Position numbers and translations under genes: made by a program
The notes under the pieces: model-generated
What the model saw: the letters and a program-made list of their open reading frames with translations, nothing else
Database searches by the model: none
What the model was told of the DNA's origin: nothing
Sequence record: MT710307.1
Reading direction: 5' to 3' (one strand)
DNA length: 64,000 nt
Shown here: positions 1 to 64,000 of the stretch, piece after piece
Position numbering within the stretch: position 1 is the first letter of the stretch
How the letters are laid out: every line of letters begins with the position of its first letter

Positions 1-474
1 ATGACCACGATTGCGTACGACGGGAAAACGCTGGCGTCTGATAGCCAGACAACCCAAGACGGTATTCGCCTGTCGAACTCTGCGATGAAAATCTTTTCAG
101 CCACACATCGTGACTGGGCAGTCGAGGGGAAGCGCATTGTCGCTTTCGGCGTAGCCGGTAATCTCCACGCCGCTAACGACCTCCGCAACGCAATGGAAAC
201 GTTCGCTGGCCACAAAGCCGGTGACCCGTTTGCCAAAGGCGTGACGTTCGCGTTTATCGCCATTGCCGAAGACCACACCGTGTTTGTTGGCGGGAAGTAT
301 TCCGATGACGACCGTTCGTGGGTTGTCGAAGCACAAGCACCGGTTGCTGTTGGCAGTGGCGGTGATTTCGCCATAGGTGCCATGGCCGCAGGGGCCAAAG
401 CCGAAGACGCTGTGAGGATTGCATCGAAGTTCGATGTGAACACCAACGATTCGGTTACCTCCATCGATTGTTAG
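1..474 (+). CDS. HslV/proteasome-beta-like Ntn hydrolase (threonine peptidase)
   Basis: Begins M-T-T-I-A (Thr nucleophile after Met removal), followed by DSQ, a Lys in MKIF, and VGSGGDFAIGAM, matching HslV/beta-subunit motifs. Start lies at the window edge. Confidence 0.75.
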   Translation: MTTIAYDGKTLASDSQTTQDGIRLSNSAMKIFSATHRDWAVEGKRIVAFGVAGNLHAANDLRNAMETFAGHKAGDPFAKGVTFAFIAIAEDHTVFVGGKYSDDDRSWVVEAQAPVAVGSGGDFAIGAMAAGAKAEDAVRIASKFDVNTNDSVTSIDC

Positions 475-486
475 GGAGTTTCACAG

Positions 487-825
487 ATGTCTTTTCAGGA
501 TAAACCGCTGATGGTGATTTACAACAAGCGATACACGCTTGATGAAATCGTCGCTGCACTCGGCAACGAACGCATTCCAAAAATCTCGATTCTGAAGGAT
601 GCTATTGACAACGTTCAGATTCACCAATGGGATGGGTCTAACCACTGTACCGTAGCCGTCGTTACCACCCGCGGTCATGTCTGCACGATGGACACATGGC
701 AAGAACCTAACGCAGAAAACCTGTACAGGGTTCTGAATGGTGCGTTGGAACACGCGTTGAAGAATGCAGCTCGGGCGTGGCTCGGTTCGCAAATCAACGG
801 TCTGTCCGACAACGTAGCGTTCTAA
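487..825 (+). CDS. hypothetical protein
   Basis: 112-aa ORF, GGGAG RBS upstream, directly follows the previous gene. Confidence 0.7.
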   Translation: MSFQDKPLMVIYNKRYTLDEIVAALGNERIPKISILKDAIDNVQIHQWDGSNHCTVAVVTTRGHVCTMDTWQEPNAENLYRVLNGALEHALKNAARAWLGSQINGLSDNVAF

Positions 826-833
826 AAAAGTCT

Positions 834-858
834 AATTACAAGAATACCTTGTGATATG
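834..858 (+). promoter_or_regulatory. putative phage promoter AATTAC-N15-TATG
   Basis: AATTAC 834-839 and TATG 855-858; same spacing as 4389-4413. TATG (G at +1) is the phiKZ late consensus. Confidence 0.5.
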
Positions 859-871
859 CTGAGAGGCGCAC

Positions 872-1249
872 ATGAAACTTTTCCACGTTTCTCGTGATTC
901 GTTTGTGAAGCCGGGTGTCGTGGCAACTGCGATTATCTGCGCAGAATCTCACGAACGTGCAATACGCCACTGGCCGCTGATTGACACAGCGATGCAGCTC
1001 GAAGTTGTCGAGATTGCACCCGCTCCAGGAAGTCAGCTACCCGGCGTGTTGGTGTCCACCGAATTTTGGGGACAAGGTCGGCCCGGAAGTTTGTCAACGA
1101 AACACCCAGAGCGAAAAATCTTTATCGTCTGTGTGGAGCGTGGCGAAGAAACAAAACTCAAGGTCACCCCATTAGAGGAATATCGTGGGGCACATCCTGA
1201 CCATGTGTTTTCTGGCATTGACCCGGATACGCAAATGCCAGAGATGTAG
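872..1249 (+). CDS. hypothetical protein (N-terminus similar to 1395..1616)
   Basis: 125-aa ORF with GAGAGG RBS; MKLFHVSR...IICAESHERAI. Confidence 0.7.
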   Translation: MKLFHVSRDSFVKPGVVATAIICAESHERAIRHWPLIDTAMQLEVVEIAPAPGSQLPGVLVSTEFWGQGRPGSLSTKHPERKIFIVCVERGEETKLKVTPLEEYRGAHPDHVFSGIDPDTQMPEM

Positions 1250-1255
1250 AATTTT

Positions 1256-1331
1256 GGGGGTATAGTTCAATTGGCAGAATGTCGGTCTCCAAAACCGAAG
1301 GTTCGAGGTTCGAGACCTCGTGCCCCCGCCA
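1256..1331 (+). tRNA. trnW: tRNA-Trp(CCA)
   Basis: Cloverleaf: GGGGGTA/TGCCCCC acceptor, loop CT-CCA-AA, TTCGAGA T-loop, encoded CCA. Confidence 0.95.
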
Positions 1332-1394
1332 AATTTAGCCAACAGGAATGTGAGAAACCGCGGAAGACCAAATAGTCAATCGCTGGAGAATCTC

Positions 1395-1616
1395 ATGAAC
1401 CTGTATTTGCTAGAACGTCAAGACGATGTCGGTTACGACGAGTTTGATTCCATAGTCGTTGCAGCTCCTTCGGAGGGTGTAGCGCGCGCAATTCGTCCAA
1501 GGGGTGGTTGGGTTTACGGTGAGGCATGGGATGAAGCGGAAACGCTGACCTGCACAAACATCGGAACCACACACCTCCCAATCGGGATTGTTCATGAATC
1601 GTTCAACGCAGGCTGA
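1395..1616 (+). CDS. small hypothetical protein
   Basis: GGAG RBS then ATG at 1395 (MNLYLLERQDDVGYDEFDSIVVAAPSE...), in frame with the listed 1320..1616 ORF. Confidence 0.75.
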   Translation: MNLYLLERQDDVGYDEFDSIVVAAPSEGVARAIRPRGGWVYGEAWDEAETLTCTNIGTTHLPIGIVHESFNAG

Positions 1617-1621
1617 ATACC

Positions 1622-1639
1622 GGTGGGCTTCGGCCCACC
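1622..1639 (+). other. C(UUCG)G hairpin between CDS and tRNA-Cys (processing or termination signal)
   Basis: GGTGGGC-TTCG-GCCCACC; no U-tract. Confidence 0.5.
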
Positions 1640-1646
1640 ACACCTT

Positions 1647-1720
1647 GGGGCGCTGGCCGAGTGGTTAGGCGCTGGATTGCAAATCCTGTTACCGCGGTTC
1701 GATTCCGCGGCGTCCCTCCA
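1647..1720 (+). tRNA. trnC: tRNA-Cys(GCA)
   Basis: GGGGCGC/GCGTCCC acceptor, loop TT-GCA-AA, U73 discriminator, encoded CCA. Confidence 0.93.
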
Positions 1721-1860
1721 AATCTTCTGTCTCGCCCGACAGATATACTTTACAAAAAAACCCGTAGAGCCTTTCGGGGGTGAAGCTAGTTGGAGTGGTT
1801 GTTCACTCTACGGTCTTCTACTCCTGGGCGCTGGCTCACCCACCTAAAGGAATTTTTAAA

Positions 1861-2307
1861 ATGGTACTTGGTCTCTTTGGTATTGGCAAGAAAAAAGCAA
1901 AACGCGCTGTTACTGAAATCAAAAAATTCGAAAAGCGTGATCTGGCACAGGCCGTAGTTAACGCTGCTTACCTGGTCGCGTTCGCCGATGGCGAACTGGA
2001 ATCGTCTGAGAAAGTGAAAATCGAACAGGTGCTGCGCACTAACCCGGTGCTGGCGAACTTCACTTCTGAAATCAACACGATCGCTTCTGAAATCATCGGC
2101 AAGCTGGAAACCGACATCCGCATCGGCCGTCGTTCAGCCCTGCGTGAAATCGAAGACGTCAAAGGCGATCAGCGCGAATGCGAAGACGTCATGGACGTAG
2201 CAGTAGCTATCGCACTGGCTGATGGCGAAATCGAGCCGGAAGAAATGAAGGTTCTGGAGCAGATCGCTGGCGTGCTGGGCGTTCGTCTGGAAAATCACCT
2301 GGACTAA
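1861..2307 (+). CDS. terB: TerB-family (tellurite resistance-like) protein
   Basis: AxADGxxxxxE motif twice (AFADGELESSE, ALADGEIEPEE), ending VLEQIAGVLG. AAGGA RBS before ATG 1861. Confidence 0.85.
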   Translation: MVLGLFGIGKKKAKRAVTEIKKFEKRDLAQAVVNAAYLVAFADGELESSEKVKIEQVLRTNPVLANFTSEINTIASEIIGKLETDIRIGRRSALREIEDVKGDQRECEDVMDVAVAIALADGEIEPEEMKVLEQIAGVLGVRLENHLD

Positions 2308-2310
2308 GCC

Positions 2311-2493
2311 ATGAAGCTGAAAACCAAGTTATACATCGGGGCCGCGTTGCTACTGATGCTGCTTGGCAACTTCGTTGGGCGAGCCTTTACGTTAATCGCC
2401 TACGTAGCTGTAATCGGCGTAGTAGCCTATCTGGTCTGGCCTGTCATCAAGAAGTTTGCGGCGAAGTCGCAGGCGAAGGTGAAAGGCAGGTAG
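2311..2493 (+). CDS. small membrane protein
   Basis: 60 aa, two hydrophobic segments flanked by Lys-rich ends. Confidence 0.7.
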   Translation: MKLKTKLYIGAALLLMLLGNFVGRAFTLIAYVAVIGVVAYLVWPVIKKFAAKSQAKVKGR

Positions 2494-2499
2494 TAATTC

Positions 2500-2537
2500 G
2501 GTGCGGGGGTCGTTCCCTCCGCACCACCCTTTTCTTC
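2500..2537 (+). terminator. putative intrinsic terminator/attenuator
   Basis: GGTGCGG...CCGCACC stem followed by a pyrimidine-rich tract. Confidence 0.5.
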
Positions 2538-2559
2538 TCATCTAAAAATAGGTATAACC

Positions 2560-3399
2560 ATGAGAAAGGTGCTTTTCGGAATACTTGCAGCGTTGACGTT
2601 TAGCATGTCCGCCGTAGCGGCTGACGAAGTAGTCATTACCACAGGACAGCAGGGCCTGACCTATAACTCGGTCTATGGCGTTAATCTGGCCGGTGCCATC
2701 AGCGAGTTCGGTACTCGTGCACGGGTCATCCCGTCGAAGGGGTCGTTAGACAACCTCGACAAAGTTGCCGCCGGTGAAGCCCAGATTGGTTTCACGCAGG
2801 CAGACGCTTTCCAGTTCTGGCGTGCTAAGCACCCGAACGAAGCGCAGAACGTTGACATCGTCGGTCAGCTGGCCCGTGAATGTGTATGGGTCGCTGTCAA
2901 GAAAGGCGGCAAAGTCAAAGATGCGAAAGATTTAACCGATGGCGTGAAAATCGCAGTCGGTGAACCGGACTCTGGCTCATACGCCAGTTGGCAATACCTG
3001 CAACAGTTGGTGAAAGAGTATTCCAAAGCGGAAACTTACGCCAAGGGCGGTATCCGTTCGTTGTCCAAAGTGGCAACGGGTGAATACGACGCTTTCCTGT
3101 GGGTATCTGCGCCGGATAAAAGCAACAAATTCCTCGAAGCGGTCAATCAAGACAGTTCTGGTTTAGAGCTGATTGACATGAGCACATGGAACGTCAACGA
3201 CAAACTGCCTAACGGTCAGTCTGTTTACACGAAAGAAACGGCCAAGACAGACAAGACCGCGTTCTTTGGTAAGAAAGTTGATGTCCCCTGCACCACCACA
3301 CTCGTCGTGGCTAACACTGACGCTGGTGATGATCTGCTCGAAACCGTTTCTACCATCCTCCTGAAAAATAACTCACGAGTGATGGGGGACAAAAAATAA
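2560..3399 (+). CDS. TAXI-family TRAP solute-binding-like protein with signal peptide
   Basis: Signal peptide MRKVLFGILAALTFSMSAVA; SKGSLDNLDKV..GEAQIGFTQAD and KIAVGEPDSGS are TAXI-like motifs. Confidence 0.75.
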   Translation: MRKVLFGILAALTFSMSAVAADEVVITTGQQGLTYNSVYGVNLAGAISEFGTRARVIPSKGSLDNLDKVAAGEAQIGFTQADAFQFWRAKHPNEAQNVDIVGQLARECVWVAVKKGGKVKDAKDLTDGVKIAVGEPDSGSYASWQYLQQLVKEYSKAETYAKGGIRSLSKVATGEYDAFLWVSAPDKSNKFLEAVNQDSSGLELIDMSTWNVNDKLPNGQSVYTKETAKTDKTAFFGKKVDVPCTTTLVVANTDAGDDLLETVSTILLKNNSRVMGDKK

Positions 3400-3405
3400 A
3401 AATAT

Positions 3406-4020
3406 GTACTGACCCAGTGCATCTTTTCGGGCTGGGTAGGGTTGATGTCCCTACCTGCGCGGTGTTCGTTAAGGCTGGTAACGTTCGCTAAGACCTATCG
3501 CATACCCGTAAGTCGATAGCAGCCGGTTACACAAAGAACTATCCATTGCGGTAGGTAACCGACCGTTCACGATCTCATTAGGTGAGCAAATAATCTATGC
3601 AAGGACTTCTAGGATTTGTGCTCGACATGATGGGGAGCTTACGCCGCCTCATCAAGCAGTTACGAATCTGGAAGCTTGCCCATTACTGGTTTACAGGCGA
3701 ACTGGCATCTCGTGAGAGGGCCACATGCAAACTGCGTATTTACATTAGTATGTTCACTGCGGTGAGCATAGGTCAAGCACCGGAACGATAAGCCGGACAG
3801 CTACGCCTGTAAAATACAATCTGGAAAATCATAATGGGATTAAGTTCCCAGATTTGAAAAAGTGGCTGTGTGCCACTGTAGGCGCGGTACCTCATACGGC
3901 CGGTACGCCACAAAGGTAATGTGAAAGGGGTTGGTGCTTGGAGGCGCTAAGACCGGCGGATACGCTGGCTCAGAAGAAGAAGTCCATCAACCCCGTTCTC
4001 ACCTGAGTAACACCCTTTAC
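3406..4020 (+). ncRNA. candidate large structured non-coding RNA (~615 nt)
   Basis: No credible ORF; starts at the G of TATG (3403-3406); many hairpins plus long-range helices 3690-3699/3804-3813, 3927-3936/3985-3994 and 3580-3586/3998-4004. Confidence 0.65.
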
Positions 4021-4055
4021 AGCGTGTTGCTTATATATGCGAAAGCGAGGTGAAC

Positions 4056-4382
4056 ATGGGAACGTATCGTGAAGGCCCTGAAAGCACGGTGACTCACCGT
4101 AGTCATGATTACTCTGTGGATGCATTGCTGGATATAGCGGAACGTCATAGCCTCGTTCAAATTCCAGTGTCTAGAATAGAATGGATTTTAAACGAGACTA
4201 CGCTCGACGATGAGCGGGTTAAGAATGCAGATACGGATTATCCAATCATCGTGCTGCACGAAGGAAGTTTGTATATTGTATTAGACGGTGCCCATCGCCT
4301 TGCGAAGGCGGTAGCCGAAGGCAAAGACACCATCGCAGCCAAGATATTGGTGCCTGCGAATCTACCGAAGCCGGTACGATAA
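4056..4382 (+). CDS. ParB/Srx N-terminal-like domain protein
   Basis: YPIIV...IVLDGAHRLAKA is the ParB/sulfiredoxin DGxHR signature; GAGGTG RBS. Confidence 0.75.
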   Translation: MGTYREGPESTVTHRSHDYSVDALLDIAERHSLVQIPVSRIEWILNETTLDDERVKNADTDYPIIVLHEGSLYIVLDGAHRLAKAVAEGKDTIAAKILVPANLPKPVR

Positions 4383-4388
4383 AAGTCT

Positions 4389-4413
4389 AATTACAAGTTT
4401 ACACTGTATTATG
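4389..4413 (+). promoter_or_regulatory. putative promoter of the tRNA/ncRNA array (AATTAC-N15-TATG)
   Basis: AATTAC 4389-4394, TATG 4410-4413; the predicted +1 G is the first base of a long hairpin. Confidence 0.55.
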
Positions 4414-4492
4414 TCGGAAACCCGATTTGATGTTGCACAGGGCGTTACGCTGCGGCGTTTGCCGGTGTGCAGGGTTAGGTCGGGATTCTGGC
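4413..4492 (+). ncRNA. 80-nt rod-like hairpin (leader or small RNA)
   Basis: GTCGGAA/TTCTGGC, CCCGATTTGA/TTAGGTCGGG, TGCACA/TGTGCA and ACGC-TGCG-GCGT nested; many G-U pairs. Confidence 0.5.
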
Positions 4493-4500
4493 ACCTATTC

Positions 4501-4586
4501 GGGGGTGTTCCAGAGCGGGCAAATGGAGCAGACTGTAAATCTGTTGACTTCGGTCTTCGGTGGTTCAAATCCATCCACCCCCACCA
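4501..4586 (+). tRNA. trnY: tRNA-Tyr(GTA)
   Basis: GGGGGTG/CACCCCC acceptor, loop CT-GTA-AA, long variable arm, encoded CCA. Confidence 0.95.
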
Positions 4587-4739
4587 ATTACGAGAACGTC
4601 GGCCTGCGGTTGAGGATTAGTCTCCTTTACTAGCGCCGATGGGATTCCCTCCGTCTGCGGGGAGTAACGTCCGGTCAGGGCGAAGCAATCCTGACCTGAG
4701 TGTGCTGTCGACTACAGCATGCAAGCAGAACCAAACAGT

Positions 4740-4814
4740 TGGGGTATAGCCAAGCGGTAAGGCCCAGGGCTTTGATCCCTGTATGCCTAGGTTCGATTCC
4801 TAGTGCCCCTGCCA
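4740..4814 (+). tRNA. trnQ: tRNA-Gln(TTG)
   Basis: CAGGG-CTTTGAT-CCCTG anticodon arm, TTCGATT T-loop, encoded CCA; U1:U72 mismatch. Confidence 0.92.
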
Positions 4815-4820
4815 CACAAC

Positions 4821-5036
4821 GGTACCTGTCACAGCAGCCCTTGGGCTTACGCGATGATGACTGGCCGCCCATTTCCGGGTAACACATTCCTGCCAGCGTG
4901 CTATTGCCGCGAAGGTTTGTCCCCGGTATCGTGCGTTATTCGGGTCTACCCACGGTCTGCGGACGGTGCGCTGATGTCTCGATATACGCCATAGAGCAGC
5001 CTTGAGAACTCCGTGAGATTCGGAGAGGTACCACCC
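4821..5036 (+). ncRNA. tRNA-ended RNA with a ~180-nt internal body
   Basis: GGTACCT (4821-4827) pairs with AGGTACC (5026-5032), followed by ACC; T-arm-like CTCCG-TGAGATT-CGGAG (5009-5025). Confidence 0.55.
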
Positions 5037-5113
5037 ATTCTTGTGTTTCCTTATCCTGAAGACATTCTTAAGACAAATCTATTTTATGGTCGAGGAAGCA
5101 CAGAACCCATTTT

Positions 5114-5188
5114 AGGACTGTAGTTCAGTGGGAGAACGCCGCCCTGTCACGGCGGAGGTCGCGGGTTCGAAACCCGTCAGTCCTGCCA
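5114..5188 (+). tRNA. trnD: tRNA-Asp(GTC)
   Basis: AGGACTG/CAGTCCT acceptor, loop CT-GTC-AC, G73, encoded CCA. Confidence 0.95.
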
Positions 5189-5196
5189 TTTTCAGT

Positions 5197-5272
5197 TGCG
5201 TCTTAGCTCAGTTGGTAGAGCGCACCCCTGATAAGGGTGAGGTCACTGGTTCAAGTCCAGTAGATGCAACCA
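5197..5272 (+). tRNA. trnI: tRNA-Ile(GAT)
   Basis: CACCC-CTGATAA-GGGTG anticodon arm, encoded CCA. Confidence 0.95.
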
Positions 5273-5279
5273 GTATTGC

Positions 5280-5356
5280 ATTCCCGTCATCTAGTTGGTC
5301 CAGGATACGACACTTTCACTGTCGGTACACGAGTTCAAATCTCGTCGGGAATACCA
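5280..5356 (+). tRNA. trnE: tRNA-Glu(TTC)
   Basis: ATTCCCG/CGGGAAT acceptor, loop CT-TTC-AC, encoded CCA. Confidence 0.93.
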
Positions 5357-5361
5357 TTTGT

Positions 5362-5452
5362 AGAGAATTGACTGAGATGGCTTAAGGTGCTCCCCTGCTA
5401 AGGGAGTGTATGCGTAAGTGTACCATTGGTTCGAATCCAATATTCTCTGCCA
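5362..5452 (+). tRNA. trnS: tRNA-Ser(GCT)
   Basis: AGAGAAT/ATTCTCT acceptor, loop CT-GCT-AA, long variable arm, G73, encoded CCA. Confidence 0.93.
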
Positions 5453-5458
5453 CATTGC

Positions 5459-5561
5459 GCCGGTGTAAGGAAGTGGCCAAACCTAAGTAGGTCGTGAGGT
5501 AAAAGCTCACCACTGAACACCCTAAGGGTTCCTGAGGTTCGAGTCCTCAGTACCGGCACCA
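5459..5561 (+). ncRNA. tRNA-like RNA (Leu-type body) with an elongated anticodon arm
   Basis: GCCGGTG/TACCGGC acceptor, A73, CCA, TTCGAGT T-loop, long variable arm; anticodon loop replaced by a 20-nt bulged hairpin. Confidence 0.7.
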
Positions 5562-5566
5562 TGTTC

Positions 5567-5734
5567 TCTTGCTGTGGGAAATAGAAGCGAACGTAGAAAC
5601 GCCGGTTAGCTCAAAGCTTAGAGCGTCTTATCTTCGGATGAGAAGGTTGGGGGCGCAACCCGAAATCCCTATCGGCAACGGCCTGCTTGTCAGGATTAGA
5701 AACATCTACGTGGATGGGTACTTCTACAGCAAGA
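5567..5734 (+). ncRNA. nested-helix RNA containing a tRNA-like domain capped by UUCG
   Basis: 13-bp outer helix 5567-5579/5722-5734; inner ACGTAGA/TCTACGT; tRNA-like core 5601-5677 with a GCTC/GAGC D-stem. Confidence 0.55.
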
Positions 5735-5941
5735 ACAAAACAGTGGGAGCATTGTCCACAGCGACACCGGCAAAGGTTTCGGCCTTGCGGGTTGGGCGGA
5801 AGCCCGATGTTCCCCCGAACGCTGGCCTTCTGGCCAATACAGTGAAAGCTTACCCTTGCCGTTGATCACCTCTTCTGCTGCTGCCAACACACTGTATAGC
5901 TGGAATCAGTCCTGCCTTAAATGGCAAGCGTTCACCCTTTC

Positions 5942-6019
5942 GGTTCCCCAAGGCGGCTTGGGAAGTTACCTTCTGGCTCTATTAGGTAACGGTGTGGTTC
6001 AACTCCACGGGAATCACCA
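5942..6019 (+). ncRNA. atypical tRNA-like RNA with a 12-nt anticodon-position loop
   Basis: GGTTCCC/GGGAATC acceptor, A73, CCA, GTGG-TTCAACT-CCAC T-arm, GTTACCT/AGGTAAC stem with a 12-nt loop. Confidence 0.65.
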
Positions 6020-6025
6020 AACAAT

Positions 6026-6102
6026 GGCTCCGTAGCTCAGTTGGTAGAGCCCACTTCCCCGGCGGAAGTTAGGCGTCACAGGTTCGAGTCCTGTCGGAGC
6101 AA
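6026..6102 (+). pseudogene. tRNA-like element with a non-canonical anticodon loop, no encoded CCA
   Basis: Canonical D-arm (AGCTCAGTTGGTAGAGC) and T-arm (ACAGG-TTCGAGT-CCTGT); ACTTCC-CCGGC-GGAAGT lacks U33 and purine 37. Confidence 0.65.
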
Positions 6103-6103
6103 G

Positions 6104-6175
6104 AGCACTGCTGTTAAGTTGGTTAACACCCGACTCATAATCGGATATTCGCACGTTCGATTCGTGCCAGTGCTC
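6104..6175 (+). tRNA. tRNA-Met/Ile2(CAT), atypical
   Basis: CCGA-CTCATAA-TCGG anticodon arm, GCACG-TTCGATT-CGTGC T-arm; acceptor extendable to 8 bp (G6103-C6175); CCA not encoded. Confidence 0.8.
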
Positions 6176-6186
6176 GCCCTTATTTA

Positions 6187-6262
6187 GACTCTGTAGTTCA
6201 GTTGGTAGAACGGTGGACTGTTAATCCATATGTCGCAGGTTCAAGTCCTGCCAGAGTCGCCA
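6187..6262 (+). tRNA. trnN: tRNA-Asn(GTT)
   Basis: GACTCTG/CAGAGTC acceptor, loop CT-GTT-AA, G73, encoded CCA. Confidence 0.95.
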
Positions 6263-6533
6263 CATTTTGCATTGCCCGAGTCCCGAATGACATTCCGGAA
6301 AAATATCATCCATGGTCAAGGGCAGTGCAGAACCAAAATCCCAGCCTTCGCAGAAAAAGCTTACCTGCATTAGCGGTCCCCTGCGGGGGTTGGGTACCAC
6401 CTTTGTCCGTTTTGTTTTTTTCTCTTAATTGTCTGGCGATAATGGCGGGAACAAAACGGGTAAAGCCCTAGCGGGGGAAAAGCCGCTAACAACAACAGAA
6501 GCAGTAAAAACAGAAGTAAAAGCAGGAGTAGTT

Positions 6534-7346
6534 ATGTTTACTATCTTACGCAAAATCAATGGTAACCGCACACCAACTGAACACGAATCCCCAACGCTGG
6601 GTGATACGAAGTCACAAGTGTTCAAAGATGCGATGTCGCTCTTGACCGAATCCAATAACGTGCATAACTGCATGGATTCTGGGATGGATGCGAAGCCGTG
6701 GATTAACGGCAAACCCAAACCGATTGAGGAATGGGTAGAACGCTTTGAGAAAGTATTCGGTTCGACCGACGTAGACAACCAAGAGCTGGTTTCTCTGGTC
6801 AGTGAACTCGCGCCGGGGATGTTTGATAAATCGAATGCGCGTTTTGCATCCGACTTTGGTCAGTTGCAAGAAGCCTTCCTGAAAGACACCGGACAAACCA
6901 TCATCTGGAAATGTCCGAAAGGACTCCCGATTGATATCCAGTTCCAAGACATCCCCCGTCAGTCTGTTGAAACGCTACACACTACTCTCGATTTCATCGA
7001 AGCGGATGAATTGAAGTTTGCTGTGTTCAACAGCAAGGCGTTGTGGGATGGGTATAACTCCGCTGAACTGTTTGGCGGTGAAGCCACCGAGATTTCCTCG
7101 GTAGAACTCCAACACGTTTACTTTGACGATACGGCGATGCCGCAAGAAGCGGTACTTAAAGCCAACCGTCGTGGTACCCGCACTATGGAACAAGTCATTG
7201 GGGTGCTTGCTTATGGCAGCTCCGAGCAACCTGACCCAACCACGGGCAACGTGCCGGTCACAGTGATGACCTACGAGTTTATCTACCAAGGCGATGAAGT
7301 CTACATTACGAACCGTCACGGTAAGACTGTGGACTCCATCCGTTAA
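6534..7346 (+). CDS. hypothetical protein
   Basis: AGGAG RBS before ATG 6534 (MFTILRKING...); the listed ORF 6429..7346 is an upstream extension of it. Confidence 0.8.
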   Translation: MFTILRKINGNRTPTEHESPTLGDTKSQVFKDAMSLLTESNNVHNCMDSGMDAKPWINGKPKPIEEWVERFEKVFGSTDVDNQELVSLVSELAPGMFDKSNARFASDFGQLQEAFLKDTGQTIIWKCPKGLPIDIQFQDIPRQSVETLHTTLDFIEADELKFAVFNSKALWDGYNSAELFGGEATEISSVELQHVYFDDTAMPQEAVLKANRRGTRTMEQVIGVLAYGSSEQPDPTTGNVPVTVMTYEFIYQGDEVYITNRHGKTVDSIR

Positions 7347-7449
7347 GCATTAGCATGCTCGCTAATACCCGCCCTGAGGATTGGCCTCCTCATGCTTGAA
7401 GGGCGACTCTCCTGTAGTACGCTTTGTAAGTCGACGTAAATCGGTACGC

Positions 7450-7494
7450 CCTCTCCCCGAAAAGGGAGAGGGTAGTATCGTATATTTTTTTGGA
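7450..7494 (+). terminator. intrinsic terminator
   Basis: CCCTCTCCC-CGAAAA-GGGAGAGGG stem with a downstream T-run. Confidence 0.55.
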
Positions 7495-7496
7495 TA

Positions 7497-7512
7497 TATA
7501 TTACCTAGGTGA
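7497..7512 (+). promoter_or_regulatory. early (virion RNAP) promoter
   Basis: Exact TATATTAC (phiKZ early consensus) followed by CTAGGTGA; same pattern at five other intergenic sites. Confidence 0.7.
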
Positions 7513-7561
7513 GATTAAACTATAATCTTTTACCTATCATTAGACTTTCGAGGATAAACTT

Positions 7562-8542
7562 ATGCGTATCACCCCAATGTCAGCCCATGAAACTTTCGCT
7601 ATTCGTGGCTATAGTCCTGAAGAAGGCAAGCGTATCCGTGGTTATCTCCCGCGTCGCTTTGGTGACATCAACAATGCGCTGCCGTTGACGAACGCCGAGT
7701 TCTGGTTGGCGTACGAGTGCATGAAACACTACAATGACAATCCCAGTGACCGTGGCCGCTTTTACAGCGTCGGGCCGTTTAGCTTCCAAGCCAATGGCAA
7801 AGTCAATTACCGCTCTGAGAAGTTAAACGAAGACTTCTCCATGGTGGAGTTCATTCGCCACTTCGGCGATACGGTCTTCACCGACTTCGATGCTGAACTG
7901 GGCATGAAGGTTCCACGCACTAACGCAGATGGTTCGCTGGTAATGAAGAACCGTATGGTCGCCACGCGTCTGGTAGAGATTGAGAAGCAAGCCCAACCGA
8001 AAGAAGATTATTCCAGCTGGCATTCCAACAGCTGGATGAACTTCCCAGTGGGTCCTCTCTCCTTACCACCGACTGGGATGATATTACCGGAAACTATCCT
8101 GATGGCATCTCTACATGGTGAGATGGCGCAAGAGTATGCCAATACGCAGAGCGGGCGTATGTTCCATCCCACGATTGATTACAAATGGGTGGCCACGTAC
8201 GTTTACCTGAAGCGTTTATACCATGCGCGTGACCGTGAGTTCGGTCAGGATTATTATTCAGTTCGCTCATCCATTGACATGAACCTGCGCTTCCGTTCAA
8301 GTAACTCACTCTATCCGAGCGATGTCATGACAGCCCCGCACTTCTTCCACATTGATGGGGATCGTGTCATGTCCAAGAACGGCATCATTAACTGCCCACG
8401 CATCAACAACATGAATCCGATGGGATTCTACGAAAGGCTTTATCGCTTCAACAACAACGGCCATGTTTCCGCTATCACAACCATCCCCGCTACACTCTTC
8501 GAAGAGTACAGTGAAGATGAATGGAAAGCAGTCTTAGCATAA
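7562..8542 (+). CDS. hypothetical (early) protein
   Basis: 326-aa ORF, GAGGA RBS, downstream of the early promoter. Confidence 0.85.
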   Translation: MRITPMSAHETFAIRGYSPEEGKRIRGYLPRRFGDINNALPLTNAEFWLAYECMKHYNDNPSDRGRFYSVGPFSFQANGKVNYRSEKLNEDFSMVEFIRHFGDTVFTDFDAELGMKVPRTNADGSLVMKNRMVATRLVEIEKQAQPKEDYSSWHSNSWMNFPVGPLSLPPTGMILPETILMASLHGEMAQEYANTQSGRMFHPTIDYKWVATYVYLKRLYHARDREFGQDYYSVRSSIDMNLRFRSSNSLYPSDVMTAPHFFHIDGDRVMSKNGIINCPRINNMNPMGFYERLYRFNNNGHVSAITTIPATLFEEYSEDEWKAVLA

Positions 8543-8548
8543 CTTTAG

Positions 8549-8578
8549 AGCGGGGGTAAAACCCCGCTTTATTTTTTT
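8549..8578 (+). terminator. intrinsic terminator
   Basis: AGCGGGG/CCCCGCT stem plus T-tract. Confidence 0.8.
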
Positions 8579-8613
8579 ACTTGAATACCTGATTTATATA
8601 GGAGGGTAACATC

Positions 8614-9054
8614 ATGAAATCCAATTTGGCTTACAGCTTTAACATCGTCCCATTCTATCACCCTATCGAAATGACCCGTGCGTTAACCGACGGTATTTTA
8701 CCTGAGACGTTTATACCGAAAGGTCGCTACGATGAAATGTTGCTGGAGACAGTGCTCCCCATCATCATTAGCCATCCGCTGTTCGGAGAGTTTTCGTCTA
8801 AGCTGACACCCCAAGAAGGGTCGGCCTTCCGTAAAGGTGATGATGTGCCGGTGATTACCACCACGTATAACATCTCACGTCAGGAAGCGAAAGCCATGGC
8901 TCGCGACCCGGATGTTTTCTTCCGGTTCATGAAGTCGATGGCGGAAGCTTTAGATAAACGCGCCCTGCCGTTTGAGGAAATCTTCGCGGTGCTCCTCGAC
9001 GCTATCTGTGCAAGTGACTTTGCCATGTTCCACAACACGGGCAGTCTGCACTAA
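8614..9054 (+). CDS. hypothetical protein
   Basis: 146 aa, AGGAGG RBS. Confidence 0.85.
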   Translation: MKSNLAYSFNIVPFYHPIEMTRALTDGILPETFIPKGRYDEMLLETVLPIIISHPLFGEFSSKLTPQEGSAFRKGDDVPVITTTYNISRQEAKAMARDPDVFFRFMKSMAEALDKRALPFEEIFAVLLDAICASDFAMFHNTGSLH

Positions 9055-9120
9055 AAATTACGCCAGAGTCCCTCCCTATAGGGAATCTGTGCCTGTATAG
9101 ATTCCAATAGGAGATGAACC

Positions 9121-9507
9121 ATGAAGACGACACTGCGTCCGATGGACGTGATTCTCGCTCACCCCGACACGCTCAGTAAAATCGCACCACAGTCAGAACT
9201 CGACCGCCGTTTATTAGAAAGCCTAGAATGGGGATTTACCCTCCACCCAGATGAGGTTTCCAACACACGCGTTCTTGATGTTTCTGACACCGTAGTGATT
9301 GACTGGACAGAACGTGAAGGTTGTGACGATGTGCGAGAGTACGTGGCGCAAGCAACGGTACCTCCACGCGTACCCATCGCTGGACTGGCTGAACACACCA
9401 TTTCTCTGCGCCGTTTATGCAACGCTCAAGATGAGATTGTTCGCAACGGTGAAGCGTGGAGTTATGGTACTGCCAGTCACCTGAAGAACGTGCTCCTTCA
9501 GGCGTAA
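9121..9507 (+). CDS. hypothetical protein
   Basis: 128 aa, AGGAG RBS. Confidence 0.8.
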   Translation: MKTTLRPMDVILAHPDTLSKIAPQSELDRRLLESLEWGFTLHPDEVSNTRVLDVSDTVVIDWTEREGCDDVREYVAQATVPPRVPIAGLAEHTISLRRLCNAQDEIVRNGEAWSYGTASHLKNVLLQA

Positions 9508-9559
9508 AAAAGAAAAGAAGATAACCCCTGCCGAAGCAGGGGTTGGTCTTTCTTTTTTT
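9508..9559. terminator. bidirectional terminator between convergent genes
   Basis: AACCCCTGC-CGAA-GCAGGGGTT with an A-tract before and a T-tract after. Confidence 0.85.
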
Positions 9560-9561
9560 GT

Positions 9562-10374
9562 CTACGATTTGAAACGGCCACCGGACATGTAGTTGTAGCG
9601 GTTGCCGATGTCGTCGTTGTGAACCAGCGCACGCTTCATGGCAGGCAAGGTGTCGTCGAACATCTGACCGGCATCCGAATACCCTTCCACCACATTACGG
9701 AACGCACCGAACTCCATACCGTTCTCAATCTTACCGGAATCCATATCGAAGATGAGTTGGTTATAGATGTACTGCTTCGTGGCAAAGACCGCCAAGTCAG
9801 CCACACGCGGATAGAACGGCGTCTTGATTTCGTTCAGTTCTTCACTGAGCTTATACATGATCGCAATCTTCGTGGCGTAGACAAACATACCGGGGTCTTT
9901 AATCTTGATGGTGTTCGGCCCCAGCACCCGCACCTCAGGAGAACTGATGCGCGGTAAAGCAGAGTTCGAATCGACGACTAACTGCGTCGCGGCGAGCGCA
10001 CCGGTGGTGGCCCCATCCAGATACGAGCCCGCAGGCGGGAGTGTATACGCCTGACCGGCCACCGGCGTAACTGCGATGTGCGCTTCGAGGATTTCGCGGC
10101 CACCCGTTTTAAATTCATCGATGTGGTAAATGCGCGAGTAGTAGTCTTCCGTATCGTTCTCATAGGGCAACCCCTGTAAGTCAAGTTCGGTATATTGCCC
10201 CATGCGGGACACTTCGGGAATCACATACTCACGAATCACCTTATCCATGATTTCGTTTTCAATGCTACTGGCCACGCCCAACATCCGGAGGTTCTCTGGT
10301 GTAAAGGCGACTTTCAGCAGCGGTAAAGGAATGTCTCGCCGTATTTTGCGGAGACAATAATCTATCACGTTCAT
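9562..10374 (-). CDS. conserved jumbo-phage protein, probably virion structural
   Basis: 270-aa ORF with GGAG RBS and an upstream TATG on the minus strand; function inferred only from context. Confidence 0.7.
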   Translation of the reverse strand: MNVIDYCLRKIRRDIPLPLLKVAFTPENLRMLGVASSIENEIMDKVIREYVIPEVSRMGQYTELDLQGLPYENDTEDYYSRIYHIDEFKTGGREILEAHIAVTPVAGQAYTLPPAGSYLDGATTGALAATQLVVDSNSALPRISSPEVRVLGPNTIKIKDPGMFVYATKIAIMYKLSEELNEIKTPFYPRVADLAVFATKQYIYNQLIFDMDSGKIENGMEFGAFRNVVEGYSDAGQMFDDTLPAMKRALVHNDDIGNRYNYMSGGRFKS

Positions 10375-10496
10375 TTTGGGCTCCAGAGTGGCGTTAGGCA
10401 GCTTTCATAGCATGGGTGGTGGGGTAGGATAGGTTATAGTAAAAAATACGCTATATGGCTATTATGTGCGTACCACAGTCTAATTAATTTGACATA

Positions 10497-10512
10497 GATA
10501 TTATCTTTGTGA
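10497..10512 (+). promoter_or_regulatory. early promoter
   Basis: GATATTATC-TTT-GTGA matches the recurrent (T/G)ATATTA(T/C)-N4-GTGA motif. Confidence 0.65.
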
Positions 10513-10536
10513 CGAAACCATAAGGAGTATCTACTC

Positions 10537-10809
10537 ATGACGCGGGTGTTCTTTGAACTGAACTTGAAAACCAAGCGCGGTTACATCGGTCCCCACTGGA
10601 TTATCATCAATGCGATTCAAGAACTCATCTATCCGGGAACATTCAACCTTGATAAACCTCTGCTGGATCGTGCCGAGGAATATTTCGGTACGGATGCTTG
10701 GTACATGATTGCAAAGTTGGGTCCGAACCACCGTCATCCATTTATTTACCACAACGGGGTTGTAGAAACATGGTCAAGCTATACATCAAACCAGCTGATG
10801 TGCATGTAA
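10537..10809 (+). CDS. hypothetical protein
   Basis: 90 aa, TAAGGAG RBS; first gene of an overlapping operon. Confidence 0.75.
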   Translation: MTRVFFELNLKTKRGYIGPHWIIINAIQELIYPGTFNLDKPLLDRAEEYFGTDAWYMIAKLGPNHRHPFIYHNGVVETWSSYTSNQLMCM

Positions 10810-11423
10810 GCTTTTGGGGTGAGGCAGACAAGACGCCGTATGTGCAAGCATTACGCATGTCTGAGATGCAACGTCAGGAGGTGACAGTCCAGCTCCTTCA
10901 CACCGCATTAGAACACATCTTCCTTTCGCTCGAGGAGATGCCTTTCGCACAACTGCATGACCACCTTGAGAAGTATGTTGATCAGGTGCAGCTGCATAAG
11001 CTCCTGCATCAAGACAAGAAGTTGGAAGAACCCGAGGTTATTCGCGGGCGAACCCGTATTGTAACAGAAACCATATTCGGTAACGATATCCTCGATACCC
11101 GACTGGTTGACCGCGTCGTTTATGCAACTATCCGTGAACTGATTGATGTGGCGTTCGGTGATATCTTCAACAAGTTTGTTGATCAGATTGAATCGATGAT
11201 TGAAGAATCGTGCAAACTGTGTAAGCGCAAGTTCAACCGTTACGCGATTGTGACTATCACGCCGCGACTGGGTGTTCGTGCGAAACTTGTTTGTTTGGAA
11301 CTCGAACTGGGTGATGATATTCGACATGTCTACTTCAATCAACGTTTCCCAACCGGGCGGTATAGTTCAGATAACGATGATAAAATTCGTGACCTGCAAA
11401 GCCTACTTCCGAATATTAGCTGA
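10770..11423 (+). CDS. hypothetical protein
   Basis: In frame with ORF 10698..11423; start at ATG 10770 is uncertain. Confidence 0.75.
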   Translation: MVKLYIKPADVHVSFWGEADKTPYVQALRMSEMQRQEVTVQLLHTALEHIFLSLEEMPFAQLHDHLEKYVDQVQLHKLLHQDKKLEEPEVIRGRTRIVTETIFGNDILDTRLVDRVVYATIRELIDVAFGDIFNKFVDQIESMIEESCKLCKRKFNRYAIVTITPRLGVRAKLVCLELELGDDIRHVYFNQRFPTGRYSSDNDDKIRDLQSLLPNIS

Positions 11424-11745
11424 GGAGGAAGGACTTAGCAGTTACGATGTGCAGGTCTTGCTCAAGGATATTATCCTCGACCTGTTCAACTATCTGTTAT
11501 CTGGCTTCAATCCCACGGGTTCATGGGACGGCACTGCGGTGACGGTCATTGTGCGTTCTACACGTCCAAAGACCACAACGAATCAGGCCAACAATTGGGC
11601 GCGTCATGTTCGTCGTGCAATTTGCGAAGAACTGAATGTCCCCGCCAAAGGGTATCGGTTATGGTTGAATGTGACCGATGAGTTTATCCGCTTTATCCCG
11701 TATAAGGATCAGGACTATGAAAACGCTTTACTTCGAGTTTCCTGA
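11377..11745 (+). CDS. hypothetical protein
   Basis: In frame with ORF 11272..11745; start uncertain (11326 or 11377). Confidence 0.7.
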   Translation: MIKFVTCKAYFRILAEEEGLSSYDVQVLLKDIILDLFNYLLSGFNPTGSWDGTAVTVIVRSTRPKTTTNQANNWARHVRRAICEELNVPAKGYRLWLNVTDEFIRFIPYKDQDYENALLRVS

Positions 11746-12106
11746 AACCTATCGCGAGATTAATCGGGTGCTCGAAAAATTTACGAATAAAAACTATTTT
11801 GATGACCCGGACACCATCGATCATTACATCGAGTTGCTCGTTCGCATGGAAACCCATCGGCGCTTGTACAACGCGGATATCGGTTCCCTGAAAAAGTGGA
11901 TGCGCAGTGAAATGGTTCGATGGCCGGTTTCTGCCGACTACTTCTCCAATAACACGGTGCAGTTATACATTATTGAGTCTTCGGATCTTTGGGCTGCGAT
12001 AGACAAAGAGATGACCATCACGCCTAACCCCGATTTCATCATGTGGCACGTTGAGCGTGGTGTGTGGAAAATGATCACTTCAGGAGTCAACCTTTATGTT
12101 AAGTAA
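11717..12106 (+). CDS. hypothetical protein
   Basis: AGGA RBS before ATG 11717 (MKTLYFEFP...). Confidence 0.8.
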   Translation: MKTLYFEFPETYREINRVLEKFTNKNYFDDPDTIDHYIELLVRMETHRRLYNADIGSLKKWMRSEMVRWPVSADYFSNNTVQLYIIESSDLWAAIDKEMTITPNPDFIMWHVERGVWKMITSGVNLYVK

Positions 12107-12602
12107 CACCTATTGCCTCATTCCCGATTACCAAGAGGTGGCGGGCCCGTTAACCGAGTTTGACCCTGCATCCGTTCTCCGCGAAGTCAATGAAGACATG
12201 AACACGATTATCAACCGTGCCTTCACGTTTGTTGAGACGGGTCATTTGGACGGCTCGCTCGAGTTCAGCATGAAGAACACCTTCAACTACGTGGCGACCG
12301 AACTGTCTACTCGTGGGATTGTGTTGGATAACGAGTCGACCGTGGTCTATGCGAACGCCATCCAAAGTGTCGGTAAAGCATTCATGGTGGCAATTTCCTC
12401 TTCCCCTTACTGGTTCACCCGTTACGGTAAGTGGGTCGGTGCGCGGTATAGTCCAACGTGTATCGGTGGGGTTGATGTCTACCTTGACCATAACCAGCAG
12501 AAATTACCGCAGTTCGAATCCGCTGAACAGTATCAGGCTATTACGCCGCGATTACTGACGGTGGTTGACATGCTGATTGGTAATCTGGGGGGTCGCCTAT
12601 GA
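12096..12602 (+). CDS. hypothetical protein
   Basis: 168 aa, AGGAG RBS, overlaps both neighbours. Confidence 0.8.
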   Translation: MLSNTYCLIPDYQEVAGPLTEFDPASVLREVNEDMNTIINRAFTFVETGHLDGSLEFSMKNTFNYVATELSTRGIVLDNESTVVYANAIQSVGKAFMVAISSSPYWFTRYGKWVGARYSPTCIGGVDVYLDHNQQKLPQFESAEQYQAITPRLLTVVDMLIGNLGGRL

Positions 12603-13171
12603 AGGTCTTTTACGATGTGTCCTCACGGGTTGTGGAGTTCGGGGCTACGCGCTTTTATGAACACGTCCGTGAACACATCTCCGCGATACTGACGGAGTGC
12701 CAGTTAGAGGTGACGAATGAAACCGTCGATAACCTTTATCATCTCTATCAACGTTATGCCATGGCGTATGTCATTGGAGTAACGGCGCGGAACGCCGGTA
12801 AGTTTATCGAAAATTTGGTCGATGAATTTGCCGAGGGTGATGAAGACAGTTACACCCTAGCAACTGATCGCTCAGGCTATGAGCTTCGTCAACAGGGGTT
12901 ATTACTTGACCGTGCATTCGAAGACATTGTGGTGGATGAGTTACCGCTCATCTCGTCAATGATTGCACAGTTCCCCGGTTGTTCGGGTACGCAAGAGGAG
13001 CATGAGAAAGCGATCAACATGGCCGCCGCCTTGTTCTTAGATGAAACCAGCACGGAACTGATGGGCCTAGCCAGCGTTATTGGTTCTGTGTGTCCGGGGA
13101 AATATATTGAACACTACGGCGATGATTTCAAAGGGTTAGTGGTGGTTTGCGAGCATGAAACTCTATTTTGA
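12599..13171 (+). CDS. hypothetical protein
   Basis: 190 aa, ATGA-coupled to the upstream gene. Confidence 0.8.
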   Translation: MKVFYDVSSRVVEFGATRFYEHVREHISAILTECQLEVTNETVDNLYHLYQRYAMAYVIGVTARNAGKFIENLVDEFAEGDEDSYTLATDRSGYELRQQGLLLDRAFEDIVVDELPLISSMIAQFPGCSGTQEEHEKAINMAAALFLDETSTELMGLASVIGSVCPGKYIEHYGDDFKGLVVVCEHETLF

Positions 13172-13589
13172 CCTCAATGATATCTGTGATGTTCCCGCTA
13201 TGCTTGACCGAGTTAACCAAGACAGCAATCGTTTCACAGGTGACTCGGCAAAAGCGTTTTACGCATTCACTGCGATGTATGCAGCCTACTCGCTCCGGTC
13301 TATTATCAACGGCGCGGCAGGAAATAACTTTGTTACTTATGTACCCGTTAAGGCCGCCAGCGTGTTTTCGAACATGACCAGCGTGTGGTCGCATGACACC
13401 ATCATCGACCTGCGTGTGTGTTTCGACACTATCGATATGGAGAACGTGGTGCGCTTTAACAATGTGATTGCTACCGTGGACCATGCGTTGTTAAGCGAGG
13501 GCAAAACGTTCGAATCAATAAAAGACGCCAGTCACATACACATCGACCTGACAAACCCAAACGGGACGGTGGTGTGTCTGGAGTGTTAA
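13155..13589 (+). CDS. hypothetical protein
   Basis: 144 aa within the overlapping chain. Confidence 0.75.
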   Translation: MKLYFDLNDICDVPAMLDRVNQDSNRFTGDSAKAFYAFTAMYAAYSLRSIINGAAGNNFVTYVPVKAASVFSNMTSVWSHDTIIDLRVCFDTIDMENVVRFNNVIATVDHALLSEGKTFESIKDASHIHIDLTNPNGTVVCLEC

Positions 13590-13598
13590 GGAGTTGCG

Positions 13599-14195
13599 AT
13601 GGTCTACAAAGTGGTAGCCTACCACACCTGGAGCATGCATTTGGGTGTGGTGGAGTATCTGACCGGCAGTGAGGCGTTTTCAGAACTGGTGACACGAACC
13701 GTTGAGTCGTTTCCCAAGATGAAGATTGCTCTCCCCGTAGGTCCGTTGGAAGAAGACGCGATCTTCGCCGCGTTGCACAATACCATGCCCTCCTATCTTC
13801 AAGCCTTTATGCTCACCATGACACGGGCCGAAGAATCCCACGTTAAGAGCTTCCTGAAATCGCTCGATAAAGAATATCGGCGTTGGAAGTTTGGCACGGA
13901 AATGGATTCGGGTTCAGTTGACGGTGTGCTGGAAGATCTGGTTCCACTGATTAAGCTCTACAAAGCAAACAATGCCGAAGGGGCAACCGTGACCAAGACC
14001 TTATTGGATTACTCGGTTGAAACATTGGCACAGTTCTTTGCTGGGGCAATTGTGGAAGAGTTCCGCGACGCGGTAGAGATGTTCCTGACGTGTCATCACG
14101 GAAAGGTGCAGTCCCTGAACGTGGTGTTGGACTTCCCGCAATGTCAGTATAACCTCATGGGTATGAGGCTAATAATTGATGTGTCGGAGGAATGA
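13599..14195 (+). CDS. hypothetical protein
   Basis: 198 aa, TAAGGAG RBS. Confidence 0.8.
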   Translation: MVYKVVAYHTWSMHLGVVEYLTGSEAFSELVTRTVESFPKMKIALPVGPLEEDAIFAALHNTMPSYLQAFMLTMTRAEESHVKSFLKSLDKEYRRWKFGTEMDSGSVDGVLEDLVPLIKLYKANNAEGATVTKTLLDYSVETLAQFFAGAIVEEFRDAVEMFLTCHHGKVQSLNVVLDFPQCQYNLMGMRLIIDVSEE

Positions 14196-14599
14196 TGTTT
14201 GACGTGAAGAGTCTGGAGGAGGGGAGCATCGTAAACATCGTTTATGATACCCCGATGCTTCAACCCGAAACGCGTGTGACGGTGTTGGGAACCTGCGGCT
14301 ATGAAATGGCACGCAGTATCGAAGATGTGACGGTGAAGCAGAAGAATATCTTCTCAACCATCGTCTCCCAACCAGAGAACAACGTAGCGAAGTATCGCTA
14401 TCTGATGTTCAAAGGGGCGGACGGCAAAGCCCATGTGGCTGCTGATGCGTGGATTCGTAGTGTGTCGGTTATCAAGAACCTGCAAGTGCGGTTCATGACG
14501 ATTGTGGACAACCGCGAGGAGATTGATTTAATCACCAAAGCGTTGGCCGACCGAGGCATTAACGATGTCACGTTTGAAATCGTGGACAACACCAACTGA
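14192..14599 (+). CDS. conserved Chimalliviridae protein (syntenic with phiKZ gp49)
   Basis: 135 aa, GGAGG RBS, immediately upstream of the DNA polymerase. Confidence 0.65.
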   Translation: MMFDVKSLEEGSIVNIVYDTPMLQPETRVTVLGTCGYEMARSIEDVTVKQKNIFSTIVSQPENNVAKYRYLMFKGADGKAHVAADAWIRSVSVIKNLQVRFMTIVDNREEIDLITKALADRGINDVTFEIVDNTN

Positions 14600-14604
14600 A
14601 TACT

Positions 14605-14636
14605 CTCCTCGCTTCGGCGGGGAGGTTATTTTTTTT
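14605..14636 (+). terminator. intrinsic terminator
   Basis: CTCCTCGC-TTCG-GCGGGGAG plus T-tract. Confidence 0.85.
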
Positions 14637-14700
14637 GATCTTTTTTCACGTCAGTGGGTAATGTTATAGATGAAGATCCCGCGACCCACAGGAGTACAGC

Positions 14701-17013
14701 GTGGAATATAACGAACCCTTTCGGCTGTCAAAAGACGAGTACAATCGTGACATTGATGTCATTGATGCCTACTTCGAACAACTGACGCTGTACATCTGGC
14801 ACCAAACCGATCACAAGTACAGCAAAGAATTTATCCGTGCACAACTCGACGAGATGTTTGCGGAAGATGGCGAACTGGCTCACACTTACCCGACTTGTAA
14901 GCTGTGGGTGCGCGACCAGCAAACGGGTGACCGTAAAGAGAAGTTCACCACCGTGGACAAGCTGTTGCGCGTGGTCATCGATAAGCAGATTATTTCTGCT
15001 CCGTCACTGACCTTCTATTTACCTGAGCATGTCAAGCGTTCAAAGCTTGCGGAATTCACCGCAGAGAACGTGCGTAAACGTGCGGTCATCAAAAACGAGA
15101 TGTACGAAGCGGCAGCAGCCGGTAACGACGTCTTAAAGACCAACAAGAAGAACGAACAGAACGCCGTTAAGACCCTGAACAACGGTATGTCTGGTGCGTT
15201 CTCTTCTCCGTATACTGTTATCTTCAACCAGTCGTCACACTCCGTACTGACCTCCACCTGCCGAACAGCGACCTCGTTTGGTAACGCAGGTAACGAGCGT
15301 CTGTTGGGTGGTAACCGACATTACGATACGCCAGCGCGTGTCATTGAGCACTTCCTCAGCATCGGTACCCTTACCGACTTCGCAGAATTCAAACGCTGTG
15401 TTGAGAAGTACAACCTGCATATCCCAACCGTCCAAGAAACCATGGACGTCATCAACTACTCTGCTAACCTGTACTGGCGTTCTGCTGTTGGGTCAGAGAA
15501 AGTTGAACACTACGTGTCCCGCGTCAGCGATCTCGAACGTGCGGCCTTCGTCTACATGGGTGACTTCTTCCATCTGGCGAAGTACAACGACAAATTCATG
15601 CGTGGTTTCATCGGTGCACTGATCTCCGAAGAAGAGTTCGGTGATTGTGCCCATTGGACAGACGCTGACTGGTCAGCTGCTGAGAAAACCATCGACGGCG
15701 ATATGAAGATTGTGATTGCTCAGTTCCGTACCGATGTGGTACCGCTGGGTAAATCGTTTGGGGATGTGAAGCTCAAAGACGAAGAAACGGAGAAAGCCTT
15801 ACCGTGGAGTGAACAGGCCAAGTATAAAGAACTGATTAGCACCGCGATGTACTTGCAGCGCACCATCGGTGAATACGCTTGCCTGATTCGCAACGTCCTG
15901 ACCACCAAAAACCTGCCAATCAATATTGCCCGTATGCCGGACATGATTCGTCGTGTGGGTGTGGTATCCGATACGGACTCCACCATGATGACCGCGCAGT
16001 GGTGGGCACAGTGGTACACCGGTCAGCATTACGGCCGTGAAGCCACCCGTGTGTCAGATGCAATGATTTACATTGCGACTCAGCACCTGCGTCACCTCAT
16101 GGCCAGTATGTCAGCGAACATCGGTGTGGCGAAAGAACGCCTATTCCTGTACGCGATGAAGAACGAGTATAAGTTTGACTCGTTTGCACTGACCACGAAA
16201 GCGAAGCACTACTTCTCCATTATTACCGGACAGGAAGGCCAGCTCAAGAAAGACCCAGAGTTGGAAGTAAAAGGTGTATCTCTGCGTACATCGAACATTC
16301 CACCGGTTATCATGAAGGAGTTCAAGAAAACGATTCGTGAGCTGTGTATGATTGTTGCACGCGGTGACCGTATCGAAATCGTTCCACTGCTGGAGAAAGT
16401 GGCGGCTATCGAGCACAACGTTGTAGACTCACTGCGTGCCGGTAATGCTGGGTACCTGAAAACGACCAACATCAAATCCCGTGATGCTTATCAGGGCGAT
16501 GAGAAATCGTATCACTACCACCGCATGTACAACGCTATCTTTGGGCCGAAGTATGGGTATCTGGAAGAACCACCGTATGATGCGGTGAAACTGCCGGTGA
16601 ACCTCGGGTCTAAAACTGCCATGAAAGATTGGATTGAGTCTATCGAAGACCCAGTTATCCGTAATGGTGCGAAGCAGTGGTTTGAAGACACCTATGGCCG
16701 TACTTACGCGACCTTAATCCTGCCGGAATATCTGGTAGAGAACCACGGTATCCCACCGGAGCTGATTGCCGCGGCAGACTTACGCCGTACTGCGTTTGCC
16801 ACGGTAGAACCGTATTACCACGTTCTTGAGTGCTTGGGCGTCTTCATGATTGATAAGAAGCGCACACGTCTGCTGTCAGACTACTACGGTGAAACTCTCG
16901 ATGCCGAAGAAGTGTTGCCAGAACTGAAAGATGTGAAGTACATCAAGAAATCTGAACGTGATGCGGAAGACAGCGAGGAAGATGAAGATGGGGAAGAAGA
17001 TGCAGCTGAATAA
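14701..17013 (+). CDS. family-B DNA polymerase, catalytic (palm/fingers/thumb) subunit (phiKZ gp50-like)
   Basis: Motif B-like KTLNNGMSGA, motif C VVSDTDS, TTKAKHY; 770 aa with an acidic tail. Confidence 0.88.
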   Translation: MEYNEPFRLSKDEYNRDIDVIDAYFEQLTLYIWHQTDHKYSKEFIRAQLDEMFAEDGELAHTYPTCKLWVRDQQTGDRKEKFTTVDKLLRVVIDKQIISAPSLTFYLPEHVKRSKLAEFTAENVRKRAVIKNEMYEAAAAGNDVLKTNKKNEQNAVKTLNNGMSGAFSSPYTVIFNQSSHSVLTSTCRTATSFGNAGNERLLGGNRHYDTPARVIEHFLSIGTLTDFAEFKRCVEKYNLHIPTVQETMDVINYSANLYWRSAVGSEKVEHYVSRVSDLERAAFVYMGDFFHLAKYNDKFMRGFIGALISEEEFGDCAHWTDADWSAAEKTIDGDMKIVIAQFRTDVVPLGKSFGDVKLKDEETEKALPWSEQAKYKELISTAMYLQRTIGEYACLIRNVLTTKNLPINIARMPDMIRRVGVVSDTDSTMMTAQWWAQWYTGQHYGREATRVSDAMIYIATQHLRHLMASMSANIGVAKERLFLYAMKNEYKFDSFALTTKAKHYFSIITGQEGQLKKDPELEVKGVSLRTSNIPPVIMKEFKKTIRELCMIVARGDRIEIVPLLEKVAAIEHNVVDSLRAGNAGYLKTTNIKSRDAYQGDEKSYHYHRMYNAIFGPKYGYLEEPPYDAVKLPVNLGSKTAMKDWIESIEDPVIRNGAKQWFEDTYGRTYATLILPEYLVENHGIPPELIAAADLRRTAFATVEPYYHVLECLGVFMIDKKRTRLLSDYYGETLDAEEVLPELKDVKYIKKSERDAEDSEEDEDGEEDAAE

Positions 17014-17317
17014 AATCACAGCCCGCTTTATTTCTAACCAACCGTATAAAACCATTAACAGCATCATCATGCCGCCCAACCAAACCATTGGGCCGGTACC
17101 GGCAGGTTCGACGTCATGCTACCCTCAGCAAGAAGCAACCCCTCTCGTTCTTTGGGAGGGCAAGGCTTCAGACATTGACCCGCAACACGAGCAGGTGGAT
17201 TTTATTCTGCGGACGTGGATAGGGGTGTGCTTGCAAGAAAAAAGCATCGAACAGGTGCGGGCTGAGGAAGACGCTTATCGTTCACGATACCCTAAGCGGT
17301 TTCCCCGCAGACATTAA
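17000..17317 (+). CDS. hypothetical protein
   Basis: In frame with ORF 16958..17317; probable start MQLNK at 17000, overlapping the polymerase stop. Confidence 0.55.
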   Translation: MQLNKITARFISNQPYKTINSIIMPPNQTIGPVPAGSTSCYPQQEATPLVLWEGKASDIDPQHEQVDFILRTWIGVCLQEKSIEQVRAEEDAYRSRYPKRFPRRH

Positions 17318-17322
17318 GGTGG

Positions 17323-17505
17323 TTGGTCGTGTACCATGACATCAAATCGTCAAACGAGCGTATCGCTGAGATACGCCGGGAGTACACCGAAAAGGGGTAC
17401 GAAAATATCACGGTCTGGCGAGCAGGGGAGCGGATACACATTCAGGCATACGACCCGAAGCGGAAACGCGACATTAACTGCTACGCCATTCCCAATCCAT
17501 TGTAG
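17323..17505 (+). CDS. small hypothetical protein
   Basis: 60 aa, TAAGGTGG RBS before a TTG start. Confidence 0.55.
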   Translation: MVVYHDIKSSNERIAEIRREYTEKGYENITVWRAGERIHIQAYDPKRKRDINCYAIPNPL

Positions 17506-17513
17506 GGATTCCC

Positions 17514-18098
17514 ATGGAACAGATTTTGTTGGAAAGGTTTAAACGGTTCTGCCGCAATGAACGCCTAAAAAGGCTGCGGGAGAATCTCCGTGCAAGTATC
17601 TTAAAGATGGTGAACGATGCAAACGAAAAGTCTGGGTATAATGAAGCCATTCATCGTGAACTCGATGAAGACAAACTGATCCCACACTTTCGGATGCCGC
17701 AGGCGAATAAGATTTATCAGCCCGGTGGTAAAGGTTCCACGTTGGTTGTGGAGATGAACCCGAACTGCACGCTCGCCAAACGTCTGCTGAAAGAAGCCCA
17801 GTACCGCTACTTCGCTGTCTGGGATTTCGAAGAGATTGAACTGGACTACGGTTTAGCCGGACACTGCCGTGTTACCGCACTGGCAGGGTTCCTCAATCGC
17901 TTTCCGGGTTTGAAGGGTAAAGTGTCTGTGGGTGAAGACACCCGTGGCTTAACTTTGACTGCACCGAACGACGTGGTTGAGTTGGACTTCGTGGTGATTG
18001 CCCCCGATGGTAAGTATCATCTCCAGCGTTTTACCAACGACAACGTAGGGCATGTGTGTGCGCAACTGCACATCAGCTACTACCAGTCAAAAAAATAA
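17514..18098 (+). CDS. hypothetical protein
   Basis: 194 aa, AGGGA RBS. Confidence 0.75.
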   Translation: MEQILLERFKRFCRNERLKRLRENLRASILKMVNDANEKSGYNEAIHRELDEDKLIPHFRMPQANKIYQPGGKGSTLVVEMNPNCTLAKRLLKEAQYRYFAVWDFEEIELDYGLAGHCRVTALAGFLNRFPGLKGKVSVGEDTRGLTLTAPNDVVELDFVVIAPDGKYHLQRFTNDNVGHVCAQLHISYYQSKK

Positions 18099-18188
18099 AA
18101 TGAGGTAATTGCACCCTTTCGAGTGCAATTACAAGTTATTCCCTATTATATGTAAACCGGAATGGTTTACGGGGGAGGGAGTAAATTC

Positions 18189-19253
18189 TCATTTTTCAGC
18201 ATGGTCTAACAAGGGCTGAATCAGGGTTTGCCGGAAGTGGTTATAGACCGCCTTTGGCAACTTGTTTAAGACCTTGGTATCTGCATAGCGACCGATCTCA
18301 TACGAGACGTCCTTCAGGTACGCATCCATGTGACCTTTGTTGTACTGGAGACAGTGCAGCATCCAATGCCAGTTGACCAACGTCAGATGCCACGAGCCCT
18401 GGAATGTTAATCCGGGGTCACGGTGAACGATGCGGCCAATCGCACTCCGGTTTCCATCTAATGGAAATTGGAATGGCTGGATGACGTGTGCCAATACGAC
18501 CCCCGGTATTGGATTCCCCGTCAATAGCGACTGACGTGTCTGGGTGGCGTTGCGGATAGCAATATCGCGCAGCGGCGGAACCGGAATCGTTCGCAAAGGT
18601 TGATCCGTCTCTATATCTTGACCCGTCGCCACAAAACGATGGATGTTGAGTAAAGAGATATCCATATAGCTCGGCAGCATACGGCTGATAACGTGTCGCC
18701 AGATATACGTCGGGCTGGTCACTACTTCGTTGGAACGGTTGTAATAGGCAAACGCTTTAACGTGTTGCCACAGCAGCTCTACGAGATTGATCTCGATAAT
18801 ACTCACCCCACGCGGCTTGCCATTCCCGAGTTGCCAGTTTAGATTGGTGTACTCGTGATACAGGTAGCGGGCCGGTGCGTATTCGCGAAAGGATAACTCA
18901 GGATCGATTGGGCGGGCCACGAGCGAGATGATCTCATCTTGGCCTTCGATGAACATACCGTTGAAGACTTTTCCGTATTCACCCATCGAGGTTAAGCGTT
19001 CGGCATTGCCGATACCAATCAACCGTCGACGACATGCCCACTCTACGGTTTCGTAGTCGGGGTCTGTTGAGTAACCGATGGCTGAGATTAACTTCGCGAT
19101 GAGGTGGCCGGATTCTACACGGGTCTGTACCGAGTCAAAGTAGTTGCGAATACGTTGGTGGTTATTTTTTACAAGAGCTGCCAATTGTATAGCGGTAGGG
19201 TCGACGTTATGCCCTTTGATTTCCACTTGCTTTAATTCGGCTTGACTGAACAT
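18189..19253 (-). CDS. conserved Chimalliviridae protein (syntenic with phiKZ gp52)
   Basis: AGGAG RBS before ATG 19253 (MFSQAELK...); divergent from chimallin. Confidence 0.75.
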   Translation of the reverse strand: MFSQAELKQVEIKGHNVDPTAIQLAALVKNNHQRIRNYFDSVQTRVESGHLIAKLISAIGYSTDPDYETVEWACRRRLIGIGNAERLTSMGEYGKVFNGMFIEGQDEIISLVARPIDPELSFREYAPARYLYHEYTNLNWQLGNGKPRGVSIIEINLVELLWQHVKAFAYYNRSNEVVTSPTYIWRHVISRMLPSYMDISLLNIHRFVATGQDIETDQPLRTIPVPPLRDIAIRNATQTRQSLLTGNPIPGVVLAHVIQPFQFPLDGNRSAIGRIVHRDPGLTFQGSWHLTLVNWHWMLHCLQYNKGHMDAYLKDVSYEIGRYADTKVLNKLPKAVYNHFRQTLIQPLLDHAEK

Positions 19254-19310
19254 GATTCTCTCCTGTGTTACCACATAGGAACTAGGTCGTAGTCAAAGAA
19301 ATTACAGATG

Positions 19311-19326
19311 TATATTATCATTGTGA
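19311..19326 (+). promoter_or_regulatory. early promoter 1 of chimallin
   Basis: TATATTATC-ATT-GTGA. Confidence 0.7.
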
Positions 19327-19401
19327 CGGTTCCGGTTATTCTTTCTGTTATGTGTTATTCATTAGGCGACGGCTTAACTGCATTCCACAAATTTACAGAT
19401 T

Positions 19402-19417
19402 GATATTATCACTGTGA
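19402..19417 (+). promoter_or_regulatory. early promoter 2 of chimallin
   Basis: GATATTATC-ACT-GTGA, 91 nt after the first copy. Confidence 0.7.
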
Positions 19418-19456
19418 ACTTACTCGTACTAATTATCTTTCAAGGATTATATAACC

Positions 19457-21271
19457 ATGGTTAAATATGTTGGCGAAAATGACACTCACGTTGAAGCTCA
19501 AGCTGCTGCTGCCGCGGAGACTGTAAACGTAAATCAGAACACCACCAAAGCTGCACCGGCTGCTGACTACAGCGCTGGTAACCACGTCGATTCTTTCGAC
19601 CAAGCGTTTGACTGGTCTTCTTCTTCTTCCAGCGCAAACGACTTCGTGCGTCTGCTGAAAGAAGCCGCTGAGAAAAACGAATACCTGTCCCGTTTCCGTT
19701 ACGGTCTGGTAAAAGGCATCTCTGCCGAAATGGGTTCTGCCGCATACGTTGCTGGCGAACTGAACGGCGCATGGCTGTACGGTCTGGTCTTCTTCGAGAA
19801 GGGCCAGTCTATCCGTATCTACGAAACCACCAACCGTCAGGAAGATTACTTCACCCTGTCTAGCCTCATCAACAAAGATGTGCTGGCGAAGGTGTCTGAG
19901 TCTATCCGTGAAGACCACGGTATCGATAACGTCCACTACATGATCACCAACTGTGTGCCTGACTTCTCCGGCAACGTGGTTGATATCAACTGGGCGAAGT
20001 CTCTGATGGGCCAGCTGCTGCTGGGCGTGTTCGGTCGTGCGGTAGGTTACCTGGGCACCATCGTGCTGAAGAAAACCGATCGCTTCGTAGCGAACGTTGC
20101 AACTCCGGAAACGGGTGTGGCAACTGACGTCAACGGTCACCCGAACCGTGCGGACATCGCTGTGTACGTTGAGCATACGCCGACCAATCAGGAAAGCGAT
20201 ACTCCAACGCTGCTGAGCGATAGCATCCCAACTGCGTACCCGCCGGTTCGTAGCTGCGGTTATCCGAACCTGCGCTTCACTGGCCTGAAAAAGGCAGTGG
20301 ACGGCGTACAGGATCTGAAACAGCTGCAAGGTGAAGTTGTTGTGTCACTGATTGACTCTCAGGCGAAAGGTTCTAAGGCCCCGCTGGAGCGTCAGTTCAT
20401 CGCATTCGGCGCGTTCGCGGATATCGCACAGAACGGCGGCTGGCGTGACCTGTACATCAACACCCTGAACAAACAGGATCGTAAGTTCTCCGCACTGGCT
20501 TCTCATCTGAGCTGGGGTGCAGAGCAGGCTCCTGACCTGGGTAAACTGGATAGCTCTCGTGAGCTGGTTGACCGCGCTCTGCGTGTGTTCGCACCAAGCT
20601 CTGCTGCGCTGGTAGTCCGTCATCGTGCGGGTAACGGTGTGGGCGGTCTGTCCAACATGTTCGCTGAGATTGCTCTGCGTAACACTAACACCCTGGGTCA
20701 GCTGCTGAACGTTCTGAACAGCATGTTCGGCGATGTTGACGGTGTGAACTTCACCACCTACCTCGGTCAGCAACTGGGTGTATCTACCATCACCTGTGCA
20801 CATATCGTCGCAGCCGCAGTGCCGACTCTGGATGGCGTGTACACGTCTACCGCAGCGCACCGCTCTCTGCAAGATATGGACCTGACCTCTGTTGCTACCC
20901 ACCTGGGTGACAAACAGCAGGAAATGTACCGTTACATGCACGCCCAGTCTTACGCTAACCGTGAGCTGGAAGGTCATGCTCAGCGCATCTACTTGGCTAA
21001 GCTGGCTTCTGCAATGTACGGTAACCGTTCACTGCGCTTCACTGGCGAATCTCTGGATATGGCAATCCATCCGGTGTTCGCACGTTGCGTACTGGATAAG
21101 CTGCGTCAGAAAGCAAGCTTCCAGGTGAACGGCGTCAACGCCAACAACGAGCTGGACAACTCCCTGTTCTACAACCAGGGTGGTGAAACGTTCGTGCTGT
21201 CAGGTAACGGCCAGACTGGTGGTATCGACACATTCGGTCTGGGTGTAACCCTTACCGACTACAAACTGTAA
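19457..21271 (+). CDS. chmA: chimallin, major phage-nucleus shell protein
   Basis: 604 aa; directly upstream of nvRNAP beta'-N as in all nucleus-forming phages; tandem early promoters, strongly biased codon usage, low-complexity N- and C-tails, strong terminator. Confidence 0.85.
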   Translation: MVKYVGENDTHVEAQAAAAAETVNVNQNTTKAAPAADYSAGNHVDSFDQAFDWSSSSSSANDFVRLLKEAAEKNEYLSRFRYGLVKGISAEMGSAAYVAGELNGAWLYGLVFFEKGQSIRIYETTNRQEDYFTLSSLINKDVLAKVSESIREDHGIDNVHYMITNCVPDFSGNVVDINWAKSLMGQLLLGVFGRAVGYLGTIVLKKTDRFVANVATPETGVATDVNGHPNRADIAVYVEHTPTNQESDTPTLLSDSIPTAYPPVRSCGYPNLRFTGLKKAVDGVQDLKQLQGEVVVSLIDSQAKGSKAPLERQFIAFGAFADIAQNGGWRDLYINTLNKQDRKFSALASHLSWGAEQAPDLGKLDSSRELVDRALRVFAPSSAALVVRHRAGNGVGGLSNMFAEIALRNTNTLGQLLNVLNSMFGDVDGVNFTTYLGQQLGVSTITCAHIVAAAVPTLDGVYTSTAAHRSLQDMDLTSVATHLGDKQQEMYRYMHAQSYANRELEGHAQRIYLAKLASAMYGNRSLRFTGESLDMAIHPVFARCVLDKLRQKASFQVNGVNANNELDNSLFYNQGGETFVLSGNGQTGGIDTFGLGVTLTDYKL

Positions 21272-21290
21272 TCCGTTTGTAGTGTAGTCG

Positions 21291-21331
21291 GGGTGGGAGC
21301 ATTTGCTCCCACCCTACCACCATCTTTTTTT
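21291..21331 (+). terminator. chmA terminator
   Basis: GGGTGGGAGC-ATTT-GCTCCCACCC stem, T-run downstream. Confidence 0.75.
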
Positions 21332-21344
21332 GGTTGAGGTAAAA

Positions 21345-22937
21345 ATGCAGGCACCAAAGTTTTATGGAATCTCAGGACGATTAGAGGCACAGGATCATTA
21401 TCTGCGTGACCTCCTTATCGAGGCCGGAGCGAAACAAATTAAACCTCCGACCATCATCAATGACTTGGCCATTGGTGGTGACCCCATCAAAGTGGCTGAG
21501 CAGATTGACCTGCTGGTGCAAAACCGCATTATTGATGAACAGCTCAACTCTGCGCCAATTTGTAGCATCACTTGCGATAACCCGATCGCCCACCGTTACA
21601 ACCTCGGCAAGCAATGTCCATGTTGTGGATATCGCGTCACCGAAAACCGTATTGAATCGGATGTGTGGTTGCGTGCGCCAGATGAGATTGAGTATTTCAT
21701 CAACCCGCGCTTCTGGGCGATGTTCAATGCGTTCTTTAATAACAACAAGAAACCGCGCAAGTTTGATCGGACAAAAGTTGCCATTGGTAACGGATCTGAT
21801 CTGATGATGTGGTTCCTTGACCCGTATTACCGTGCTGATGAGCCTGACTCAAAACGTGCGGCTGTTGTGAAGCGAATCATGGAAGAACATGGTGTCCGTC
21901 GTGGGATTCATTATTTCACCGGCCACTACAAACAAATCTTTGATATTCTTACCCGGCCTGACAACTGGCGTGAGATTTATCCACCGCAACGCAACAATGC
22001 GAGTGAAAGCGAAATCCTGCGTACCCAATGGGTAGAGCTGATCGAAACCCAAGGTAAGGCTATACTCACCAAACATCTGCCGATTATTTCGTCGAAGATG
22101 ATTGTGTCCGAGGAAGGTCGCCGTGGTGTGGTGATTGACCCTATCTTCACCGCTGCCATTGACTCGGTGAAAAACATTGCGCAGCTGTATACCCGCAAAC
22201 GCAGTATGGAATCGCGCTTTGTTATCAGTAAAGCACTGAAAGCAAACCGTCAGCTGACGTACTTCCATATTGACTTCCGTCGTGAGACGCTGGAACAAAA
22301 GCCGGGTCACTATCGTGCGAAAGTATCTTCAACGCATGTGTGCAACTCTGGTCGTGCAACAATCTCACCAATTGCCTCTCCGCATGATGCGTGGAAGTTG
22401 GTGGCACCGTGGCGTTGGTCGGTTGGCTTGCTCAGCGTAGACATCGAGTCGAAACTGTTGCAGCGTGGCTTCTCCTCACGCCAGTGTGAACGTATTGTTG
22501 CAAAAGCAGCGATGCAGTATGATCCGTTGGTCGATGAAATCTTCAAAGAGCTGATTGCGGAGTCACCGGGTGGCATGGGTATCCTCGTCCTACCACTGCG
22601 TAACCCAACGTTGGTTCAGCTGTCTGTACAGGCGCTGTGGATTGACCAAATCATCACGGATGTTGACCAGTGCTCGATTCGTATCTCTGACCGCGTCATT
22701 AAGATGGCTAACGCCGACTTTGATGGTGACCAGCTCATGGTTTACCGTCCGACCGATCAAATCGAAATCGATCTGGCAATGGCGTTCCGTCCAGACAACG
22801 GGTTCATGTCATCTACCAAAGTCAATGAGGTAGAAAGAGGCATGATTTTACATAGCGAACTTATCAGTATGCAGAACAGCTTCCTCTTAGAGGCCGAAGA
22901 GGATGACGAAGTAGGTTTAGCACTCGAAGACTTATAA
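21345..22937 (+). CDS. non-virion RNA polymerase beta' subunit, N-terminal part (phiKZ gp55-56.1-like)
   Basis: Zn-finger CPCC plus catalytic NADFDGD; GAGGT RBS before ATG 21345; one uninterrupted ORF. Confidence 0.93.
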   Translation: MQAPKFYGISGRLEAQDHYLRDLLIEAGAKQIKPPTIINDLAIGGDPIKVAEQIDLLVQNRIIDEQLNSAPICSITCDNPIAHRYNLGKQCPCCGYRVTENRIESDVWLRAPDEIEYFINPRFWAMFNAFFNNNKKPRKFDRTKVAIGNGSDLMMWFLDPYYRADEPDSKRAAVVKRIMEEHGVRRGIHYFTGHYKQIFDILTRPDNWREIYPPQRNNASESEILRTQWVELIETQGKAILTKHLPIISSKMIVSEEGRRGVVIDPIFTAAIDSVKNIAQLYTRKRSMESRFVISKALKANRQLTYFHIDFRRETLEQKPGHYRAKVSSTHVCNSGRATISPIASPHDAWKLVAPWRWSVGLLSVDIESKLLQRGFSSRQCERIVAKAAMQYDPLVDEIFKELIAESPGGMGILVLPLRNPTLVQLSVQALWIDQIITDVDQCSIRISDRVIKMANADFDGDQLMVYRPTDQIEIDLAMAFRPDNGFMSSTKVNEVERGMILHSELISMQNSFLLEAEEDDEVGLALEDL

Positions 22938-22952
22938 CAGGAGCAAACGAGT

Positions 22953-23540
22953 ATGTCGATGTGGAAGAATCTCTCTACCGCGTTTACGAAACAAGAAACC
23001 GGTAGCGGCTTTCATGATTTCTTTGAAAGCAAATTTAACATCGACCTGATAGCCCCCGACATGCGTGATAGTGTGTTGGAGCATCGTCGTGAGTTAGCGA
23101 ATATGGAAATCTTCCGTAAGACCACTGCGGCCGTACGCAAACTGCGCCATTCCGATGGTACAGAATGCATCCGCCAGCTGGAAACTATTGGGGAATTCCA
23201 ACACGCCAACCCACTGCTGCAACCGTTCTTGGTCGCCATGCCTGAATACCGTAAACCGTATAACGAATTTATGGCATCAGGCTATGAGAAAGGTTTCTCC
23301 GAGCTGGATATCTTCCGTGGTAATGCGTATATGCACACGGACGATAACTATCGTGAGATGACCACTGACGTCTCAACCGAATACGATGAAGATCGTATCT
23401 GGCATTGGGTAACCAATGAAGACCGTCAGTACCGTCCGGACGCTGTCGCGAAGGTCGAGTTAAATATCAACCGCGTGAGAATGCGAGACTTTGATTGGGA
23501 AGACGCAGATCCTTGCTCCCAATTCAACGCCTCGATGTAA
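22953..23540 (+). CDS. conserved Chimalliviridae protein (syntenic with phiKZ gp59)
   Basis: 195 aa, AGGAG RBS, follows beta'-N. Confidence 0.6.
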   Translation: MSMWKNLSTAFTKQETGSGFHDFFESKFNIDLIAPDMRDSVLEHRRELANMEIFRKTTAAVRKLRHSDGTECIRQLETIGEFQHANPLLQPFLVAMPEYRKPYNEFMASGYEKGFSELDIFRGNAYMHTDDNYREMTTDVSTEYDEDRIWHWVTNEDRQYRPDAVAKVELNINRVRMRDFDWEDADPCSQFNASM

Positions 23541-23542
23541 TA

Positions 23543-23582
23543 GAAGAAGAGAGGGAGATAAGCACCCTCTCTTTTTTTCTTC
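23543..23582. terminator. intrinsic terminator
   Basis: AAGAGAGGG/CCCTCTCTT stem plus T-tract. Confidence 0.75.
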
Positions 23583-23625
23583 TGCCAGCGCCCAAATCCT
23601 ATGTCAGTAACTGGGGAGATTAAAA

Positions 23626-24012
23626 ATGGTCGTTGCAGTCGGAACACTTTCTACGCGAGGTTGGGCAAAAACAACCGGCGATATGATCACGGAACTGATG
23701 AACCACTATACCGAAGCCGGGTATAGCCAGTCGGTGATTTACCGTGGGAATATCAAATCATTCTCTTTCCGTTGTGCTGCGTTCGCGCAAGACCCTGAAG
23801 AACTGGCATCCAAAGTCCAACAAGACTTGGTGTCTTTGTACGGGGGTGTGTTCACAGCTGGAGTAGAGGTCGAGTGTACTTACGAGTACCTTAACGATTC
23901 AGACATACGCTACCGTCTGATCATCAGCCTGCGGGTGTTACCGGCAGTGGGTGGTGATTGGGTTGACGCCATGCGTTATGTGAATGTAGATAAAGGAGCT
24001 TACGGTGGTTGA
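23626..24012 (+). CDS. probable virion protein, gp25-like baseplate wedge fold (phiKZ gp62-like)
   Basis: 128 aa with TATG upstream; VGTLSTRGW N-terminus and helix-then-strand layout. Assignment by resemblance and synteny. Confidence 0.5.
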   Translation: MVVAVGTLSTRGWAKTTGDMITELMNHYTEAGYSQSVIYRGNIKSFSFRCAAFAQDPEELASKVQQDLVSLYGGVFTAGVEVECTYEYLNDSDIRYRLIISLRVLPAVGGDWVDAMRYVNVDKGAYGG

Positions 24013-24676
24013 CGAGCCGATTAAGTTTGAAAATAATGCCATGTACGACCTGAACAAGATGGGGCCACAGGAAGTCTTCGAGTTTAACCGCGCGATGGAT
24101 ATCGAAGCGGAGATTCGTGATAACCTCGACCCGTATGCTCGCTTTACCGAGAGCATGTTCCGTCGTCAGGCATTGCCAATTCTCAGCGGTCTGCTGGATG
24201 GGTCATTTGATGACAACGCGTACATCAACTGCATTGGTTCTGCGATGGTACCGTTACAGGTAGTGCAGGACGAAGACCCGACCAAACTGATGTTCACCAT
24301 TCCACCGTTGTTCTTCACCGGACAATCGTTGCTGCATGTGGAAGGACAGCAGTCCCTGACCGATGAAGCGCTGGAGATTTCGTCTCGTGCAGAAATCCTG
24401 CCGATTCTGGGGCCGCGCGCCAAACACGATCTCATTGTCAATACGCTGGACGGTATTGAGATGGCATCGTACGAAACCAATCGTCGTCGCGCTAAGCAAA
24501 CGATTGATCTGCTGAACTGGGTGTTCAAGCGTTATAAGCTGAATGGCCAGATTGCGTATCCTGCGGGCATGGAAGATCTGATCCAAGCCGACGGTAAAGC
24601 TGCTGCACCTGCGGCGGTTGTACAACGCCAGCCGATTATCTCAGACGATGGTATTGAAGATGGTGAAGACCTCTAA
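24005..24676 (+). CDS. conserved hypothetical protein
   Basis: 223 aa, AAGGAG RBS before GTG. Confidence 0.75.
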   Translation: MVDEPIKFENNAMYDLNKMGPQEVFEFNRAMDIEAEIRDNLDPYARFTESMFRRQALPILSGLLDGSFDDNAYINCIGSAMVPLQVVQDEDPTKLMFTIPPLFFTGQSLLHVEGQQSLTDEALEISSRAEILPILGPRAKHDLIVNTLDGIEMASYETNRRRAKQTIDLLNWVFKRYKLNGQIAYPAGMEDLIQADGKAAAPAAVVQRQPIISDDGIEDGEDL

Positions 24677-25829
24677 ATCCTCTGTGGCCCGTGCCATTGA
24701 GAAGATTTACAACGTCCCACCGAAACCACTGGATGTGAAGCGTATTTTAGCGTTGAGTGATTTGCACCTGTTGCATAAGCGGGTGCCGACATGGCACTTG
24801 GTTAACGTAACCAAAACACTCATCCTGAAAGCCGGAAATACCCTCGATGCCATTTATATAGCAGGCGACCTCTTTGAGGATTCGCGACAACTACGTCAGA
24901 CCGACTCCCAAGAAGCAATGGGGTTCCTGTCGTGGTTGTTACAGCACTGTAAAGCGAATGATATCGCTTTGCGTGTTGTCGAGGGGACACCATCGCACGA
25001 CCATGGTCAATCTAAGGTCATCGTGGAACTGAACGAAGCCATTGGCGCGGATGCGCTGTACTTAGATGGTATCGGTATCTTCTACGACCCGGCGATTCAG
25101 GCCACAGTGGGTTGGGTGCAAGACGAGTACAAAGACCGTATTGCTGCGAACACCGAAGCTGAGATGGCGGAGCTGATGGCAACCCGTGGACTGGAGAAGG
25201 TTGATTTCTTCTTCATGCACGGCTGCTTTACGTTCCAGCTGCCGGTGGAATCTCCCCGTTCGTTCAATGAAAGTTTTTGGATTCCACGAACGCGTCTCGG
25301 TATTTATATCGGACACGACCATCGTGAGAAGTTCTTCGACCTGATACGCGTTACGGGAAGCGTTGATAGGTTGTCACAAGGTGAGGAAGAAGATAAAGGG
25401 ATGACCCTTATCGATTTCACACCAACCTTAGCAAGGAACTATTTCCTTGTGAACACAGAAGCCTGTCCACAGCGCTCTGTGGCTGCAAGCTTAGACCATG
25501 AGGCGCAGTACGCCAAGTGTCTGGCTGCGTTGGAGTATATCGATACCCACGTCTCATCGGCAATCGGCCGGTTTAAAGTGGAATACTATCGAGACTCTCC
25601 TATCGAGGAGCACATCAACCGCTGGAAGCGTGAGTACCCATTCCACATCGAGGGAGTGCGTATTAACACCGACGAGGAAGAGAAGGCACTCGAAGCTGTG
25701 TTCTCCACAGAAACAGTTGCGGATGAACGCATCGGCCCCGACAATGTTGAGGCCGTGATGTTGAGCGGACTCGAAGGTCAGCAATATGACCTAGAGGTTG
25801 TATCCGACGTCATTAGGAGCATTGCATGA
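24660..25829 (+). CDS. SbcD/Mre11-like metallophosphoesterase nuclease (phiKZ gp65-like)
   Basis: All five calcineurin-like motifs: SDLH, GDLFE, GTPSHD, MHG, GHDH. Confidence 0.88.
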   Translation: MVKTSKSSVARAIEKIYNVPPKPLDVKRILALSDLHLLHKRVPTWHLVNVTKTLILKAGNTLDAIYIAGDLFEDSRQLRQTDSQEAMGFLSWLLQHCKANDIALRVVEGTPSHDHGQSKVIVELNEAIGADALYLDGIGIFYDPAIQATVGWVQDEYKDRIAANTEAEMAELMATRGLEKVDFFFMHGCFTFQLPVESPRSFNESFWIPRTRLGIYIGHDHREKFFDLIRVTGSVDRLSQGEEEDKGMTLIDFTPTLARNYFLVNTEACPQRSVAASLDHEAQYAKCLAALEYIDTHVSSAIGRFKVEYYRDSPIEEHINRWKREYPFHIEGVRINTDEEEKALEAVFSTETVADERIGPDNVEAVMLSGLEGQQYDLEVVSDVIRSIA

Positions 25830-26671
25830 GAACCCCAATAAGCGTTGATCGTGTATTTGGGAACTATCAGATGTCAATCGCCACTTCACTGGCGATGGAA
25901 GGTTTACTCCATACGGGCGGATATGCCGACTGGAAAGGCAAGCTGCCCATCCATGAGTATCAGGAAATTTATCTGAATCTCCGTACGTTGTTCCGTAATG
26001 CATTTTACGCATTCGAAGATAATCGTGAAAGATTAACTGCTGACGTTTTAAGAACTTGTGTCGAAGAAGATATAGAACAATTCACTGCCACCGCTGCGGC
26101 GGTGGCCCCCACGGTGGTATGTGTCCCTTATATCTGTCTGTACAAATCGGCCAATAAGCAGTTTCCTCTCGCGAAGTTCCGTAATGCGTTAGGTGGCGAC
26201 GAAACAATGACCCCGAATCAGGCGTTCTTCAATTCCGTTGAGCAGGATTTGTATCACATGCTCACGAATGAAGAGACGGGGATGGAAAACCTTCTGGCGT
26301 TTGATGTGTTTCCAAAGAACAACAAAGACACCTTGTTGTTAACGCACTACCCAGCCGATCTTATCCACAAAGAGCGGTTCCCGAAACTGGGCCTGCTCGA
26401 ATCCCACAGCGGGAAGGTAAAGAAACAACTGGAGTGGTACACGAAGATGTACAACAAGCCGAAGCAGATACCGTTTAACAAAGCGTTTCTGACTCTGTTT
26501 GGTGACCAGTACATGTTCGCACCACAAGACAGAAAGATTCGTAACGTGTTACTGAAAACAGCTGAGAAATACAACTGGGATCAGACCACATCGATGGACC
26601 GTATTTACAACTGCCTGAAGTTGGTCAACGAACCGCACGTTATTGATTACCTGCGCAAATTGAGCCACTAA
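25826..26671 (+). CDS. conserved protein, possible FEN/5'-nuclease-like fold (phiKZ gp66-like)
   Basis: SIATSLAMEG...LNLRTLFRNA; ATGA-coupled to the nuclease gene. Confidence 0.6.
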   Translation: MRTPISVDRVFGNYQMSIATSLAMEGLLHTGGYADWKGKLPIHEYQEIYLNLRTLFRNAFYAFEDNRERLTADVLRTCVEEDIEQFTATAAAVAPTVVCVPYICLYKSANKQFPLAKFRNALGGDETMTPNQAFFNSVEQDLYHMLTNEETGMENLLAFDVFPKNNKDTLLLTHYPADLIHKERFPKLGLLESHSGKVKKQLEWYTKMYNKPKQIPFNKAFLTLFGDQYMFAPQDRKIRNVLLKTAEKYNWDQTTSMDRIYNCLKLVNEPHVIDYLRKLSH

Positions 26672-26733
26672 CTTTTTACACCACTCGGGTATCCTTTGAG
26701 GATACCCAAACATTTTAATTGAAGGACGCCAAC

Positions 26734-27396
26734 ATGGCCATGATCAACAAAGAACTCTTTAACGACAAATGGTGCTACCCGCAGACCGAGCCTGATAATC
26801 AGGGCAACACACGTAAGCTGGGTATCGAGCCGAACTTCTTTAAAGACTCGCCCGATTGCGAAGGTCTGAAGTTCAGCTACTCGTTCGGTAAAGGTGAAGG
26901 CGTTTATTACAACCTCGGCCCGACCATGTGTCAGGTACTGGTTGATGCTCTGCAAGACATGCTGAAGAAGTCTGAGAAAGACGTTCTCAGTCTGCCATTC
27001 TCCGGCGGTAATAAAGGTACCATCACGCTGTCTGTCGGCCGTGGTGATGACCTGATCCCGTTCATGGCGATTGGTGGTGAAATCAATGGTCAGCGCCGCA
27101 CGAAGAAGTTCTTCTTCACCACACCGAAAGGTTACGGGATTGTGCGCAACGGCACGCCGGTGTCTGATCTCGAAAATGCGGAACGTATGTGTCGTGCCTT
27201 TATTGGTCGCTTCCATAAGTTCCAAGAGTGGCTGGATGATAGCTACAAGAAACGTGAATGGAATCAGAACGGCGGCGGTCGTCAGGGTAGCGGTGGTTAC
27301 AGTCGTCAAGGCGGTGGTAACAGTAACGGCTATCAAGGTGGCGGCAACCAGCAGTCTGCTCCGGCAGCAACGGACAATTTTGACGACTACGTTTAA
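26734..27396 (+). CDS. chmC: ChmC-like nucleic-acid-binding protein with a G/N/Q-rich disordered tail
   Basis: Position just upstream of the sigma-like subunit and PicA; tail GGGRQGSGGYSRQGGGNSNGYQGGGNQQ ending in acidic DNFDDYV. Confidence 0.6.
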   Translation: MAMINKELFNDKWCYPQTEPDNQGNTRKLGIEPNFFKDSPDCEGLKFSYSFGKGEGVYYNLGPTMCQVLVDALQDMLKKSEKDVLSLPFSGGNKGTITLSVGRGDDLIPFMAIGGEINGQRRTKKFFFTTPKGYGIVRNGTPVSDLENAERMCRAFIGRFHKFQEWLDDSYKKREWNQNGGGRQGSGGYSRQGGGNSNGYQGGGNQQSAPAATDNFDDYV

Positions 27397-27515
27397 CTAA
27401 AATAATGCCCACGGGACAACCCGTGGGCTTAGGATGATTATGTGTTCCGGTTGCATTCGATTCCTTTTTAGATAGATTTTATCGTCGTGCTAATAACAAT
27501 CGGGGTTTCGCGATA

Positions 27516-29141
27516 ATGAAAATTGTAAAGAACAAAGAGATTATTACTATCAGTCACAATGGGGAGGAAGTACGGTTTGACCAGATTCCGACCCAGCGTA
27601 AACGGCAGGGTCCCGAGCCGCGTGATAGTAAGGGTGTCGTGTTAACAGCAGACCGTTTGCTGTTCAGTGAACTGAATCGTTATTGGGGTACGCTGACTGA
27701 GGCGGAACAAGACGAGCTGTTCGGGGCTTATACGTTGTTGTCGGAATTAGCAGTAGAAGGCGATGAGGTTATAAGCGAGCATGCACCGAAGGTCATGGAA
27801 ATCATCGCGAAACACCACAAAGCCGAACGTTTCAGAGAGCTGTATCCGCTGAAGAACGTGTTCATCCCGCAGAAGCTGCATGCGTCGATTGCAGACATGT
27901 CACCGAACTACACGGAGTCCATGACGTACTTTGTCCCGGACTATTATCACCTGATGATTTTGACGTTGTTAATCAAACCGTTTATTCCGGTGTTTGCGGT
28001 GCTTGGGGCCTACGTGGCAGGTAAAGGTATCTCGCAGGAAGCTAAGCGTAAGGTTGTGTACAAAATCAACCTCGCGTTCGACCTGCTGTCCGATACAGAA
28101 ATCCGCCAGTCCGAAGCTGTTCAGAAGCTGGAGTTGTTCTTACCGAGTCTGGTAGAGAAGTTCCAGAAAGAGATGAGTAACCGTGGCTCAGGTACCAGCC
28201 TGTCAATCCTGTCATCCGTTATGGGTTACGGGTCTGACATGATGGATGAATACCTGTTGTCGTTGACGATTGTTCGTCTACTGGCACTGCGTCCGTGCTA
28301 TTGCGATTTCCCAGACGGGTCACTGGAAGACAGCTCTATCGTCTCCAGCATCTATTTCGGTATTCGCACCGAAGTGGAGTCCGGCTTTGCAAACCGCATC
28401 GCAGGTCAGCAGGTTATCTTGAAACAACATCCGACTGCCGTGGTGTTTAATGGGGAAAAGGGGAAGGTCAGTGCCATCGACTTAGTACAAGGTCGTAGCC
28501 CTGCACCAATAAAGGAATACGTGCGTCCGGGCATGACGTTTAAGGATTACCGCCGTTTCATCAAAACGTCCGGTTATGATATTGCGCCTGCCAATGCGAA
28601 GTGTCTGATTGATTCACAAATCGTCAATCACACGGGACCGACGTACGAACTGCATGAGTGGCTTACTGCCGCGGCACTGCATCGCTTTGCTGACCATCGG
28701 TCATTCAAAGATATCGATCCAGACAAGTTCCCGTATGGGGTTGGTCTTGCTCAGGCTATCTACCTGTACTACGGAATGCCGCAGTTAGCCCAACTGCTCA
28801 GCTGTGAAATGTTGCCGGGGAACATCAGTGGTTATCCGATCGAACCAATCGATAGCGAACTGAAAATATCTACAGATAGATATTATCCTCAGGCATACCG
28901 TTCACCCCGTAACGAATCACAGGAGAGTATCGTTCGCACATCGTTAGAGTTGTTGGTGCGTAATCACCTGAACCCGTATCACTTCCACCTCAAAGCCTCT
29001 CCAGAAGCCGCAGAGCTGTTGAAGTGTGAATCGGATATTCCGAACTATCGACCGCACGGTCGTATCCTCACGCAGTTAACTGAGTTCCTCGCGATTCAAG
29101 CTCGCCAGAAAGTCAGTGAAGTAAAATGGTTTAATTCATAA
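27516..29141 (+). CDS. non-virion RNA polymerase sigma-like subunit (phiKZ gp68-like)
   Basis: 541 aa, helical; syntenic position between chmC-like and picA-like genes. Confidence 0.7.
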   Translation: MKIVKNKEIITISHNGEEVRFDQIPTQRKRQGPEPRDSKGVVLTADRLLFSELNRYWGTLTEAEQDELFGAYTLLSELAVEGDEVISEHAPKVMEIIAKHHKAERFRELYPLKNVFIPQKLHASIADMSPNYTESMTYFVPDYYHLMILTLLIKPFIPVFAVLGAYVAGKGISQEAKRKVVYKINLAFDLLSDTEIRQSEAVQKLELFLPSLVEKFQKEMSNRGSGTSLSILSSVMGYGSDMMDEYLLSLTIVRLLALRPCYCDFPDGSLEDSSIVSSIYFGIRTEVESGFANRIAGQQVILKQHPTAVVFNGEKGKVSAIDLVQGRSPAPIKEYVRPGMTFKDYRRFIKTSGYDIAPANAKCLIDSQIVNHTGPTYELHEWLTAAALHRFADHRSFKDIDPDKFPYGVGLAQAIYLYYGMPQLAQLLSCEMLPGNISGYPIEPIDSELKISTDRYYPQAYRSPRNESQESIVRTSLELLVRNHLNPYHFHLKASPEAAELLKCESDIPNYRPHGRILTQLTEFLAIQARQKVSEVKWFNS

Positions 29142-29152
29142 GGAGAATCAAG

Positions 29153-30850
29153 ATGTTATTACGCGACTTACAGTTATTCCCAGTACGTGAAATCCCACAG
29201 CAGTACCGTCGTCGTATCGCGTTCAACGCCACGACCGGTGCATTAGGCGAGTTGTCTGAAATCATCGAAGAGAATGGCCAATCTGCTTCGGGTACGCAGG
29301 CGTACCAAGATTCACTCAGTAACATCGTGGGCTTTGATGGTACACCGGACGGTTTCGAACGTCCGCTGGTCAACATCTCCGGCGATGACAAAAAGATTCA
29401 ACCTTTCCAGTACGAAAACCGTGACACGGGGCTGTATAACTTCGTGGCCGTACTGGTGGCAAACCCGATTAACGACACCCGATCTCAGGAGCTGCGTTAC
29501 ATCGTAACCGGTTATACCTCACAGGCAGAACAGAGCCTGTTTGGTAACCTGCCGAATGACATGGTGCTGTACATCAACGAAATCTACGGGATGCAAACGG
29601 TCTATGACCGTACGCCTCTGGGTGAGCGGGTTATCAACCCGAACGGCTTTAAGATGGTGGATAACTTGGTGCTCTCGCGTGCTCTGGCAACGCAGGGTTA
29701 TCATGAGTCCAGCATCAATGCCATCACCATCAGCAAAACAGCTGACATGATTAAGAAGATGAACCTCAACCCGGATGAGAAGTTCATGCCGAACGAGGAT
29801 GAGATTTATGCACCTACCGCCACAGCAGCACCAACGCTGTTGGCAGGCCAGCTCAGCCAACCTGAGAACTTCGTGACCGCCATCTCGAACTCGTATCTCC
29901 GCACCATGGGGATGGACAACGAGCTGACGCAAGTCGAAAGCTTCTTTGAAGGTACCGGCGGTAGCAACGTTGAGAGTGATCTCAACTCACTGGGTGTGGT
30001 GCGTAACTTCTCGAACTACGACTTGATTAAAGCGTTTCGTCAAGCACTGACCAACTCACTGGGCAGTTCCGCTGACGGGTACAACGTTTCGTCAAAGGCG
30101 CAGTTCCGTCTGGGTGATCTCAAAGCCGCAGTGGCTAACCCGGATGAAATTGATCGCCAGATTGTGGCATCGCTTGATCTCGCCCGTAAGCTCGGTCTGG
30201 GTGAAATCGAACAGACTGACCAGTGGATTGGCCATAACGGTTATTCCACCATGGGCTCTCTGGTGTCGTACGAACTGGCCATGCAGTTGGGTGCGATTCT
30301 GTCGCGTAACCTTGTGAGCCGTGTGAGCTTTGACTTCGATAACCGTCACAGCGATTTCTTGACCCCAGCACAATTGACCGTTCACAGTGATTCTATTTAC
30401 TCACTGAGCGATCGCCAGTTACCGCGCATTCTGGCAGAACGCTTCGAACGTGATATTCATGCGATGTTTGTGAAGGTGACCAAGCACAACCATATCCGCT
30501 GCCATGTCCGTGTTCATGCTCTACTCGGTACGGTTACGCGTGTGGAAGTGCTCATGGACGGCGAGTCGTCCAAAGAGTTCTTCACGTACGCATCGTTCAT
30601 GTCTTCTCGTCTGCATAACGGTAACACCACCAGTCTCGCCTATACGGGCCGTCTGGCGAATGATACCTCGAAGCTGATGAAAGCCATCGAGACGGGTTTC
30701 CACGGTCACAGCACCGCCAGCAATCGCAGCAACATTATTACCTCCGCACCGTCATCACCAAATGCGTTCCGCACGGGGAACTCATTGTTAGATGATGATA
30801 CCCCGGCAGCAGGCGTTCGCCTTGGCACCGGCAACAGCCTGTTAGATTAA
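29153..30850 (+). CDS. picA: PicA/Imp1 nuclear protein-import factor (phiKZ gp69-like)
   Basis: 565 aa, TAAGGAG RBS, directly after the sigma-like subunit; QQYRRRIAFN N-terminus, LRYIVTGYT. Confidence 0.72.
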   Translation: MLLRDLQLFPVREIPQQYRRRIAFNATTGALGELSEIIEENGQSASGTQAYQDSLSNIVGFDGTPDGFERPLVNISGDDKKIQPFQYENRDTGLYNFVAVLVANPINDTRSQELRYIVTGYTSQAEQSLFGNLPNDMVLYINEIYGMQTVYDRTPLGERVINPNGFKMVDNLVLSRALATQGYHESSINAITISKTADMIKKMNLNPDEKFMPNEDEIYAPTATAAPTLLAGQLSQPENFVTAISNSYLRTMGMDNELTQVESFFEGTGGSNVESDLNSLGVVRNFSNYDLIKAFRQALTNSLGSSADGYNVSSKAQFRLGDLKAAVANPDEIDRQIVASLDLARKLGLGEIEQTDQWIGHNGYSTMGSLVSYELAMQLGAILSRNLVSRVSFDFDNRHSDFLTPAQLTVHSDSIYSLSDRQLPRILAERFERDIHAMFVKVTKHNHIRCHVRVHALLGTVTRVEVLMDGESSKEFFTYASFMSSRLHNGNTTSLAYTGRLANDTSKLMKAIETGFHGHSTASNRSNIITSAPSSPNAFRTGNSLLDDDTPAAGVRLGTGNSLLD

Positions 30851-30859
30851 GGATAAACA

Positions 30860-32230
30860 ATGCACATCATTAAGTTTTATCAATCCATGTTGGAATCGCT
30901 TGGGTTCAATCGTGACGGTGACCTGATGGTCTATGCGGACGATGGCACCCCAGCGTATTTCACGTACAACAAAGAGAAGCGCCGTCTGGTGCTTCCTACC
31001 AACGCCATGATTAAAGCGGGTATGGAAGATGCGAACGGCAAAGAATGCCACGCGTTCCATCCGCTGTGTGAATCTGTGCTGACCGGGGAATCGGGTACCA
31101 TCCGTTTCCTCAAACGTGCGATTCGCATGCGTCTGTGGATGAACAGCTTCGATCTCATCGATGCGATTCTCGACACGGCAGCAGAAGGCAAAACCATCAA
31201 GCAGGCGTCTTACAAGAAGTTCATGACCGATGTTATCTGTCAGGGCATCAAAGATCCGAAGCTTGACGATAAGCTGCGTTCGGCCTGGGTTACTCTGCGT
31301 AACCACATGATGGAAGTGGAGAACAAGAAGCAAACCAACTTGTTCATCGCCTCCGACATGTCTATCGAAGGTGTGAAGTATGTCCGTGTGGCAAACTTCA
31401 AACACATCTTTGAAGAAGAGTCGTACGACGACACCGCAACCTACTTCGGGGTGAAGTTACCGCGTAAGCAGGATAAGGTGATTCTGCATCGTCTGCTGAT
31501 GACTGTGTTCGGTTGGTATCCGAGCATGTGTGGTTCCAATGATAACCGTCCGTACTTCGGCTGTCTGGCACGCGGTTGGGCACAATGGGTCATGAACTAC
31601 AACAACGTAGTGAAAGCCCTGCGTGAACACTGTGCGCTGAAACCACTGAGCGATGAATGGATTGGCCAGCTGGATGAACTCCAGCAATACGACAACGTGA
31701 TTCAAACGCTGCCGTATAACACCGGTTCATCATCGAAAGACCCGGAACGTGATACCACCGCGCGTGAGTATAGCGTAACGCCAACCACCACGAGCCGTTC
31801 AGTTGATCTGTTAGCCTCCGAGCAGAACAAGCCTGAGCAAGGTAGTCTGGAAGCGTTCTTCGACAAAGCACTGCCGAAGACGGTTACATCTACCGGACTG
31901 GACATCAGCAAACTGACCCCTGCCCAGCAGAAGTCGTTGCGTGAGAACGGACACCTTAACGGTACGTCTGACCAGTCCATCGTGGGTAAATCTCTGTCTG
32001 AAGCCATGGGTCAAACACCACGTAACCCACTGGGCCTGACGTCTGAGATTGATCGCCGTAGTCTGTTGTCAACCAGCACAGCAAGTGGATTGTCCAGTAG
32101 CGGTAACTCGTTGCTGAATGATGCACCACCGCGTCTGGGTGGACTGGCGGGTCTGGGTGGCGAAACGTCAAGTGGTCCACGTCTGGGCGGTATCGATCCA
32201 ACGAAACCGAAAGACGGGTTCCACTGGTAA
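30860..32230 (+). CDS. conserved Chimalliviridae protein (phiKZ gp70-like) with a long disordered C-tail
   Basis: 456 aa; FHPLCESVLTGES conserved-looking block; S/G/L-rich tail. Confidence 0.7.
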   Translation: MHIIKFYQSMLESLGFNRDGDLMVYADDGTPAYFTYNKEKRRLVLPTNAMIKAGMEDANGKECHAFHPLCESVLTGESGTIRFLKRAIRMRLWMNSFDLIDAILDTAAEGKTIKQASYKKFMTDVICQGIKDPKLDDKLRSAWVTLRNHMMEVENKKQTNLFIASDMSIEGVKYVRVANFKHIFEEESYDDTATYFGVKLPRKQDKVILHRLLMTVFGWYPSMCGSNDNRPYFGCLARGWAQWVMNYNNVVKALREHCALKPLSDEWIGQLDELQQYDNVIQTLPYNTGSSSKDPERDTTAREYSVTPTTTSRSVDLLASEQNKPEQGSLEAFFDKALPKTVTSTGLDISKLTPAQQKSLRENGHLNGTSDQSIVGKSLSEAMGQTPRNPLGLTSEIDRRSLLSTSTASGLSSSGNSLLNDAPPRLGGLAGLGGETSSGPRLGGIDPTKPKDGFHW

Positions 32231-32271
32231 AAAAATAAAAGAAGGAAGGGACCGAAGTCCCTTCTTTTTTT
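32231..32271. terminator. bidirectional terminator
   Basis: GAAGGGAC-CGAA-GTCCCTTC with flanking A- and T-tracts between convergent genes. Confidence 0.85.
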
Positions 32272-32272
32272 G

Positions 32273-32596
32273 TCAGGTGGTAATGGTGTTCAATACGTTC
32301 TCCACAACCACCGGCGATGGGATACGTAACACCGGATATTTCTCCGGCGTGAAATCCATCGGGTTCGATATCCCATTAATGAGCATAATGGGGTAAACTT
32401 GATTATCCTGAATCTCGGCAAGTTTGCAGTATGCATAGAAGCTATGTATTTCTGGCCAAGCAAACTCCGCCTTTGTCGGGACATCCACAGTCTCTGGATG
32501 ATTCCGAAAGTATTCAGTGTAGTCTTGCATTAGTTTGCGACGTTGACTATCGAGCGAAGGTACAACTTCACCGAGAGTGATCGAGCTGATAAGCAT
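32273..32596 (-). CDS. small conserved hypothetical protein
   Basis: AAGGAG RBS before ATG 32596 (MLISSITLGE...), 107 aa; the listed 32273..32812 is an over-extension. Confidence 0.65.
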   Translation of the reverse strand: MLISSITLGEVVPSLDSQRRKLMQDYTEYFRNHPETVDVPTKAEFAWPEIHSFYAYCKLAEIQDNQVYPIMLINGISNPMDFTPEKYPVLRIPSPVVVENVLNTITT

Positions 32597-32624
32597 GAGG
32601 TCTCCTTGAAAAGATCTACGAATA

Positions 32625-32640
32625 TATATTATCTCGGTGA
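32625..32640 (+). promoter_or_regulatory. early promoter of the nvRNAP operon
   Basis: TATATTATC-TCG-GTGA. Confidence 0.7.
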
Positions 32641-32666
32641 AGTAACCAAGAAGGAGTATTAAAGTA

Positions 32667-34880
32667 ATGAGCATGCCCGTACAATTAGTCGGCACCCACG
32701 CCGACCGTGAGTATTTGATTCGTAACCAATCGGGTGCGCGTGCATCGATGGTAGGTGGCCATATGAAATCGGCTGCACCCATTGACCACCCAACCCCGAT
32801 GTTCCATTTCACGGGTGCGGATTCAAACTACCACGACGTCCTCTTCAATGACATCGTTGAAGATTCAGGTAGCGTTTGTATCTATAATGATAATGGCACA
32901 CACAAAAGAGCGGTGTTCACCCGCCACGCCCAAATCGGCAGTGGTTCTCCGCTAGAGCATGCAATTTTCTTTCGTCGTAGTGAAACCAGCCCAGGCATGC
33001 TGAATAAGCCTGTCATGGATGTTATTGAAATAAACCACTATACCTCGCATGATAATGTCTTCACATCTGAGAAGCGTATCACCGATAAACTTCGGGCGAT
33101 CTTACGTGGTGAAACCACAGTGTTGGAAAAGGATGAAATCCTGACCGAAATGAACTCCATGCTGAACGGGGAATTTGTTGACGGCGTTGCGCTGCCAACT
33201 GTGACCATGTCGCATCCGGATATCATTGAGGATTCCTACACGATCTCAAAAACCGCCGCCGCGCTAATGCATGCCTATGGTTTCAAAGAAATCTGGATAT
33301 CGTTACGCGAAGACGAGTTCTTGCTGGATACTTACGGTTACGACACACCCAACGGTCGTGTGCCGCAGTATTTCCCGAATGTGGGACAAGCAATCCGTGA
33401 TGATGGTTTGGTAATCGCCACGCGTCAATTCGACCCGTTGTACGCGGCTATCAATGCGTCTATCGGTGAGCTACAGCATGTCTCGCCACACTTTGACCAC
33501 TGTGAATACGTTGACGCTGATCCGAAGCACTATGAAAACCCAACGGATGAAAACGGTTCACGGGTGATTGACATTCAGGTGTGGCGTGATGACGTTAGCT
33601 TTAGCAATGGTAACAACAACATCAAAGCAACCGAAGAGAACAAACGCGTTCTTGACTCGTATGCTGTGGCGTTGAAAGACTACTACCGCGAAATCGTTCG
33701 CTTCTATTTCCTCGTGAAAGATGATGTGGTGTGGTCACCAAAAGCCTGTGAGTTCTTAGAGAAAGCGTTCGCCTCTGAAACTCACGAAGTGTATCAGGAA
33801 TTCCGCGAAGAGATTCGTGGTGTGGTTGAAGCAGCGGTACGTCGTGGTGAGTATAAGAAAGACACCATGGAAACCAAAATCATCAACCGCATCAACCGTC
33901 CAGTGGAACGTTCCCTGCGCGACCCTATCAACACGTACACCATTAAGCTTGTGGTGCGCTATCCGATCCCGGTCACTGTCTCGTCCAAGATTACGGACTT
34001 GTCAGGTACGAAAGGTATCGTTGGCGAAGTGAAAGAAGACGAAGACATGCCTCTCAACGAATTCGGACAACGTGTCCATTCAATTCGTTCGATGAATGCT
34101 GTGGTTCGTCGCTCAACGTATTCCGCTCTGTTCCACATGTATTGGTCAGCTGCCTCTGAACAACTCAAGATGCGCTTGAAGCCAATGCTGGATGCGGGCA
34201 AGGTGAATGAATCGTGGAATGTCCTGATGGACTATCTCGCACGGTACAATCCCGATTGGGCAAACTGTCTGAACGTGACGCACGATACGCATCAGAAACG
34301 ACTGGAACTCTTCAAAGAGATCTACGACTTCACGATTCGTATCTGGCTACCGCACGAGCTGGACAACACACCGATCGGTATCACCAAAGCGTTGGGTGAA
34401 TTTGCACCGAAGAAATCCCGTCTCCAGATCACCAACTACCAAGGTGAGAAGGAGTGGACGAAGAATGAATTCTACGTGGGCAATGTCATGACCTTGCGTC
34501 TTGACAAAACCGGCCGTGAATTCTCGTCTATCTCTTCGATGCACACGAACTATCTGGGCTGTATTGATGCATCAGGACAAGGGCGTGGGTCGTATCCCAT
34601 TAACTACAGTCCGAAGAAGTGGGGTGGTGAAGCAGAGCACCGACTGACCGATGGCTACGGCCAGGGTCTGTTCGATGAAGCGCATAACCGTTCCAACTGT
34701 CCAGATGTCCATCGTCAGATTGTTGAAGGGAAGTACGCCTCCGATACCCCAAGCAATCCGGGCGTGTTGGTTGACCGTGAACGTTACCCGCTGGGTGAAT
34801 CGCAAGTGGATAAGATGATTGACAACATACACCGCTGTGAAGGGTTTGTGTTAGTGCGCCCCACTCGGGAGGATAATTGA
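32667..34880 (+). CDS. non-virion RNA polymerase beta subunit, C-terminal part (phiKZ gp71-73-like)
   Basis: SSKITDLSGTKGIV (GDKxxxRxGxKG equivalent), KWGGEAE; uninterrupted. Confidence 0.88.
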   Translation: MSMPVQLVGTHADREYLIRNQSGARASMVGGHMKSAAPIDHPTPMFHFTGADSNYHDVLFNDIVEDSGSVCIYNDNGTHKRAVFTRHAQIGSGSPLEHAIFFRRSETSPGMLNKPVMDVIEINHYTSHDNVFTSEKRITDKLRAILRGETTVLEKDEILTEMNSMLNGEFVDGVALPTVTMSHPDIIEDSYTISKTAAALMHAYGFKEIWISLREDEFLLDTYGYDTPNGRVPQYFPNVGQAIRDDGLVIATRQFDPLYAAINASIGELQHVSPHFDHCEYVDADPKHYENPTDENGSRVIDIQVWRDDVSFSNGNNNIKATEENKRVLDSYAVALKDYYREIVRFYFLVKDDVVWSPKACEFLEKAFASETHEVYQEFREEIRGVVEAAVRRGEYKKDTMETKIINRINRPVERSLRDPINTYTIKLVVRYPIPVTVSSKITDLSGTKGIVGEVKEDEDMPLNEFGQRVHSIRSMNAVVRRSTYSALFHMYWSAASEQLKMRLKPMLDAGKVNESWNVLMDYLARYNPDWANCLNVTHDTHQKRLELFKEIYDFTIRIWLPHELDNTPIGITKALGEFAPKKSRLQITNYQGEKEWTKNEFYVGNVMTLRLDKTGREFSSISSMHTNYLGCIDASGQGRGSYPINYSPKKWGGEAEHRLTDGYGQGLFDEAHNRSNCPDVHRQIVEGKYASDTPSNPGVLVDRERYPLGESQVDKMIDNIHRCEGFVLVRPTREDN

Positions 34881-36979
34881 TGGATGCTCGCCAAGTACAC
34901 GTTCGTGATCTCCGTAACCTGAACTCGGATCAGGTATGGCGACTTCGCGGACGTTATGATGTAACGTTTGATGATGGTGTGACTCAACCGATGTCGGGTC
35001 GCCACATCAAACTCAGTTGGCCGTACTGGGGCATCTCTCGATTCTATCCGCAAGTACCGACACCTTCCACGATGTGTTATCGTCGTGGGGGTGAGTGGGC
35101 AACGGATGATCGTCATATCGACCTGATGTCCGAAGCTGCTGTACTCGCCCGCAAAGCGGGCATTGATTTAGCCGATACCCGTTATCTGTTAAGTCAGCAC
35201 ATCTATGCCGATGCGTTCAACCTGACAGTGAAGAACTTGCTGTCTTATTGTACGACCATCGACATCGATACCATGATGCAGATTTACGACCATCCTGATT
35301 ATCAGATTATCCACGAGTGGGCAAAGCAGTACCCAAGTGGTTATGATGAAGAAGGGGTCGATAAGGTTAACGAAGCGTACGAGATTATCGAGCGCATCAT
35401 TCGTTCACCTGAGCTGGCAGACAACCCGGTGGCCATGTCGGTACTCGACAAAACCATCAAGATGGATCAGGTGCTCCAAGCCTATGTGCGTGGTAAAACC
35501 TCTGAAATCGATTCCCGTGTCTATTCGAATCAGGTATGGGAAGGGTTCTTCGGTGGTCTGAACTCGGTTATCAGCCGACTGAAAGAATCGGGTGCAACGT
35601 CACGTTCGCACCTGTACAACACCGACAAGATTGCGGAAGCAGAATACGGCTCCCGTAAACTCCAGCTCGCTGCAAATGTGCTGACCCACTTCACCTTAGA
35701 TGACTGTGGTACCGAGCACGCTCACGAACATACGTTCCGGGACACCAAAGAAAGCCAGACGCAATACGACGCCATGGTCGGGATGCGTTTCCGCTTCAAC
35801 GGTGAAACGGGGCCGTGGCGCGTGTTCGAGAAAGGCCACTTCGAGGATGTGGTTGATAAGCCTCTCCTGTTCCGATCTGCCATGACCTGTCGCCATATGG
35901 CGAAACAGGGCATCTGTGCAGTCTGTATGGGCGACTTGGTGTACAACCTGTCGGAGAAAACCTCACCGGGTCACTTGGCATCCACCTCCATCTCGGAGAA
36001 AGGTACCCAAGGGATTCTCTCAACGAAGCACCTCGACTTCCTGCGTGAACTGTTTACGCTGGTTATCGGTGGACGCATCAAAGGCTACTTCCGTGGCTAT
36101 GAGAAAGGGTCAGAGAAAGGTCTGCGTTTACTCGACAAGCCGGAGTTCGGTACGTGGAGTGAATACTCACTGGTGGTGTCTGAGAAGATGCACTCTGAGC
36201 TGAGCCAGGTGGCGTACTACGACAACCTCGAAGACATTGATGAAACCTCTCTGCCAGATGTCACAGACGTTACGTTTGTGCGTTTGAATGCAGATGGTGA
36301 ACCGTGTGGAGGGGAATCACTGGATGTCCGTATGGGCGTCTGCGGGAACTTCTCGAAAGCGTTCTTGTCGTACTTCCTGAAAGTGCGTGACGAGATCCAG
36401 TTCATCCGCAAAGGTGAGATTCGTATTCCAATGAGTGGCTGGAAGCCGAAAGCGCCGTTCCTCATTTATACTAACCGTTCTGAATCCATGGCAGAGTTCG
36501 TCGCCGGTCTTGAGACCAAGCTGCGTTCTGTTGCTGCGGACAAGAACGAAACACCGATGGACTTCACCACGGATGCCACGGTGAAAATGAGTAAAGATGG
36601 TAAAGTCAAGACGCTTACCTTGGTGGAGATGGGTGGGTCTACCGAACGTCAATGTACCTTTGCGATGTTCGATACCTTCCGCTACATTAACCGTAAGCTG
36701 AAAGGGATTCCGATGACACACATCGGTATCATGCTTGCCATTTCTCGTGTGGAAAGCCCCATCAATCCGTTCCCAGCGGTAGGGTTCGATAAGGAAACTG
36801 CCATTGATGGTATGGGTAAACGGTTCTTAGACCACAATACGTTGATTGCGATTCGTAGTGCTGCCCCGATGTTGTTCTTCCAAGGTCAGCAAGACAATCT
36901 CAACCGCGTAGGGTTCTATACCACACGTAAGATTCCGGCGTCGTTGTATGACGGGTCATTCAAAACACGGTTGCATTAA
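34877..36979 (+). CDS. non-virion RNA polymerase beta' subunit, C-terminal part (phiKZ gp74-like)
   Basis: DDCGT and CRH...GICAVCMG Zn site; trigger-loop-like ISEKGTQGILSTKH. Confidence 0.88.
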   Translation: MMDARQVHVRDLRNLNSDQVWRLRGRYDVTFDDGVTQPMSGRHIKLSWPYWGISRFYPQVPTPSTMCYRRGGEWATDDRHIDLMSEAAVLARKAGIDLADTRYLLSQHIYADAFNLTVKNLLSYCTTIDIDTMMQIYDHPDYQIIHEWAKQYPSGYDEEGVDKVNEAYEIIERIIRSPELADNPVAMSVLDKTIKMDQVLQAYVRGKTSEIDSRVYSNQVWEGFFGGLNSVISRLKESGATSRSHLYNTDKIAEAEYGSRKLQLAANVLTHFTLDDCGTEHAHEHTFRDTKESQTQYDAMVGMRFRFNGETGPWRVFEKGHFEDVVDKPLLFRSAMTCRHMAKQGICAVCMGDLVYNLSEKTSPGHLASTSISEKGTQGILSTKHLDFLRELFTLVIGGRIKGYFRGYEKGSEKGLRLLDKPEFGTWSEYSLVVSEKMHSELSQVAYYDNLEDIDETSLPDVTDVTFVRLNADGEPCGGESLDVRMGVCGNFSKAFLSYFLKVRDEIQFIRKGEIRIPMSGWKPKAPFLIYTNRSESMAEFVAGLETKLRSVAADKNETPMDFTTDATVKMSKDGKVKTLTLVEMGGSTERQCTFAMFDTFRYINRKLKGIPMTHIGIMLAISRVESPINPFPAVGFDKETAIDGMGKRFLDHNTLIAIRSAAPMLFFQGQQDNLNRVGFYTTRKIPASLYDGSFKTRLH

Positions 36980-36982
36980 TAC

Positions 36983-37008
36983 AGAGGGGCAGATGCCCCT
37001 CTTTTTTT
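36983..37008 (+). terminator. intrinsic terminator
   Basis: AGAGGGGC-AGAT-GCCCCTCT plus T-tract. Confidence 0.75.
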
Positions 37009-37020
37009 GTAGAGGGGTAT

Positions 37021-38727
37021 ATGCAGCAGATTAACATCACGCACACCACCATGGGGGTGCGAATTGAAGTTCCTATCCGACCCGTTGAGATTGCCATCAA
37101 GACATGGGCGGAACGGAATCTGCACGCCCCGAAAATGGGAAAAGAGCGCGGCAAGATTACCGTGGAACAAGGAGATGGCTACTACGCCCACATGGAAGGC
37201 GCACGTAGCTTTATCTTTCACAAAGCCCACCTTGAGGAAATCCTCTCCATTATCAAGAACGCTATCATTGAATACCGTCTTGAGGTGGAGGTCAAACACC
37301 ACAAGGTCGAACGGGCAGAACCTTACCGTTGCACCTTTGAAAACTTCGGTACGCCGATGGTGGTCGACGATCCGGAATCGCGCTTCTATTACCAGAATGA
37401 CGTGGTAGAGAAAGCACTTGATCCGAACCGTCTCCAGACTATCTTTGCCATCGACACTGGCCGTGGGAAAACGAAGTCGCTGCAAAAGGTGATGGTGCGT
37501 AAGCAAGTGCGTACCGCCCTCATCATGCGCCCGACGTATGTGGACAAATGGCTGTTCGATATCTGCGAAGACCCGACCGGGTTGCAGATTGACAAAGACA
37601 AGGTTCTGGTCTGTCGTGGCGTCCAAGGAATTATTGAAGCCTACGAGATGGGACTCAGCGGGGAGTTAGACCGCCGGGATATCCGGGCGATTATCTTCCC
37701 AACCGTTTCGCTCCAATTGTTCCTGAAAGAGTACATCAACACCGGCCACTCGATGGGTCTTGACATTGAGCGGTTTTACGATGTGATGGGTGTGGGTTTG
37801 ATCGGAATGGATGAGGTGCATGAGCATTTCTATTTGGTGTATCTGGCCGGGATTATCCTGAACCCTTGTGCATCGATTGAAATGTCAGCCACCTTAGAGC
37901 CGGGTGCCGCGAAGACCTTTATCATCGCGCGCTATCTGGAACGATTCCCGGTGGACTTACGGCTGTCCGTTGAGCGTATTAAGGTTGTTGACATCCGCGC
38001 GTTCTATTACACGCTGGATGACAAGAAGTTGGCGTGGTGGGCGACAAAGATGTCCCCGTACAACCACAAGCTGTTTGAAGGTAAGTTGATTCGCGAAGGC
38101 TTCCACGTTTCGTATTGCGAGATGTGGTGGAATCTGATCGAGAAGGTGTATTTGTCCAATTACCAACCGGGACAGAAAATCATCATCTTGTTCTCAACCG
38201 TTGACATGTGTGAGTTCTTCACCCAGTTCCTGCATCAGAAGCTGGCGGGGAACGAACAGTTCAGCGAGTTGATGGTGGCGAAGTATAACGGTGGCGATTC
38301 GTATGATGACTTCATCATGGCGGAGTTTGGTGTCTCTACGCCGAACAAAGCCGGTACCGCGATAGACAAACCGGGTATGGTCCACATGATCGTGACAGTG
38401 CCAGTAGATGACCAACAGCTGAACTTACAGATTGCCGGACGTCCGCGTCCCGTGCGTGAAGTGTTCGGTTGGGACATGAACCCGATTGTGTGGTTCGGGC
38501 ATTGCATGAACATTGCTAAACACGGTACGTACCTGAACTCACGCATGCGCTCGCTGCGTGACACGGTATTGTCATTCAAGGTTGCGACTTCCCCTTATGT
38601 TGTAAGGAAAACGTATGATAACGCCCCCACTTCCAGCCGCCCCAACAGCCCCTTACGCCGGATTGACGTTGGCAGACTTTCTCGTAAAGGTGCTAAGGGC
38701 CTATCCCGGCGCAGAAAGCGCCGCTAA
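37021..38727 (+). CDS. SF2 (DEAD/H-box-like) helicase (phiKZ gp75-like)
   Basis: Walker A DTGRGKT, DEVH, SAT, motif VI QIAGRPR. Confidence 0.92.
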   Translation: MQQINITHTTMGVRIEVPIRPVEIAIKTWAERNLHAPKMGKERGKITVEQGDGYYAHMEGARSFIFHKAHLEEILSIIKNAIIEYRLEVEVKHHKVERAEPYRCTFENFGTPMVVDDPESRFYYQNDVVEKALDPNRLQTIFAIDTGRGKTKSLQKVMVRKQVRTALIMRPTYVDKWLFDICEDPTGLQIDKDKVLVCRGVQGIIEAYEMGLSGELDRRDIRAIIFPTVSLQLFLKEYINTGHSMGLDIERFYDVMGVGLIGMDEVHEHFYLVYLAGIILNPCASIEMSATLEPGAAKTFIIARYLERFPVDLRLSVERIKVVDIRAFYYTLDDKKLAWWATKMSPYNHKLFEGKLIREGFHVSYCEMWWNLIEKVYLSNYQPGQKIIILFSTVDMCEFFTQFLHQKLAGNEQFSELMVAKYNGGDSYDDFIMAEFGVSTPNKAGTAIDKPGMVHMIVTVPVDDQQLNLQIAGRPRPVREVFGWDMNPIVWFGHCMNIAKHGTYLNSRMRSLRDTVLSFKVATSPYVVRKTYDNAPTSSRPNSPLRRIDVGRLSRKGAKGLSRRRKRR

Positions 38728-38995
38728 GGCATTGTGTCAGGACCCGGAGATTAACCGGGCCTTTCACTACTACACGATTACGGAACACTTCACGTCCTGC
38801 TTTATCATGCAGCGTGGGTTAACGTATTTCGTCACTCGTACGTCCAGTATTCGTGGCACTGCGGCGTACGAACTTTATTCTTACGAACTGTGGAACAACA
38901 ATCCCGCAGGGAATACCGATGAAAACCCGAAGGTGGCCTACCGCCTCTTCTCGGACAAATGGCATGATTGGGTGACTGTACCACATAACGGTTAA
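38615..38995 (+). CDS. hypothetical protein overlapping the helicase C-terminus
   Basis: TAAGGA RBS before ATG 38615; fills the gap to the next gene. Confidence 0.5.
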   Translation: MITPPLPAAPTAPYAGLTLADFLVKVLRAYPGAESAAKALCQDPEINRAFHYYTITEHFTSCFIMQRGLTYFVTRTSSIRGTAAYELYSYELWNNNPAGNTDENPKVAYRLFSDKWHDWVTVPHNG

Positions 38996-39049
38996 TTACA
39001 CGGTTAGTGTATATTGTGTAGAGTCACTTTCATTAATAAGGAATATCCG

Positions 39050-39664
39050 ATGTCTCGTCGTAAAAAGCAGCCTGGTTTTAGCCCGCGTGAAGCAGCACGC
39101 GAACGTGTCCGTAGCATCATGCGTGGCATGAACACGACTGAGAGTGTTTTCCTCGGTCATTCAAAAACACACGCCGAGAAAATCGACCGTGAGTTTGAAC
39201 GTATCAATTCGCTGATGGGTGAAGACCTGAAAGCGTATTTGGCGGAGTGGTTAAAGCACTCTCAGGCTGCCTTCTTGGGTGCCATGCAAGACTTCAAAAC
39301 GCGCCTGTTCGCGGTGCGTACTGATGCCGATGCAAAGGCAACCAAACTGATGGCGGTCATCGACAACCACAAGTGGGACGAAATCAAAGACGTCGTGGTT
39401 GTGGCTGAGCTGGAACTGGCGGACTTTGACATTCAGGTGGATAACGTGGCACAGGAAACCCTGCTGTCCATCGTTGAAGCCGGTGCGGCGTACGAACAGC
39501 GTCGTGAATGCGTCCGCGTGGGCCTGAACAACAACTGGTCGCACGAAGCAATTCTGACCAAGCTGCGCGAGCTGGATGCCCAAGCTGCCGAAGAAGCACT
39601 GGTAGCGGCAGAAGCGGCCGCAGCTGAACACGTAGCAGAGCAAGAGGAACCTGCGAATGTCTAA
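39050..39664 (+). CDS. hypothetical coiled-coil protein
   Basis: TAAGGA RBS before ATG 39050 (MSRRKKQPG...). Confidence 0.8.
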   Translation: MSRRKKQPGFSPREAARERVRSIMRGMNTTESVFLGHSKTHAEKIDREFERINSLMGEDLKAYLAEWLKHSQAAFLGAMQDFKTRLFAVRTDADAKATKLMAVIDNHKWDEIKDVVVVAELELADFDIQVDNVAQETLLSIVEAGAAYEQRRECVRVGLNNNWSHEAILTKLRELDAQAAEEALVAAEAAAAEHVAEQEEPANV

Positions 39665-41687
39665 CGATCCGCGTCCGTCGTTCGGTGCTGCCGAACCGGA
39701 AACGGCTGAGGTGCGACTTCCTCCGCGTGACACCCTTGTGGGTAAGTCCGCGGAAGAGGTGGCCTTCGAGCTGGTAAAACTCAATCCCACTTTTTCTTTT
39801 GCCGAAGCAACTGAACGCGCGAAAGGTCTGGTGGTGTTAAACGCCCCGGTAGAAGATACCCCACCGCCTGCGGTGGATGTACTCGACCAACCGATGATTC
39901 GTGAAGCGTCCCCGGAAAACCTCGCGGCCCTGCAAAGCACGGAAAACCAACTGGAGCAGCCGGTCAAGCTCGATCTCTCTCCGGCACAGCCCGCAGTTGT
40001 TGAACCTGCGCCGCAGCCAGCGGTACAGCCGCGTGCTGAGCATATTGCTGAGCCACCACCGGTTGTGCGTCAAGAACCGGCCCCACAACCCGTGCCTGTT
40101 AAGGCGGAAGTGATCCCGGCTCCGGCACTCGATGCCGAAGATGCTCCGGCTGACCGCGATGAGAAGACGCCGAACCTCTCGAAAGAGAAACGTCGTCAGA
40201 TTGATTTCGGGCCAGAACCCCACCGTGCTGAAGTTACCAGCATGGACCCGGAAGACCCGCACCGGGTGCTGACACAAAGCGATGAGCTGGTCGGTACCAC
40301 GCTGCCGCTGGCCGGTGAGCAGGAAGTCATGCAGTTCTTCGCCAGCATCCCGCGTAACCGTGAAGGGCGTCCGATGTTCCGTTCAGCCGCCGAAGAGGAG
40401 CGTTATCAGAAGCTCTTTACGGCGCTGGAACTGACCCCGCCTATCATGATTAACAACCGTGCCGCGTTTGACATGGCGCTGGAGCGTGAAGATACGGCGT
40501 GGCAACAGACCATCCAACTGCCGAACGGTAAGTACGTTTCTGCGGTTACTGACCGCGGTGCGAATGCCCAAGGTGCGATGGCTGCCCTGCGTCGTCGTCG
40601 TGGTTCCGGTTCGCCGGTCTCGGTGTGGCTGCCTGCAACTGGTATCTTTGTTGGCTTCCGTGCCCCGCATGAAAACGACATGTGTGACTTCGATATTCGT
40701 ATCACGTCAGAACAGTCGAAAATCGGGATGTTCACTTACGGTCTGCTGTTGGCCTCGTCCTCGGGCGTGTATCTCCAGCACATGATCGAACACTCGCTGA
40801 ACTTTGCAGTGGACACCACCTACGACTGTCAGGGTCTGGACATTAAGACCGCCCTGATGGACATCGTGGATGTGGACGACTACTGGTTGCTGGTCATCGG
40901 CCCGCTGATGGCGAAGTTCCCGGCCGGTATTCCGTGGAAGCTGCTGTGCCCGAACCACGAATGTGGTCACGAGCGTGAAGTGCGTCTGAATCTGGCCCGC
41001 TGCATCCGTATGGCAGATGGCCTGTTCTCTGACCTGCACCGTTCGCTCTGGCTGCGCCAGCGTGGTAAAGGCCCGGATGCTATTATCGGCAACGCCGAGT
41101 ATCTGGAATACCGCAAAGAACTGCCGAAGTCCAAAGCCGCCCGTTTCCATTACGAGCAGCTGGGTATCACGGTAGAGTTCGGTCGTTCGACCATCGGTCA
41201 GTTCATTGACAACACCAATGCGTGGGTAGAGAAGATTAACAGCTCTGCCACCAACGCACTGGCGAACCATGCAACTGAAACCGAGCGCTCGCAATACATC
41301 CGTCTGGCTGCTGAGAACCGCCGCCTGACCCGTTATGCGACACACGTTAAAGCTATCATCGTTGAAGAGACGGTGAAAGGTGAACCGGTTGAGACCCGCG
41401 AAGAAGATCCAGACCGTATTTTCGAAATGTTAGAAGAACTCTCTTCTGACCGCATGTACGTGCTGGCATTTGAAAACGCGCTGTCCACTTACAACGAAGA
41501 ATCGCGCATGGCCGTGTTTGGTTACATGGGTCACGCGTGTCCGAGCTGTAAGACCGGCGAGGGCGAAGAAGACGGTCCGTTCCGTGGTATTGTTACCATC
41601 AGCCCGGACAAGGTTTTTTTCGCGCTATCTCGTGTGGTGTTCGAGATACAGAGAGTCTACTTACAACAATTCGAAAATATTGGATAG
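39657..41687 (+). CDS. conserved protein with a P/E-rich N-terminus and two CxxC-type sites (phiKZ gp77-like)
   Basis: 676 aa; CPNHECGH and CPSC; position after the helicase block. Confidence 0.65.
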   Translation: MSNDPRPSFGAAEPETAEVRLPPRDTLVGKSAEEVAFELVKLNPTFSFAEATERAKGLVVLNAPVEDTPPPAVDVLDQPMIREASPENLAALQSTENQLEQPVKLDLSPAQPAVVEPAPQPAVQPRAEHIAEPPPVVRQEPAPQPVPVKAEVIPAPALDAEDAPADRDEKTPNLSKEKRRQIDFGPEPHRAEVTSMDPEDPHRVLTQSDELVGTTLPLAGEQEVMQFFASIPRNREGRPMFRSAAEEERYQKLFTALELTPPIMINNRAAFDMALEREDTAWQQTIQLPNGKYVSAVTDRGANAQGAMAALRRRRGSGSPVSVWLPATGIFVGFRAPHENDMCDFDIRITSEQSKIGMFTYGLLLASSSGVYLQHMIEHSLNFAVDTTYDCQGLDIKTALMDIVDVDDYWLLVIGPLMAKFPAGIPWKLLCPNHECGHEREVRLNLARCIRMADGLFSDLHRSLWLRQRGKGPDAIIGNAEYLEYRKELPKSKAARFHYEQLGITVEFGRSTIGQFIDNTNAWVEKINSSATNALANHATETERSQYIRLAAENRRLTRYATHVKAIIVEETVKGEPVETREEDPDRIFEMLEELSSDRMYVLAFENALSTYNEESRMAVFGYMGHACPSCKTGEGEEDGPFRGIVTISPDKVFFALSRVVFEIQRVYLQQFENIG

Positions 41688-41725
41688 ACGCCGACGACGT
41701 TCCAGCCGAAGCTATTATCACTGCC

Positions 41726-42094
41726 ATGAAGCTGGACACCACCTCGCTGTTCAAACGGCGAGACAGTCGACCTATCACGTATCAAGAAGCGCATGACGAG
41801 CTACTCTCCACGTACGACGGGATACTCGGGTTAGAGACCGGTGAGAACAACATCAGTGTCTCTGACTTCGAGAACCCCATCAACCAGAGCTTGTATGAAA
41901 TCTGGGCGACCACGTACGTGCGTGAAGGTATCAAGGAACTGTTTGGTTACGACCTTGATACCTGGCTTGATAGGCCGCGTTGGAAGTTGATGAAGCATCT
42001 GGAAATCGCAAAACGTCGTCGCGCTGAGCTAGACAATGCTAAGAAAGGCGCAATCCCGCCAGAACTTGAGAAAGAACTGAAAGGGCGCATCTAA
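41726..42094 (+). CDS. small conserved hypothetical protein
   Basis: 122 aa, followed by a terminator. Confidence 0.7.
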   Translation: MKLDTTSLFKRRDSRPITYQEAHDELLSTYDGILGLETGENNISVSDFENPINQSLYEIWATTYVREGIKELFGYDLDTWLDRPRWKLMKHLEIAKRRRAELDNAKKGAIPPELEKELKGRI

Positions 42095-42122
42095 GGGAGC
42101 TTCGGCTCCCTTATATTTTTTT
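42092..42122 (+). terminator. intrinsic terminator
   Basis: TAAGGGAGC-TTCG-GCTCCCTTA plus T-tract. Confidence 0.85.
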
Positions 42123-42153
42123 GTTGTTATGAGACCCATTTTAGGAAACCGTC

Positions 42154-43008
42154 ATGACTGACTTATACGAAGACTATGCCGACACACTCGGTCTGGTGAG
42201 ACAAGAAGGCCGTCTGGCCCCGGTGTTAGACTTAGTGTCGTTAGCTATCGAGTATGGTTACGATACGACGCTGATGGACATTTATACCGGTCAAATCCCG
42301 GACATGAACGAAGAGTGTCTGCGACTGGAAGCGCTGATTAACCGTTGTGCCTGTGCATTGGCGCAGCGACTGGGTGTGGGCTTGAACCCACAGGTGGCGT
42401 ACCGCAAACCCAAAGAGGTTGTGCGTATCCTCCACGGCCTGACGTCTGCCTTTGAAGAGTTCGAAGACACCGACACCCTGTACGGGGTGCTGTTGTCCGG
42501 TGAACCGCCTGCGTACATTCTGGAAAACATGGTGCGCTATGTGTACGGCGATAACGACCTCCACTTCGAAGACCTGATTGTCGTGGTGGAACCGCGTGTC
42601 ATGAACGTGATGCGCAACTTCCTTGCCGCGACGTCTGCTGAACAGCAAGCAGAAGGTACCGATAACCCGCGTACCCAACGCGTGGTGCAATACCTGCGTG
42701 TGTATCCGCAGAACCCGTCAGCTTACGTCTTCCTGAACCTGAGCGATACCTCTGACATCAACAGTGTCATCAGTGCGCTGGATTTCAGTGAAGAGGGTGG
42801 TGTTGGGGAAAGTGAACTGCTTACCATCTACGCGGTAGGATTATCCATCATTGAGAACGACACCTTTGATGAAGCCTACGCGGCACTGGAAGGGATGCTT
42901 GAGCTGATTAACAGCGATGAAGCCCCAGAAGACCCTATCCTGCGTGATGGCTTAGCAGGCTTGAAATCCATTTACGGGGAAGAGGAGCAAACTGATGAAC
43001 CGGATTGA
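42154..43008 (+). CDS. conserved acidic protein (syntenic with phiKZ gp79)
   Basis: 284 aa, TATG and AGGA upstream; precedes the vRNAP subunit. Confidence 0.65.
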   Translation: MTDLYEDYADTLGLVRQEGRLAPVLDLVSLAIEYGYDTTLMDIYTGQIPDMNEECLRLEALINRCACALAQRLGVGLNPQVAYRKPKEVVRILHGLTSAFEEFEDTDTLYGVLLSGEPPAYILENMVRYVYGDNDLHFEDLIVVVEPRVMNVMRNFLAATSAEQQAEGTDNPRTQRVVQYLRVYPQNPSAYVFLNLSDTSDINSVISALDFSEEGGVGESELLTIYAVGLSIIENDTFDEAYAALEGMLELINSDEAPEDPILRDGLAGLKSIYGEEEQTDEPD

Positions 43009-44293
43009 GTATTTGATTGCTGCGTGTAATGCCGAGGCGTGGCGTCGACTCGTCTGGCGTATTGGCTTGTTCAACGTCTGTATCTTCCCCGAAGCGCATG
43101 AGCGCCCGGAACAGTATGACCTGAACTTCATTGAAGGGATGGCCCATTACTGGGACGAGGTGAACGGCCATTGGGAGTGGGTGCCCATTAAGGACGCTGT
43201 AAAGGACGCTGAGCTGTTTGTGCCTGAAATGCGATTCCAGCTACCGGTTGGCGGTTATCCGGGCTTAGAGAGCGCGGTAGAGACGTCTGTGGGGCGTTAC
43301 GTGCTGAACTGGATAGTCATCTATTACGCCTTTGAGAAACGGATGCCGTATCTGGAAACTGGCCATCCGATGGACATCCGTAAAGAGATGTACAGTCGCT
43401 GTGTGGACTACGAGGAAGATGACCCGGAGAACGTGGGTGCTATCCGTCCGAGTATGGTTGACCGGTTCGTTAACGGGCTGGCGGAACTGGCTCCACTGGC
43501 CAAAGCAATCGCCCCGACCGGCACCCTGCGTTCGTGGACGGTTCACCCTGACACGTACAAAATCCGTGATGCCCTGCTTGAGAAACACAAAGACGAACTG
43601 GATAACCCGGCCGTCATCGTGAAGATTGAACAGGCACTGGATGAACTCGATAAAGAGTGGCTGTCCGGTGACCAGTCTGTGCAGTATTACGCCTCGAAGA
43701 AATCCCGCATGCGCCGTCGTAAGCTGATGCTGATGTACGGGATTGAATCCGCCTTCCAAGAAGGTGCCGACTTTACCCTGATACCGAATGCACTGGTTGA
43801 GGTGGATAAAGAAGGACTCAAGAATCTGGTCGCGAAGTATAACTCGATTCGTGACGGGTCATTCTCCCGTGGTGCAGAAACCGCGAAAGGGGGTGAGCAG
43901 GTACGTATCATCCAGATGATTTTCCAGAACCACAAAATCGTCGAGGGTGATTGCGGTACGAAGCTTGTCCATCAGGTCTTTATCACCGAACTCAACGTGA
44001 AGCGTTATCTCGGGATGAACGCCATGGTCAACGGCAAGCTGACACCGATTACCGACGGCTTCCTGAAAGCCAACCTGGGCAAAATCATTAACCTGCGACG
44101 CCCCATCCTATGTCAGATGGGTCACGTCGACTGCTGCGCGGCTTGTGCCTCGAATGAGAAAGCCAAAGAACCGCGCGCGATTGCCGCCGATATCTCCACC
44201 GCGTTCTCGAACGTCATGGGTGTGGCAATGGCAAAAATGCACGGTTCTGACACCGTGGTCGTCGAGTTCAAACCCAAACTTCACATCACTTAA
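42995..44293 (+). CDS. virion RNA polymerase beta' subunit, middle part (phiKZ gp80-like)
   Basis: Bridge-helix-like RGAETAKGG, GDCGT, LRRPILC, CCAACA Zn site. Confidence 0.85.
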   Translation: MNRIEYLIAACNAEAWRRLVWRIGLFNVCIFPEAHERPEQYDLNFIEGMAHYWDEVNGHWEWVPIKDAVKDAELFVPEMRFQLPVGGYPGLESAVETSVGRYVLNWIVIYYAFEKRMPYLETGHPMDIRKEMYSRCVDYEEDDPENVGAIRPSMVDRFVNGLAELAPLAKAIAPTGTLRSWTVHPDTYKIRDALLEKHKDELDNPAVIVKIEQALDELDKEWLSGDQSVQYYASKKSRMRRRKLMLMYGIESAFQEGADFTLIPNALVEVDKEGLKNLVAKYNSIRDGSFSRGAETAKGGEQVRIIQMIFQNHKIVEGDCGTKLVHQVFITELNVKRYLGMNAMVNGKLTPITDGFLKANLGKIINLRRPILCQMGHVDCCAACASNEKAKEPRAIAADISTAFSNVMGVAMAKMHGSDTVVVEFKPKLHIT

Positions 44294-44304
44294 AAGGATA
44301 TATC

Positions 44305-44814
44305 ATGTCTCAGCCAGTTAAAGACTCGAGCACCCAAAATGCTGCGCGTCCTGAAACCCTTTCCGTCACCAGTCCAACGTACGGCAACGATGAACAGAGT
44401 CAGGTTAAACTGATTGCCGATATGCTGGACACTGCCGGTAACACCGTTGGCCGTAACAAGTCACCGAGTGCCCAGAAGAAATCCGAAGCCTACGGTCAAC
44501 TGCACAATGCGTTCCGTAACCTGTTCAAACTGCGCGGCCAAGCATTCCTCGATGGCTTCGCGTGCTTCGTAAACGCCGTGAACAAATACCCGGACGGGAT
44601 TTTCTATCTGCCGCTGGTTAACGAAAACCTGTCAGACTTCAGCAATCAGGCTGAGCGTGAAGTGTTCATGATCTTTATCAATAACACCGTGCGTTTCGCG
44701 CGTTCTTCGAACAAAGCGAACTTCGGCCAGATTAGCAACATCGATCGTCTGACCTCGCGCATGTCTGACCCGGAACTGCGCAGCCTGCTGCGTGCTGCGT
44801 TCCTCGTCGAATAA
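44305..44814 (+). CDS. hypothetical protein
   Basis: 169 aa, AAGGA RBS. Confidence 0.8.
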   Translation: MSQPVKDSSTQNAARPETLSVTSPTYGNDEQSQVKLIADMLDTAGNTVGRNKSPSAQKKSEAYGQLHNAFRNLFKLRGQAFLDGFACFVNAVNKYPDGIFYLPLVNENLSDFSNQAEREVFMIFINNTVRFARSSNKANFGQISNIDRLTSRMSDPELRSLLRAAFLVE

Positions 44815-44856
44815 AAATAAAGCTACCTACTCCTAATGGAGTAGGTAGTCTTTTTA
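44812..44856. terminator. bidirectional terminator
   Basis: CTACCTACTCC-TAAT-GGAGTAGGTAG between convergent genes. Confidence 0.85.
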
Positions 44857-46635
44857 TTAAAACCCTTGTGCGTATTCCTCAGCAGGTTCACTGTTGGCCA
44901 CACGACGGTTAAACGCATCCAACACATCATCCTTATCTGGTAACAGAAAGAAGGTGTTGGCGATGTCCATGGCATTCACACGTCCAGCAGTCAGGTTCAC
45001 ACCGGTACGACGACGGACTTCCTCAGACACCCCATTGATGAACAGCAGTTCAAAGATGGTGGTCTCGCGAGACTGGTTCATCATGTTGGTCGCTGATGGA
45101 TAAGCCTGTGTCAAGTCCGCATCCGCTGTCTGACCACGGAACGCAGAATAGAACTGTGGCAGCTCCTTCAAGACGTCCAATCCGTTTTCGGCGTTCATAC
45201 ACGCCGTTAACGTGACAATCCAACCGTCTGTCCCGATAACCTCCTCATCGTAGTTGTTACGCATCTCTGCACCCACACTGCCCGCCACGTAGCCTTGGGC
45301 TAACAGGTAATAGGTGAAGGCGATACAGATACGCTTCGGTAACGACGGGAAGATGTCGTACATCGAGTAACCGGCCAAAATCGTTATCGCTGAGGAGAGG
45401 TCGTTGGTTTTCTTATCCAACAAAACAATCATCAGGTTATCGAAAATGTTATAGACACAATACTCCAGCGGGAACTCTCGTTGGGCTTTTAAGTGCCAAT
45501 CCAGTTTCTCTTCGTACGGCAATCCCGGTATGTCAAGTTTGTTCAGGCCCAGCTCCGAATCCAGAATCGCATTCAGTTTATAGCTGGGGCGCTGACCCTC
45601 ATGCACACGCAGGGAGCGGAACAACACCATGGCATCCACGCAGAAGAACGACGCCATACAGTACAGGACGTGCCACTGCTGACTCGGGGCTTTGGTAAGC
45701 GACTTGGACTCCGTCTTCTTCGACGCCAAGTCTTTCTTGAACCACACCTTGCGGTACTGCCTTGGTACATCCGGGTGACAGAACACATCTTCCGGCTCGA
45801 TACAACCACGCTCTAACGCTTCCATCATACGGGTGATATCGAACTCGTGGTTCCATGCCACTAACAGGTCAGGCAGACGTGGGTGAATCTCTTCAAACAT
45901 ACGGACGATACATTGTGCCGAGTCTAAGCACTCGTAAGTGAAGATTTTGTAATCGGCAATGACGTTCTTCACCTTGACTTCGGTTTCGCCCGTCTTTTTA
46001 TTTTTTTCTCTGAACTCAATCTTGCTCAGCAGTTCCTGTGCTTTGGCAACCAGACGGTTATCCCAGTTCTTACCGATACGGGCTACGTAATCCTTCGTGC
46101 AGAACATGTGAATTTCATCGTCCAGTACAAAGGACATGATCCACGGGTCACGCGACTTGTCTTCTTCGCGTGTTTCTACGTCGTAGACACAGATGCGGTT
46201 CGGGGTGGTGCAGTCTTTGTACTTCGCCATGTACTTCTGTTTAATCCAGCTGGTGACCGGTAAGTCTGCCAGATAAACAAACGGGCTAGTACAGACCTGA
46301 CGAAGACGCTTCTTCGGATCAGGGAAACGGGCACCCAGACCCATTTGCAATGTCTTGGCCATTAACGCATCGGTCGTCAGCAATTCCTGACAACGCGACT
46401 TCAATTCGAACTCTTTCTTTTCCTTGTGATTACGGTACGGCTCTTGCGTCACGTACACCGGACGCTTCACATTTTCACGCAGCTGAATACGCGGAATAAG
46501 CCGTCCATCCTTAGTATGGATGACCTCTTTAATGAGGACTAAGTCGTTTTCTCCGCTGTCGTCAGTGGCATAAGCGACGTGCTTACACTCCTTCGCTATG
46601 ACGTCATCGGGGCTGAAATACATGTTGGTTTCCAT
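44857..46635 (-). CDS. family-B DNA polymerase, exonuclease/N-terminal subunit (phiKZ gp82-like)
   Basis: ExoI YDVET, ExoII AWNHEFD, ExoIII YNIFD, and motif A DADLTQAYPS. Confidence 0.88.
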   Translation of the reverse strand: METNMYFSPDDVIAKECKHVAYATDDSGENDLVLIKEVIHTKDGRLIPRIQLRENVKRPVYVTQEPYRNHKEKKEFELKSRCQELLTTDALMAKTLQMGLGARFPDPKKRLRQVCTSPFVYLADLPVTSWIKQKYMAKYKDCTTPNRICVYDVETREEDKSRDPWIMSFVLDDEIHMFCTKDYVARIGKNWDNRLVAKAQELLSKIEFREKNKKTGETEVKVKNVIADYKIFTYECLDSAQCIVRMFEEIHPRLPDLLVAWNHEFDITRMMEALERGCIEPEDVFCHPDVPRQYRKVWFKKDLASKKTESKSLTKAPSQQWHVLYCMASFFCVDAMVLFRSLRVHEGQRPSYKLNAILDSELGLNKLDIPGLPYEEKLDWHLKAQREFPLEYCVYNIFDNLMIVLLDKKTNDLSSAITILAGYSMYDIFPSLPKRICIAFTYYLLAQGYVAGSVGAEMRNNYDEEVIGTDGWIVTLTACMNAENGLDVLKELPQFYSAFRGQTADADLTQAYPSATNMMNQSRETTIFELLFINGVSEEVRRRTGVNLTAGRVNAMDIANTFFLLPDKDDVLDAFNRRVANSEPAEEYAQGF

Positions 46636-46707
46636 CGGTTCTCTCTCATCGATCCGCCTCTATATTGATCGGTGGTGACGTAAAAACTTTTTAAAGGAAC
46701 GTCTGAT

Positions 46708-48066
46708 ATGGGCTACTGGTCTAAGCACGCACAGAGCGTGAAAGAACTCAAGCGTGTTGCCGCTGAGTCAATTAAGTTTCAAGATAAGAAAAAACTGGCA
46801 TCACTCGCCGATATCGTTGCTAAGTTCCAGGCTGCGGGGGATTTCTCCGTGGCTGCATACGACACCTCCGGTATCAAAGAGTGGATTCAGAAAAACCACG
46901 GCATTGGCGTCGTCTTCACAAACGGGGCTGAATTGGGGCTGGAGTCTGAACTGTTTGCGGCCATTCAACCGCCCCAGATTGATTCGAACAACCCTATCGT
47001 GGCGCAGTTCCACCGCGTGGTGTATCAGGGTAATAAAGACCTTGACCTGTACAGTAAGTTCATCAAAGACAATGAACTGAACGGCGAGTTTGATGACAAC
47101 AACGCCGTGCTGAAAGGCGACCTGTCGAAAATCACCTCACCGCTGTACGTGACCCCGCCCATCTTCAATGGCCGTGCTGAACTGACTGCGTACGAAATCG
47201 CCGCGATCATTCTGCACGAAGTGGGCCATGTCTACTACTACCTGCGTACCCTGATGCGTGGCGTGGTGGTGAACCTGTTGGCGGATGCTGCGGCAAACCG
47301 CATGATGGAGATGGATTCACCGCAAGAGAAATTGCGCGTAGTCAAAGACGTTGAACGTATCCTCGATACGAAAATCAATCAGCCGGAGACTATCTGTGAC
47401 TCGTTCAAGAAAGAAAACATCTACATGCACCTTGTTACGCAGACTCTCCTTGAACGCCCGAACATCACCGGCGGTAAAGGGTTTGGTAACCGTAGCTGGG
47501 AACGTGCTGCCGATGACTTCTCTGCCCGCATGGGTGCTGCACCTTACCTTGCGTCCGCGCTCTACAAGATGGAAATGAGTCAGTGGTGGATTCTGCGTCA
47601 TAACTCGTACACCAACATCTATACGCACCTGTTTGGCGAACTGCTCAACATGTCGATTCTGATTGTCGGTGCAACTACACCATTCGGTATTGTGTATGCC
47701 TCGGTGATGGTGGCGTTCGGGTTAATCATCAACGACCCGGTAAACACCATTTACGATCCGCCGCAGGAACGCTTCGAAACGCTGCGCCGCAATCTGGTCG
47801 AGGAACTGAACGTCCTCAAAGGGTTGAACACCAAAGTGGCGAACGAACAGCGCCAGCGTTGTTTGGACGGAATTGCCGGGCTTGACCAGATTCTGAAGAC
47901 GGTCAAGGATAAAGATAACATCTATGCCTTCATCATGAAAACCCTGACGCCTGCGGGCCGTAAGGAACGCGCCGCGGTAGACTACCAGCGCACCCTCGAA
48001 GGCTACATGTCCAATGACCTGCGTGTTGCCTCTGCAAAGATGTCTCAGCTGGCCAACGCTAAATAA
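46708..48066 (+). CDS. virion protein with an M48-like zinc peptidase signature
   Basis: ILHEVGH, then WERAADDFSARMG...LASALYK, then a hydrophobic segment; AAE-S site near the N-terminus. Confidence 0.65.
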   Translation: MGYWSKHAQSVKELKRVAAESIKFQDKKKLASLADIVAKFQAAGDFSVAAYDTSGIKEWIQKNHGIGVVFTNGAELGLESELFAAIQPPQIDSNNPIVAQFHRVVYQGNKDLDLYSKFIKDNELNGEFDDNNAVLKGDLSKITSPLYVTPPIFNGRAELTAYEIAAIILHEVGHVYYYLRTLMRGVVVNLLADAAANRMMEMDSPQEKLRVVKDVERILDTKINQPETICDSFKKENIYMHLVTQTLLERPNITGGKGFGNRSWERAADDFSARMGAAPYLASALYKMEMSQWWILRHNSYTNIYTHLFGELLNMSILIVGATTPFGIVYASVMVAFGLIINDPVNTIYDPPQERFETLRRNLVEELNVLKGLNTKVANEQRQRCLDGIAGLDQILKTVKDKDNIYAFIMKTLTPAGRKERAAVDYQRTLEGYMSNDLRVASAKMSQLANAK

Positions 48067-48090
48067 CTTGATTACTGACAAGGTAAAACC

Positions 48091-48531
48091 ATGACGCATA
48101 AACTTTCTCTGAATTCCCTCGTGCTCGACTTCAAACGCGACAACGAAGGGAAAGGTGTGCAGGGCTCACAGGCACTTACCGCACTGGTGGCCTTCACGCT
48201 GGCTTACTCCGTCCGTCTGCCGGACAACGGCGCATACGGCTCTACAGAAGCCGCACAGGCGTTCCTCGTGCCTATCATGAAGAACATCGTCTCGGATGTG
48301 AACGAGCTGTACTGCGTTGACCTCGGTACTGTGCTGGACTTGACCTCTGCGCTGTACTGCAACCGCTACGACAACGTCTGGGGTGGTCGCCGTGCACTGG
48401 ATGCGTTCTCACCGAAGGCCGTCATTGACGAAGCGTACGGTGTGGATTGCTACCCGACCGTTCAACTGTGGGCTGAGCGTTTCTTCGAAACCGTTGGCTT
48501 CTACATCAGCGAAACAACTCAGAAGGCGTAA
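48091..48531 (+). CDS. hypothetical, probably virion protein
   Basis: 146 aa within the head-protein operon, AAGGT RBS. Confidence 0.75.
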   Translation: MTHKLSLNSLVLDFKRDNEGKGVQGSQALTALVAFTLAYSVRLPDNGAYGSTEAAQAFLVPIMKNIVSDVNELYCVDLGTVLDLTSALYCNRYDNVWGGRRALDAFSPKAVIDEAYGVDCYPTVQLWAERFFETVGFYISETTQKA

Positions 48532-48534
48532 ACC

Positions 48535-50292
48535 ATGACCAGCATGACCGAAGTAGGTGGGCTGGTCTCTACCGCCCCACAGTGGCGTCTCGGTGAAATG
48601 GGCAACCTGCTCCAAGAGCACATGAACCACAAGATTAGCAGCCTCGACCAGTTAAACTTGTACATGCAGCGTAACGACGCTGACTTGCTCTACGGTAGCC
48701 GTATCCTTGCGCAGGTGGAAGCCATTCTGGATGATGTCCGCCGTCACGGGATTTCACGCGACCTTGCGGTTGCCGTGGAGTCTACCCGTCCGGGCACCAT
48801 TCCTAAGAACGTGCAGAAAATCCTGACTTCCAACTACACCGGTACCCATCAACAGGAAACGGTTGCGGCGCTGGAGTCGTGGAAAGAAGCCGGTCGCATG
48901 GGCCTCATTATTCTGGTACTGACCGCCATCCTGAAAATCATCAGCTGGATTGTGGAGTCGGGCAAAGGGTATAAAGGTAACACCAACCCGAAAACGGCCG
49001 CCGACAAAGTCGAGGAATACAAAACCAAGACTGACGAGAAGTGGCAGGCTGCCGCCGAAGCGCCCCCTCCGGCTCCGAAATCCGTTAAACCGGATGACTG
49101 GAAGCGGGAGTACGAGTCGCTGGCAGATACCCTGTCCTGTGCGTCTGTCAAAGCCGCGTACCTCGACGCCACCAAAGAGCTGTCCAGTCGTAGCCTGTCA
49201 CAACTGACGGCAGCTGCACTGCGTTACGATGCGTTGATTAAGAACGCCAGCGCAGGTGACTACATCGATACGGTAACCGCAGTCTCTGGCCGTAACCCAA
49301 TCGTACCTCTGCTGAAAGACGTGGCATCGGGTGAGAAAGGGGCTGGGTCTGTTGGCGGTCTGGTTGCTGAACTGCTGCGCATGAACGTATCCGAAGGTAT
49401 CTTCACACCGCAGGCTGCGGCGAAGGCATACTCGATGCTGCCAAAAGGCATGCACGAAGCAGGCGTTCGTATTCCTAACGAATCTGTCTTCCGCATGATG
49501 GCTAACCGTGCGCCAGAACTGAACAGCTTCTTCCAGGCTGCCGGTAAAGGCTTTGATGCGCTGTCGTCGATGATGTCGCAGAAGCACGAGCAGAACAAGT
49601 GGAACGACGACGACCTGCACAAGCCGGGAACGGAATTCGCCCACGCGATGCGCTACCTTAACGACTACCTCGCTACCGTGATTCCGGTCGTGAAAGGCGG
49701 GAAGTTCACTGCGGAAACCTCCCCGACAATTGCTGTGGTTGGCACACTGTCTGGCGGTGGCTTAATCGGTTACGACGAGCCTACGGAATTCCTCGGTAAC
49801 ACGGTGTTGGTGTGCGCGCAGTACGGTGCCTACCTGAACAGCAGCTTCCTCTCTTCCTACACAGAACGTCGTGGGTTGAACGATGACGAAGCAGGCGGTG
49901 TCTTGCAGGCATTGGTGGTCATGGCCAACGGCCTGTCAACGAACAGTGGCGTCACAAACTTCAACGCGTACAGCAAGATGGAAGGTGAGGTGAAAACCCT
50001 TATCGACCGTATTCAGTCGTGGGAGAAGTCCATGTCTCGCAGCCGTGAAGGCGCACATGCGTTGCAGGTGATTGGTGCAGGTCTGCTCAGCGTGATGATG
50101 GAAGAACGTTCTGATAGCCTGAACATGGGCCGTGAACTGTCAGCAGATTACAAAGACCAAGGCTCCGGTGATTTCTGGATGGGTCTGCGTAAGAACCTGA
50201 ACTACATCCGTCGTATCTGCATGGGTACGGTTGGGATGCAGAACATCATCAGTAAGAGCCAGAACAACCCGTTCATCAAAGGCAAAAATTAA
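48535..50292 (+). CDS. internal head/ejection protein with AxE cleavage sites and a hydrophobic helix
   Basis: AVE-S and ALE-SW sites followed by MGLIILVLTAILKIISWIV. Confidence 0.65.
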   Translation: MTSMTEVGGLVSTAPQWRLGEMGNLLQEHMNHKISSLDQLNLYMQRNDADLLYGSRILAQVEAILDDVRRHGISRDLAVAVESTRPGTIPKNVQKILTSNYTGTHQQETVAALESWKEAGRMGLIILVLTAILKIISWIVESGKGYKGNTNPKTAADKVEEYKTKTDEKWQAAAEAPPPAPKSVKPDDWKREYESLADTLSCASVKAAYLDATKELSSRSLSQLTAAALRYDALIKNASAGDYIDTVTAVSGRNPIVPLLKDVASGEKGAGSVGGLVAELLRMNVSEGIFTPQAAAKAYSMLPKGMHEAGVRIPNESVFRMMANRAPELNSFFQAAGKGFDALSSMMSQKHEQNKWNDDDLHKPGTEFAHAMRYLNDYLATVIPVVKGGKFTAETSPTIAVVGTLSGGGLIGYDEPTEFLGNTVLVCAQYGAYLNSSFLSSYTERRGLNDDEAGGVLQALVVMANGLSTNSGVTNFNAYSKMEGEVKTLIDRIQSWEKSMSRSREGAHALQVIGAGLLSVMMEERSDSLNMGRELSADYKDQGSGDFWMGLRKNLNYIRRICMGTVGMQNIISKSQNNPFIKGKN

Positions 50293-50337
50293 AATAAAAG
50301 ACCTACTCTCCTTCGGGAGAGTAGGCTTTCTTTTTTT
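50293..50337. terminator. bidirectional terminator
   Basis: CCTACTCTCC-TTCG-GGAGAGTAGG with flanking A- and T-tracts. Confidence 0.85.
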
Positions 50338-53284
50338 ATACCGGCGCAGTATCGTGACGGTTGTAGCTCGCAACGATGTCGTCTTTCAGACCGACACGGC
50401 CGTTAGCTTCAATCACCAACTTCTTACCGACAGTGACCTGTGTGGCATCGGACATGACCGTAAACAGACGCATGTCTTGGTCAGGCCCCATTCCACCCAC
50501 TACCACACCCAAGATGGTGTCTTTCAACGCATCTTGCAGGGCTTCACCCAACGCCACCGCAGACACGGTGCTGTTGTTAATCAGGTACTGACTGATAACC
50601 TCAGAGGTCTTCTTCTGAATGGCTTTAATCAAGTCCGCATTCTGACGGTTCACCGCAGTCAGGTAATAGCTTACCGTGAACTGTTGCTCAGCCGGGATTG
50701 GTGTAATGGCACCGTTCTCCGTACGGGCATCGATGTACCCCATGGTGGTGATAGGCACGAAGTAGGCATCTGTACGCTCCAACAGCAGTGGAGTCAGTTG
50801 CGGCATGTTCACCGTGATTTGATTGATCATGTAATCAACCACTGATTGACGGTACGCCACCACTTCATCGCTGTCTGCAAACAGATAACGGGCATCAAAG
50901 ACCGCCATCTCGTTACGGAACCGGATGCTGCGTGGGCGGTCAATCACGGAGTTACCGTCACTGTCCTTCACCAGTGTCCCTTTCTCGTGCAACACTTCCT
51001 GCACCCCGTTATCGTCAAGCACCGGGTCACCTTTACGGTGCAGGTACGTTAACTGTAACGGCGGGGTTTTGGTTGCGTCATACGTGTACTCAGGCACACC
51101 ACGCTCGTTCGTCTTCACCACATCCGCCTCGTAGAACTTCAGCACATCGGCTTCGTAATACTTGTAGTTGATGCTGTCGGTGATAGGACGGGCTTTACGC
51201 CAGTACGCAGTTAAGGCTTTACCCAGTTCGATTTTGAAAATCTCATGGGTGATACCAATCGCATCACGAGACGGGGCCACAATCAGGGTGTCCATGTTTG
51301 CCCGTTCGTAGTTCTTCGGATAGTACCCTGTGCAGCCGTAGAAGATGTTGAAGTCTTCAGTCAGACTAACTGGGATATTCACCGTTGACGACGACGTGGT
51401 ACGGGTGTTGGTGACAATCATCTCATCGTTACGGTCAACGTCAAGGTTGGTCTCCAACAGGAACTCCCACACACGCTCACTGCCCTGCTTACCAACGAGT
51501 GTGCCCTGAACCCATGCGAGGCTTTCAGAGTTACGCGGCTGGAAGGAAAGCTGGGCGAACACCTGGCCGTCGTCCAGTGCTTGGTACGGTGATTCTGACT
51601 TGGTCACCGTACGCAGGACATAACCTTGGTCGGTCATCAGAATCTGATAGTCGGCCGTGACCACACTCAGTTCGGTTGTGATGTTGGTGCTGATGAAACG
51701 CTTCGACACGAGGCTCGGACGGTCAAGCTGGTAAATACGCACGTCGATGGAGTTGTTGTTGATGTCCAGCACGTAATGGAATGGCGTGAAGAGATACGAA
51801 CCACCGTTCCCCGCATTCACCAAATCCTCTTTACGCATGGTCTTCAACAGTTCCGTCATCGTGGTTTCCACCGACAACGTGCTACCGTCAAACTTGTACA
51901 GTGTATTCGGCAGTACGGTCATACGGTTATCATTGATACGCACGGTCGAGAGATTCGACAACTCATCCCAACTGAAGTACAGCGCTGACGTCACCGAACC
52001 AATCGGCGAGCTGACGTTCTTCAGGGTGGACACCGGTAACGGAGCTGACATCAGATACGTACGACTGGTAACATAGTCGATGGCGTTCTGAAGCGTCAGG
52101 TTGAAGTCAGCCGCCACGGCGGTCAGTTGCTTCTCCGTAATCGGTGCTTGACGTAAGCCCACGGCGTTGTTCACCACACGGTCACGCAGTTCCGTAAACG
52201 GCAGTTCTGCACGTCCGCCAGACGTCACACCCACACCGCTCTCTGCCACTATCTGGAAGATAGAGAAGTTACGCAGGGGGTTCACGTAGGACGCATCGTA
52301 TTCCCCGTTCAGGTCACGGAAGTCCCATGAGAACTGGTCAGTGGCATAGCTGGACAAATCCACGCTCAGCACACCCATGGTGGTGTAGACATCCATACGC
52401 ACTTCTCCCGATACCAGACCGGTGGTCAGGTAAATAGAAGGAATGGTACAGCGGATGTTCTGGCCCACAACCTGAATGACCGCAGTGGCCACGTTCGGGT
52501 CATACACGTCACGGCTGTGCGTGTGCGGAATCTCCACCCAACCGGTACCGGCAGCATCACGTTGCCAGACACGGGCGTAGAAGAAGCTGTTGGTGAAGCT
52601 GCGGATGATTTGCAGTTCGTTCGTCCCGACGGTGGTGTCGGTGTGGCTCTTGACATCGTACTGCTTCACCGGAATCTTGATACGCAACAGAATCGAGTTA
52701 GTGGATGGGGAAGAACCCAAATCCCATTCGAGGGCGTTGGTAGAGACCGGAGCAATCGGTGATTGTGTCTCGGTAATCCACAACACTTCGAAGGCCGGGT
52801 TGTCCGGTGTCCCGTAAGGCAACACACGAATCTCAATCGGGTATTGAATCGAGAAGGTGTAGCCGGACACTTTGAAGACGGTATCGCGTGGGATAACCAG
52901 TTTGCGCACACCGGCGTAAACCAGCGGCATGGCTTTGCTCAGTAACGAGTCCACGTCGATAATCAACTGGAGTTCGGCACCCGACGGTTGGGAGAACACA
53001 TCGACGTAATCCACATCCGACATATGGCGGAAGAGGTCGTCCATGGTCTGGGCCTGAGACGGGTATGTTTTCGGTACCGTTGCCCGACACCCTTCAATCG
53101 CAGTGTGTGCCAACATCACCCCGGCTTCGGCTAAGAAGACCACGGGGTCAGTTGGGCTGCGGAGGGTAATGGAGGCGGCGTTGTCGCTGACGTTTTGGAG
53201 CTGCTTTAATAACAGCGTCTGCATCGCGGCGGGGTTATGCGCCAACAGCAACATATTCGATGCCAGCTTATCATAAGTGTCCAT
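50336..53284 (-). CDS. large baseplate (wedge-like) structural protein (phiKZ gp87-like)
   Basis: 982 aa, beta-rich; TSGGRAELPFTELRDRV resembles baseplate-J/gp6 motifs; syntenic. Confidence 0.7.
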   Translation of the reverse strand: MDTYDKLASNMLLLAHNPAAMQTLLLKQLQNVSDNAASITLRSPTDPVVFLAEAGVMLAHTAIEGCRATVPKTYPSQAQTMDDLFRHMSDVDYVDVFSQPSGAELQLIIDVDSLLSKAMPLVYAGVRKLVIPRDTVFKVSGYTFSIQYPIEIRVLPYGTPDNPAFEVLWITETQSPIAPVSTNALEWDLGSSPSTNSILLRIKIPVKQYDVKSHTDTTVGTNELQIIRSFTNSFFYARVWQRDAAGTGWVEIPHTHSRDVYDPNVATAVIQVVGQNIRCTIPSIYLTTGLVSGEVRMDVYTTMGVLSVDLSSYATDQFSWDFRDLNGEYDASYVNPLRNFSIFQIVAESGVGVTSGGRAELPFTELRDRVVNNAVGLRQAPITEKQLTAVAADFNLTLQNAIDYVTSRTYLMSAPLPVSTLKNVSSPIGSVTSALYFSWDELSNLSTVRINDNRMTVLPNTLYKFDGSTLSVETTMTELLKTMRKEDLVNAGNGGSYLFTPFHYVLDINNNSIDVRIYQLDRPSLVSKRFISTNITTELSVVTADYQILMTDQGYVLRTVTKSESPYQALDDGQVFAQLSFQPRNSESLAWVQGTLVGKQGSERVWEFLLETNLDVDRNDEMIVTNTRTTSSSTVNIPVSLTEDFNIFYGCTGYYPKNYERANMDTLIVAPSRDAIGITHEIFKIELGKALTAYWRKARPITDSINYKYYEADVLKFYEADVVKTNERGVPEYTYDATKTPPLQLTYLHRKGDPVLDDNGVQEVLHEKGTLVKDSDGNSVIDRPRSIRFRNEMAVFDARYLFADSDEVVAYRQSVVDYMINQITVNMPQLTPLLLERTDAYFVPITTMGYIDARTENGAITPIPAEQQFTVSYYLTAVNRQNADLIKAIQKKTSEVISQYLINNSTVSAVALGEALQDALKDTILGVVVGGMGPDQDMRLFTVMSDATQVTVGKKLVIEANGRVGLKDDIVASYNRHDTAPV

Positions 53285-54552
53285 CAGATGAGACCTGCCC
53301 TTTTCAGAATGCGTTGGTAATCAGATTGGTACACCCACCACGTCAGTTTCCGGCGCACCGGGTCGATGTGAGGGTAACCGTAATAGTTGAACAGCGGGAG
53401 GAACTGCGGAATGACCTGCACCAACTGGTCGCGTGCTGTCGGTACGAAGTTACCGGTTTGCAGGCTCTCTGGGGTCGGTGACATATCCGGGTTAAAGTAA
53501 GACACGGTGGCGTTAAACATCTCCATGTAGAGCGGGTCGTCGTAACGTGCCCCGATACATTGCCACTGCAACGTGATGTTGGTGTCATCGTTGCTCATCG
53601 GCTTGGAGTTGTCTACCTGTGCCTGTTGTCCGGCGTTGTTGTTCATTGGCCATGCCACGCAGGCTGTCCAGAAGCGGGTGATGTTCCCCATGGGGTCGTA
53701 CTTCATCCCGTACATGCGCGTTTGGTAATCGATACGGCGTTGAATCGAGTTACGAATCTTCGGCATGAACTGGCCACGACGCACCCCAGACATGTACTCC
53801 AGCCACACACTGGCCATGCGCATAATCGCATTACCGTACGGGTTGGTTAAAGTCGAGGACATGGTGTAGCCGTAGTTCACAAGGTTCGTGGAATCGACCA
53901 TCCCCCACTGCTCACGCAACAGCCCTTCGTCCGACATCCAGTTATCCACGGACTCATCCGGCATCCCCGACAGGCTAATCAGCTGCGTGGAAAGCAATGG
54001 TATGAAAGCCTGTAAATTATCGAAGGGGATATCGGGCAGGAACGGGGTTCCCAACCGGTTCTTTCGTAATCCCCTTGCGGTAAGCGGCGAGTCGGAAAAC
54101 CCCAGTTCGAAATCAGGGTCGAGGGCTGCCAGAATCGAATAGTCGAGAGACGACTTCGGCTGCATTGCCATGTTTGACATGCGGCGTGAATTCGAAATGT
54201 TGTCGTAGCTAAGGTTAAAATCCGGTCGGGTAAAGAAGGTCATCCCCCCGTATTCCCGGTTCACCGGCACGGGGTTGTTGGCCATCATATGGTTGAACCC
54301 CATCAAGGGGTTGGTCATACGCTGCGCAGCGATACCTAGACCGACTGACAAGCGAATGCGGTCTGCCCACACGGATAACTCATCATCGAAACTCTTCTTT
54401 TGAGTGGGAGCTGTCGATGAAGAACGACCGTCAATGTAACCCGCTAACGAGGGAACGGCATCGGAATTGTTCGGGTTTGGGACGGTATAGTCGATATCCG
54501 TATTAGGGTCGTAACCGGGATCTGTATTCTTCTTTTCAGTCTCGTCACTCAT
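53284..54552 (-). CDS. baseplate/tail-tube-like structural protein (phiKZ gp88-like)
   Basis: 422 aa; FFTRPDFNLS, tube-like ACVAWP...ITLQWQC; coupled to the next gene. Confidence 0.65.
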   Translation of the reverse strand: MSDETEKKNTDPGYDPNTDIDYTVPNPNNSDAVPSLAGYIDGRSSSTAPTQKKSFDDELSVWADRIRLSVGLGIAAQRMTNPLMGFNHMMANNPVPVNREYGGMTFFTRPDFNLSYDNISNSRRMSNMAMQPKSSLDYSILAALDPDFELGFSDSPLTARGLRKNRLGTPFLPDIPFDNLQAFIPLLSTQLISLSGMPDESVDNWMSDEGLLREQWGMVDSTNLVNYGYTMSSTLTNPYGNAIMRMASVWLEYMSGVRRGQFMPKIRNSIQRRIDYQTRMYGMKYDPMGNITRFWTACVAWPMNNNAGQQAQVDNSKPMSNDDTNITLQWQCIGARYDDPLYMEMFNATVSYFNPDMSPTPESLQTGNFVPTARDQLVQVIPQFLPLFNYYGYPHIDPVRRKLTWWVYQSDYQRILKRAGLI

Positions 54553-54581
54553 GAAATTTTTACTCCGGAGTAAAGTATAAA

Positions 54582-55823
54582 ATGGCAGAAAAAACTGTTG
54601 AGACGAGTGTCATCTCGTTTCTCTCTAAATTCCCAGACCTGTTTCGGCAGCGTGCCGACTCGCTGGAAGAGTTCAACCAGATTCTGTATAACGAATACAC
54701 TACGCTTGTTGAACAGTCGCTGTTAGGCGTTGATTACCTGCCGGGCATTCTGGATAAGTTGCAGATACTGCTGGCCGCTAACCAATTAACTGCCATCTCC
54801 CTGCTGATTGGCGTGCCTGAGGTGGATGTTATTGGAACGCTGGACAAAATCTCCACGCGCCGTAACAGCCTCGATGCCGCCGCCCGCAGCGGTTCCCGTC
54901 TGGCCACAATGGCTATCGGCGAACGCCGGGGTCGCTTTGGTTTACCGTCATACGATAGCCTCGCCATCGCGGTGGGTGAATCGAGCCGTCGCGGTAGCCG
55001 TCCGATGAACCAGAACAACCAGTTCAACGGTAACTCTGACATCACCAACAACGTCGACAACAGCCGTACTGAGAACTTTAACTCGACCACCAACAACTAC
55101 GACAGCAAAGCGGGTAAAGTGGCCTCTACGCTGCCGTCCAACTTCATGAAGCAGATGATGGAGCAGGAAGGTCTGGCGGGTGGTAAAGTCTTCAGCGCGA
55201 CCTTTGAACGTAACGGGAACAAAACCGAAGTGCCGATGCGTCTGCGCCTCGATGTGAAATCTGTACCAACCGACGGTATGGAGACCCTGATTGCGTTTGC
55301 CTCCGAACAGAAAGACTTCTGGGAGCGTTACATCCGTCTGCAACACAAAGGCGATCGTAACGGGGGTTGGCTGGATAAACTGGCGGCTGCAAAAGACCTC
55401 GCGTTCTCTAACGACCTGATGGAAGAGTACCGTAAGAATCGCTACCGCGATAAGACGGGCTACTACACCAAGATGATGGAGAAGCGCAACGGTAACTGGC
55501 TGTCTGGCCTGCTGACTCTGTCGCCGTCTATCAACAACGCCTCTGGTGTGATGGTGGTGTCTCAGGAAACCATCGACGGTCTGGAAGCACAGCTCGGCGG
55601 TAGCTTCGAAGACTTCAACGTGCGTCAGCGCGTGTTCCAGGATACCCTGACCGTTTACTACGTCGTGGTTGATACAACGTGGAACCGTGTGACCATCTAC
55701 ACCCGTGGCCTGAACGGCTCGCAGGAACTGGATAAGTCTGACTTCTCCAAATCGAAATCTGGTGCGGCTGATGTGAACAAAATCATCGAAGCCTACCGCT
55801 CTGGCGCACAGCCGGTTCTTTAA
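54582..55823 (+). CDS. head/inner-body structural protein (phiKZ gp89-like)
   Basis: 413 aa, GGAG RBS; syntenic before the gp90-like and inner-body genes. Confidence 0.65.
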   Translation: MAEKTVETSVISFLSKFPDLFRQRADSLEEFNQILYNEYTTLVEQSLLGVDYLPGILDKLQILLAANQLTAISLLIGVPEVDVIGTLDKISTRRNSLDAAARSGSRLATMAIGERRGRFGLPSYDSLAIAVGESSRRGSRPMNQNNQFNGNSDITNNVDNSRTENFNSTTNNYDSKAGKVASTLPSNFMKQMMEQEGLAGGKVFSATFERNGNKTEVPMRLRLDVKSVPTDGMETLIAFASEQKDFWERYIRLQHKGDRNGGWLDKLAAAKDLAFSNDLMEEYRKNRYRDKTGYYTKMMEKRNGNWLSGLLTLSPSINNASGVMVVSQETIDGLEAQLGGSFEDFNVRQRVFQDTLTVYYVVVDTTWNRVTIYTRGLNGSQELDKSDFSKSKSGAADVNKIIEAYRSGAQPVL

Positions 55824-55834
55824 GGGGTTTAGCA

Positions 55835-56770
55835 ATGCCTATTCCAAACATGCTGTCGGTGCTCTTACCGAGCTTCGAAGCAACGAATCTGAAAAACACG
55901 CTGAACGCAAACTGCGACGCCATCAGTGAATCACTGTTGCCTCAGTTTGAAAACCTGCGTGACCTGGTCGGTACTGAACAGGGCAAACCATTCATCTCCA
56001 AGCCGGTGCAAACACTGAGCGAAGAGTTGGTAAAAATGTTGCGCAGCTCTGGCCTCGAAGTCAAAGGTCTGCGTGACCCGTCCGCACTGGAATATATCAT
56101 CGCAGCCATGCGTAACACGCTGGAACTGCGTCCGTTTATTGAACAGTGCATTAACCGTGACATCGGTAAGCAGGTTGTAACCGCTTCACTGACGTTCAAC
56201 AAAACCACGCTCCTTCAATTACTGGACCTCATCAACTTCTTTGTTCTTTACAGCGGTACGCTCGTAAACTACATCACGGCCGAAGAACTCGGCGCGGTGA
56301 AAGACTCGAACATTGCGGTGAAAGGTGTTGGTCCAAACGATTTGCAGTACCTCCATGTTCGCATGGTGACGTACGGCATCGCTTGTCGTGTTCTGGCTAC
56401 GCCTCAGTCGAAGCTCAAAGCAGACTATGCGGAAATCCCGGAAGCGGTATTTGATGAAGACACCTACAATGATCTGGTTAAGTCTTTCGGCTCGAAAGCG
56501 ACCGATCCGTTGGGTCTCTCCGCAGTACCATTCCCGCTGACCATCATTTATCGGATTAATCTGTCGTGGAACGAATGGCAGATGGACAACTACGATGAAG
56601 TGTGTGAAGCGGCGAAAGCAGCCGAGTACCGTATCTTACTGTTCAAGAAACAGCAAGCGGAAGGGAAAGGCGACGCGGCGTTGGAAATCCTTATCGAGAA
56701 GCACGAGAAGCGTCTGGATTCCCTGAAACGCAAACGCGAACGTCTGGCGAAAAAGAACGGTCTCGAATAA
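55835..56770 (+). CDS. head structural protein (phiKZ gp90-like)
   Basis: 311 aa with a C-terminal coiled coil; syntenic. Confidence 0.65.
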   Translation: MPIPNMLSVLLPSFEATNLKNTLNANCDAISESLLPQFENLRDLVGTEQGKPFISKPVQTLSEELVKMLRSSGLEVKGLRDPSALEYIIAAMRNTLELRPFIEQCINRDIGKQVVTASLTFNKTTLLQLLDLINFFVLYSGTLVNYITAEELGAVKDSNIAVKGVGPNDLQYLHVRMVTYGIACRVLATPQSKLKADYAEIPEAVFDEDTYNDLVKSFGSKATDPLGLSAVPFPLTIIYRINLSWNEWQMDNYDEVCEAAKAAEYRILLFKKQQAEGKGDAALEILIEKHEKRLDSLKRKRERLAKKNGLE

Positions 56771-56785
56771 CAACAGGAGAGACTG

Positions 56786-57346
56786 ATGAACCAGATTAAC
56801 AATCCCGACTTTAACGTGGCCGAACGTCTCGTTAAACGTTACATGGCCAAACTGTCCGAGAACCCGACAGAAGTCCATGATGATGACCTCATTCATGAGA
56901 CGCTGACCGCGGCAGCCGTTATCCTGCCTTACTTCCGGCTCTTAGCCGCGGAGTCTGTGCAACAGGTATTATATGACGAATTTCCTCAAATCGGTTTTAC
57001 GTTTAATACGTTTTACAATGAAACAGTTGCGTTCGTTGTAGACGGAAAGAAACGTCCAACCAATGTCGGTACCTGGTCTGTGCTGATGTCGACGTACATG
57101 AATGATGTACACGGCACCAAATACGTTCAGGAGAAAGGCAGCTTGGGCTCGCGTATGATGTCTGCCGCTTTCGGTCAGGCTGGTAAAGTTCGTAACATGG
57201 GCACGCAACACCAATCCATGCAACCGGATACTCGCCTCTTATCTTATGCAGACCACGAACTGCTTGCGCGGTGGATGACACGTACTAACGGATTGTCCGA
57301 TATGATTATGTCGCTGGCAGTATTCTTGAAAATCGCACGTCCCTAA
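56786..57346 (+). CDS. hypothetical, probably virion protein
   Basis: 186 aa, AGGAG RBS. Confidence 0.75.
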   Translation: MNQINNPDFNVAERLVKRYMAKLSENPTEVHDDDLIHETLTAAAVILPYFRLLAAESVQQVLYDEFPQIGFTFNTFYNETVAFVVDGKKRPTNVGTWSVLMSTYMNDVHGTKYVQEKGSLGSRMMSAAFGQAGKVRNMGTQHQSMQPDTRLLSYADHELLARWMTRTNGLSDMIMSLAVFLKIARP

Positions 57347-57403
57347 GGGGGCCCCTTTCTAGGGGCGTGTAATTCGGTTATAACCAAACAGGAACTAGAA
57401 CAA

Positions 57404-58732
57404 ATGGCAAATTTTGCACAACGCAGAGCTGCTCGTGAAAGCATCGAAAACACCGAACCGGGTGAAATCGACGGCCTGTCTAACGTAGAACCGGGTGTAG
57501 AAAACCTGGATACCCAACTGGCTGAAATGGCATCGGAAGATGCACAGCTGGAAGGTCTGGCTGGCGATCAGGATACCCTGGGCGCGGACACCGCACGTAC
57601 TGAAGACGCTATCGACGACGCGCAAGACGCAATCGATAACGGCGAAGAACAATCTGAAGAGTCGATTGCCCACACCGAAGTGGCGCAAGAGTCTATCCGT
57701 CGTCGTTGGGGTATCGACCGCACCAAACTGGCGCGCGAAAGCTTCCGCCGTGGCCGTGGCATGACTGCCGCTGCGCAGGAAGGCTGGAAAGAAACCCTGA
57801 AAGATCTGTGGAAACGTTTCCTTGAGCTGATCAAGTCAATCGTTAACAAGATCAAAGAGCTGAAACTCAAGTACATCAACGTGGGTAAAACCGCGCAGAA
57901 CCGTGCTAAGAAGTATCAGGCCGCGATCAAAAACCTGGGCAGCAAAAAGACCAAAGATGAAATCGGCGGTAGCTGGATCAGCAAACTGTCCATCGAAGGC
58001 GCTTTCAACGTTGACGGTTCTATCGGCATCGCGAAAGAAGTTACTCAGGGCAAAGCCAAAGGCGCGATCGCTGCAATGACCAAACAGGCCGATGCAGCTG
58101 CAACCTACGTCGTGAAAGCGGCTGACGGTGAAGTGTCTGCTTCTAAAGCTTCTGGCGGCTCAGCTTCTAATGGTCCGGGTGTAATGCTGGCGTCTGATGC
58201 GCCGACTTACGACAAAATCGAACTGTTCGGTACCGCGGCAACCAAACTTCAGAATCTGGAAGAGTTCGCTGATGGCGAATACCAGAAACTGCAAGCACTG
58301 CCGGGCAACGCCTACATTCAGGTCGGTAACAAGAAACTGGCTGGCGGCGTAGACTTCGCTGCTATCGGCTTCATGACCACCGGTGATGCAACTGAAGACA
58401 AACAGGTTGCAACTCCTGAGCTGGGTAAACTGACCGCTGCTGCGCAGGGTCTGGATGCGATCGGTAAAGGCTTCGAGAAAGTCCTGCAAGACTTCCGTAC
58501 CTTCGATAGCGAAGTTGAGAAACTGCAACGCGCTGCTGAGAAAGCATCTGGTGCTGTGGATAAAGCTGACGACGCTAACCGCGAAGCGCTGCAATCTGCA
58601 CGTACTGCTGCTGACCAGTCTGTGAAGAACTATCAGGTTCTGAACCGCGCTGTGGCTTACGTTGCTAACACCGTTATCGCTGGCCTGAACGGCTACATCG
58701 GTGCTGGTATCGGTGCGTACGGTAAGAAGTAA
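57404..58732 (+). CDS. abundant internal head (inner body/ejection) protein, paralog 1
   Basis: Acidic propeptide with ARE-S, AQE-S, ARE-S, AQE-G sites, then an amphipathic helix WKETLKDLWKRFLELI. Confidence 0.8.
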   Translation: MANFAQRRAARESIENTEPGEIDGLSNVEPGVENLDTQLAEMASEDAQLEGLAGDQDTLGADTARTEDAIDDAQDAIDNGEEQSEESIAHTEVAQESIRRRWGIDRTKLARESFRRGRGMTAAAQEGWKETLKDLWKRFLELIKSIVNKIKELKLKYINVGKTAQNRAKKYQAAIKNLGSKKTKDEIGGSWISKLSIEGAFNVDGSIGIAKEVTQGKAKGAIAAMTKQADAAATYVVKAADGEVSASKASGGSASNGPGVMLASDAPTYDKIELFGTAATKLQNLEEFADGEYQKLQALPGNAYIQVGNKKLAGGVDFAAIGFMTTGDATEDKQVATPELGKLTAAAQGLDAIGKGFEKVLQDFRTFDSEVEKLQRAAEKASGAVDKADDANREALQSARTAADQSVKNYQVLNRAVAYVANTVIAGLNGYIGAGIGAYGKK

Positions 58733-58808
58733 TCCTTCTTAACCTGTAAACGACCCGACGTTAATCATTGAGGTGGGGCACGCTGCCCCACCTAGAGGAA
58801 AAGTGAAA

Positions 58809-60089
58809 ATGGCAAACTTTGCACAAAAACGCGCTGCTCGCGAATCCATTGAAGGCACCGGCACTGTTGTTCCGGATGGCCTGGAGCTGCCAGCAGAATC
58901 GGTTGAAGGTATTCTCGCCGAACTGGCTGAGAAAGAGCGTGACATCGATACCACCGACTCTGAGCACGACGTGCTGGTTGAAGATGGTAACGAAACTGAT
59001 GCGCAGCTGGACGCGGTAGACGCGGCTGACGACGCAGCAGCTGAACCAGCTGACGACAAAATGGAAGCGGAAGAAGACATGCCTGACGAAGCAGCGGAAG
59101 CGCTGGACGTTGCGCAGGAATCTATCCGTCGCCGTTGGGGCTTCGATCACCGTACCAGCGTAGCTCGCGAAAGCTACGGTAGCCGTAACCGCCGCGGCGT
59201 GGCCCGTGAAAGCCTGTGGGAAGACATCAAAGCCTTCCTGAAGCGTGCGTGGGAATGGCTGAAAGAGCAGGGTCGTAAGATCAAAGACCGCTGGCTGAAA
59301 TTCAGCAACCAGGGTAAATCTGTTCAGGGTCGCTCTAAGAAGTTCGGCGAGCAGATCAAAAAGCTCAGCAAGCAGAAGTCTGGTAAAGACAAACTGTCTG
59401 GCGGCTTCATCAAAGATCTGTCTATCGCTGGTAAGTTCGAAGGTACTGACACCTCCGCACTGGACGCAACGTTCAGCAAAAAAGGCGATTTCGCCAAGGC
59501 GCAGGACGAAGTGCTGGCTGAAATGACCGGTACGATCGATGGCATCGTCTCTGCCTCCGAAGCTGACTTTGCCAAAACTGGCAAAAAAGCGAAAGACCTG
59601 GCCGAAGTCATCACCAAAGAAATGAAAGTGGAGATGCATCAGCTGGGTAACCAGGTGTTCAAAGTTGAAACCGACGTCAGCGAAGACGGCGAAGGCTTCG
59701 AAGTGAGCACCACCCTGGTCGATGCCGATGCCAGCGTAGAAAGCGATGTTTCTACGCCGTCTGTCGCGCAGCTGTCTGCGATCAACACCTTCTTCAACAA
59801 AGTCGGTGTGGAGATCGAGAAGAAGGTTAAAGCGTACCACGCAACTAACCAGAAACGCGATCGCTACGAAGCGGCCATCGAGAAACTGCTGAAGAAAATC
59901 GACGGCGTGAAAATCGATGAGCAGAACGGCGAGTTCTCCAAATCAATCCGTCTGGTCCGTAAAATGGTCAGCGCGACTAACCAGTTCCTGGGTGCAGCTG
60001 AGCGTGCAGACGCTGCTAACACCCGTGCGCTGGTCTCTGGTCTGAACGGCCTGCTGGTTGCCGGTATCGCTGCTTACGAGAAAAAGTAA
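58809..60089 (+). CDS. abundant internal head (inner body/ejection) protein, paralog 2
   Basis: Shares MANFAQxRAARESIE and AQESIRRRWG with paralog 1; start at ATG 58809. Confidence 0.8.
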   Translation: MANFAQKRAARESIEGTGTVVPDGLELPAESVEGILAELAEKERDIDTTDSEHDVLVEDGNETDAQLDAVDAADDAAAEPADDKMEAEEDMPDEAAEALDVAQESIRRRWGFDHRTSVARESYGSRNRRGVARESLWEDIKAFLKRAWEWLKEQGRKIKDRWLKFSNQGKSVQGRSKKFGEQIKKLSKQKSGKDKLSGGFIKDLSIAGKFEGTDTSALDATFSKKGDFAKAQDEVLAEMTGTIDGIVSASEADFAKTGKKAKDLAEVITKEMKVEMHQLGNQVFKVETDVSEDGEGFEVSTTLVDADASVESDVSTPSVAQLSAINTFFNKVGVEIEKKVKAYHATNQKRDRYEAAIEKLLKKIDGVKIDEQNGEFSKSIRLVRKMVSATNQFLGAAERADAANTRALVSGLNGLLVAGIAAYEKK

Positions 60090-60114
60090 GTTAGTGTGCT
60101 GCTAAAGCGGAATG

Positions 60115-60151
60115 CCCTACTCCTTCGGGAGTAGGGTTTTTCTTTTTTTTT
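60115..60151 (+). terminator. intrinsic terminator
   Basis: CCCTACTCC-TTCG-GGAGTAGGG plus a long T-tract. Confidence 0.9.
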
Positions 60152-60171
60152 GTTTAAAAAGTTTTCAGATA

Positions 60172-60187
60172 GATATTATCTTGGTGA
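60172..60187 (+). promoter_or_regulatory. early promoter
   Basis: GATATTATC-TTG-GTGA. Confidence 0.65.
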
Positions 60188-60220
60188 GTATTCATCCTAT
60201 TCACCTTTAAGGAGTATCAA

Positions 60221-60853
60221 ATGCAGAAAACAAATCGCCACACCCTCACTGTAAATGTGGGCGCGTACCAGAATCCCAAAGTGCGCTATAACCGCCGCGA
60301 AGACAAAGTCTCCGTAACGTCAGGCAAAGCAGAGTTCGTGTGCTGCTATCTCGAATTCTACGCCCTGTTGATGTGGGCACGTCTGTGCTACCACGAAGAA
60401 GAACAGATGGCTTTCGTTGCCGGACACACCCGTTATGAATTAGACCCACCGTACGGCACGACACGTCGTGAACGTATCAAAGGTCTGCTGGACGCAGCCA
60501 AAGGCTTCCTGCCAATGCCAACGGACGAACCGGCAACGTATACGTGGGATGACGAAATCATCTACGGCAGCGATTTAGAGCACCTCTATTTGCGTAAGTC
60601 AGTTGACTCATGGCGTCCGGTGTTTGCGCTGCGTGTCACCCTGCCGAAAACCCTGAAGCGTGATGACGGGATAGCCCTGTACCACCACGCGAAAGAAACC
60701 ATCAACGAAGGACGTGCGCTGCCCGCCGGTACCGAAGACATCAGCATCATCTACCCGAAAGCAGATGCGACGTCACCGACTTACCGCGGCATCAATAACC
60801 GCCAAATCTTTGATGAGTTTACTGGAGTACCTGTGCCAAACGCACCGGTCTAA
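60221..60853 (+). CDS. hypothetical (early) protein
   Basis: 210 aa, TAAGGAG RBS, with its own promoter and terminator. Confidence 0.85.
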   Translation: MQKTNRHTLTVNVGAYQNPKVRYNRREDKVSVTSGKAEFVCCYLEFYALLMWARLCYHEEEQMAFVAGHTRYELDPPYGTTRRERIKGLLDAAKGFLPMPTDEPATYTWDDEIIYGSDLEHLYLRKSVDSWRPVFALRVTLPKTLKRDDGIALYHHAKETINEGRALPAGTEDISIIYPKADATSPTYRGINNRQIFDEFTGVPVPNAPV

Positions 60854-60859
60854 AAGGCT

Positions 60860-60893
60860 ACCCCACCTTCGGGTGGGGTGCTCTTTCTTTTTT
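60860..60893 (+). terminator. intrinsic terminator
   Basis: ACCCCACC-TTCG-GGTGGGGT plus T-tract. Confidence 0.85.
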
Positions 60894-61018
60894 ACAAATC
60901 CCCTTTTGGTTATGCGAGGGGGTAGGCCCTTTTATGTCTTTGGCCGATCGATCGGCGCTTGTCGTTCAGACAAGCTGCCTTATTGCCGTTGACCTTTATC
61001 GTTTATCGAGGAGTACGT

Positions 61019-61384
61019 ATGATCGAAACAACCAACTTTTCCCTCAAGATGGAAACCATTATCCACCCAGTGATGGTTTTTAAATCGCCTACCCGCCCCC
61101 AGATTAAGCTGTTCGTTGTGCTGGAAGATTTAGAAGCGGCATTGCTCGAATTGGGGAATCGTGACTACCGTGGTCCCGTCACTGTCCGACTGTCCACTCC
61201 TTTCTACGGCAAGGAGACGTACGCCAACAGTCGCATGGACGGTATCGTGTTTGATGTAGAAGGTCGCACGGTATCCACCGCCGTTATTACCGACAGCGTT
61301 GAGCTGTTTACTTTCTCCCGCAGAACGTTTACGTCGTACCTGCGTGAACTTATCAAAGAAATCAATAAGGATAAACAATCATGA
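61019..61384 (+). CDS. hypothetical protein
   Basis: GAGGAG RBS before ATG 61019. Confidence 0.75.
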   Translation: MIETTNFSLKMETIIHPVMVFKSPTRPQIKLFVVLEDLEAALLELGNRDYRGPVTVRLSTPFYGKETYANSRMDGIVFDVEGRTVSTAVITDSVELFTFSRRTFTSYLRELIKEINKDKQS

Positions 61385-61923
61385 AGTTGAGTATCATTGC
61401 TGCGACCGACCGTAAGAACGCCATTGGTAAAGAGAATACGCTCCCGTGGCGTTTACCGGCTGACCTCAAGAACTTCAAAGCCTTGACCGACGGCAAGCTC
61501 ATCATCATGGGACGCAAGACGTGGGAGTCACTCGGTTCCAAGTCCCTGCCTAACCGCCAGTCTATCGTCATTACCCGTGACCATACGCGCGTCACGGAAA
61601 ACAGTCCGAACAACGAACGCGGTGTGATTATCGCCCCGAACCTTGCGGATGCGATTGGTTGTGCAGAAGCACTGGTCAAACAAGGGACGTACCCGGACGA
61701 AGTGTTCATCATTGGCGGGTCTGAAGTCTATCACCAGACCATCAAGAAAGCTGACCGCATTTACGTCAGTCGGGTGGACACGGTGGTGAAAGGGGCAGAT
61801 GCGTTCTTCCCGGATATTGACCGCGACTACTACCAGCAATCTATGTCAGTTCGTCACCTGAAAGATGACTCAGGTAACACGTACGACTGGCATTACCAAA
61901 TCTGGGACAAGATTGGGGGTTAA
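61381..61923 (+). CDS. folA: dihydrofolate reductase
   Basis: IIAA...AIGKENTLPWRLPADLKNFK, IIMGRKTWESL, IIGGSEVY, DAFFP. Confidence 0.97.
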   Translation: MKLSIIAATDRKNAIGKENTLPWRLPADLKNFKALTDGKLIIMGRKTWESLGSKSLPNRQSIVITRDHTRVTENSPNNERGVIIAPNLADAIGCAEALVKQGTYPDEVFIIGGSEVYHQTIKKADRIYVSRVDTVVKGADAFFPDIDRDYYQQSMSVRHLKDDSGNTYDWHYQIWDKIGG

Positions 61924-61945
61924 TTACAAACCCTTCTAAAAAGTG

Positions 61946-61974
61946 GGGAGCTTCGGCTCCCTGTTTTTTTTTTT
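61946..61974 (+). terminator. intrinsic terminator
   Basis: GGGAGC-TTCG-GCTCCC plus a long T-tract. Confidence 0.85.
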
Positions 61975-62042
61975 GCATTTGCGTTCAGTGATATGTATAA
62001 GCACAAGCAATGGCCACCATGTGGACGGCCTGAGGGGATGAA

Positions 62043-63569
62043 ATGCAACAGTATTTCGAAGTGCCGTCACTTGATGTGACCATCCGCAAGGCGGTTATTG
62101 ACGGCATCGTCTATCGATTATTAAACGAATCGGGGATGGACAAGTCCGACGCAGTCTTCTTAGACTCGTTCAACACAGCCCACCAACCCGGCTCGACGCT
62201 CGGTGATGCAACCGATGTGGAATACGCCTCGACCGATCGCGTCTACGTTGAAGTGGACGAAGAACGTGATGAGATGGCACGCATCAATCGCGGTGTGGGT
62301 CTGAACATTGAACTGCCGTTCTTCCACGATGAAACCAACGGCATTAAAGCGTGGCCGATTCGTACCAAATACAAAGTCACCATCACCTTCCGCCGTAACG
62401 CCCAGTCTGAGGACGAGCTGTTACGCTGGACAAACCGTTTGAACAGTTTACTGGACATGGGTCGCTATTCATTAGTGACGGAGTCCGAAGCCTACTTCGT
62501 GATTCCTAAGCCCCTGTTCAATCTGCTTAATGCCTGTTGGGTCGCTTCTGAAACCCGTGTGCCCGTGTATCCTACGTTTAAGGAATATCTGGCTGCCAAC
62601 TTCGAAGAGACGGTTGGGGTGGTGGCCAACGACAGTGGTGGTCAGCAAACGTTGATGGTGCGGTATTCACCGACCCGTGTGGAGATGGTGTACGATGTCA
62701 ACCCTCCGGCATGGAATAAGGAAGAGAACCACTACGAAGCCACGATGACCGCAAACTTCGAATACGACCGTCCGGAAGAAGTCGGGTGTGTCTATCCGTA
62801 CATCATCAACCAAACGCCCCTGCCGGATGTGTTCTTCCCACACATTGACCCACCGTGGATGGAAAACGAAGACGGGGTCGAGCGTAGCGACGTGCAGACG
62901 TCCTTTGACGGGACGTGGTGGCAGAACGAACGGCGTGAGCTGATTCGCCTGCCGTACCTGTTGTGCCCACCCGAACAGCTCCACCGTATTCACTCCCCAC
63001 TCGAGGCAAAACTCCTGCGGATGTTTGGGACGGATGTGTGCTTCGGTGAGGAGAACATGTCGAACCCGGTGGTGATGTCAACTTCTGACTTGCCGTATGA
63101 GTGGAACCCGGTACTGCTGCCGTATATCGAGCACTGCCGCACGATTGACCCGACGGGGATGACGGGTGTGTTCCGTACCGAGCTGTTTGAAAACGGCTTA
63201 CGTATCGAACCCCGGTTGTACCACTGGCAGGATGATGAGTTCTCCTTAACCCGTGAGATGGATGTGCACAAAGCCTACTTCCTGACCGAGTCAGTGATTT
63301 ACGACTGGCGGGGATTAGACCTGTGGCCGCTCCAGAAATACCCGAAGGCCGCAGAGCTGCTCATCAAGTGGTTGTTCCCGAATCTGGACTTCCCGGATTG
63401 GTGGTGGGATTTACCGACGCTCCCGCCGAGTGCGTGGGAAGAGATAGAAGACAAAACCACCCAAGACGAGACCGGTGCAGGCACCAACCGCAAGCATTTG
63501 CTGCTGACTGTCTTTAACACCACCATCATTGCAATACGAGGTACTTCGAATGCTGCAAGCGAAGGGTAA
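62043..63569 (+). CDS. virion structural protein (phiKZ gp98-like, neck/tail region)
   Basis: 508 aa, TATG upstream; assignment by synteny. Confidence 0.6.
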   Translation: MQQYFEVPSLDVTIRKAVIDGIVYRLLNESGMDKSDAVFLDSFNTAHQPGSTLGDATDVEYASTDRVYVEVDEERDEMARINRGVGLNIELPFFHDETNGIKAWPIRTKYKVTITFRRNAQSEDELLRWTNRLNSLLDMGRYSLVTESEAYFVIPKPLFNLLNACWVASETRVPVYPTFKEYLAANFEETVGVVANDSGGQQTLMVRYSPTRVEMVYDVNPPAWNKEENHYEATMTANFEYDRPEEVGCVYPYIINQTPLPDVFFPHIDPPWMENEDGVERSDVQTSFDGTWWQNERRELIRLPYLLCPPEQLHRIHSPLEAKLLRMFGTDVCFGEENMSNPVVMSTSDLPYEWNPVLLPYIEHCRTIDPTGMTGVFRTELFENGLRIEPRLYHWQDDEFSLTREMDVHKAYFLTESVIYDWRGLDLWPLQKYPKAAELLIKWLFPNLDFPDWWWDLPTLPPSAWEEIEDKTTQDETGAGTNRKHLLLTVFNTTIIAIRGTSNAASEG

Positions 63570-64000
63570 GGGTAAAACCACATTCGAGCCGGTTAAGACG
63601 GAACCCGAATACCTGAATCAGGCTCAAGACGGCGTCAAGGAAAAAACCAACATCGTCACAGAGCCCACCAGAACCACTGTAGTCGATTTAGAGCGTACGC
63701 CTGCCGTTAACCTGCTTCCTGTCGTTGAAGGCTCCTCATGGCCGTTGCTGGCGTATTATCGCCGGTTAATGGGCAAGAACGACCCGAAGATGTTGTTCGA
63801 CCCGAAACAGGACACGCCGGTACAACAATACGACTGCATCCACTATCTGGAGCTGCGGGTTAACAGCCCCTTGTCGCGTGACCAAGACGGGGGCAACAAA
63901 ACCTTCACCATGTCGGGCAGTGCCACCATGGCCACGTCCGTGGTACCGAACGAGAACGACATCTTCACGGCCTCCCTTGGAGATAACCGCGTCGGTATCT
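63550..64000 (+). CDS. virion structural protein (head-tail/neck-like), truncated by the window end
   Basis: GAGGT RBS, ATG 63550, frame open to 64000 (MLQAKGKGK...VEGSSWPLLAYY...VVPNENDIF). Confidence 0.65.
   Translation, partial: MLQAKGKGKTTFEPVKTEPEYLNQAQDGVKEKTNIVTEPTRTTVVDLERTPAVNLLPVVEGSSWPLLAYYRRLMGKNDPKMLFDPKQDTPVQQYDCIHYLELRVNSPLSRDQDGGNKTFTMSGSATMATSVVPNENDIFTASLGDNRVGI

Follow-up and report, generated by a model that had tools for sequence, protein, structure and literature searches.

tmRNA builds a tRNA-like domain from its 5' and 3' ends and carries a tag frame without a start codon. In the E. coli tyrT operon, RtT RNA is a structured RNA that processing releases from the tRNA-Tyr transcript, and the RtT RNA/Tpr region also encodes a small basic peptide. 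SgrS/SgrT and RNAIII/hld are dual-function bacterial RNAs, both coding and regulatory. The GOLLD and ROOL classes are large ornate RNAs that form cages, as seen by cryo-EM (bioRxiv 10.1101/2024.12.08.627333).

We analysed a window of 64,000 nt from sequence record MT710307.1, Salmonella phage pSal-SNUABM-04 (Machinavirus, Chimalliviridae), and found that its positions 3433-4001 (+) hold a folded RNA of ~570 nt that is strongly conserved and heads a jumbo-phage tRNA cluster. The element resembles GOLLD and ROOL in its length of several hundred nucleotides, in its many covarying helices and in being phage-borne and adjoining tRNA genes, as is typical of those classes and is the case in all four genera that carry it. 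It differs from them in holding a conserved, apparently translated ORF, in being modular, with a 5' domain that occurs alone elsewhere, and in belonging to Gram-negative nucleus-forming jumbo phages. With RtT it shares locus organisation only, namely linkage to tRNA-Tyr, an RNA plausibly released by tRNA processing and a small ORF, whereas RtT consists of ~170-nt repeats and the element of ~570 nt in three domains. As in SgrS/SgrT and RNAIII/hld, conserved RNA structure and a short ORF are predicted to share one transcript; the element's RNA is much larger, and its ORF runs through covarying helices and has its stop codon in a hairpin loop. The structured 5' and 3' parts around a short internal frame and the proximity to tRNAs recall tmRNA, but the ends lack a tRNA-like acceptor/T-arm pairing, pairing between the 5' and 3' parts is not kept across homologs, the ORF of 55-69 codons starts at an AUG of its own preceded by an SD-like motif, and the peptide ends in QAPAH, QAPER or RPAPDC, none of them a degradation tag.

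Upon searching Rfam 15 with cmscan, no family was matched by the element, either in the scan of the window at the gathering score or, two chance matches apart, in 3300-4500 at E <= 10. This agrees with the first-pass annotation, which could not place the RNA in GOLLD or ROOL: both covariance models were without a match even at E <= 10, as were those of OLE, HEARO, raiA, RNase P RNA, tmRNA, group I/II introns, riboswitches and ribozymes, and the RtT model in the region of the element. The only matches at E <= 10 were the L17 leader (E = 4) and mir-9449 (E ~1-7), both far under the gathering score. Additionally, ARAGORN detected neither a tmRNA nor a hidden tRNA in the element. Literature searches returned no account of the element's RNA and no transcriptome of the phages that carry it; the existing annotation of the region is 'hypothetical protein' or nothing.

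A conserved folded RNA on the plus strand

The region is present in 64 phage records. Homology detected by nhmmer spans ~3431-4007 and comprises 18 loci from Machinavirus, Erskinevirus, Wellingtonvirus and Seoulvirus, with 4 further diverged homologs on IMG/VR contigs, so that the element ranges over four genera of nucleus-forming jumbo phages. A loose DNA motif, ATGGGATTNRGTTCC, gave ~90 chance loci that nhmmer discarded. The first-pass annotation had described an ornate non-coding RNA of ~615 nt beside the tRNA array of a nucleus-forming phage. The ornate conserved structure, the plus strand and the setting, upstream of the array in four genera of Chimalliviridae, all held, whereas the RNA is not purely non-coding, since a small gene lies inside it. 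Nor is it one single fold: it has three parts, a 5' domain (3433-3584), a small ORF (3597-3791) and a 3' domain (~3816-4001), of which the ~150-nt 5' domain occurs alone elsewhere and the 3' core is limited to the four genera.

In both RNA domains, compensatory pairs exceed those of shuffled and slid controls. The real structures have 95-96% of cells paired against 33-46% in slid controls, and 0/500 shuffles match the observed paired percentage or covariation score in either domain. The 5' domain, across 29 members, has 95.4% of cells paired and double changes in 25/31 pairs, with a covariation score of 0.706 versus 0.203 shuffled and below 0.10 slid; the 3' domain has 96.2% of cells paired and double changes in 15/37 pairs. 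The covariation among homologs that the earlier annotation had asked for is thus present. Furthermore, G·U pairs outnumber A·C pairs by 60 to 2 in the 5' domain and by 51 to 8 in the 3' domain (111 vs 10 in total), indicating that the RNA is read from the plus strand and that selection acts on RNA rather than on duplex DNA. Folding energy, proposed as a further check, did favour the whole stretch (MFE z = -3.5 on the plus strand), yet the minus strand reached -4.4, the 5' domain alone -0.3 and the 3' domain -2.2. It does not discriminate the strands and is uninformative for the 5' domain, and therefore covariation is the diagnostic measure here and energy is not.

The 5' domain (3433..3584, model R1) consists of a hairpin, H1 (3433-3441/3449-3457, loop YUGRURU), and a three-way junction closed by helix P1 (3459-3463/3562-3566). 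The junction contains an optional variable hairpin (3467-3483), H2 (3495-3500/3514-3519) with a 13-nt loop G..CC..UAA..C, and H3 (3524-3530/3555-3561 and 3539-3543/3550-3554) with an invariant bulge CACAAAG.AC; 3' of H3 the domain ends in a conserved tail, CUYAUU.GRU. Three helices listed in the first-pass annotation recur here with covariation support, GGTAGGG/CCCTACC as H1, CTATCG/CGATAG as H2 and CGGTTAC/GTAACCG as the outer part of H3.

The 3' domain begins with an invariant single-stranded motif, ACAAUCUG (3816..3823 in the alignments), followed by an invariant hairpin UGGGA-UURAGU-UCCCA (3835..3850, 100% paired), which has nearly no variation and so yields no covariation evidence, and by a covarying hairpin AGUGGC-UGUGU-GCCACU (3861..3877) with double changes in 4/6 pairs and 97% pairing. 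A swappable variable module, GGCGCGGUACCUCAUACGGCCGGUACGCC (3881..3909), is one of three types recognised in the alignments, whose distribution is at odds with the phage phylogeny; its match to the L17 leader is a chance one. The 3' core (3916..4001, model R2, covariation-supported) is a single copy in the window at 107 bits. It is formed by a long helix (3924-3939/3982-3998) that includes GGGGUUGGUG/CAUCAACCCC and, inside it, the hairpin CCGGCG-GAUA-CGCUGG (3947-3973) with a purine run AGAAGAAGAAGUCC; the pairing GGGGTTGGTG/CATCAACCCC (3927-3936/3985-3994), which had been picked out from the single sequence, does close this core and is covariation-supported. Nowhere is the locus better conserved than in this core, which far exceeds the protein in this respect.

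Between the ORF's N-terminal half and the 3' domain, a central domain (3690..3813) is closed by UUUACAGGCG/CGCCUGUAAA (3690-3699/3804-3813) and has a lineage-specific fold. It encloses a GNRA hairpin (3708-3719) and a hairpin at 3749-3770. The GNRA hairpin, noted earlier as CUC-GUGA-GAG, covaries (CG to UA) in Machinavirus and Seoulvirus but is replaced by other hairpins in Erskinevirus and Wellingtonvirus, where the ORF-internal CAGGNUGUGGG pairs instead with CCCACAAUCUG, that is, with the 3816..3823 motif, and where covarying GNRA hairpins of their own occur. The enclosing helix proposed at 3690/3804, TTTACAGGCG/CGCCTGTAAA, is intact but invariant in 14/21 sequences and broken in 7/21, and the hairpin ATGTTCAC/GTGAGCAT (3750-3769) is found in the closest relatives but nowhere else. 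One hairpin of the region is universal, AGC-A-CCGG/CCG-N4-GCU (3776..3802), with the stop codon UAA of the ORF in its loop; it is 100% paired in 21 sequences, and one of its pairs covaries from GC to AU in 3 of them.

Inter-domain helices are either confined to particular lineages or without support. Among the closest relatives the SD region (3578-3586) pairs with the 3' tail (3998-4006), but the corresponding long-range helix of the first-pass annotation, AGGTGAG/CTCACCT (3580/3998), is paired in just 54% of cells family-wide, and its second long-range helix, GGTGTT/AACACC (3461/4009), is already broken in the alignment at pEa_SNUABM_10 and _6.

Modularity and the stand-alone 5' domain

We found the 5' domain, as a single copy in the window (R1 covariance model, 143 bits at 3433-3584), to belong to a family of 29 members scoring 57-143 bits, which comprises copies from phages, both fused and stand-alone, and from megaplasmids; as a gene by itself the domain occurs in other jumbo phages and in Pseudomonas megaplasmids. 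The family is defined by H1 and the P1-closed three-way junction, together with an invariant GAC, the H2 loop G..CC..UAA..C, AGCC and the bulge CACAAAG.AC, all of which the window copy displays. For instance, SA002 carries the 5' domain alone (E = 7e-23), beginning 24 nt past tRNA-Tyr; locus L133 carries a lone copy that ends in an intrinsic terminator without any ORF; and lone copies are also found in L166 and L178, the latter directly followed by an ORF, with homology to the element limited to the 5' domain. Megaplasmid pMPPla107 and loci L173/L174 hold the domain with its own sequence-predicted sigma-70 promoter and intrinsic terminator, and on pMPPla107 and L174 the downstream neighbour gene lies on the opposite strand, with none on the same strand. 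The 3' core (model R2) is absent from every stand-alone version, and the stand-alone relatives have no Rfam match. We consider that the 5' module probably belongs to a family of autonomous structured ncRNAs that had not been catalogued before. Further candidates did not survive: a scan of a genome collection for the 5' domain gave 32 matches, all rejected by R1, and the metagenome contigs L169 and L171 were chance matches. Additionally, blastn with the megaplasmid-type RNA found nothing in phages or E. coli genomes.

The stand-alone copies bear on whether the locus could be an ordinary small-protein mRNA, with the 5' domain as a cis-regulatory leader (riboswitch-like or a translational operator) and the 3' domain as a stabiliser or terminator. 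A P1-closed three-way junction just 5' of an SD is typical riboswitch geometry, into which the element's own junction fits: 12 nt separate the end of the 5' domain from the AUG, and the conserved tail overlaps the SD-like AGGUGAG. The ORF that directly follows the domain in L178 too, and the pairing of the SD region with the 3' tail (UUAGGUGAG/CUCACCUGA) in the closest relatives, with a consistent U·G to U-A change, point the same way. However, on pMPPla107 and L173/L174 the domain stands alone as a gene between a predicted promoter and terminator of its own, the next gene on pMPPla107 and L174 is on the opposite strand, and the L133 copy terminates without an ORF. The 3' core, of which a 65-nt stretch is 97% identical by blastn between phiEaH2 and Stratton, outconserves the protein across genera, which would be unusual for a 3' UTR, and known riboswitches and leaders give no match. 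We therefore regard the mRNA reading as rather unlikely.

The internal reading frame

The first-pass annotation had found no credible ORF in the stretch, which did not hold. A small ORF (3597..3791 (+), stop TAA at 3789-3791) encodes 64 aa, is annotated as the hypothetical protein QOC54468.1, and is conserved and under selection. Its frame contains 0 stops in 21/21 homologs, whereas the other five frames each carry 1-7 stops per sequence, or 48-72 stops per frame summed over the 21 sequences of the homologous region. Homologous ORFs start with AUG and have 55-69 codons, their indels change the length by multiples of 3, and they end at a common stop. An SD-like AGGUGAG (3580..3586 (+)), recognised from its sequence, precedes the AUG by 10 nt, and purine-rich equivalents are present in the alignment of other lineages. 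The frame matches phrog_26199 over its full length (E = 3e-45), with weaker matches for the ORFs of other lineages; that family was built from annotated copies of this very ORF and carries a name without a function.

Upon partitioning the ORF, we observe two regimes, as measured by pairwise comparisons that are not phylogenetically independent. Over the whole ORF pN/pS is 0.45. In the N-terminal half it is 0.37 versus 0.85 and 1.42 in control frames, with pS of 0.39 and differences of 224:146:325 over the codon positions, a third-position excess, and RNA structure is not predicted there. In the C-terminal half, where divergence is low, pN/pS is 0.80 versus 0.78 and 1.37 in control frames. Selection of the kind expected for protein thus marks the N-terminal half, and the C-terminal half shares with it the openness of the frame alone. 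Codons 1-34 (3597-3698) specify a predicted helical peptide, for which AlphaFold2 places a helix at residues 2-33 (pLDDT ~80-87) with a low-confidence tail, and codons 35-64 (3699-3788) overlap structured RNA. The predicted peptide is amphipathic and basic, contains no hydrophobic segment of transmembrane length and has no match in Pfam; a profile search of a large protein database returned 6 clusters, all from the same phages. The first ~33 codons evolve like protein and the last ~30 like RNA, which makes the element a clearer example than usual of the same nucleotides serving both a reading frame and a conserved RNA fold.

The same C-terminal half speaks for a large ornate RNA without any coding role, comparable to GOLLD and ROOL, whose open frame would be an untranslated by-product of RNA constraint. 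It shows no protein-level selection beyond the control frames and is full of covarying GNRA hairpins, the stop codon lies within a structural loop motif, SA002, L133 and pMPPla107 carry the 5' domain without any ORF, and elsewhere in the element other frames have stop-free runs of 40-90 codons. Such a by-product, however, is hard to reconcile with the sole open frame in every homolog, with third-position excess and low pN/pS in precisely the half that is without predicted RNA structure, with the retained ATG and purine-rich SD-like motif and the indels in threes, or with the predicted amphipathic helix, and we judge it quite unlikely.

A small ORF inside a very structured RNA, with an SD region that pairs with the 3' tail in the closest relatives, would also suit a hok/sok-like type I toxin-antitoxin-style locus, in which the mRNA of a toxic peptide is silenced by 5'-3' fold-back and activated by 3' processing. 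We hold this to be very improbable: the fold-back is not conserved beyond one subclade, the amphipathic, basic peptide lacks the hydrophobic segment, the G·U bias places structure on the plus strand only, and no antisense promoter or RNA is evident, sigma-70 matches being at chance level.

We give next to no credence to a diverged known RNA class (group I/II intron, RNase P RNA, tmRNA or tRNA-derived pseudogene) or a DNA element (origin, pac or ParB site), which the adjoining tRNAs, the ParB-like gene of pSal-SNUABM-04, the superficially tmRNA-like internal ORF between structured ends and the position near the conventional start of genome records might suggest, given that Rfam at E <= 10 yields two chance matches only, ARAGORN finds no tmRNA or tRNA in the element, an intron would have no exons on either side (a stop codon of its own closes the upstream gene at 3399, and most lineages do without the ParB-like gene), the ORF with its AUG and length is unlike a tmRNA tag, and the excess of G·U over A·C marks selection at the RNA level.

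Flanks, tRNA linkage and a proposed two-function RNA

Upstream of the element, which lies near the conventional start of the carrier genome records, a TAXI-like gene stops at 3399. A TATG motif, at whose G the first-pass annotation placed the start of the RNA and which is a candidate late promoter of the phiKZ type, is present at 3403..3406 (+); its conservation already breaks down at pEa_SNUABM_6, and other lineages do not keep it either. It is followed by a hairpin GUACUG/CAGUGC and a U-run (3407..3428 (+)), outside the conserved core that starts at 3433. This hairpin, proposed earlier at 3407-3421 as GTACTG/CAGTGC, is real in the closest relatives, with pairing kept in the pEa6 version GUACUG/CAGUAC, but is found nowhere else; it may mark the 5' end or weakly terminate the TAXI-like gene.

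Downstream, a TATG-type motif, TATATATGC (4032..4040 (+)), is conserved in all Machinavirus amid diverged flanks, before the ParB-like gene or directly before the tRNA array, and has a single match in the window. Late promoters of the phiKZ type are used by the non-virion RNA polymerase. In phiKZ they consist of TATG with +1 at the G (PMC4666361), and by analogy TATATATGC is a putative promoter. In the pEa_4 clade a TATG-type motif also lies at the start of the ORF, and the 3' two-thirds could there be transcribed separately.

The ParB-like gene (4056..4382 (+)) is a neighbour outside the element in the closest relatives only. In pEa_4, pEa_9, Caitlin and ChrisDB no copy of it separates the element from tRNA-Tyr, and a ParB-linked function was rejected on its absence from most lineages. 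tRNA-Tyr(GTA) (4501..4586 (+), ARAGORN and Rfam) is the first gene of the tRNA array and, in all lineages, the first or second tRNA 3' of the element. In Asesino and Stratton 8-10 nt separate the end of the 3' core from tRNA-Gly. There is no tRNA near the stand-alone 5' domains of L133, L166, L178, L173 and L174, and tRNA-linked processing is therefore not general for the family.

Overall, the reading we favour, and consider probable, is that 3433-4001 (+) specifies a composite two-function RNA at the head of the tRNA-Tyr-led array. In four Chimalliviridae genera, an autonomous 5' ncRNA module (~150 nt) would have become fused to a small translated ORF, after which comes a clade-specific ~190-nt 3' domain with a nearly invariant core. 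The first ~33 codons would yield an amphipathic helical peptide under purifying selection, and the ribosome would then read ~30 further codons through RNA constrained as structure, not as protein, until translation ends at the UAA held in the loop of the universal hairpin. The RNA, presumably expressed as a single transcript, would accumulate as a stable folded molecule, with ends set at least partly by tRNA-processing enzymes, as the short gaps to tRNA-Gly in Asesino and Stratton and to tRNA-Tyr in SA002 suggest. It may act in trans, serving a protein or RNA partner as scaffold or decoy, and translation of the ORF may both supply the small helical peptide and transiently unfold the central domain.

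Large structured RNAs of unknown function are rare, and GOLLD, ROOL, OLE and raiA each opened new biology; to our knowledge, no such large structured RNA has been known in nucleus-forming jumbo phages. The comparative support for the element is unusually strong, and since its carriers SPN3US, Asesino and Machina are well studied and culturable, it is directly testable. More tentatively, it is possible that the element represents a new large phage RNA class, in which an autonomous ncRNA module, a helical micro-protein encoded within the RNA itself and an ultra-conserved second RNA domain make up a self-contained ribonucleoprotein or an RNA machine gated by translation, which nucleus-forming phages would use together with their tRNAs; if so, its roles might include tRNA or translation control and counter-defence. 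Furthermore, the 5' module ties jumbo phages to ~1 Mb megaplasmids, which points to a function useful for very large mobile replicons generally.

Conservation and genomic setting

We find homology across ~3431-4007 in all 18 loci fetched for a profile search, from Machinavirus, Erskinevirus, Wellingtonvirus and Seoulvirus; 64 phage records match the region by blastn, and collection scans add four diverged IMG/VR contigs that also carry the element. Identity is ~69% across the whole unit among diverged Machinavirus, ~79% for 3774-3999 in Seoulvirus, and 97% for the 65 nt at 3928-3992 in phiEaH2 and Stratton. The record of Salmonella phage pSal-SNUABM-04 (MT710307.1) is 239.6 kb long (window and record coordinates coincide), and the phage's genus, Machinavirus, and the related Seoulvirus are placed by the NCBI taxonomy in Chimalliviridae, the nucleus-forming phages. 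Nucleus formation is experimentally confirmed for Asesino (PMC11724907), itself a carrier of the element. In all lineages a tRNA array lies downstream of the unit on the same strand, with tRNA-Tyr as its first or second gene, and in Asesino and Stratton tRNA-Gly begins 8-10 nt past the end of the conserved core.

In pSal-SNUABM-04, the stretch is flanked by a TAXI/TRAP solute-receptor-like gene (2560-3399) upstream and a small ParB-like gene (4056-4382) downstream, the latter followed by tRNA-Tyr (4501) and eight more tRNAs; the single feature annotated within it in GenBank is a 'hypothetical protein' (3597-3791). The upstream neighbour, a homolog of TAXI-family TRAP-transporter solute-binding proteins, is an unusual phage gene, called 'putative immunogenic protein' in Machina; it occurs in Machinavirus, Erskinevirus and Wellingtonvirus, is lost in ChrisDB and is absent from Seoulvirus. 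Further upstream, HslV/proteasome-like protease and TerB-family genes (1-474, 1861-2307) are interleaved with tRNA-Trp (1256) and tRNA-Cys (1647). The ParB-like product (109 aa, ParB/Spo0J N-terminal domain) has its own TATATATG motif and SD (4032-4382); its gene is inserted between element and tRNA-Tyr in the closest relatives only and is missing from most lineages. In other Machinavirus TATATATG stands directly 5' of the tRNA array, a position that fits a phage promoter driving tRNA expression. Within the array, tRNA-Pro(CGG) at 6025-6103 is called by ARAGORN and Rfam and is unannotated in GenBank, and the CAT-anticodon tRNA at 6103-6178, Met to ARAGORN and tRNA-Ile in GenBank, may be a lysidine-type tRNA-Ile2. 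Gaps of 150-570 nt (4587-4739, 4815-5113, 5453-6024) contain weak ORFs only, such as 5569-5865 (98 aa, TTG start; hypothetical in the Machina annotation); additional non-coding RNAs or degenerate tRNAs could lie in them.

Transcription from phiKZ late promoters begins at the G of TATG (PMC4666361), and the first-pass annotation placed the RNA start at such a site. The TATG is present at 3403-3406 but is not conserved; TATATATGC downstream of the element (4032-4040) is better conserved, and the pEa_4 clade has a further TATATATGC-type motif at the ORF start.

A structured RNA on the plus strand

RNAalifold on MAFFT alignments already revealed many compensatory pairs; the structure of the 5' domain was curated, a covariance model (R1) was built and the sequences were realigned. 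On the plus strand, this domain comprises H1 (3433-3441/3449-3457), a closing helix P1 (3459-3463/3562-3566), an optional hairpin (3467-3483), H2 (3495-3500/3514-3519) and a two-part H3 (3524-3530/3555-3561 and 3539-3543/3550-3554) whose bulge CACAAAG.AC is invariant. In an alignment of 29 distinct members, 95.4% of cells are paired and both partners have changed in 25 of 31 pairs. The covariation score is 0.706, versus 0.203 for shuffled alignments (0/500 reach 0.706) and less than 0.10 after sliding the partners by 1-3 columns. The 3' domain is 96.2% paired, with double changes in 15 of 37 pairs (0/500 shuffles). G·U pairs outnumber A·C pairs by 60 to 2 and 51 to 8 in the 5' and 3' domains, respectively, which indicates selection on plus-strand RNA and not on DNA or the opposite strand. 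The element is a structured plus-strand RNA, and the structured RNA proposed beside the tRNAs, tested here by covariation in homologs, is borne out.

Several individual pairings proposed earlier fare differently. The long-range AGGTGAG/CTCACCT helix holds in the closest relatives only, with 54% of cells paired family-wide; Machinavirus and Seoulvirus keep the 3690/3804 helix intact, though without sequence variation, and another pairing takes its place in Erskinevirus and Wellingtonvirus; and GGTGTT/AACACC is lost already in pEa_SNUABM_10 and _6. The expected low folding energy is seen for the whole stretch (z = -3.5), but the minus strand scores lower (-4.4), and for the isolated 5' domain z is only -0.3 and the MFE structure lacks two covariation-proven helices. 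Folding energy is a poor guide to this structure.

A separate observation concerns a ~30-45-nt hairpin module of the 3' domain across homologs L002-L034 (3881-3909, 29 nt in the window), which occurs as three unrelated sequence types. The pSal04 type is that of Asesino and Seoulvirus and not that of its closest relatives; this distribution cuts across phage phylogeny and suggests recombinational exchange of RNA modules.

Stand-alone 5' domains and the embedded reading frame

The 5' domain also occurs alone. In SA002 (unclassified, 288 kb) it lies 24 nt 3' of tRNA-Tyr (E = 7e-23); its P1 shows further compensatory changes, and the ORF has no counterpart there. In L133, a 287-kb viral contig, a textbook intrinsic terminator lies ~100 nt past the domain; upstream, L133 780-860 aligns to the SA002 tRNA-Tyr (L128 2857-2942) and looks like a decayed tRNA-Tyr, in which ARAGORN sees no tRNA. 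Distant copies (57-68 bits, E ~1e-11 to 1e-14) occur on pMPPla107, a 972-kb Pseudomonas megaplasmid, and two related metagenome contigs. Their predicted layout is a sigma-70 promoter (TTGACA, 16-17-nt spacer, TAGGAT or TAAGAT), the 5'-domain homolog, a ~100-nt tail and a perfect intrinsic terminator, and the gene that follows in pMPPla107 and contig L174 is encoded on the opposite strand. The unannotated ~330-nt sRNA gene lies at L179 4999-5318 (pMPPla107, NZ_CP031226.1 ~203617-203936), with the same gene type at L173 ~1340-1680 and L174 ~270-600.

That the element is an mRNA with structured UTRs, its 5' domain a mere leader of the ORF, is unlikely, though it retains appreciable probability; a stand-alone gene with its own promoter and terminator argues against it. 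The covariance model of the 3' core (R2) hits the window once (3916-4001, 107 bits) and none of the stand-alone versions, so the ORF and 3' domain are additions specific to the four Chimalliviridae genera. In L178 (minus strand, ~380-830), the 5' domain is followed by TATATG and at once by an unrelated 55-aa ORF ending at CAGTAAGCCGGA; the TAAGCCGG motif around its stop is the motif housing the window ORF's stop codon, which may reflect chance or a vestige of common architecture.

The stretch had been described as lacking a credible ORF, a description that the frame at 3597-3791 contradicts. An ATG-started frame of 55-69 codons with a common TAA is kept in 21/21 non-redundant homologs, and indels are multiples of three. 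Openness alone could have arisen by chance, since stop-free runs of 40-90 codons exist elsewhere in the element; across the homologous region, this frame has no stops in 21/21 sequences, whereas each of the other five has 1-7 in every sequence (totals 48-72 per frame). In within-lineage comparisons pN/pS is 0.45, versus 0.84 and 1.36 in the other two frames. Codons 1-34 carry a coding signature: pN/pS is 0.37 (control frames 0.85 and 1.42), synonymous change is rapid (pS 0.39) and differences by codon position are 224:146:325. For codons 35-64, pN/pS (0.80) matches that of a control frame (0.78) and divergence is low overall, indicating constraint as RNA; they contain lineage-specific covarying hairpins with GNRA loops (AGGAC-GAGA-GUCCU, AGGAC-GCAA-GUCCU, AGGGC-GCAA-GCCCU), and a hairpin that is paired in every sequence (100%) has the stop codon in its loop. 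AlphaFold2 predicts a single long helix (residues 2-33, pLDDT ~80-87) with a low-confidence tail. The peptide belongs to phrog_26199, a family of unknown function, has no Pfam match and falls in six protein clusters only, all from these phages. On this comparative evidence, the small ORF is a real gene. A pure non-coding RNA would suit codons 35-64 and not codons 1-34, and we consider it improbable.

A probable composite RNA

A hok-like locus, with its pairing of structured RNA and small peptide, is a very remote prospect. That the element is a diverged known RNA class or a DNA element has next to negligible probability, given the G·U excess and a search of Rfam 15 (gathering score and E <= 10; GOLLD, ROOL, OLE, HEARO, RNase P, tmRNA, introns, riboswitches and ribozymes included) in which no family matched apart from two chance hits. 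The stand-alone relatives likewise matched no Rfam family, and literature searches found no description of this RNA. Like GOLLD and ROOL, to which the first-pass annotation likened it, the element is large, ornate, carried by phages and adjacent to tRNAs, but it belongs to neither family. RtT/Tpr of the E. coli tyrT operon has a similar locus organisation, and coding sRNAs of the SgrS/SgrT type share its dual nature.

Overall, the element is probably a composite two-function RNA, in which an older autonomous non-coding RNA module is joined to a putatively translated micro-ORF and an ultra-conserved, clade-specific 3' domain, all placed in front of the tRNA array. Such an RNA would accumulate as a stable molecule, its ends set in part by tRNA-processing enzymes, and would act in trans, serving as scaffold or decoy, while translation across the central domain would link peptide synthesis with RNA remodelling.

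What the first reader, a model, noticed from the sequence alone, without database searches (positions are those of the whole stretch)
4413..6400. tRNA array in which canonical tRNAs alternate with anticodon-disabled tRNA mimics
Eight recognisable tRNAs are interspersed with at least five tRNA-like RNAs. These keep acceptor, D or T arms, several with encoded CCA, but each has the anticodon region changed in a different way. The changes are a 180-nt body, an extended arm, a UUCG cap, a 12-nt loop and a 5-nt loop. Intact stems with damage confined to the anticodon arm do not look like random decay. c(UGCG)g tetraloops recur near 3758, 4451, 4657, 4958 and 6381. Hypotheses: decoys or inhibitors for host anticodon nucleases and tRNA-sensing defences, aminoacyl donors for non-ribosomal transfer, or processing/export carriers for the phage nucleus.
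Basis: partly seen in the sequence, partly recalled or inferred. Interest (0 to 1): 0.75.

Follow-up and report, generated by a model that had tools for sequence, protein, structure and literature searches.

The report
Conserved non-decoding tRNA mimics in phage array
The "spacers" in this jumbo phage's tRNA gene cluster are conserved structured RNAs, several of which keep the top half of a tRNA but cannot read codons; they look like larger relatives of phage T4's two long-unexplained small RNAs.

Summary
The window is Salmonella phage pSal-SNUABM-04 (Machinavirus).
- L, 4821-5036, with a long body.
- A, 5459-5561, with an extended anticodon arm.
- B, 5601-5678, capped by UUCG.
- C, 5942-6018, with a 12-14-nt loop.
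- P, 6026-6102, with a 5-nt loop or a C33 loop.

There are also further conserved structured modules that are not tRNA-like (H0, G1, Hp2, M, Hp3, Z). Most modules end in a closing helix followed by ACC(A).

Homologues in Machina-, Seoul-, Erskine- and Wellingtonvirus phages keep these helices through compensatory changes. The C2 cloverleaf and the P-slot acceptor and T arms are 100% paired, with 5 and 8 covarying pairs. The anticodon loops vary in length and sequence and lack U33. This is selection on structure, not decay.

Best reading: the modules are co-transcribed with the tRNAs and excised like tRNAs by host RNase P, 3' trimming and CCA repair. That would yield stable RNAs that do not decode, the same kind as T4 RNAC and RNAD. 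Function is unproven. The anticodon-nuclease decoy idea fits poorly, because the anticodon loops are the least conserved part. No described family or paper was found for these RNAs.

The parts
4413..4495 (+). H0: an ~80-nt leader hairpin with a c(UGCG)g apex. The closing helix is GUCGG/CUGGC, followed by ACC. It is preceded by a conserved TAT(T/A)ATG motif.
   Evidence: The fold gives -51 kcal/mol with z = -5.8. The same termini and a length of 78-83 nt recur in 9 lineages including SPN3US, although the interior sequence is replaced.
4501..4586 (+). tRNA-Tyr(GTA), canonical.
4597..4665 (+). G1: a conserved branched hairpin (closing helix CGUCGGC/GCCGAUG) plus a second hairpin. Further hairpins follow up to 4722, and the segment ends ..GCAGAACCAAAC.
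   Evidence: A consensus fold (RNAalifold) with pEa_SNUABM_6, _4, _9 and ChrisDB gives 29 pairs, 7 of them compensatory. Three are consecutive pairs in the closing helix.
4740..4814 (+). tRNA-Gln(TTG), canonical.
4821..5036 (+). L: a long-body tRNA-like RNA. It has a 7-bp acceptor-like helix (4821-4827 with 5026-5032), an adjacent 5-bp hairpin with the T-loop-type loop UGAGAUU (5009-5025), a tail ACCC, and a ~180-nt branched body that includes a c(UGCG)g hairpin at ~4951-4968.
   Evidence: Homologues of 122-160 nt occur in Stratton/phiEaH2, Kwan, pEa_SNUABM_29 and IMG/VR and metagenome contigs. Their closing helix is GACAC(Y)/(R)GUGUC in place of GGUACC. The hairpin is invariant. The same hairpin sequence is the L4 T-loop arm of cobalamin riboswitches (PMC6158498).
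5039..5108 (+). Hp2: a hairpin ending ..CACAGAA + CCC. It is a paralogue of Hp3.
   Evidence: It matches the post-Asn hairpin of pEa_SNUABM_4, Caitlin and pEa_SNUABM_29 at 73-78% identity.
5114..5452 (+). Four canonical tRNAs: Asp 5114-5188, Ile(GAT) 5197-5272, Glu 5280-5356 and Ser(GCT) 5362-5452.
5459..5561 (+). A: a class-II-like tRNA mimic. It has a 7-bp acceptor, a 3-bp D stem with an 11-nt loop containing GG, a 29-nt anticodon arm (5-bp stem with loop GUAAAAG on top of an internal loop), a long variable arm, a canonical T arm and an encoded ACCA.
   Evidence: ARAGORN finds it only with introns allowed. Rfam tRNA gives no match at E<=10. The fold has z = -2.6. Copies in pEa_SNUABM_43/42 are identical. 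The pEa_SNUABM_29 copy has an identical interior, compensatory acceptor changes (7 to 8 bp) and T-stem changes (A-U to G-C), and unrelated flanks.
5601..5678 (+). B: a tRNA-like RNA with an acceptor helix, a tRNA-type D arm and a 7-bp 'anticodon' stem capped by UUCG. Its T region is degenerate and its tail is AAC.
   Evidence: See the folds. In pEa_SNUABM_43 the capped stem is CUUACC-CUAGC-GGUAAG, a different sequence that is still a stem with a 5-nt loop. Stratton has a 120-nt element with the same D arm and an intact T arm.
5679..5816 (+). 'mid': a run of small hairpins, 93-97% conserved among the close Machinavirus relatives. The architecture is unresolved.
   Evidence: The ORF 5569-5865 that covers it (annotated as Machina gp16) is frameshifted in three relatives.
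5817..5938 (+). M: a closing helix GAACGCU/AGCGUUC (an alternative 5' strand lies at 5843-5849), an adjacent hairpin UGCC-UUAAAU-GGCA, and a tail ACCC.
   Evidence: A 35-nt 3' block is 92-97% identical in ChrisDB, pEa_SNUABM_9 and pEa_SNUABM_4, and 79% over 63 nt in Caitlin. The closing helix and the hairpin covary in Caitlin and in contig L017.
5942..6018 (+). C: a tRNA-like RNA with a 6-7-bp acceptor, a 5-bp D stem capped by GCGG, a 6-bp 'anticodon' stem with a 12-14-nt loop, the canonical T loop UUCAACU and an encoded ACCA.
   Evidence: Stems are kept through G-C to A-U and G.U to U-A changes in relatives that are only 81-85% identical. In pEa_SNUABM_6 it is truncated by an HNH endonuclease gene.
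6026..6102 (+). P: a tRNA-derived mimic directly upstream of tRNA(CAU). The acceptor, D and T arms are intact. The anticodon arm is a 6-bp stem with a 5-nt loop (or a 7-nt loop with C33 and C37). There is no CCA; it ends AAG.
   Evidence: Rfam tRNA scores 38.9 bits and ARAGORN calls 'Pro(cgg)'. Every lineage has a tRNA-like element with a defective anticodon loop at this slot. Its acceptor and T arms are 100% paired, with 8 of 11 pairs compensatory.
6103..6178 (+). tRNA(CAU), annotated as Ile (Ile2) or Met. No CCA is encoded; the tail is GCCC.
6187..6262 (+). tRNA-Asn(GTT), canonical.
6265..6335 (+). Hp3: a hairpin with a 13-bp closing helix and conserved internal sequence, followed by CCA.
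   Evidence: The fold of 6263-6400 has z = -4.2. A consensus fold of Hp3 and Z over 8 phages, including SPN3US, gives 34 pairs, 15 of them compensatory.
6340..6399 (+). Z: the last module. The closing helix CCCAGC/GUUGGG is stacked on a CCCC-UGCG-GGGG hairpin, followed by U + ACCA and then a U-rich tract that may be the terminator.
   Evidence: An ACCA tail also follows the helix in pEa_SNUABM_10, pEa_SNUABM_4 and Caitlin.

Best explanation
The non-tRNA parts of this array are genes for structured RNAs that selection maintains.

**Anatomy (shown).** Four modules (A, B, C, P) are cloverleaf-like tRNA mimics. A, C and P keep the acceptor helix, the T arm and a GG-containing D loop; B keeps the acceptor and D arms, but its T region is degenerate. 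All four have an anticodon arm that cannot decode. L and M keep only the acceptor-like helix stacked on a T-like hairpin, which closes a large body. H0, Hp2, Hp3 and Z are hairpin or branched RNAs. Most modules end in ACC(A), the look of a tRNA 3' end.

**Processing (inferred).** The cluster is transcribed as one precursor together with the tRNAs. Host RNase P cuts at the 5' side of each closing helix, because it reads the acceptor/T stack and the 3' RCCA. Host exonucleases and the CCA-adding enzyme finish the 3' ends. The products would be stable small RNAs of about 70-220 nt.

**Function (inferred, weakest step).** The RNAs then act in trans through factors that recognise the upper half of a tRNA (acceptor end, T arm, elbow) and not the anticodon. 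Those factors could be host tRNA-processing enzymes or tRNA-directed defence enzymes. P and its counterpart C2 may in addition serve the maturation of the CCA-less tRNA(CAU) that they always precede.

This is the same kind of thing as T4 RNAC and RNAD, whose role is still unknown.
For: **Structure under selection**
- C2 cloverleaf: 21 pairs, 100% paired, 5 compensatory, 0 of 500 shuffles as good.
- P-slot acceptor and T arms: 11 pairs, 100% paired, 8 compensatory.
- L closing helix: replaced wholesale between clades, 98.9% paired.
- G1: 7 compensatory pairs.
- Hp3 and Z: 15 compensatory pairs.
- H0: same ends and length with replaced interior in 9 lineages.
- A: differs between genera only by compensatory stem changes.

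**Non-decoding**
- P has C33 and C37.
- C2 loops are 6-8 nt without U33.
- The SPN3US P can close to a 3-nt loop.
- B is tetraloop-capped and C has a 12-14-nt loop.
- A has 12 extra nucleotides in the anticodon arm.

**tRNA-like ends**
- Eight of 11 modules have CC within 3 nt after the closing helix (P about 7e-6).
- The tails are invariant in homologues.
- The real tRNA(CAU) also has only GCCC.

**Independence from context**
- A, L and M sit next to different neighbours in different phages.

**Not coding, not recent tRNA debris**
- The only annotated ORF is frameshifted in relatives.
- Only A and P share sequence with tRNAs.

**Precedent**
- T4 rnaC has a canonical T arm at its 3' end behind a long body, and rnaD ends in GCACCA. 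Both lie in the T4 tRNA cluster.
- RNAC and RNAD are made, and their roles are unknown (PMC3014915, PMC9697503).
- RNase P depends on a 3' RCCA and on the tRNA elbow (PMC12710915, PMC4919913).
Against: - There are no expression or end-mapping data for any of these RNAs. Processing and stability are inferred from anatomy alone.
- Covariation rests on 5-9 lineages of one phage group. Many changes are shared by descent.
- The P-slot elements may not be orthologous. Machina's looks like a former tRNA-Leu(UAA) with a long variable arm, so some 'covariation' may come from different source tRNAs.
- B, G1 and P lack the ACC tail.
- Single-sequence folds of B, C and P are not better than shuffles (z -0.9 to -1.4).
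- Modules come and go between close relatives. C is cut by a homing endonuclease gene in pEa_SNUABM_6, so none of the accessory modules is essential.
- No partner protein, target or phage-encoded tRNA enzyme was identified. Neighbouring genes are all of unknown function.
Confidence: 0.55

Rival explanations
1. The modules are cis-acting punctuation only. They are folding insulators and RNase P/RNase E entry sites that make the polycistronic tRNA precursor fold and mature correctly. The excised pieces are by-products with no function of their own.
For: - P or C2 is always fixed directly upstream of tRNA(CAU), which lacks an encoded CCA.
- Hp modules always start right after a CCA end.
- Spacers between units are short, and the leader ACAAYG recurs.
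- Accessory modules are dispensable.
Against: - A, L and M move between contexts as self-contained units with exact boundaries.
- Unpaired sequence blocks are far more conserved than structure alone needs. The M block is 92-97% identical where H0 is about 70%, and L and Hp have invariant loops.
- Many tRNAs in the same arrays sit back to back with no such insulators.
Confidence: 0.25
2. The modules are decaying tRNA pseudogenes and recombination scars in a fast-turnover array, with no selection on them.
For: - tRNA content differs between close relatives, and HNH homing endonuclease genes sit in the arrays.
- P is clearly tRNA-derived.
- B has a degenerate T arm.
- P-slot anticodon regions cannot be aligned.
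Against: - Every stem cell is paired in C2 and in the P-slot acceptor and T arms, with many two-sided changes.
- The modules are conserved across four genera, whereas surrounding non-coding DNA is 65-70% identical or unalignable.
- ACC tails are enriched.
- H0, G1, L, Hp2, Hp3, B, M, C and Z have no detectable sequence similarity to any tRNA.
Confidence: 0.08
3. One reading: the mimics are decoys or inhibitors for anticodon nucleases (PrrC, RloC, VapC, PARIS-type).
For: - tRNA-like shape.
- The locus is accessory and fast-changing, as is typical of counter-defence genes.
- Phage tRNAs are known to counter such systems (general knowledge; reviews found).
Against: - These nucleases read a particular anticodon loop. 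In the mimics that loop is the least conserved part and is often a tetraloop, a 5-nt loop or a 12-nt loop.
- Nothing in them resembles the Lys, Tyr or fMet anticodon loops that the known enzymes cut.
Confidence: 0.07
4. Some P and C2 elements are odd but working tRNAs. For example, they could be Leu(UAA)-derived tRNAs whose altered loops escape a nuclease yet still decode.
For: - Machina P has a long variable arm and a 7-nt loop UUUAAUU, with U33 and UAA at positions 34-36.
- The 7-nt C2 loops of pEa_SNUABM_4 and Caitlin carry UAA at positions 34-36.
Against: - The pEa_SNUABM_4 and Caitlin loops lack U33 and a purine at 37, and the Machina loop lacks a purine at 37.
- Loop length varies from 3 to 14 nt between orthologues.
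- The window's P has CCCGGCG.
- The D arm of C and C2 is a 5-bp stem with a 4-5-nt loop.
- No CCA is encoded, and the element abuts the next tRNA.
Confidence: 0.04
5. Part of the region is protein-coding: the 98-aa ORF 5569-5865, annotated as gp16 in Machina, Huxley and Parshik.
For: - The ORF is open in the window, Machina and Parshik.
- It matches phrog_24101. That match most likely comes from the gp16-type ORFs annotated in Machina, Huxley and Parshik rather than from independent homologues.
Against: - It has a TTG start and no ribosome-binding site.
- A 1-nt indel shifts the frame of the last third in pEa_SNUABM_43, _10 and _6.
- Most substitutions change the amino acid.
- It has no Pfam domain, and it overlaps the B cloverleaf.
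Confidence: 0.01

Closest known systems
Phage T4 RNAC (species 1) and RNAD (species 2), the small stable RNAs of the T4 tRNA gene cluster
   Same: - They lie in the tRNA cluster on the tRNA strand.
- rnaC is a long body (139 nt) closed next to a canonical T arm at the 3' end, like L and M. rnaD ends in ..GCACCA, like H0, Hp3 and Z.
- Their function is unknown (PMC3014915, PMC9697503).
- A homing endonuclease gene sits in the cluster in both cases: segB in T4, HNH genes here.
   Different: - No similarity to rnaC or rnaD was apparent by eye; no alignment was run.
- There are about eleven modules here against two in T4.
- Several modules here are full cloverleaf mimics with deliberately non-decoding anticodon arms.
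- One mimic is fixed upstream of tRNA(CAU).
- Expression and stability are shown for T4 and only inferred here.
Canonical tRNA (Rfam RF00005) and tRNA pseudogenes
   Same: A, C and P have an acceptor helix, a T arm with a UUCRANY loop and a D loop containing GG. P reaches the Rfam threshold.
   Different: - None has a 7-nt anticodon loop with U33 and a purine at 37.
- A, B, C and L give no RF00005 match even at E<=10.
- Stems are kept by compensatory change, unlike pseudogenes.
Virus-encoded tRNA-like RNAs that are processed but do not decode. Examples are the murine gammaherpesvirus 68 tRNA-like/miRNA transcripts, the mascRNA element of MALAT1 and plant-virus tRNA-like 3' ends (from general knowledge; reviews PMC5723415, PMC13191261).
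   Same: In those systems a tRNA-like fold is used as a handle for the host tRNA-processing machinery and for RNA stability, not for decoding. That is the role inferred here from the anatomy.
   Different: Those are eukaryotic systems, with RNase Z and Pol III contexts. They are not arrays mixed with working tRNAs. The resemblance is recalled from memory and was not tested.
Bacterial Y-RNA-like YrlA (Rfam RF02553) and tmRNA
   Same: Both are non-decoding RNAs that contain a tRNA-like domain.
   Different: - YrlA gives only sub-threshold hits of 23-26 bits against a threshold of 69, and these lie over real tRNAs.
- ARAGORN finds no tmRNA.
- No Ro-type protein was seen near the array, and the immediate neighbours (3597-10374) have no Pfam or named PHROG function.

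Membership tests
Canonical tRNA (RF00005) | Score at or above the Rfam gathering threshold (29 bits) | tested here: not met
   P scores 38.9 bits and so meets it. A, B, C, L and M give no match even at E<=10.
Canonical tRNA (RF00005) | 5-bp anticodon stem with a 7-nt loop, U33 and a purine at position 37 | tested here: not met
   - P: loop CCCGGCG, or a 5-nt loop.
- A: a 29-nt arm.
- B: a UUCG tetraloop.
- C: a 12-14-nt loop.
- C2: 6-8-nt loops without U33.
Canonical tRNA (RF00005) | Acceptor helix stacked on a T arm with a T-loop, and a 3' NCCA | tested here: met
   - A and C meet it fully.
- P has the helices but no CCA.
- L and M have the helix, an adjacent hairpin and ACCC.
- B has no intact T arm.
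T4 RNAC/RNAD-type stable RNAs of phage tRNA clusters | Encoded inside a phage tRNA gene cluster on the tRNA strand, and not a tRNA | tested here: met
T4 RNAC/RNAD-type stable RNAs of phage tRNA clusters | A tRNA-like 3' terminus (T arm and/or ..ACCA) behind a body that is not a tRNA | tested here: met
   T4 rnaC has a GGGUUCGAAUCCC arm near its 3' end and rnaD ends GCACCA. In the window, L, M, H0, Hp3 and Z end in ACC(A) after a closing helix, and Hp2 in CCC(A).
T4 RNAC/RNAD-type stable RNAs of phage tRNA clusters | Accumulates as a discrete stable RNA in infected cells | not testable with these tools
   No transcript data for this phage group were found.
T4 RNAC/RNAD-type stable RNAs of phage tRNA clusters | Sequence homology to rnaC or rnaD | not tested
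   No alignment was run. No similarity was apparent by eye in the sequences.
Neutral tRNA pseudogene | Stems accumulate unpaired substitutions at the same rate as loops | tested here: not met
   100% of stem cells are paired, with 5 and 8 two-sided changes. A changes only by compensatory pairs.
tmRNA | A tRNA-like domain plus a tag reading frame, detectable by ARAGORN | tested here: not met
   ARAGORN finds no tmRNA in the window.
YrlA / bacterial Y RNA (RF02553) | Rfam score at or above 69 bits | tested here: not met
   The best scores are 25.7 and 23.4 bits, and both lie over real tRNAs.
Cobalamin riboswitch (RF00174) | A full aptamer match. This was considered because L's hairpin sequence equals the riboswitch P4-L4 arm. 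| tested here: not met
   The metagenome hits with the same hairpin are true RF00174 members (114.9 bits). L has no RF00174 match at E<=10 and shares only that hairpin.
Protein-coding gene (Machina gp16-like ORF 5569-5865) | Reading frame conserved among relatives | tested here: not met
   It is frameshifted in pEa_SNUABM_43, _10 and _6.

The most novel reading that the evidence does not exclude
A whole group of enterobacterial jumbo phages (Seoul-, Machina-, Erskine- and Wellingtonvirus) carries a modular, fast-exchanging battery of non-decoding mimics of the tRNA upper half. After tRNA-type processing, these RNAs would act as sponges or decoys for host factors that read the acceptor end, T arm or elbow. 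Candidates are tRNA-directed toxins and defence enzymes that act on the 3' end or acceptor stem, or RNase P and the CCA-adding enzyme themselves. That would make this an RNA-based counter-defence or host-takeover system, and it would also explain T4 RNAC and RNAD.
Probability: 0.2. Interest if true: 0.85.

Novelty: new variant of a known kind. Interest (0 to 1): 0.6.

Why it matters
- About 1.4 kb of DNA that every deposited genome of this phage group leaves blank, or annotates as a spurious ORF, appears to consist of RNA genes.
- The families defined here (H0, G1, L, Hp, A, B, M, C/C2, P, Z) come with comparative evidence. T4 RNAC and RNAD have lacked that for fifty years, so the old question of what such RNAs do becomes testable in culturable phages such as SPN3US and its E. 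coli-infecting relatives.
- If the RNAs act in trans on tRNA-handling enzymes, they would be a new class of phage RNA effectors.
- If they are only processing aids, they show how a phage organises a long tRNA precursor using host RNase P.
- Either way they are natural 'tRNA scaffolds' for making stable RNAs in bacteria.

Tried and rejected
- **Rfam.** All 4227 families were searched at gathering and at E<=10 over 1-7500. Nothing but tRNAs was found; the YrlA, plastid and miRNA hits are noise over tRNAs.
- **Strict scan of my own.** A scan for a T arm plus a 7-bp acceptor found only the real tRNAs and A. It was too strict for the other mimics.
- **ARAGORN at low thresholds.** It gives many false calls in coding DNA, so only the calls for A (default threshold, introns allowed) and C (80% threshold) were used.
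- **Coding explanation.** Rejected because of the frameshift in relatives.
- **A in other collections.** IMG/VR gave 12 chance matches only. The 185,579-genome collection gave none, so no host origin was found.
- **C2 in IMG/VR.** It found only the already known phages plus two chance matches in coding DNA.
- **L hairpin in metagenomes.** Of 67 hits, most share the flanks of a cobalamin-riboswitch aptamer, and the one checked with Rfam is RF00174. Only 4 are true L elements.
- **Promoter motif.** The conserved TAT(A/T)ATG before H0 is not a recurrent motif in the window (4 sites, below chance), so no promoter claim is made. The sigma-70 and terminator scans were at chance level.
- **Neighbouring genes.** They give no functional hint.
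- **Literature.** Searches for tRNA-like RNAs, pseudo-tRNAs and tRNA mimics in jumbo phages, and for SPN3US transcript data, found nothing about these elements.
- **Not done.** There was no full-genome survey for phage-encoded CCA-adding enzyme, RNA ligase or Ro-type proteins. No covariance-model searches were run.

Full report
**Identity of the window.** The window is the first 64 kb of Salmonella phage pSal-SNUABM-04 (MT710307.1), a 239.6-kb Machinavirus. Megablast gives 100% identity, and window coordinates equal record coordinates. The published description mentions only '10 putative tRNAs' found with tRNAscan-SE (PMC7823757). The GenBank record has no feature in any gap of the array.

**Checking the observation.** ARAGORN and Rfam agree on nine tRNA-like genes between 4413 and 6400: Tyr, Gln, Asp, Ile, Glu, Ser, 'Pro(cgg)', CAU and Asn. 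GenBank lists eight. It scores 38.9 bits, its loop is CCCGGCG with C at positions 33 and 37, it has no CCA, and it runs into the next tRNA.

The other four mimics were all found:
- L, 4821-5036. A perfect 7-bp helix GGUACCU/AGGUACC closes a body of about 180 nt. It sits next to a 5-bp hairpin with a 7-nt loop and is followed by ACCC.
- A, 5459-5561. ARAGORN sees it only when introns are allowed. It has every tRNA arm, a long variable arm and an encoded ACCA, but a 29-nt anticodon arm.
- B, 5601-5678. It has an acceptor, a typical D arm and a 7-bp stem capped by UUCG. Its T region is degenerate.
- C, 5942-6018. It has an acceptor, a 5-bp D stem with a GCGG loop, a 6-bp stem with a 12-14-nt loop, a canonical T arm and ACCA.

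Rfam gives no tRNA match for A, B, C or L even at E<=10, and no other family matches them. The order is not a strict alternation. B's damage is not limited to the anticodon arm. Much of the remaining 'spacer' is structured RNA of a different, non-cloverleaf kind.

**The UGCG motif.** CTGCGG occurs six times on the + strand between 3757 and 6386 and never on the - strand there. The window as a whole has 60 sites against 31.6 expected. Only five perfect c(UGCG)g hairpins of at least 4 bp exist in the window, and three are in this region: 3757, the apex of H0 at 4450, and 6381. The one at 4957 has a G.G mismatch here and is a perfect 7-bp stem in Machina through a G-C to A-U exchange. The one at 4604 lies inside a conserved internal structure, not at a tetraloop. 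c(UUCG)g hairpins with long stems are spread over the whole window. Stable UNCG caps are thus a general habit of this genome, and the recurrence is real but modest.

**Relatives.** Twelve related arrays were read.
- Close Machinavirus relatives, 91-94% identical: Machina, Parshik, pEa_SNUABM_43, _10 and _6.
- More distant Machinavirus: ChrisDB, Caitlin, pEa_SNUABM_9 and _4.
- Other genera: Stratton (Erskinevirus), Kwan (Wellingtonvirus), and pEa_SNUABM_29 and SPN3US (Seoulvirus).

These came. tRNA content differs even between close relatives. Whole units are gained and lost. HNH homing endonuclease genes sit inside two arrays, and in pEa_SNUABM_6 one cuts off the 3' part of C. Against this turnover the non-tRNA modules are strikingly conserved.

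**Evidence for selection on structure, module by module.**
- *H0.* An ~80-nt hairpin begins right after TAT(A/T)ATG and ends in ..CYGGC + ACC. It is present in nine lineages at 78-83 nt, although its interior is almost entirely different in the window, Caitlin and SPN3US. In the window it folds at -51 kcal/mol with z = -5.8.
- *G1.* The closing helix is CGUCGGC/GCCGAUG here and CGUAACC/GGUUACG in three other phages. The consensus fold has 7 compensatory pairs out of 29.
- *L.* Versions of 122-160 nt exist in Stratton/phiEaH2, Kwan, pEa_SNUABM_29 and uncultured contigs. The hairpin CUCCG-UGRRAUU-CGGAG and the tail CACC are invariant. The closing helix is GACAC(Y)/(R)GUGUC instead of GGUACC. Across 8 sequences, 98.9% of cells are paired and 3 pairs changed on both sides.
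- *A.* The copy in the Seoulvirus pEa_SNUABM_29 has unrelated flanks and an interior identical to the window's. Its only differences are compensatory: the acceptor changes from 7 to 8 bp and the T stem from A-U to G-C.
- *M.* A 35-nt 3' block is 92-97% identical in ChrisDB, pEa_SNUABM_9 and pEa_SNUABM_4, phages whose H0 is only about 70% identical. Its closing helix and hairpin covary in Caitlin and contig L017.
- *C.* The close relatives are only 81-85% identical here, yet stems are kept through G-C to A-U and G.U to U-A changes.
- *C2.* In the distant phages a related cloverleaf sits directly upstream of tRNA(CAU). All 21 pairs are paired in all six lineages and five pairs changed on both sides. 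None of 500 shuffles and no slid register comes close. Its 'anticodon' loop is 6, 7 or 8 nt, differs in sequence, and never has U33.
- *P slot.* In the window's clade and in SPN3US the same slot holds P-type elements. Acceptor and T arms are 100% paired with 8 of 11 pairs changed on both sides. The D, anticodon and variable regions cannot be aligned.
- *Hp3 and Z.* A consensus fold over eight phages, including SPN3US, has 34 pairs, 15 of them compensatory. Hp2 is a second copy of the Hp family.

On the available relatives it comes out against decay.

**A shared terminal design.** Eight of the eleven non-tRNA modules have CC within three bases after the comparative closing helix.
- H0: ACCU.
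- L: ACCC.
- Hp2: CCC(A).
- A: ACCA.
- M: ACCC.
- C: ACCA.
- Hp3: CCA.
- Z: U-ACCA.

The binomial probability is about 7e-6 at a generous chance rate of 0.125. These tails are invariant in homologues. The genuine tRNA(CAU) also has only GCCC.

In L and M the closing helix abuts a hairpin, as the acceptor stem abuts the T stem in a tRNA. L's hairpin loop UGAGAUU fits the T-loop pattern (U at position 1, A at position 5). The same 20-nt hairpin turned up in most of 67 metagenome hits. The flanks of those hits read like the cobalamin-riboswitch aptamer, and the one checked with Rfam is RF00174 (114.9 bits). There the hairpin is the P4-L4 arm. L4 is described as a conserved T-loop module (PMC6158498). 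L itself is not a cobalamin riboswitch.

A, C, C2 and P keep GG in the D loop and a UUCRANY T loop, the parts that build the tRNA elbow. Units are separated by short spacers, often ACAAYG.

**What the modules are not.**
- They are not coding. The 98-aa ORF 5569-5865 is annotated as gp16 in Machina and is the basis of phrog_24101. It has a TTG start, is frameshifted in three relatives, and changes mostly at the amino-acid level.
- They are not recognisable tRNA debris. Only A (T arm) and P (D and T arms) share sequence with any tRNA of the thirteen arrays.
- They are not tmRNA, Y RNA or any Rfam family.
- A was not found in 185,579 bacterial and archaeal genomes or in IMG/VR.

**Core and accessory parts.** SPN3US has the minimal array H0 - P - tRNA(CAU) - Hp3 - Z-like. 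That 336-nt core is present at 80% coverage or more in 33 phage records from Salmonella, Escherichia and Proteus hosts. P or C2 is always immediately upstream of tRNA(CAU) and ends in AAG. A, G1, L, M, B and C are accessory. They occur next to different neighbours in different phages: L after Gln, Tyr, Glu, Ser or M; A after Ser, Glu or Asn.

**How it most likely works.**
- *Shown:* conserved folds, tRNA-type termini, non-decoding anticodon arms, and same strand and cluster as the tRNAs.
- *Inferred from established knowledge:* bacterial RNase P recognises the acceptor/T stack, the elbow and a 3' RCCA (PMC4919913, PMC12710915). Each module should therefore be cut at the 5' side of its closing helix, like its tRNA neighbours. 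Host 3' exonucleases and the CCA-adding enzyme should finish the ends. The outcome would be a set of stable RNAs of 70-220 nt. A published survey reports that RNA repair systems are rarer in nucleus-forming jumbo phages, and it places CCA-adding enzymes in the other jumbo-phage groups (PMC7824862). That suggests reliance on host enzymes, but this genome was not checked.
- *Inferred, weakest step:* the accessory modules are self-contained and portable, and they carry unpaired blocks far more conserved than structure requires. I therefore favour a trans-acting role through proteins that read the upper half of tRNA. For P and C2 a cis role in maturing the CCA-less tRNA(CAU) is equally plausible.

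The anticodon-nuclease decoy idea is disfavoured because the anticodon loop is the part that is not kept.

**Comparison with what is known.** The closest known case is the pair RNAC/RNAD of phage T4. In the T4 record they lie at the end of the tRNA cluster. rnaC folds as a long body with a canonical GGGUUCGAAUCCC arm at its 3' end, and rnaD ends in GCACCA. These are the same two designs seen here. Their roles are still unknown (PMC3014915), and they are confirmed late transcripts (PMC9697503).

What differs here:
- The number of modules, about eleven against two.
- Full cloverleaf mimics with non-decoding anticodon arms.
- A fixed mimic-tRNA(CAU) pair.
- Comparative support across four genera.

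No paper describing these elements was found. The searchable library is incomplete.

**Verdict.** The finding is real and not ordinary annotation noise. It is best filed as a new and much expanded variant of a known but unexplained kind of phage RNA. Confidence is high for 'conserved structured RNAs with tRNA-type ends'. It is moderate for 'processed like tRNAs into stable RNAs'. It is low for any particular function.

**Limits.**
- There are no expression data.
- Covariation rests on 5-9 related lineages.
- P-slot elements may not be orthologous.
- The 'mid' segment 5679-5816 and the 3' half of G1 are not resolved.

Noticed in passing
window 3795-4015 (homologues e.g. L025 2438-2640, L008 2365-2570): A conserved structured non-coding RNA candidate lies upstream of the array. 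It is 71-88% identical in 12 of the 13 related phages compared; Kwan matches only a 64-nt stretch. The consensus fold has 44 pairs, 18 of them compensatory, with long invariant blocks such as GGUGCUUGGAG...GAAGAAGUCCAUCA. It has no Rfam match. In SPN3US it sits about 100 nt before H0. In Machinavirus a small ParB-like ORF (4056-4382) lies between the two.
   Followed up: partly
L009 ~4343-4440; also in L013, L007 and L006: In ChrisDB and pEa_SNUABM_4, _9 and _6, the tRNA(CAU) carries a hairpin insert of about 23 nt in the variable region (..GGGUUACCCGGCGGGUAAC..). ARAGORN does not call it at default settings. The SPN3US copy is also missed at default settings.
   Followed up: partly
L006 3655-4173 and L012 1668-2204: HNH (NUMOD4 + HNH_3) homing endonuclease genes are inserted in the arrays of pEa_SNUABM_6 and pEa_SNUABM_29. 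In pEa_SNUABM_6 the gene replaces the 3' part of element C. This parallels segB in the T4 tRNA cluster.
   Followed up: partly
window 4407-4413 and the same place in all relatives: A conserved TAT(A/T)ATG lies immediately before H0. It is kept even in Stratton and Kwan, where the hairpin itself is different. It is not a recurrent motif elsewhere in the window (4 sites, below chance), so its role as a promoter or start site is open.
   Followed up: partly
window 5569-5865; L003 2734-3030; L004 2902-3198: The ORF annotated as hypothetical protein gp16 (Machina) and gp18 (Parshik), which matches phrog_24101, overlaps elements B and 'mid'. It is frameshifted in three relatives and is probably a spurious gene call.
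   Followed up: yes
window-wide, e.g. 1628, 9536, 14612, 42100, 50311, 60123, 61951: Twelve c(UUCG)g hairpins of at least 4 bp, ten of them with stems of 7-14 bp, are spread over the window. They are probably transcription terminators or stabilisers. CTGCGG is also about twice as frequent as expected in the whole window.
   Followed up: no
window 3749-3770: A perfect 9-bp c(UGCG)g hairpin lies inside the small ORF 3597-3791 (gp8, phrog_26199), just upstream of the conserved non-coding RNA candidate.
   Followed up: no
L004 1999-2086: The Parshik record annotates the first tRNA of the array as tRNA-Asp(gtc), whereas ARAGORN calls Tyr(gta) at the same place. This looks like an annotation slip.
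   Followed up: no
L049 7877-8065 and most of L039-L105: The 20-nt hairpin of element L is identical in sequence to the P4-L4 T-loop arm found in many environmental cobalamin riboswitches. A single exact-pattern scan therefore returned mostly riboswitches.
   Followed up: yes
window 5903-5921 versus tRNA-Asp 5175-5187: The most conserved block of element M contains UCAGUCCUGCC. The same 11 bases form the 3' end of the phage's tRNA-Asp (T stem, acceptor strand, discriminator and CC). Whether this reflects origin from a tRNA fragment or pairing with tRNA-Asp was not examined.
   Followed up: no
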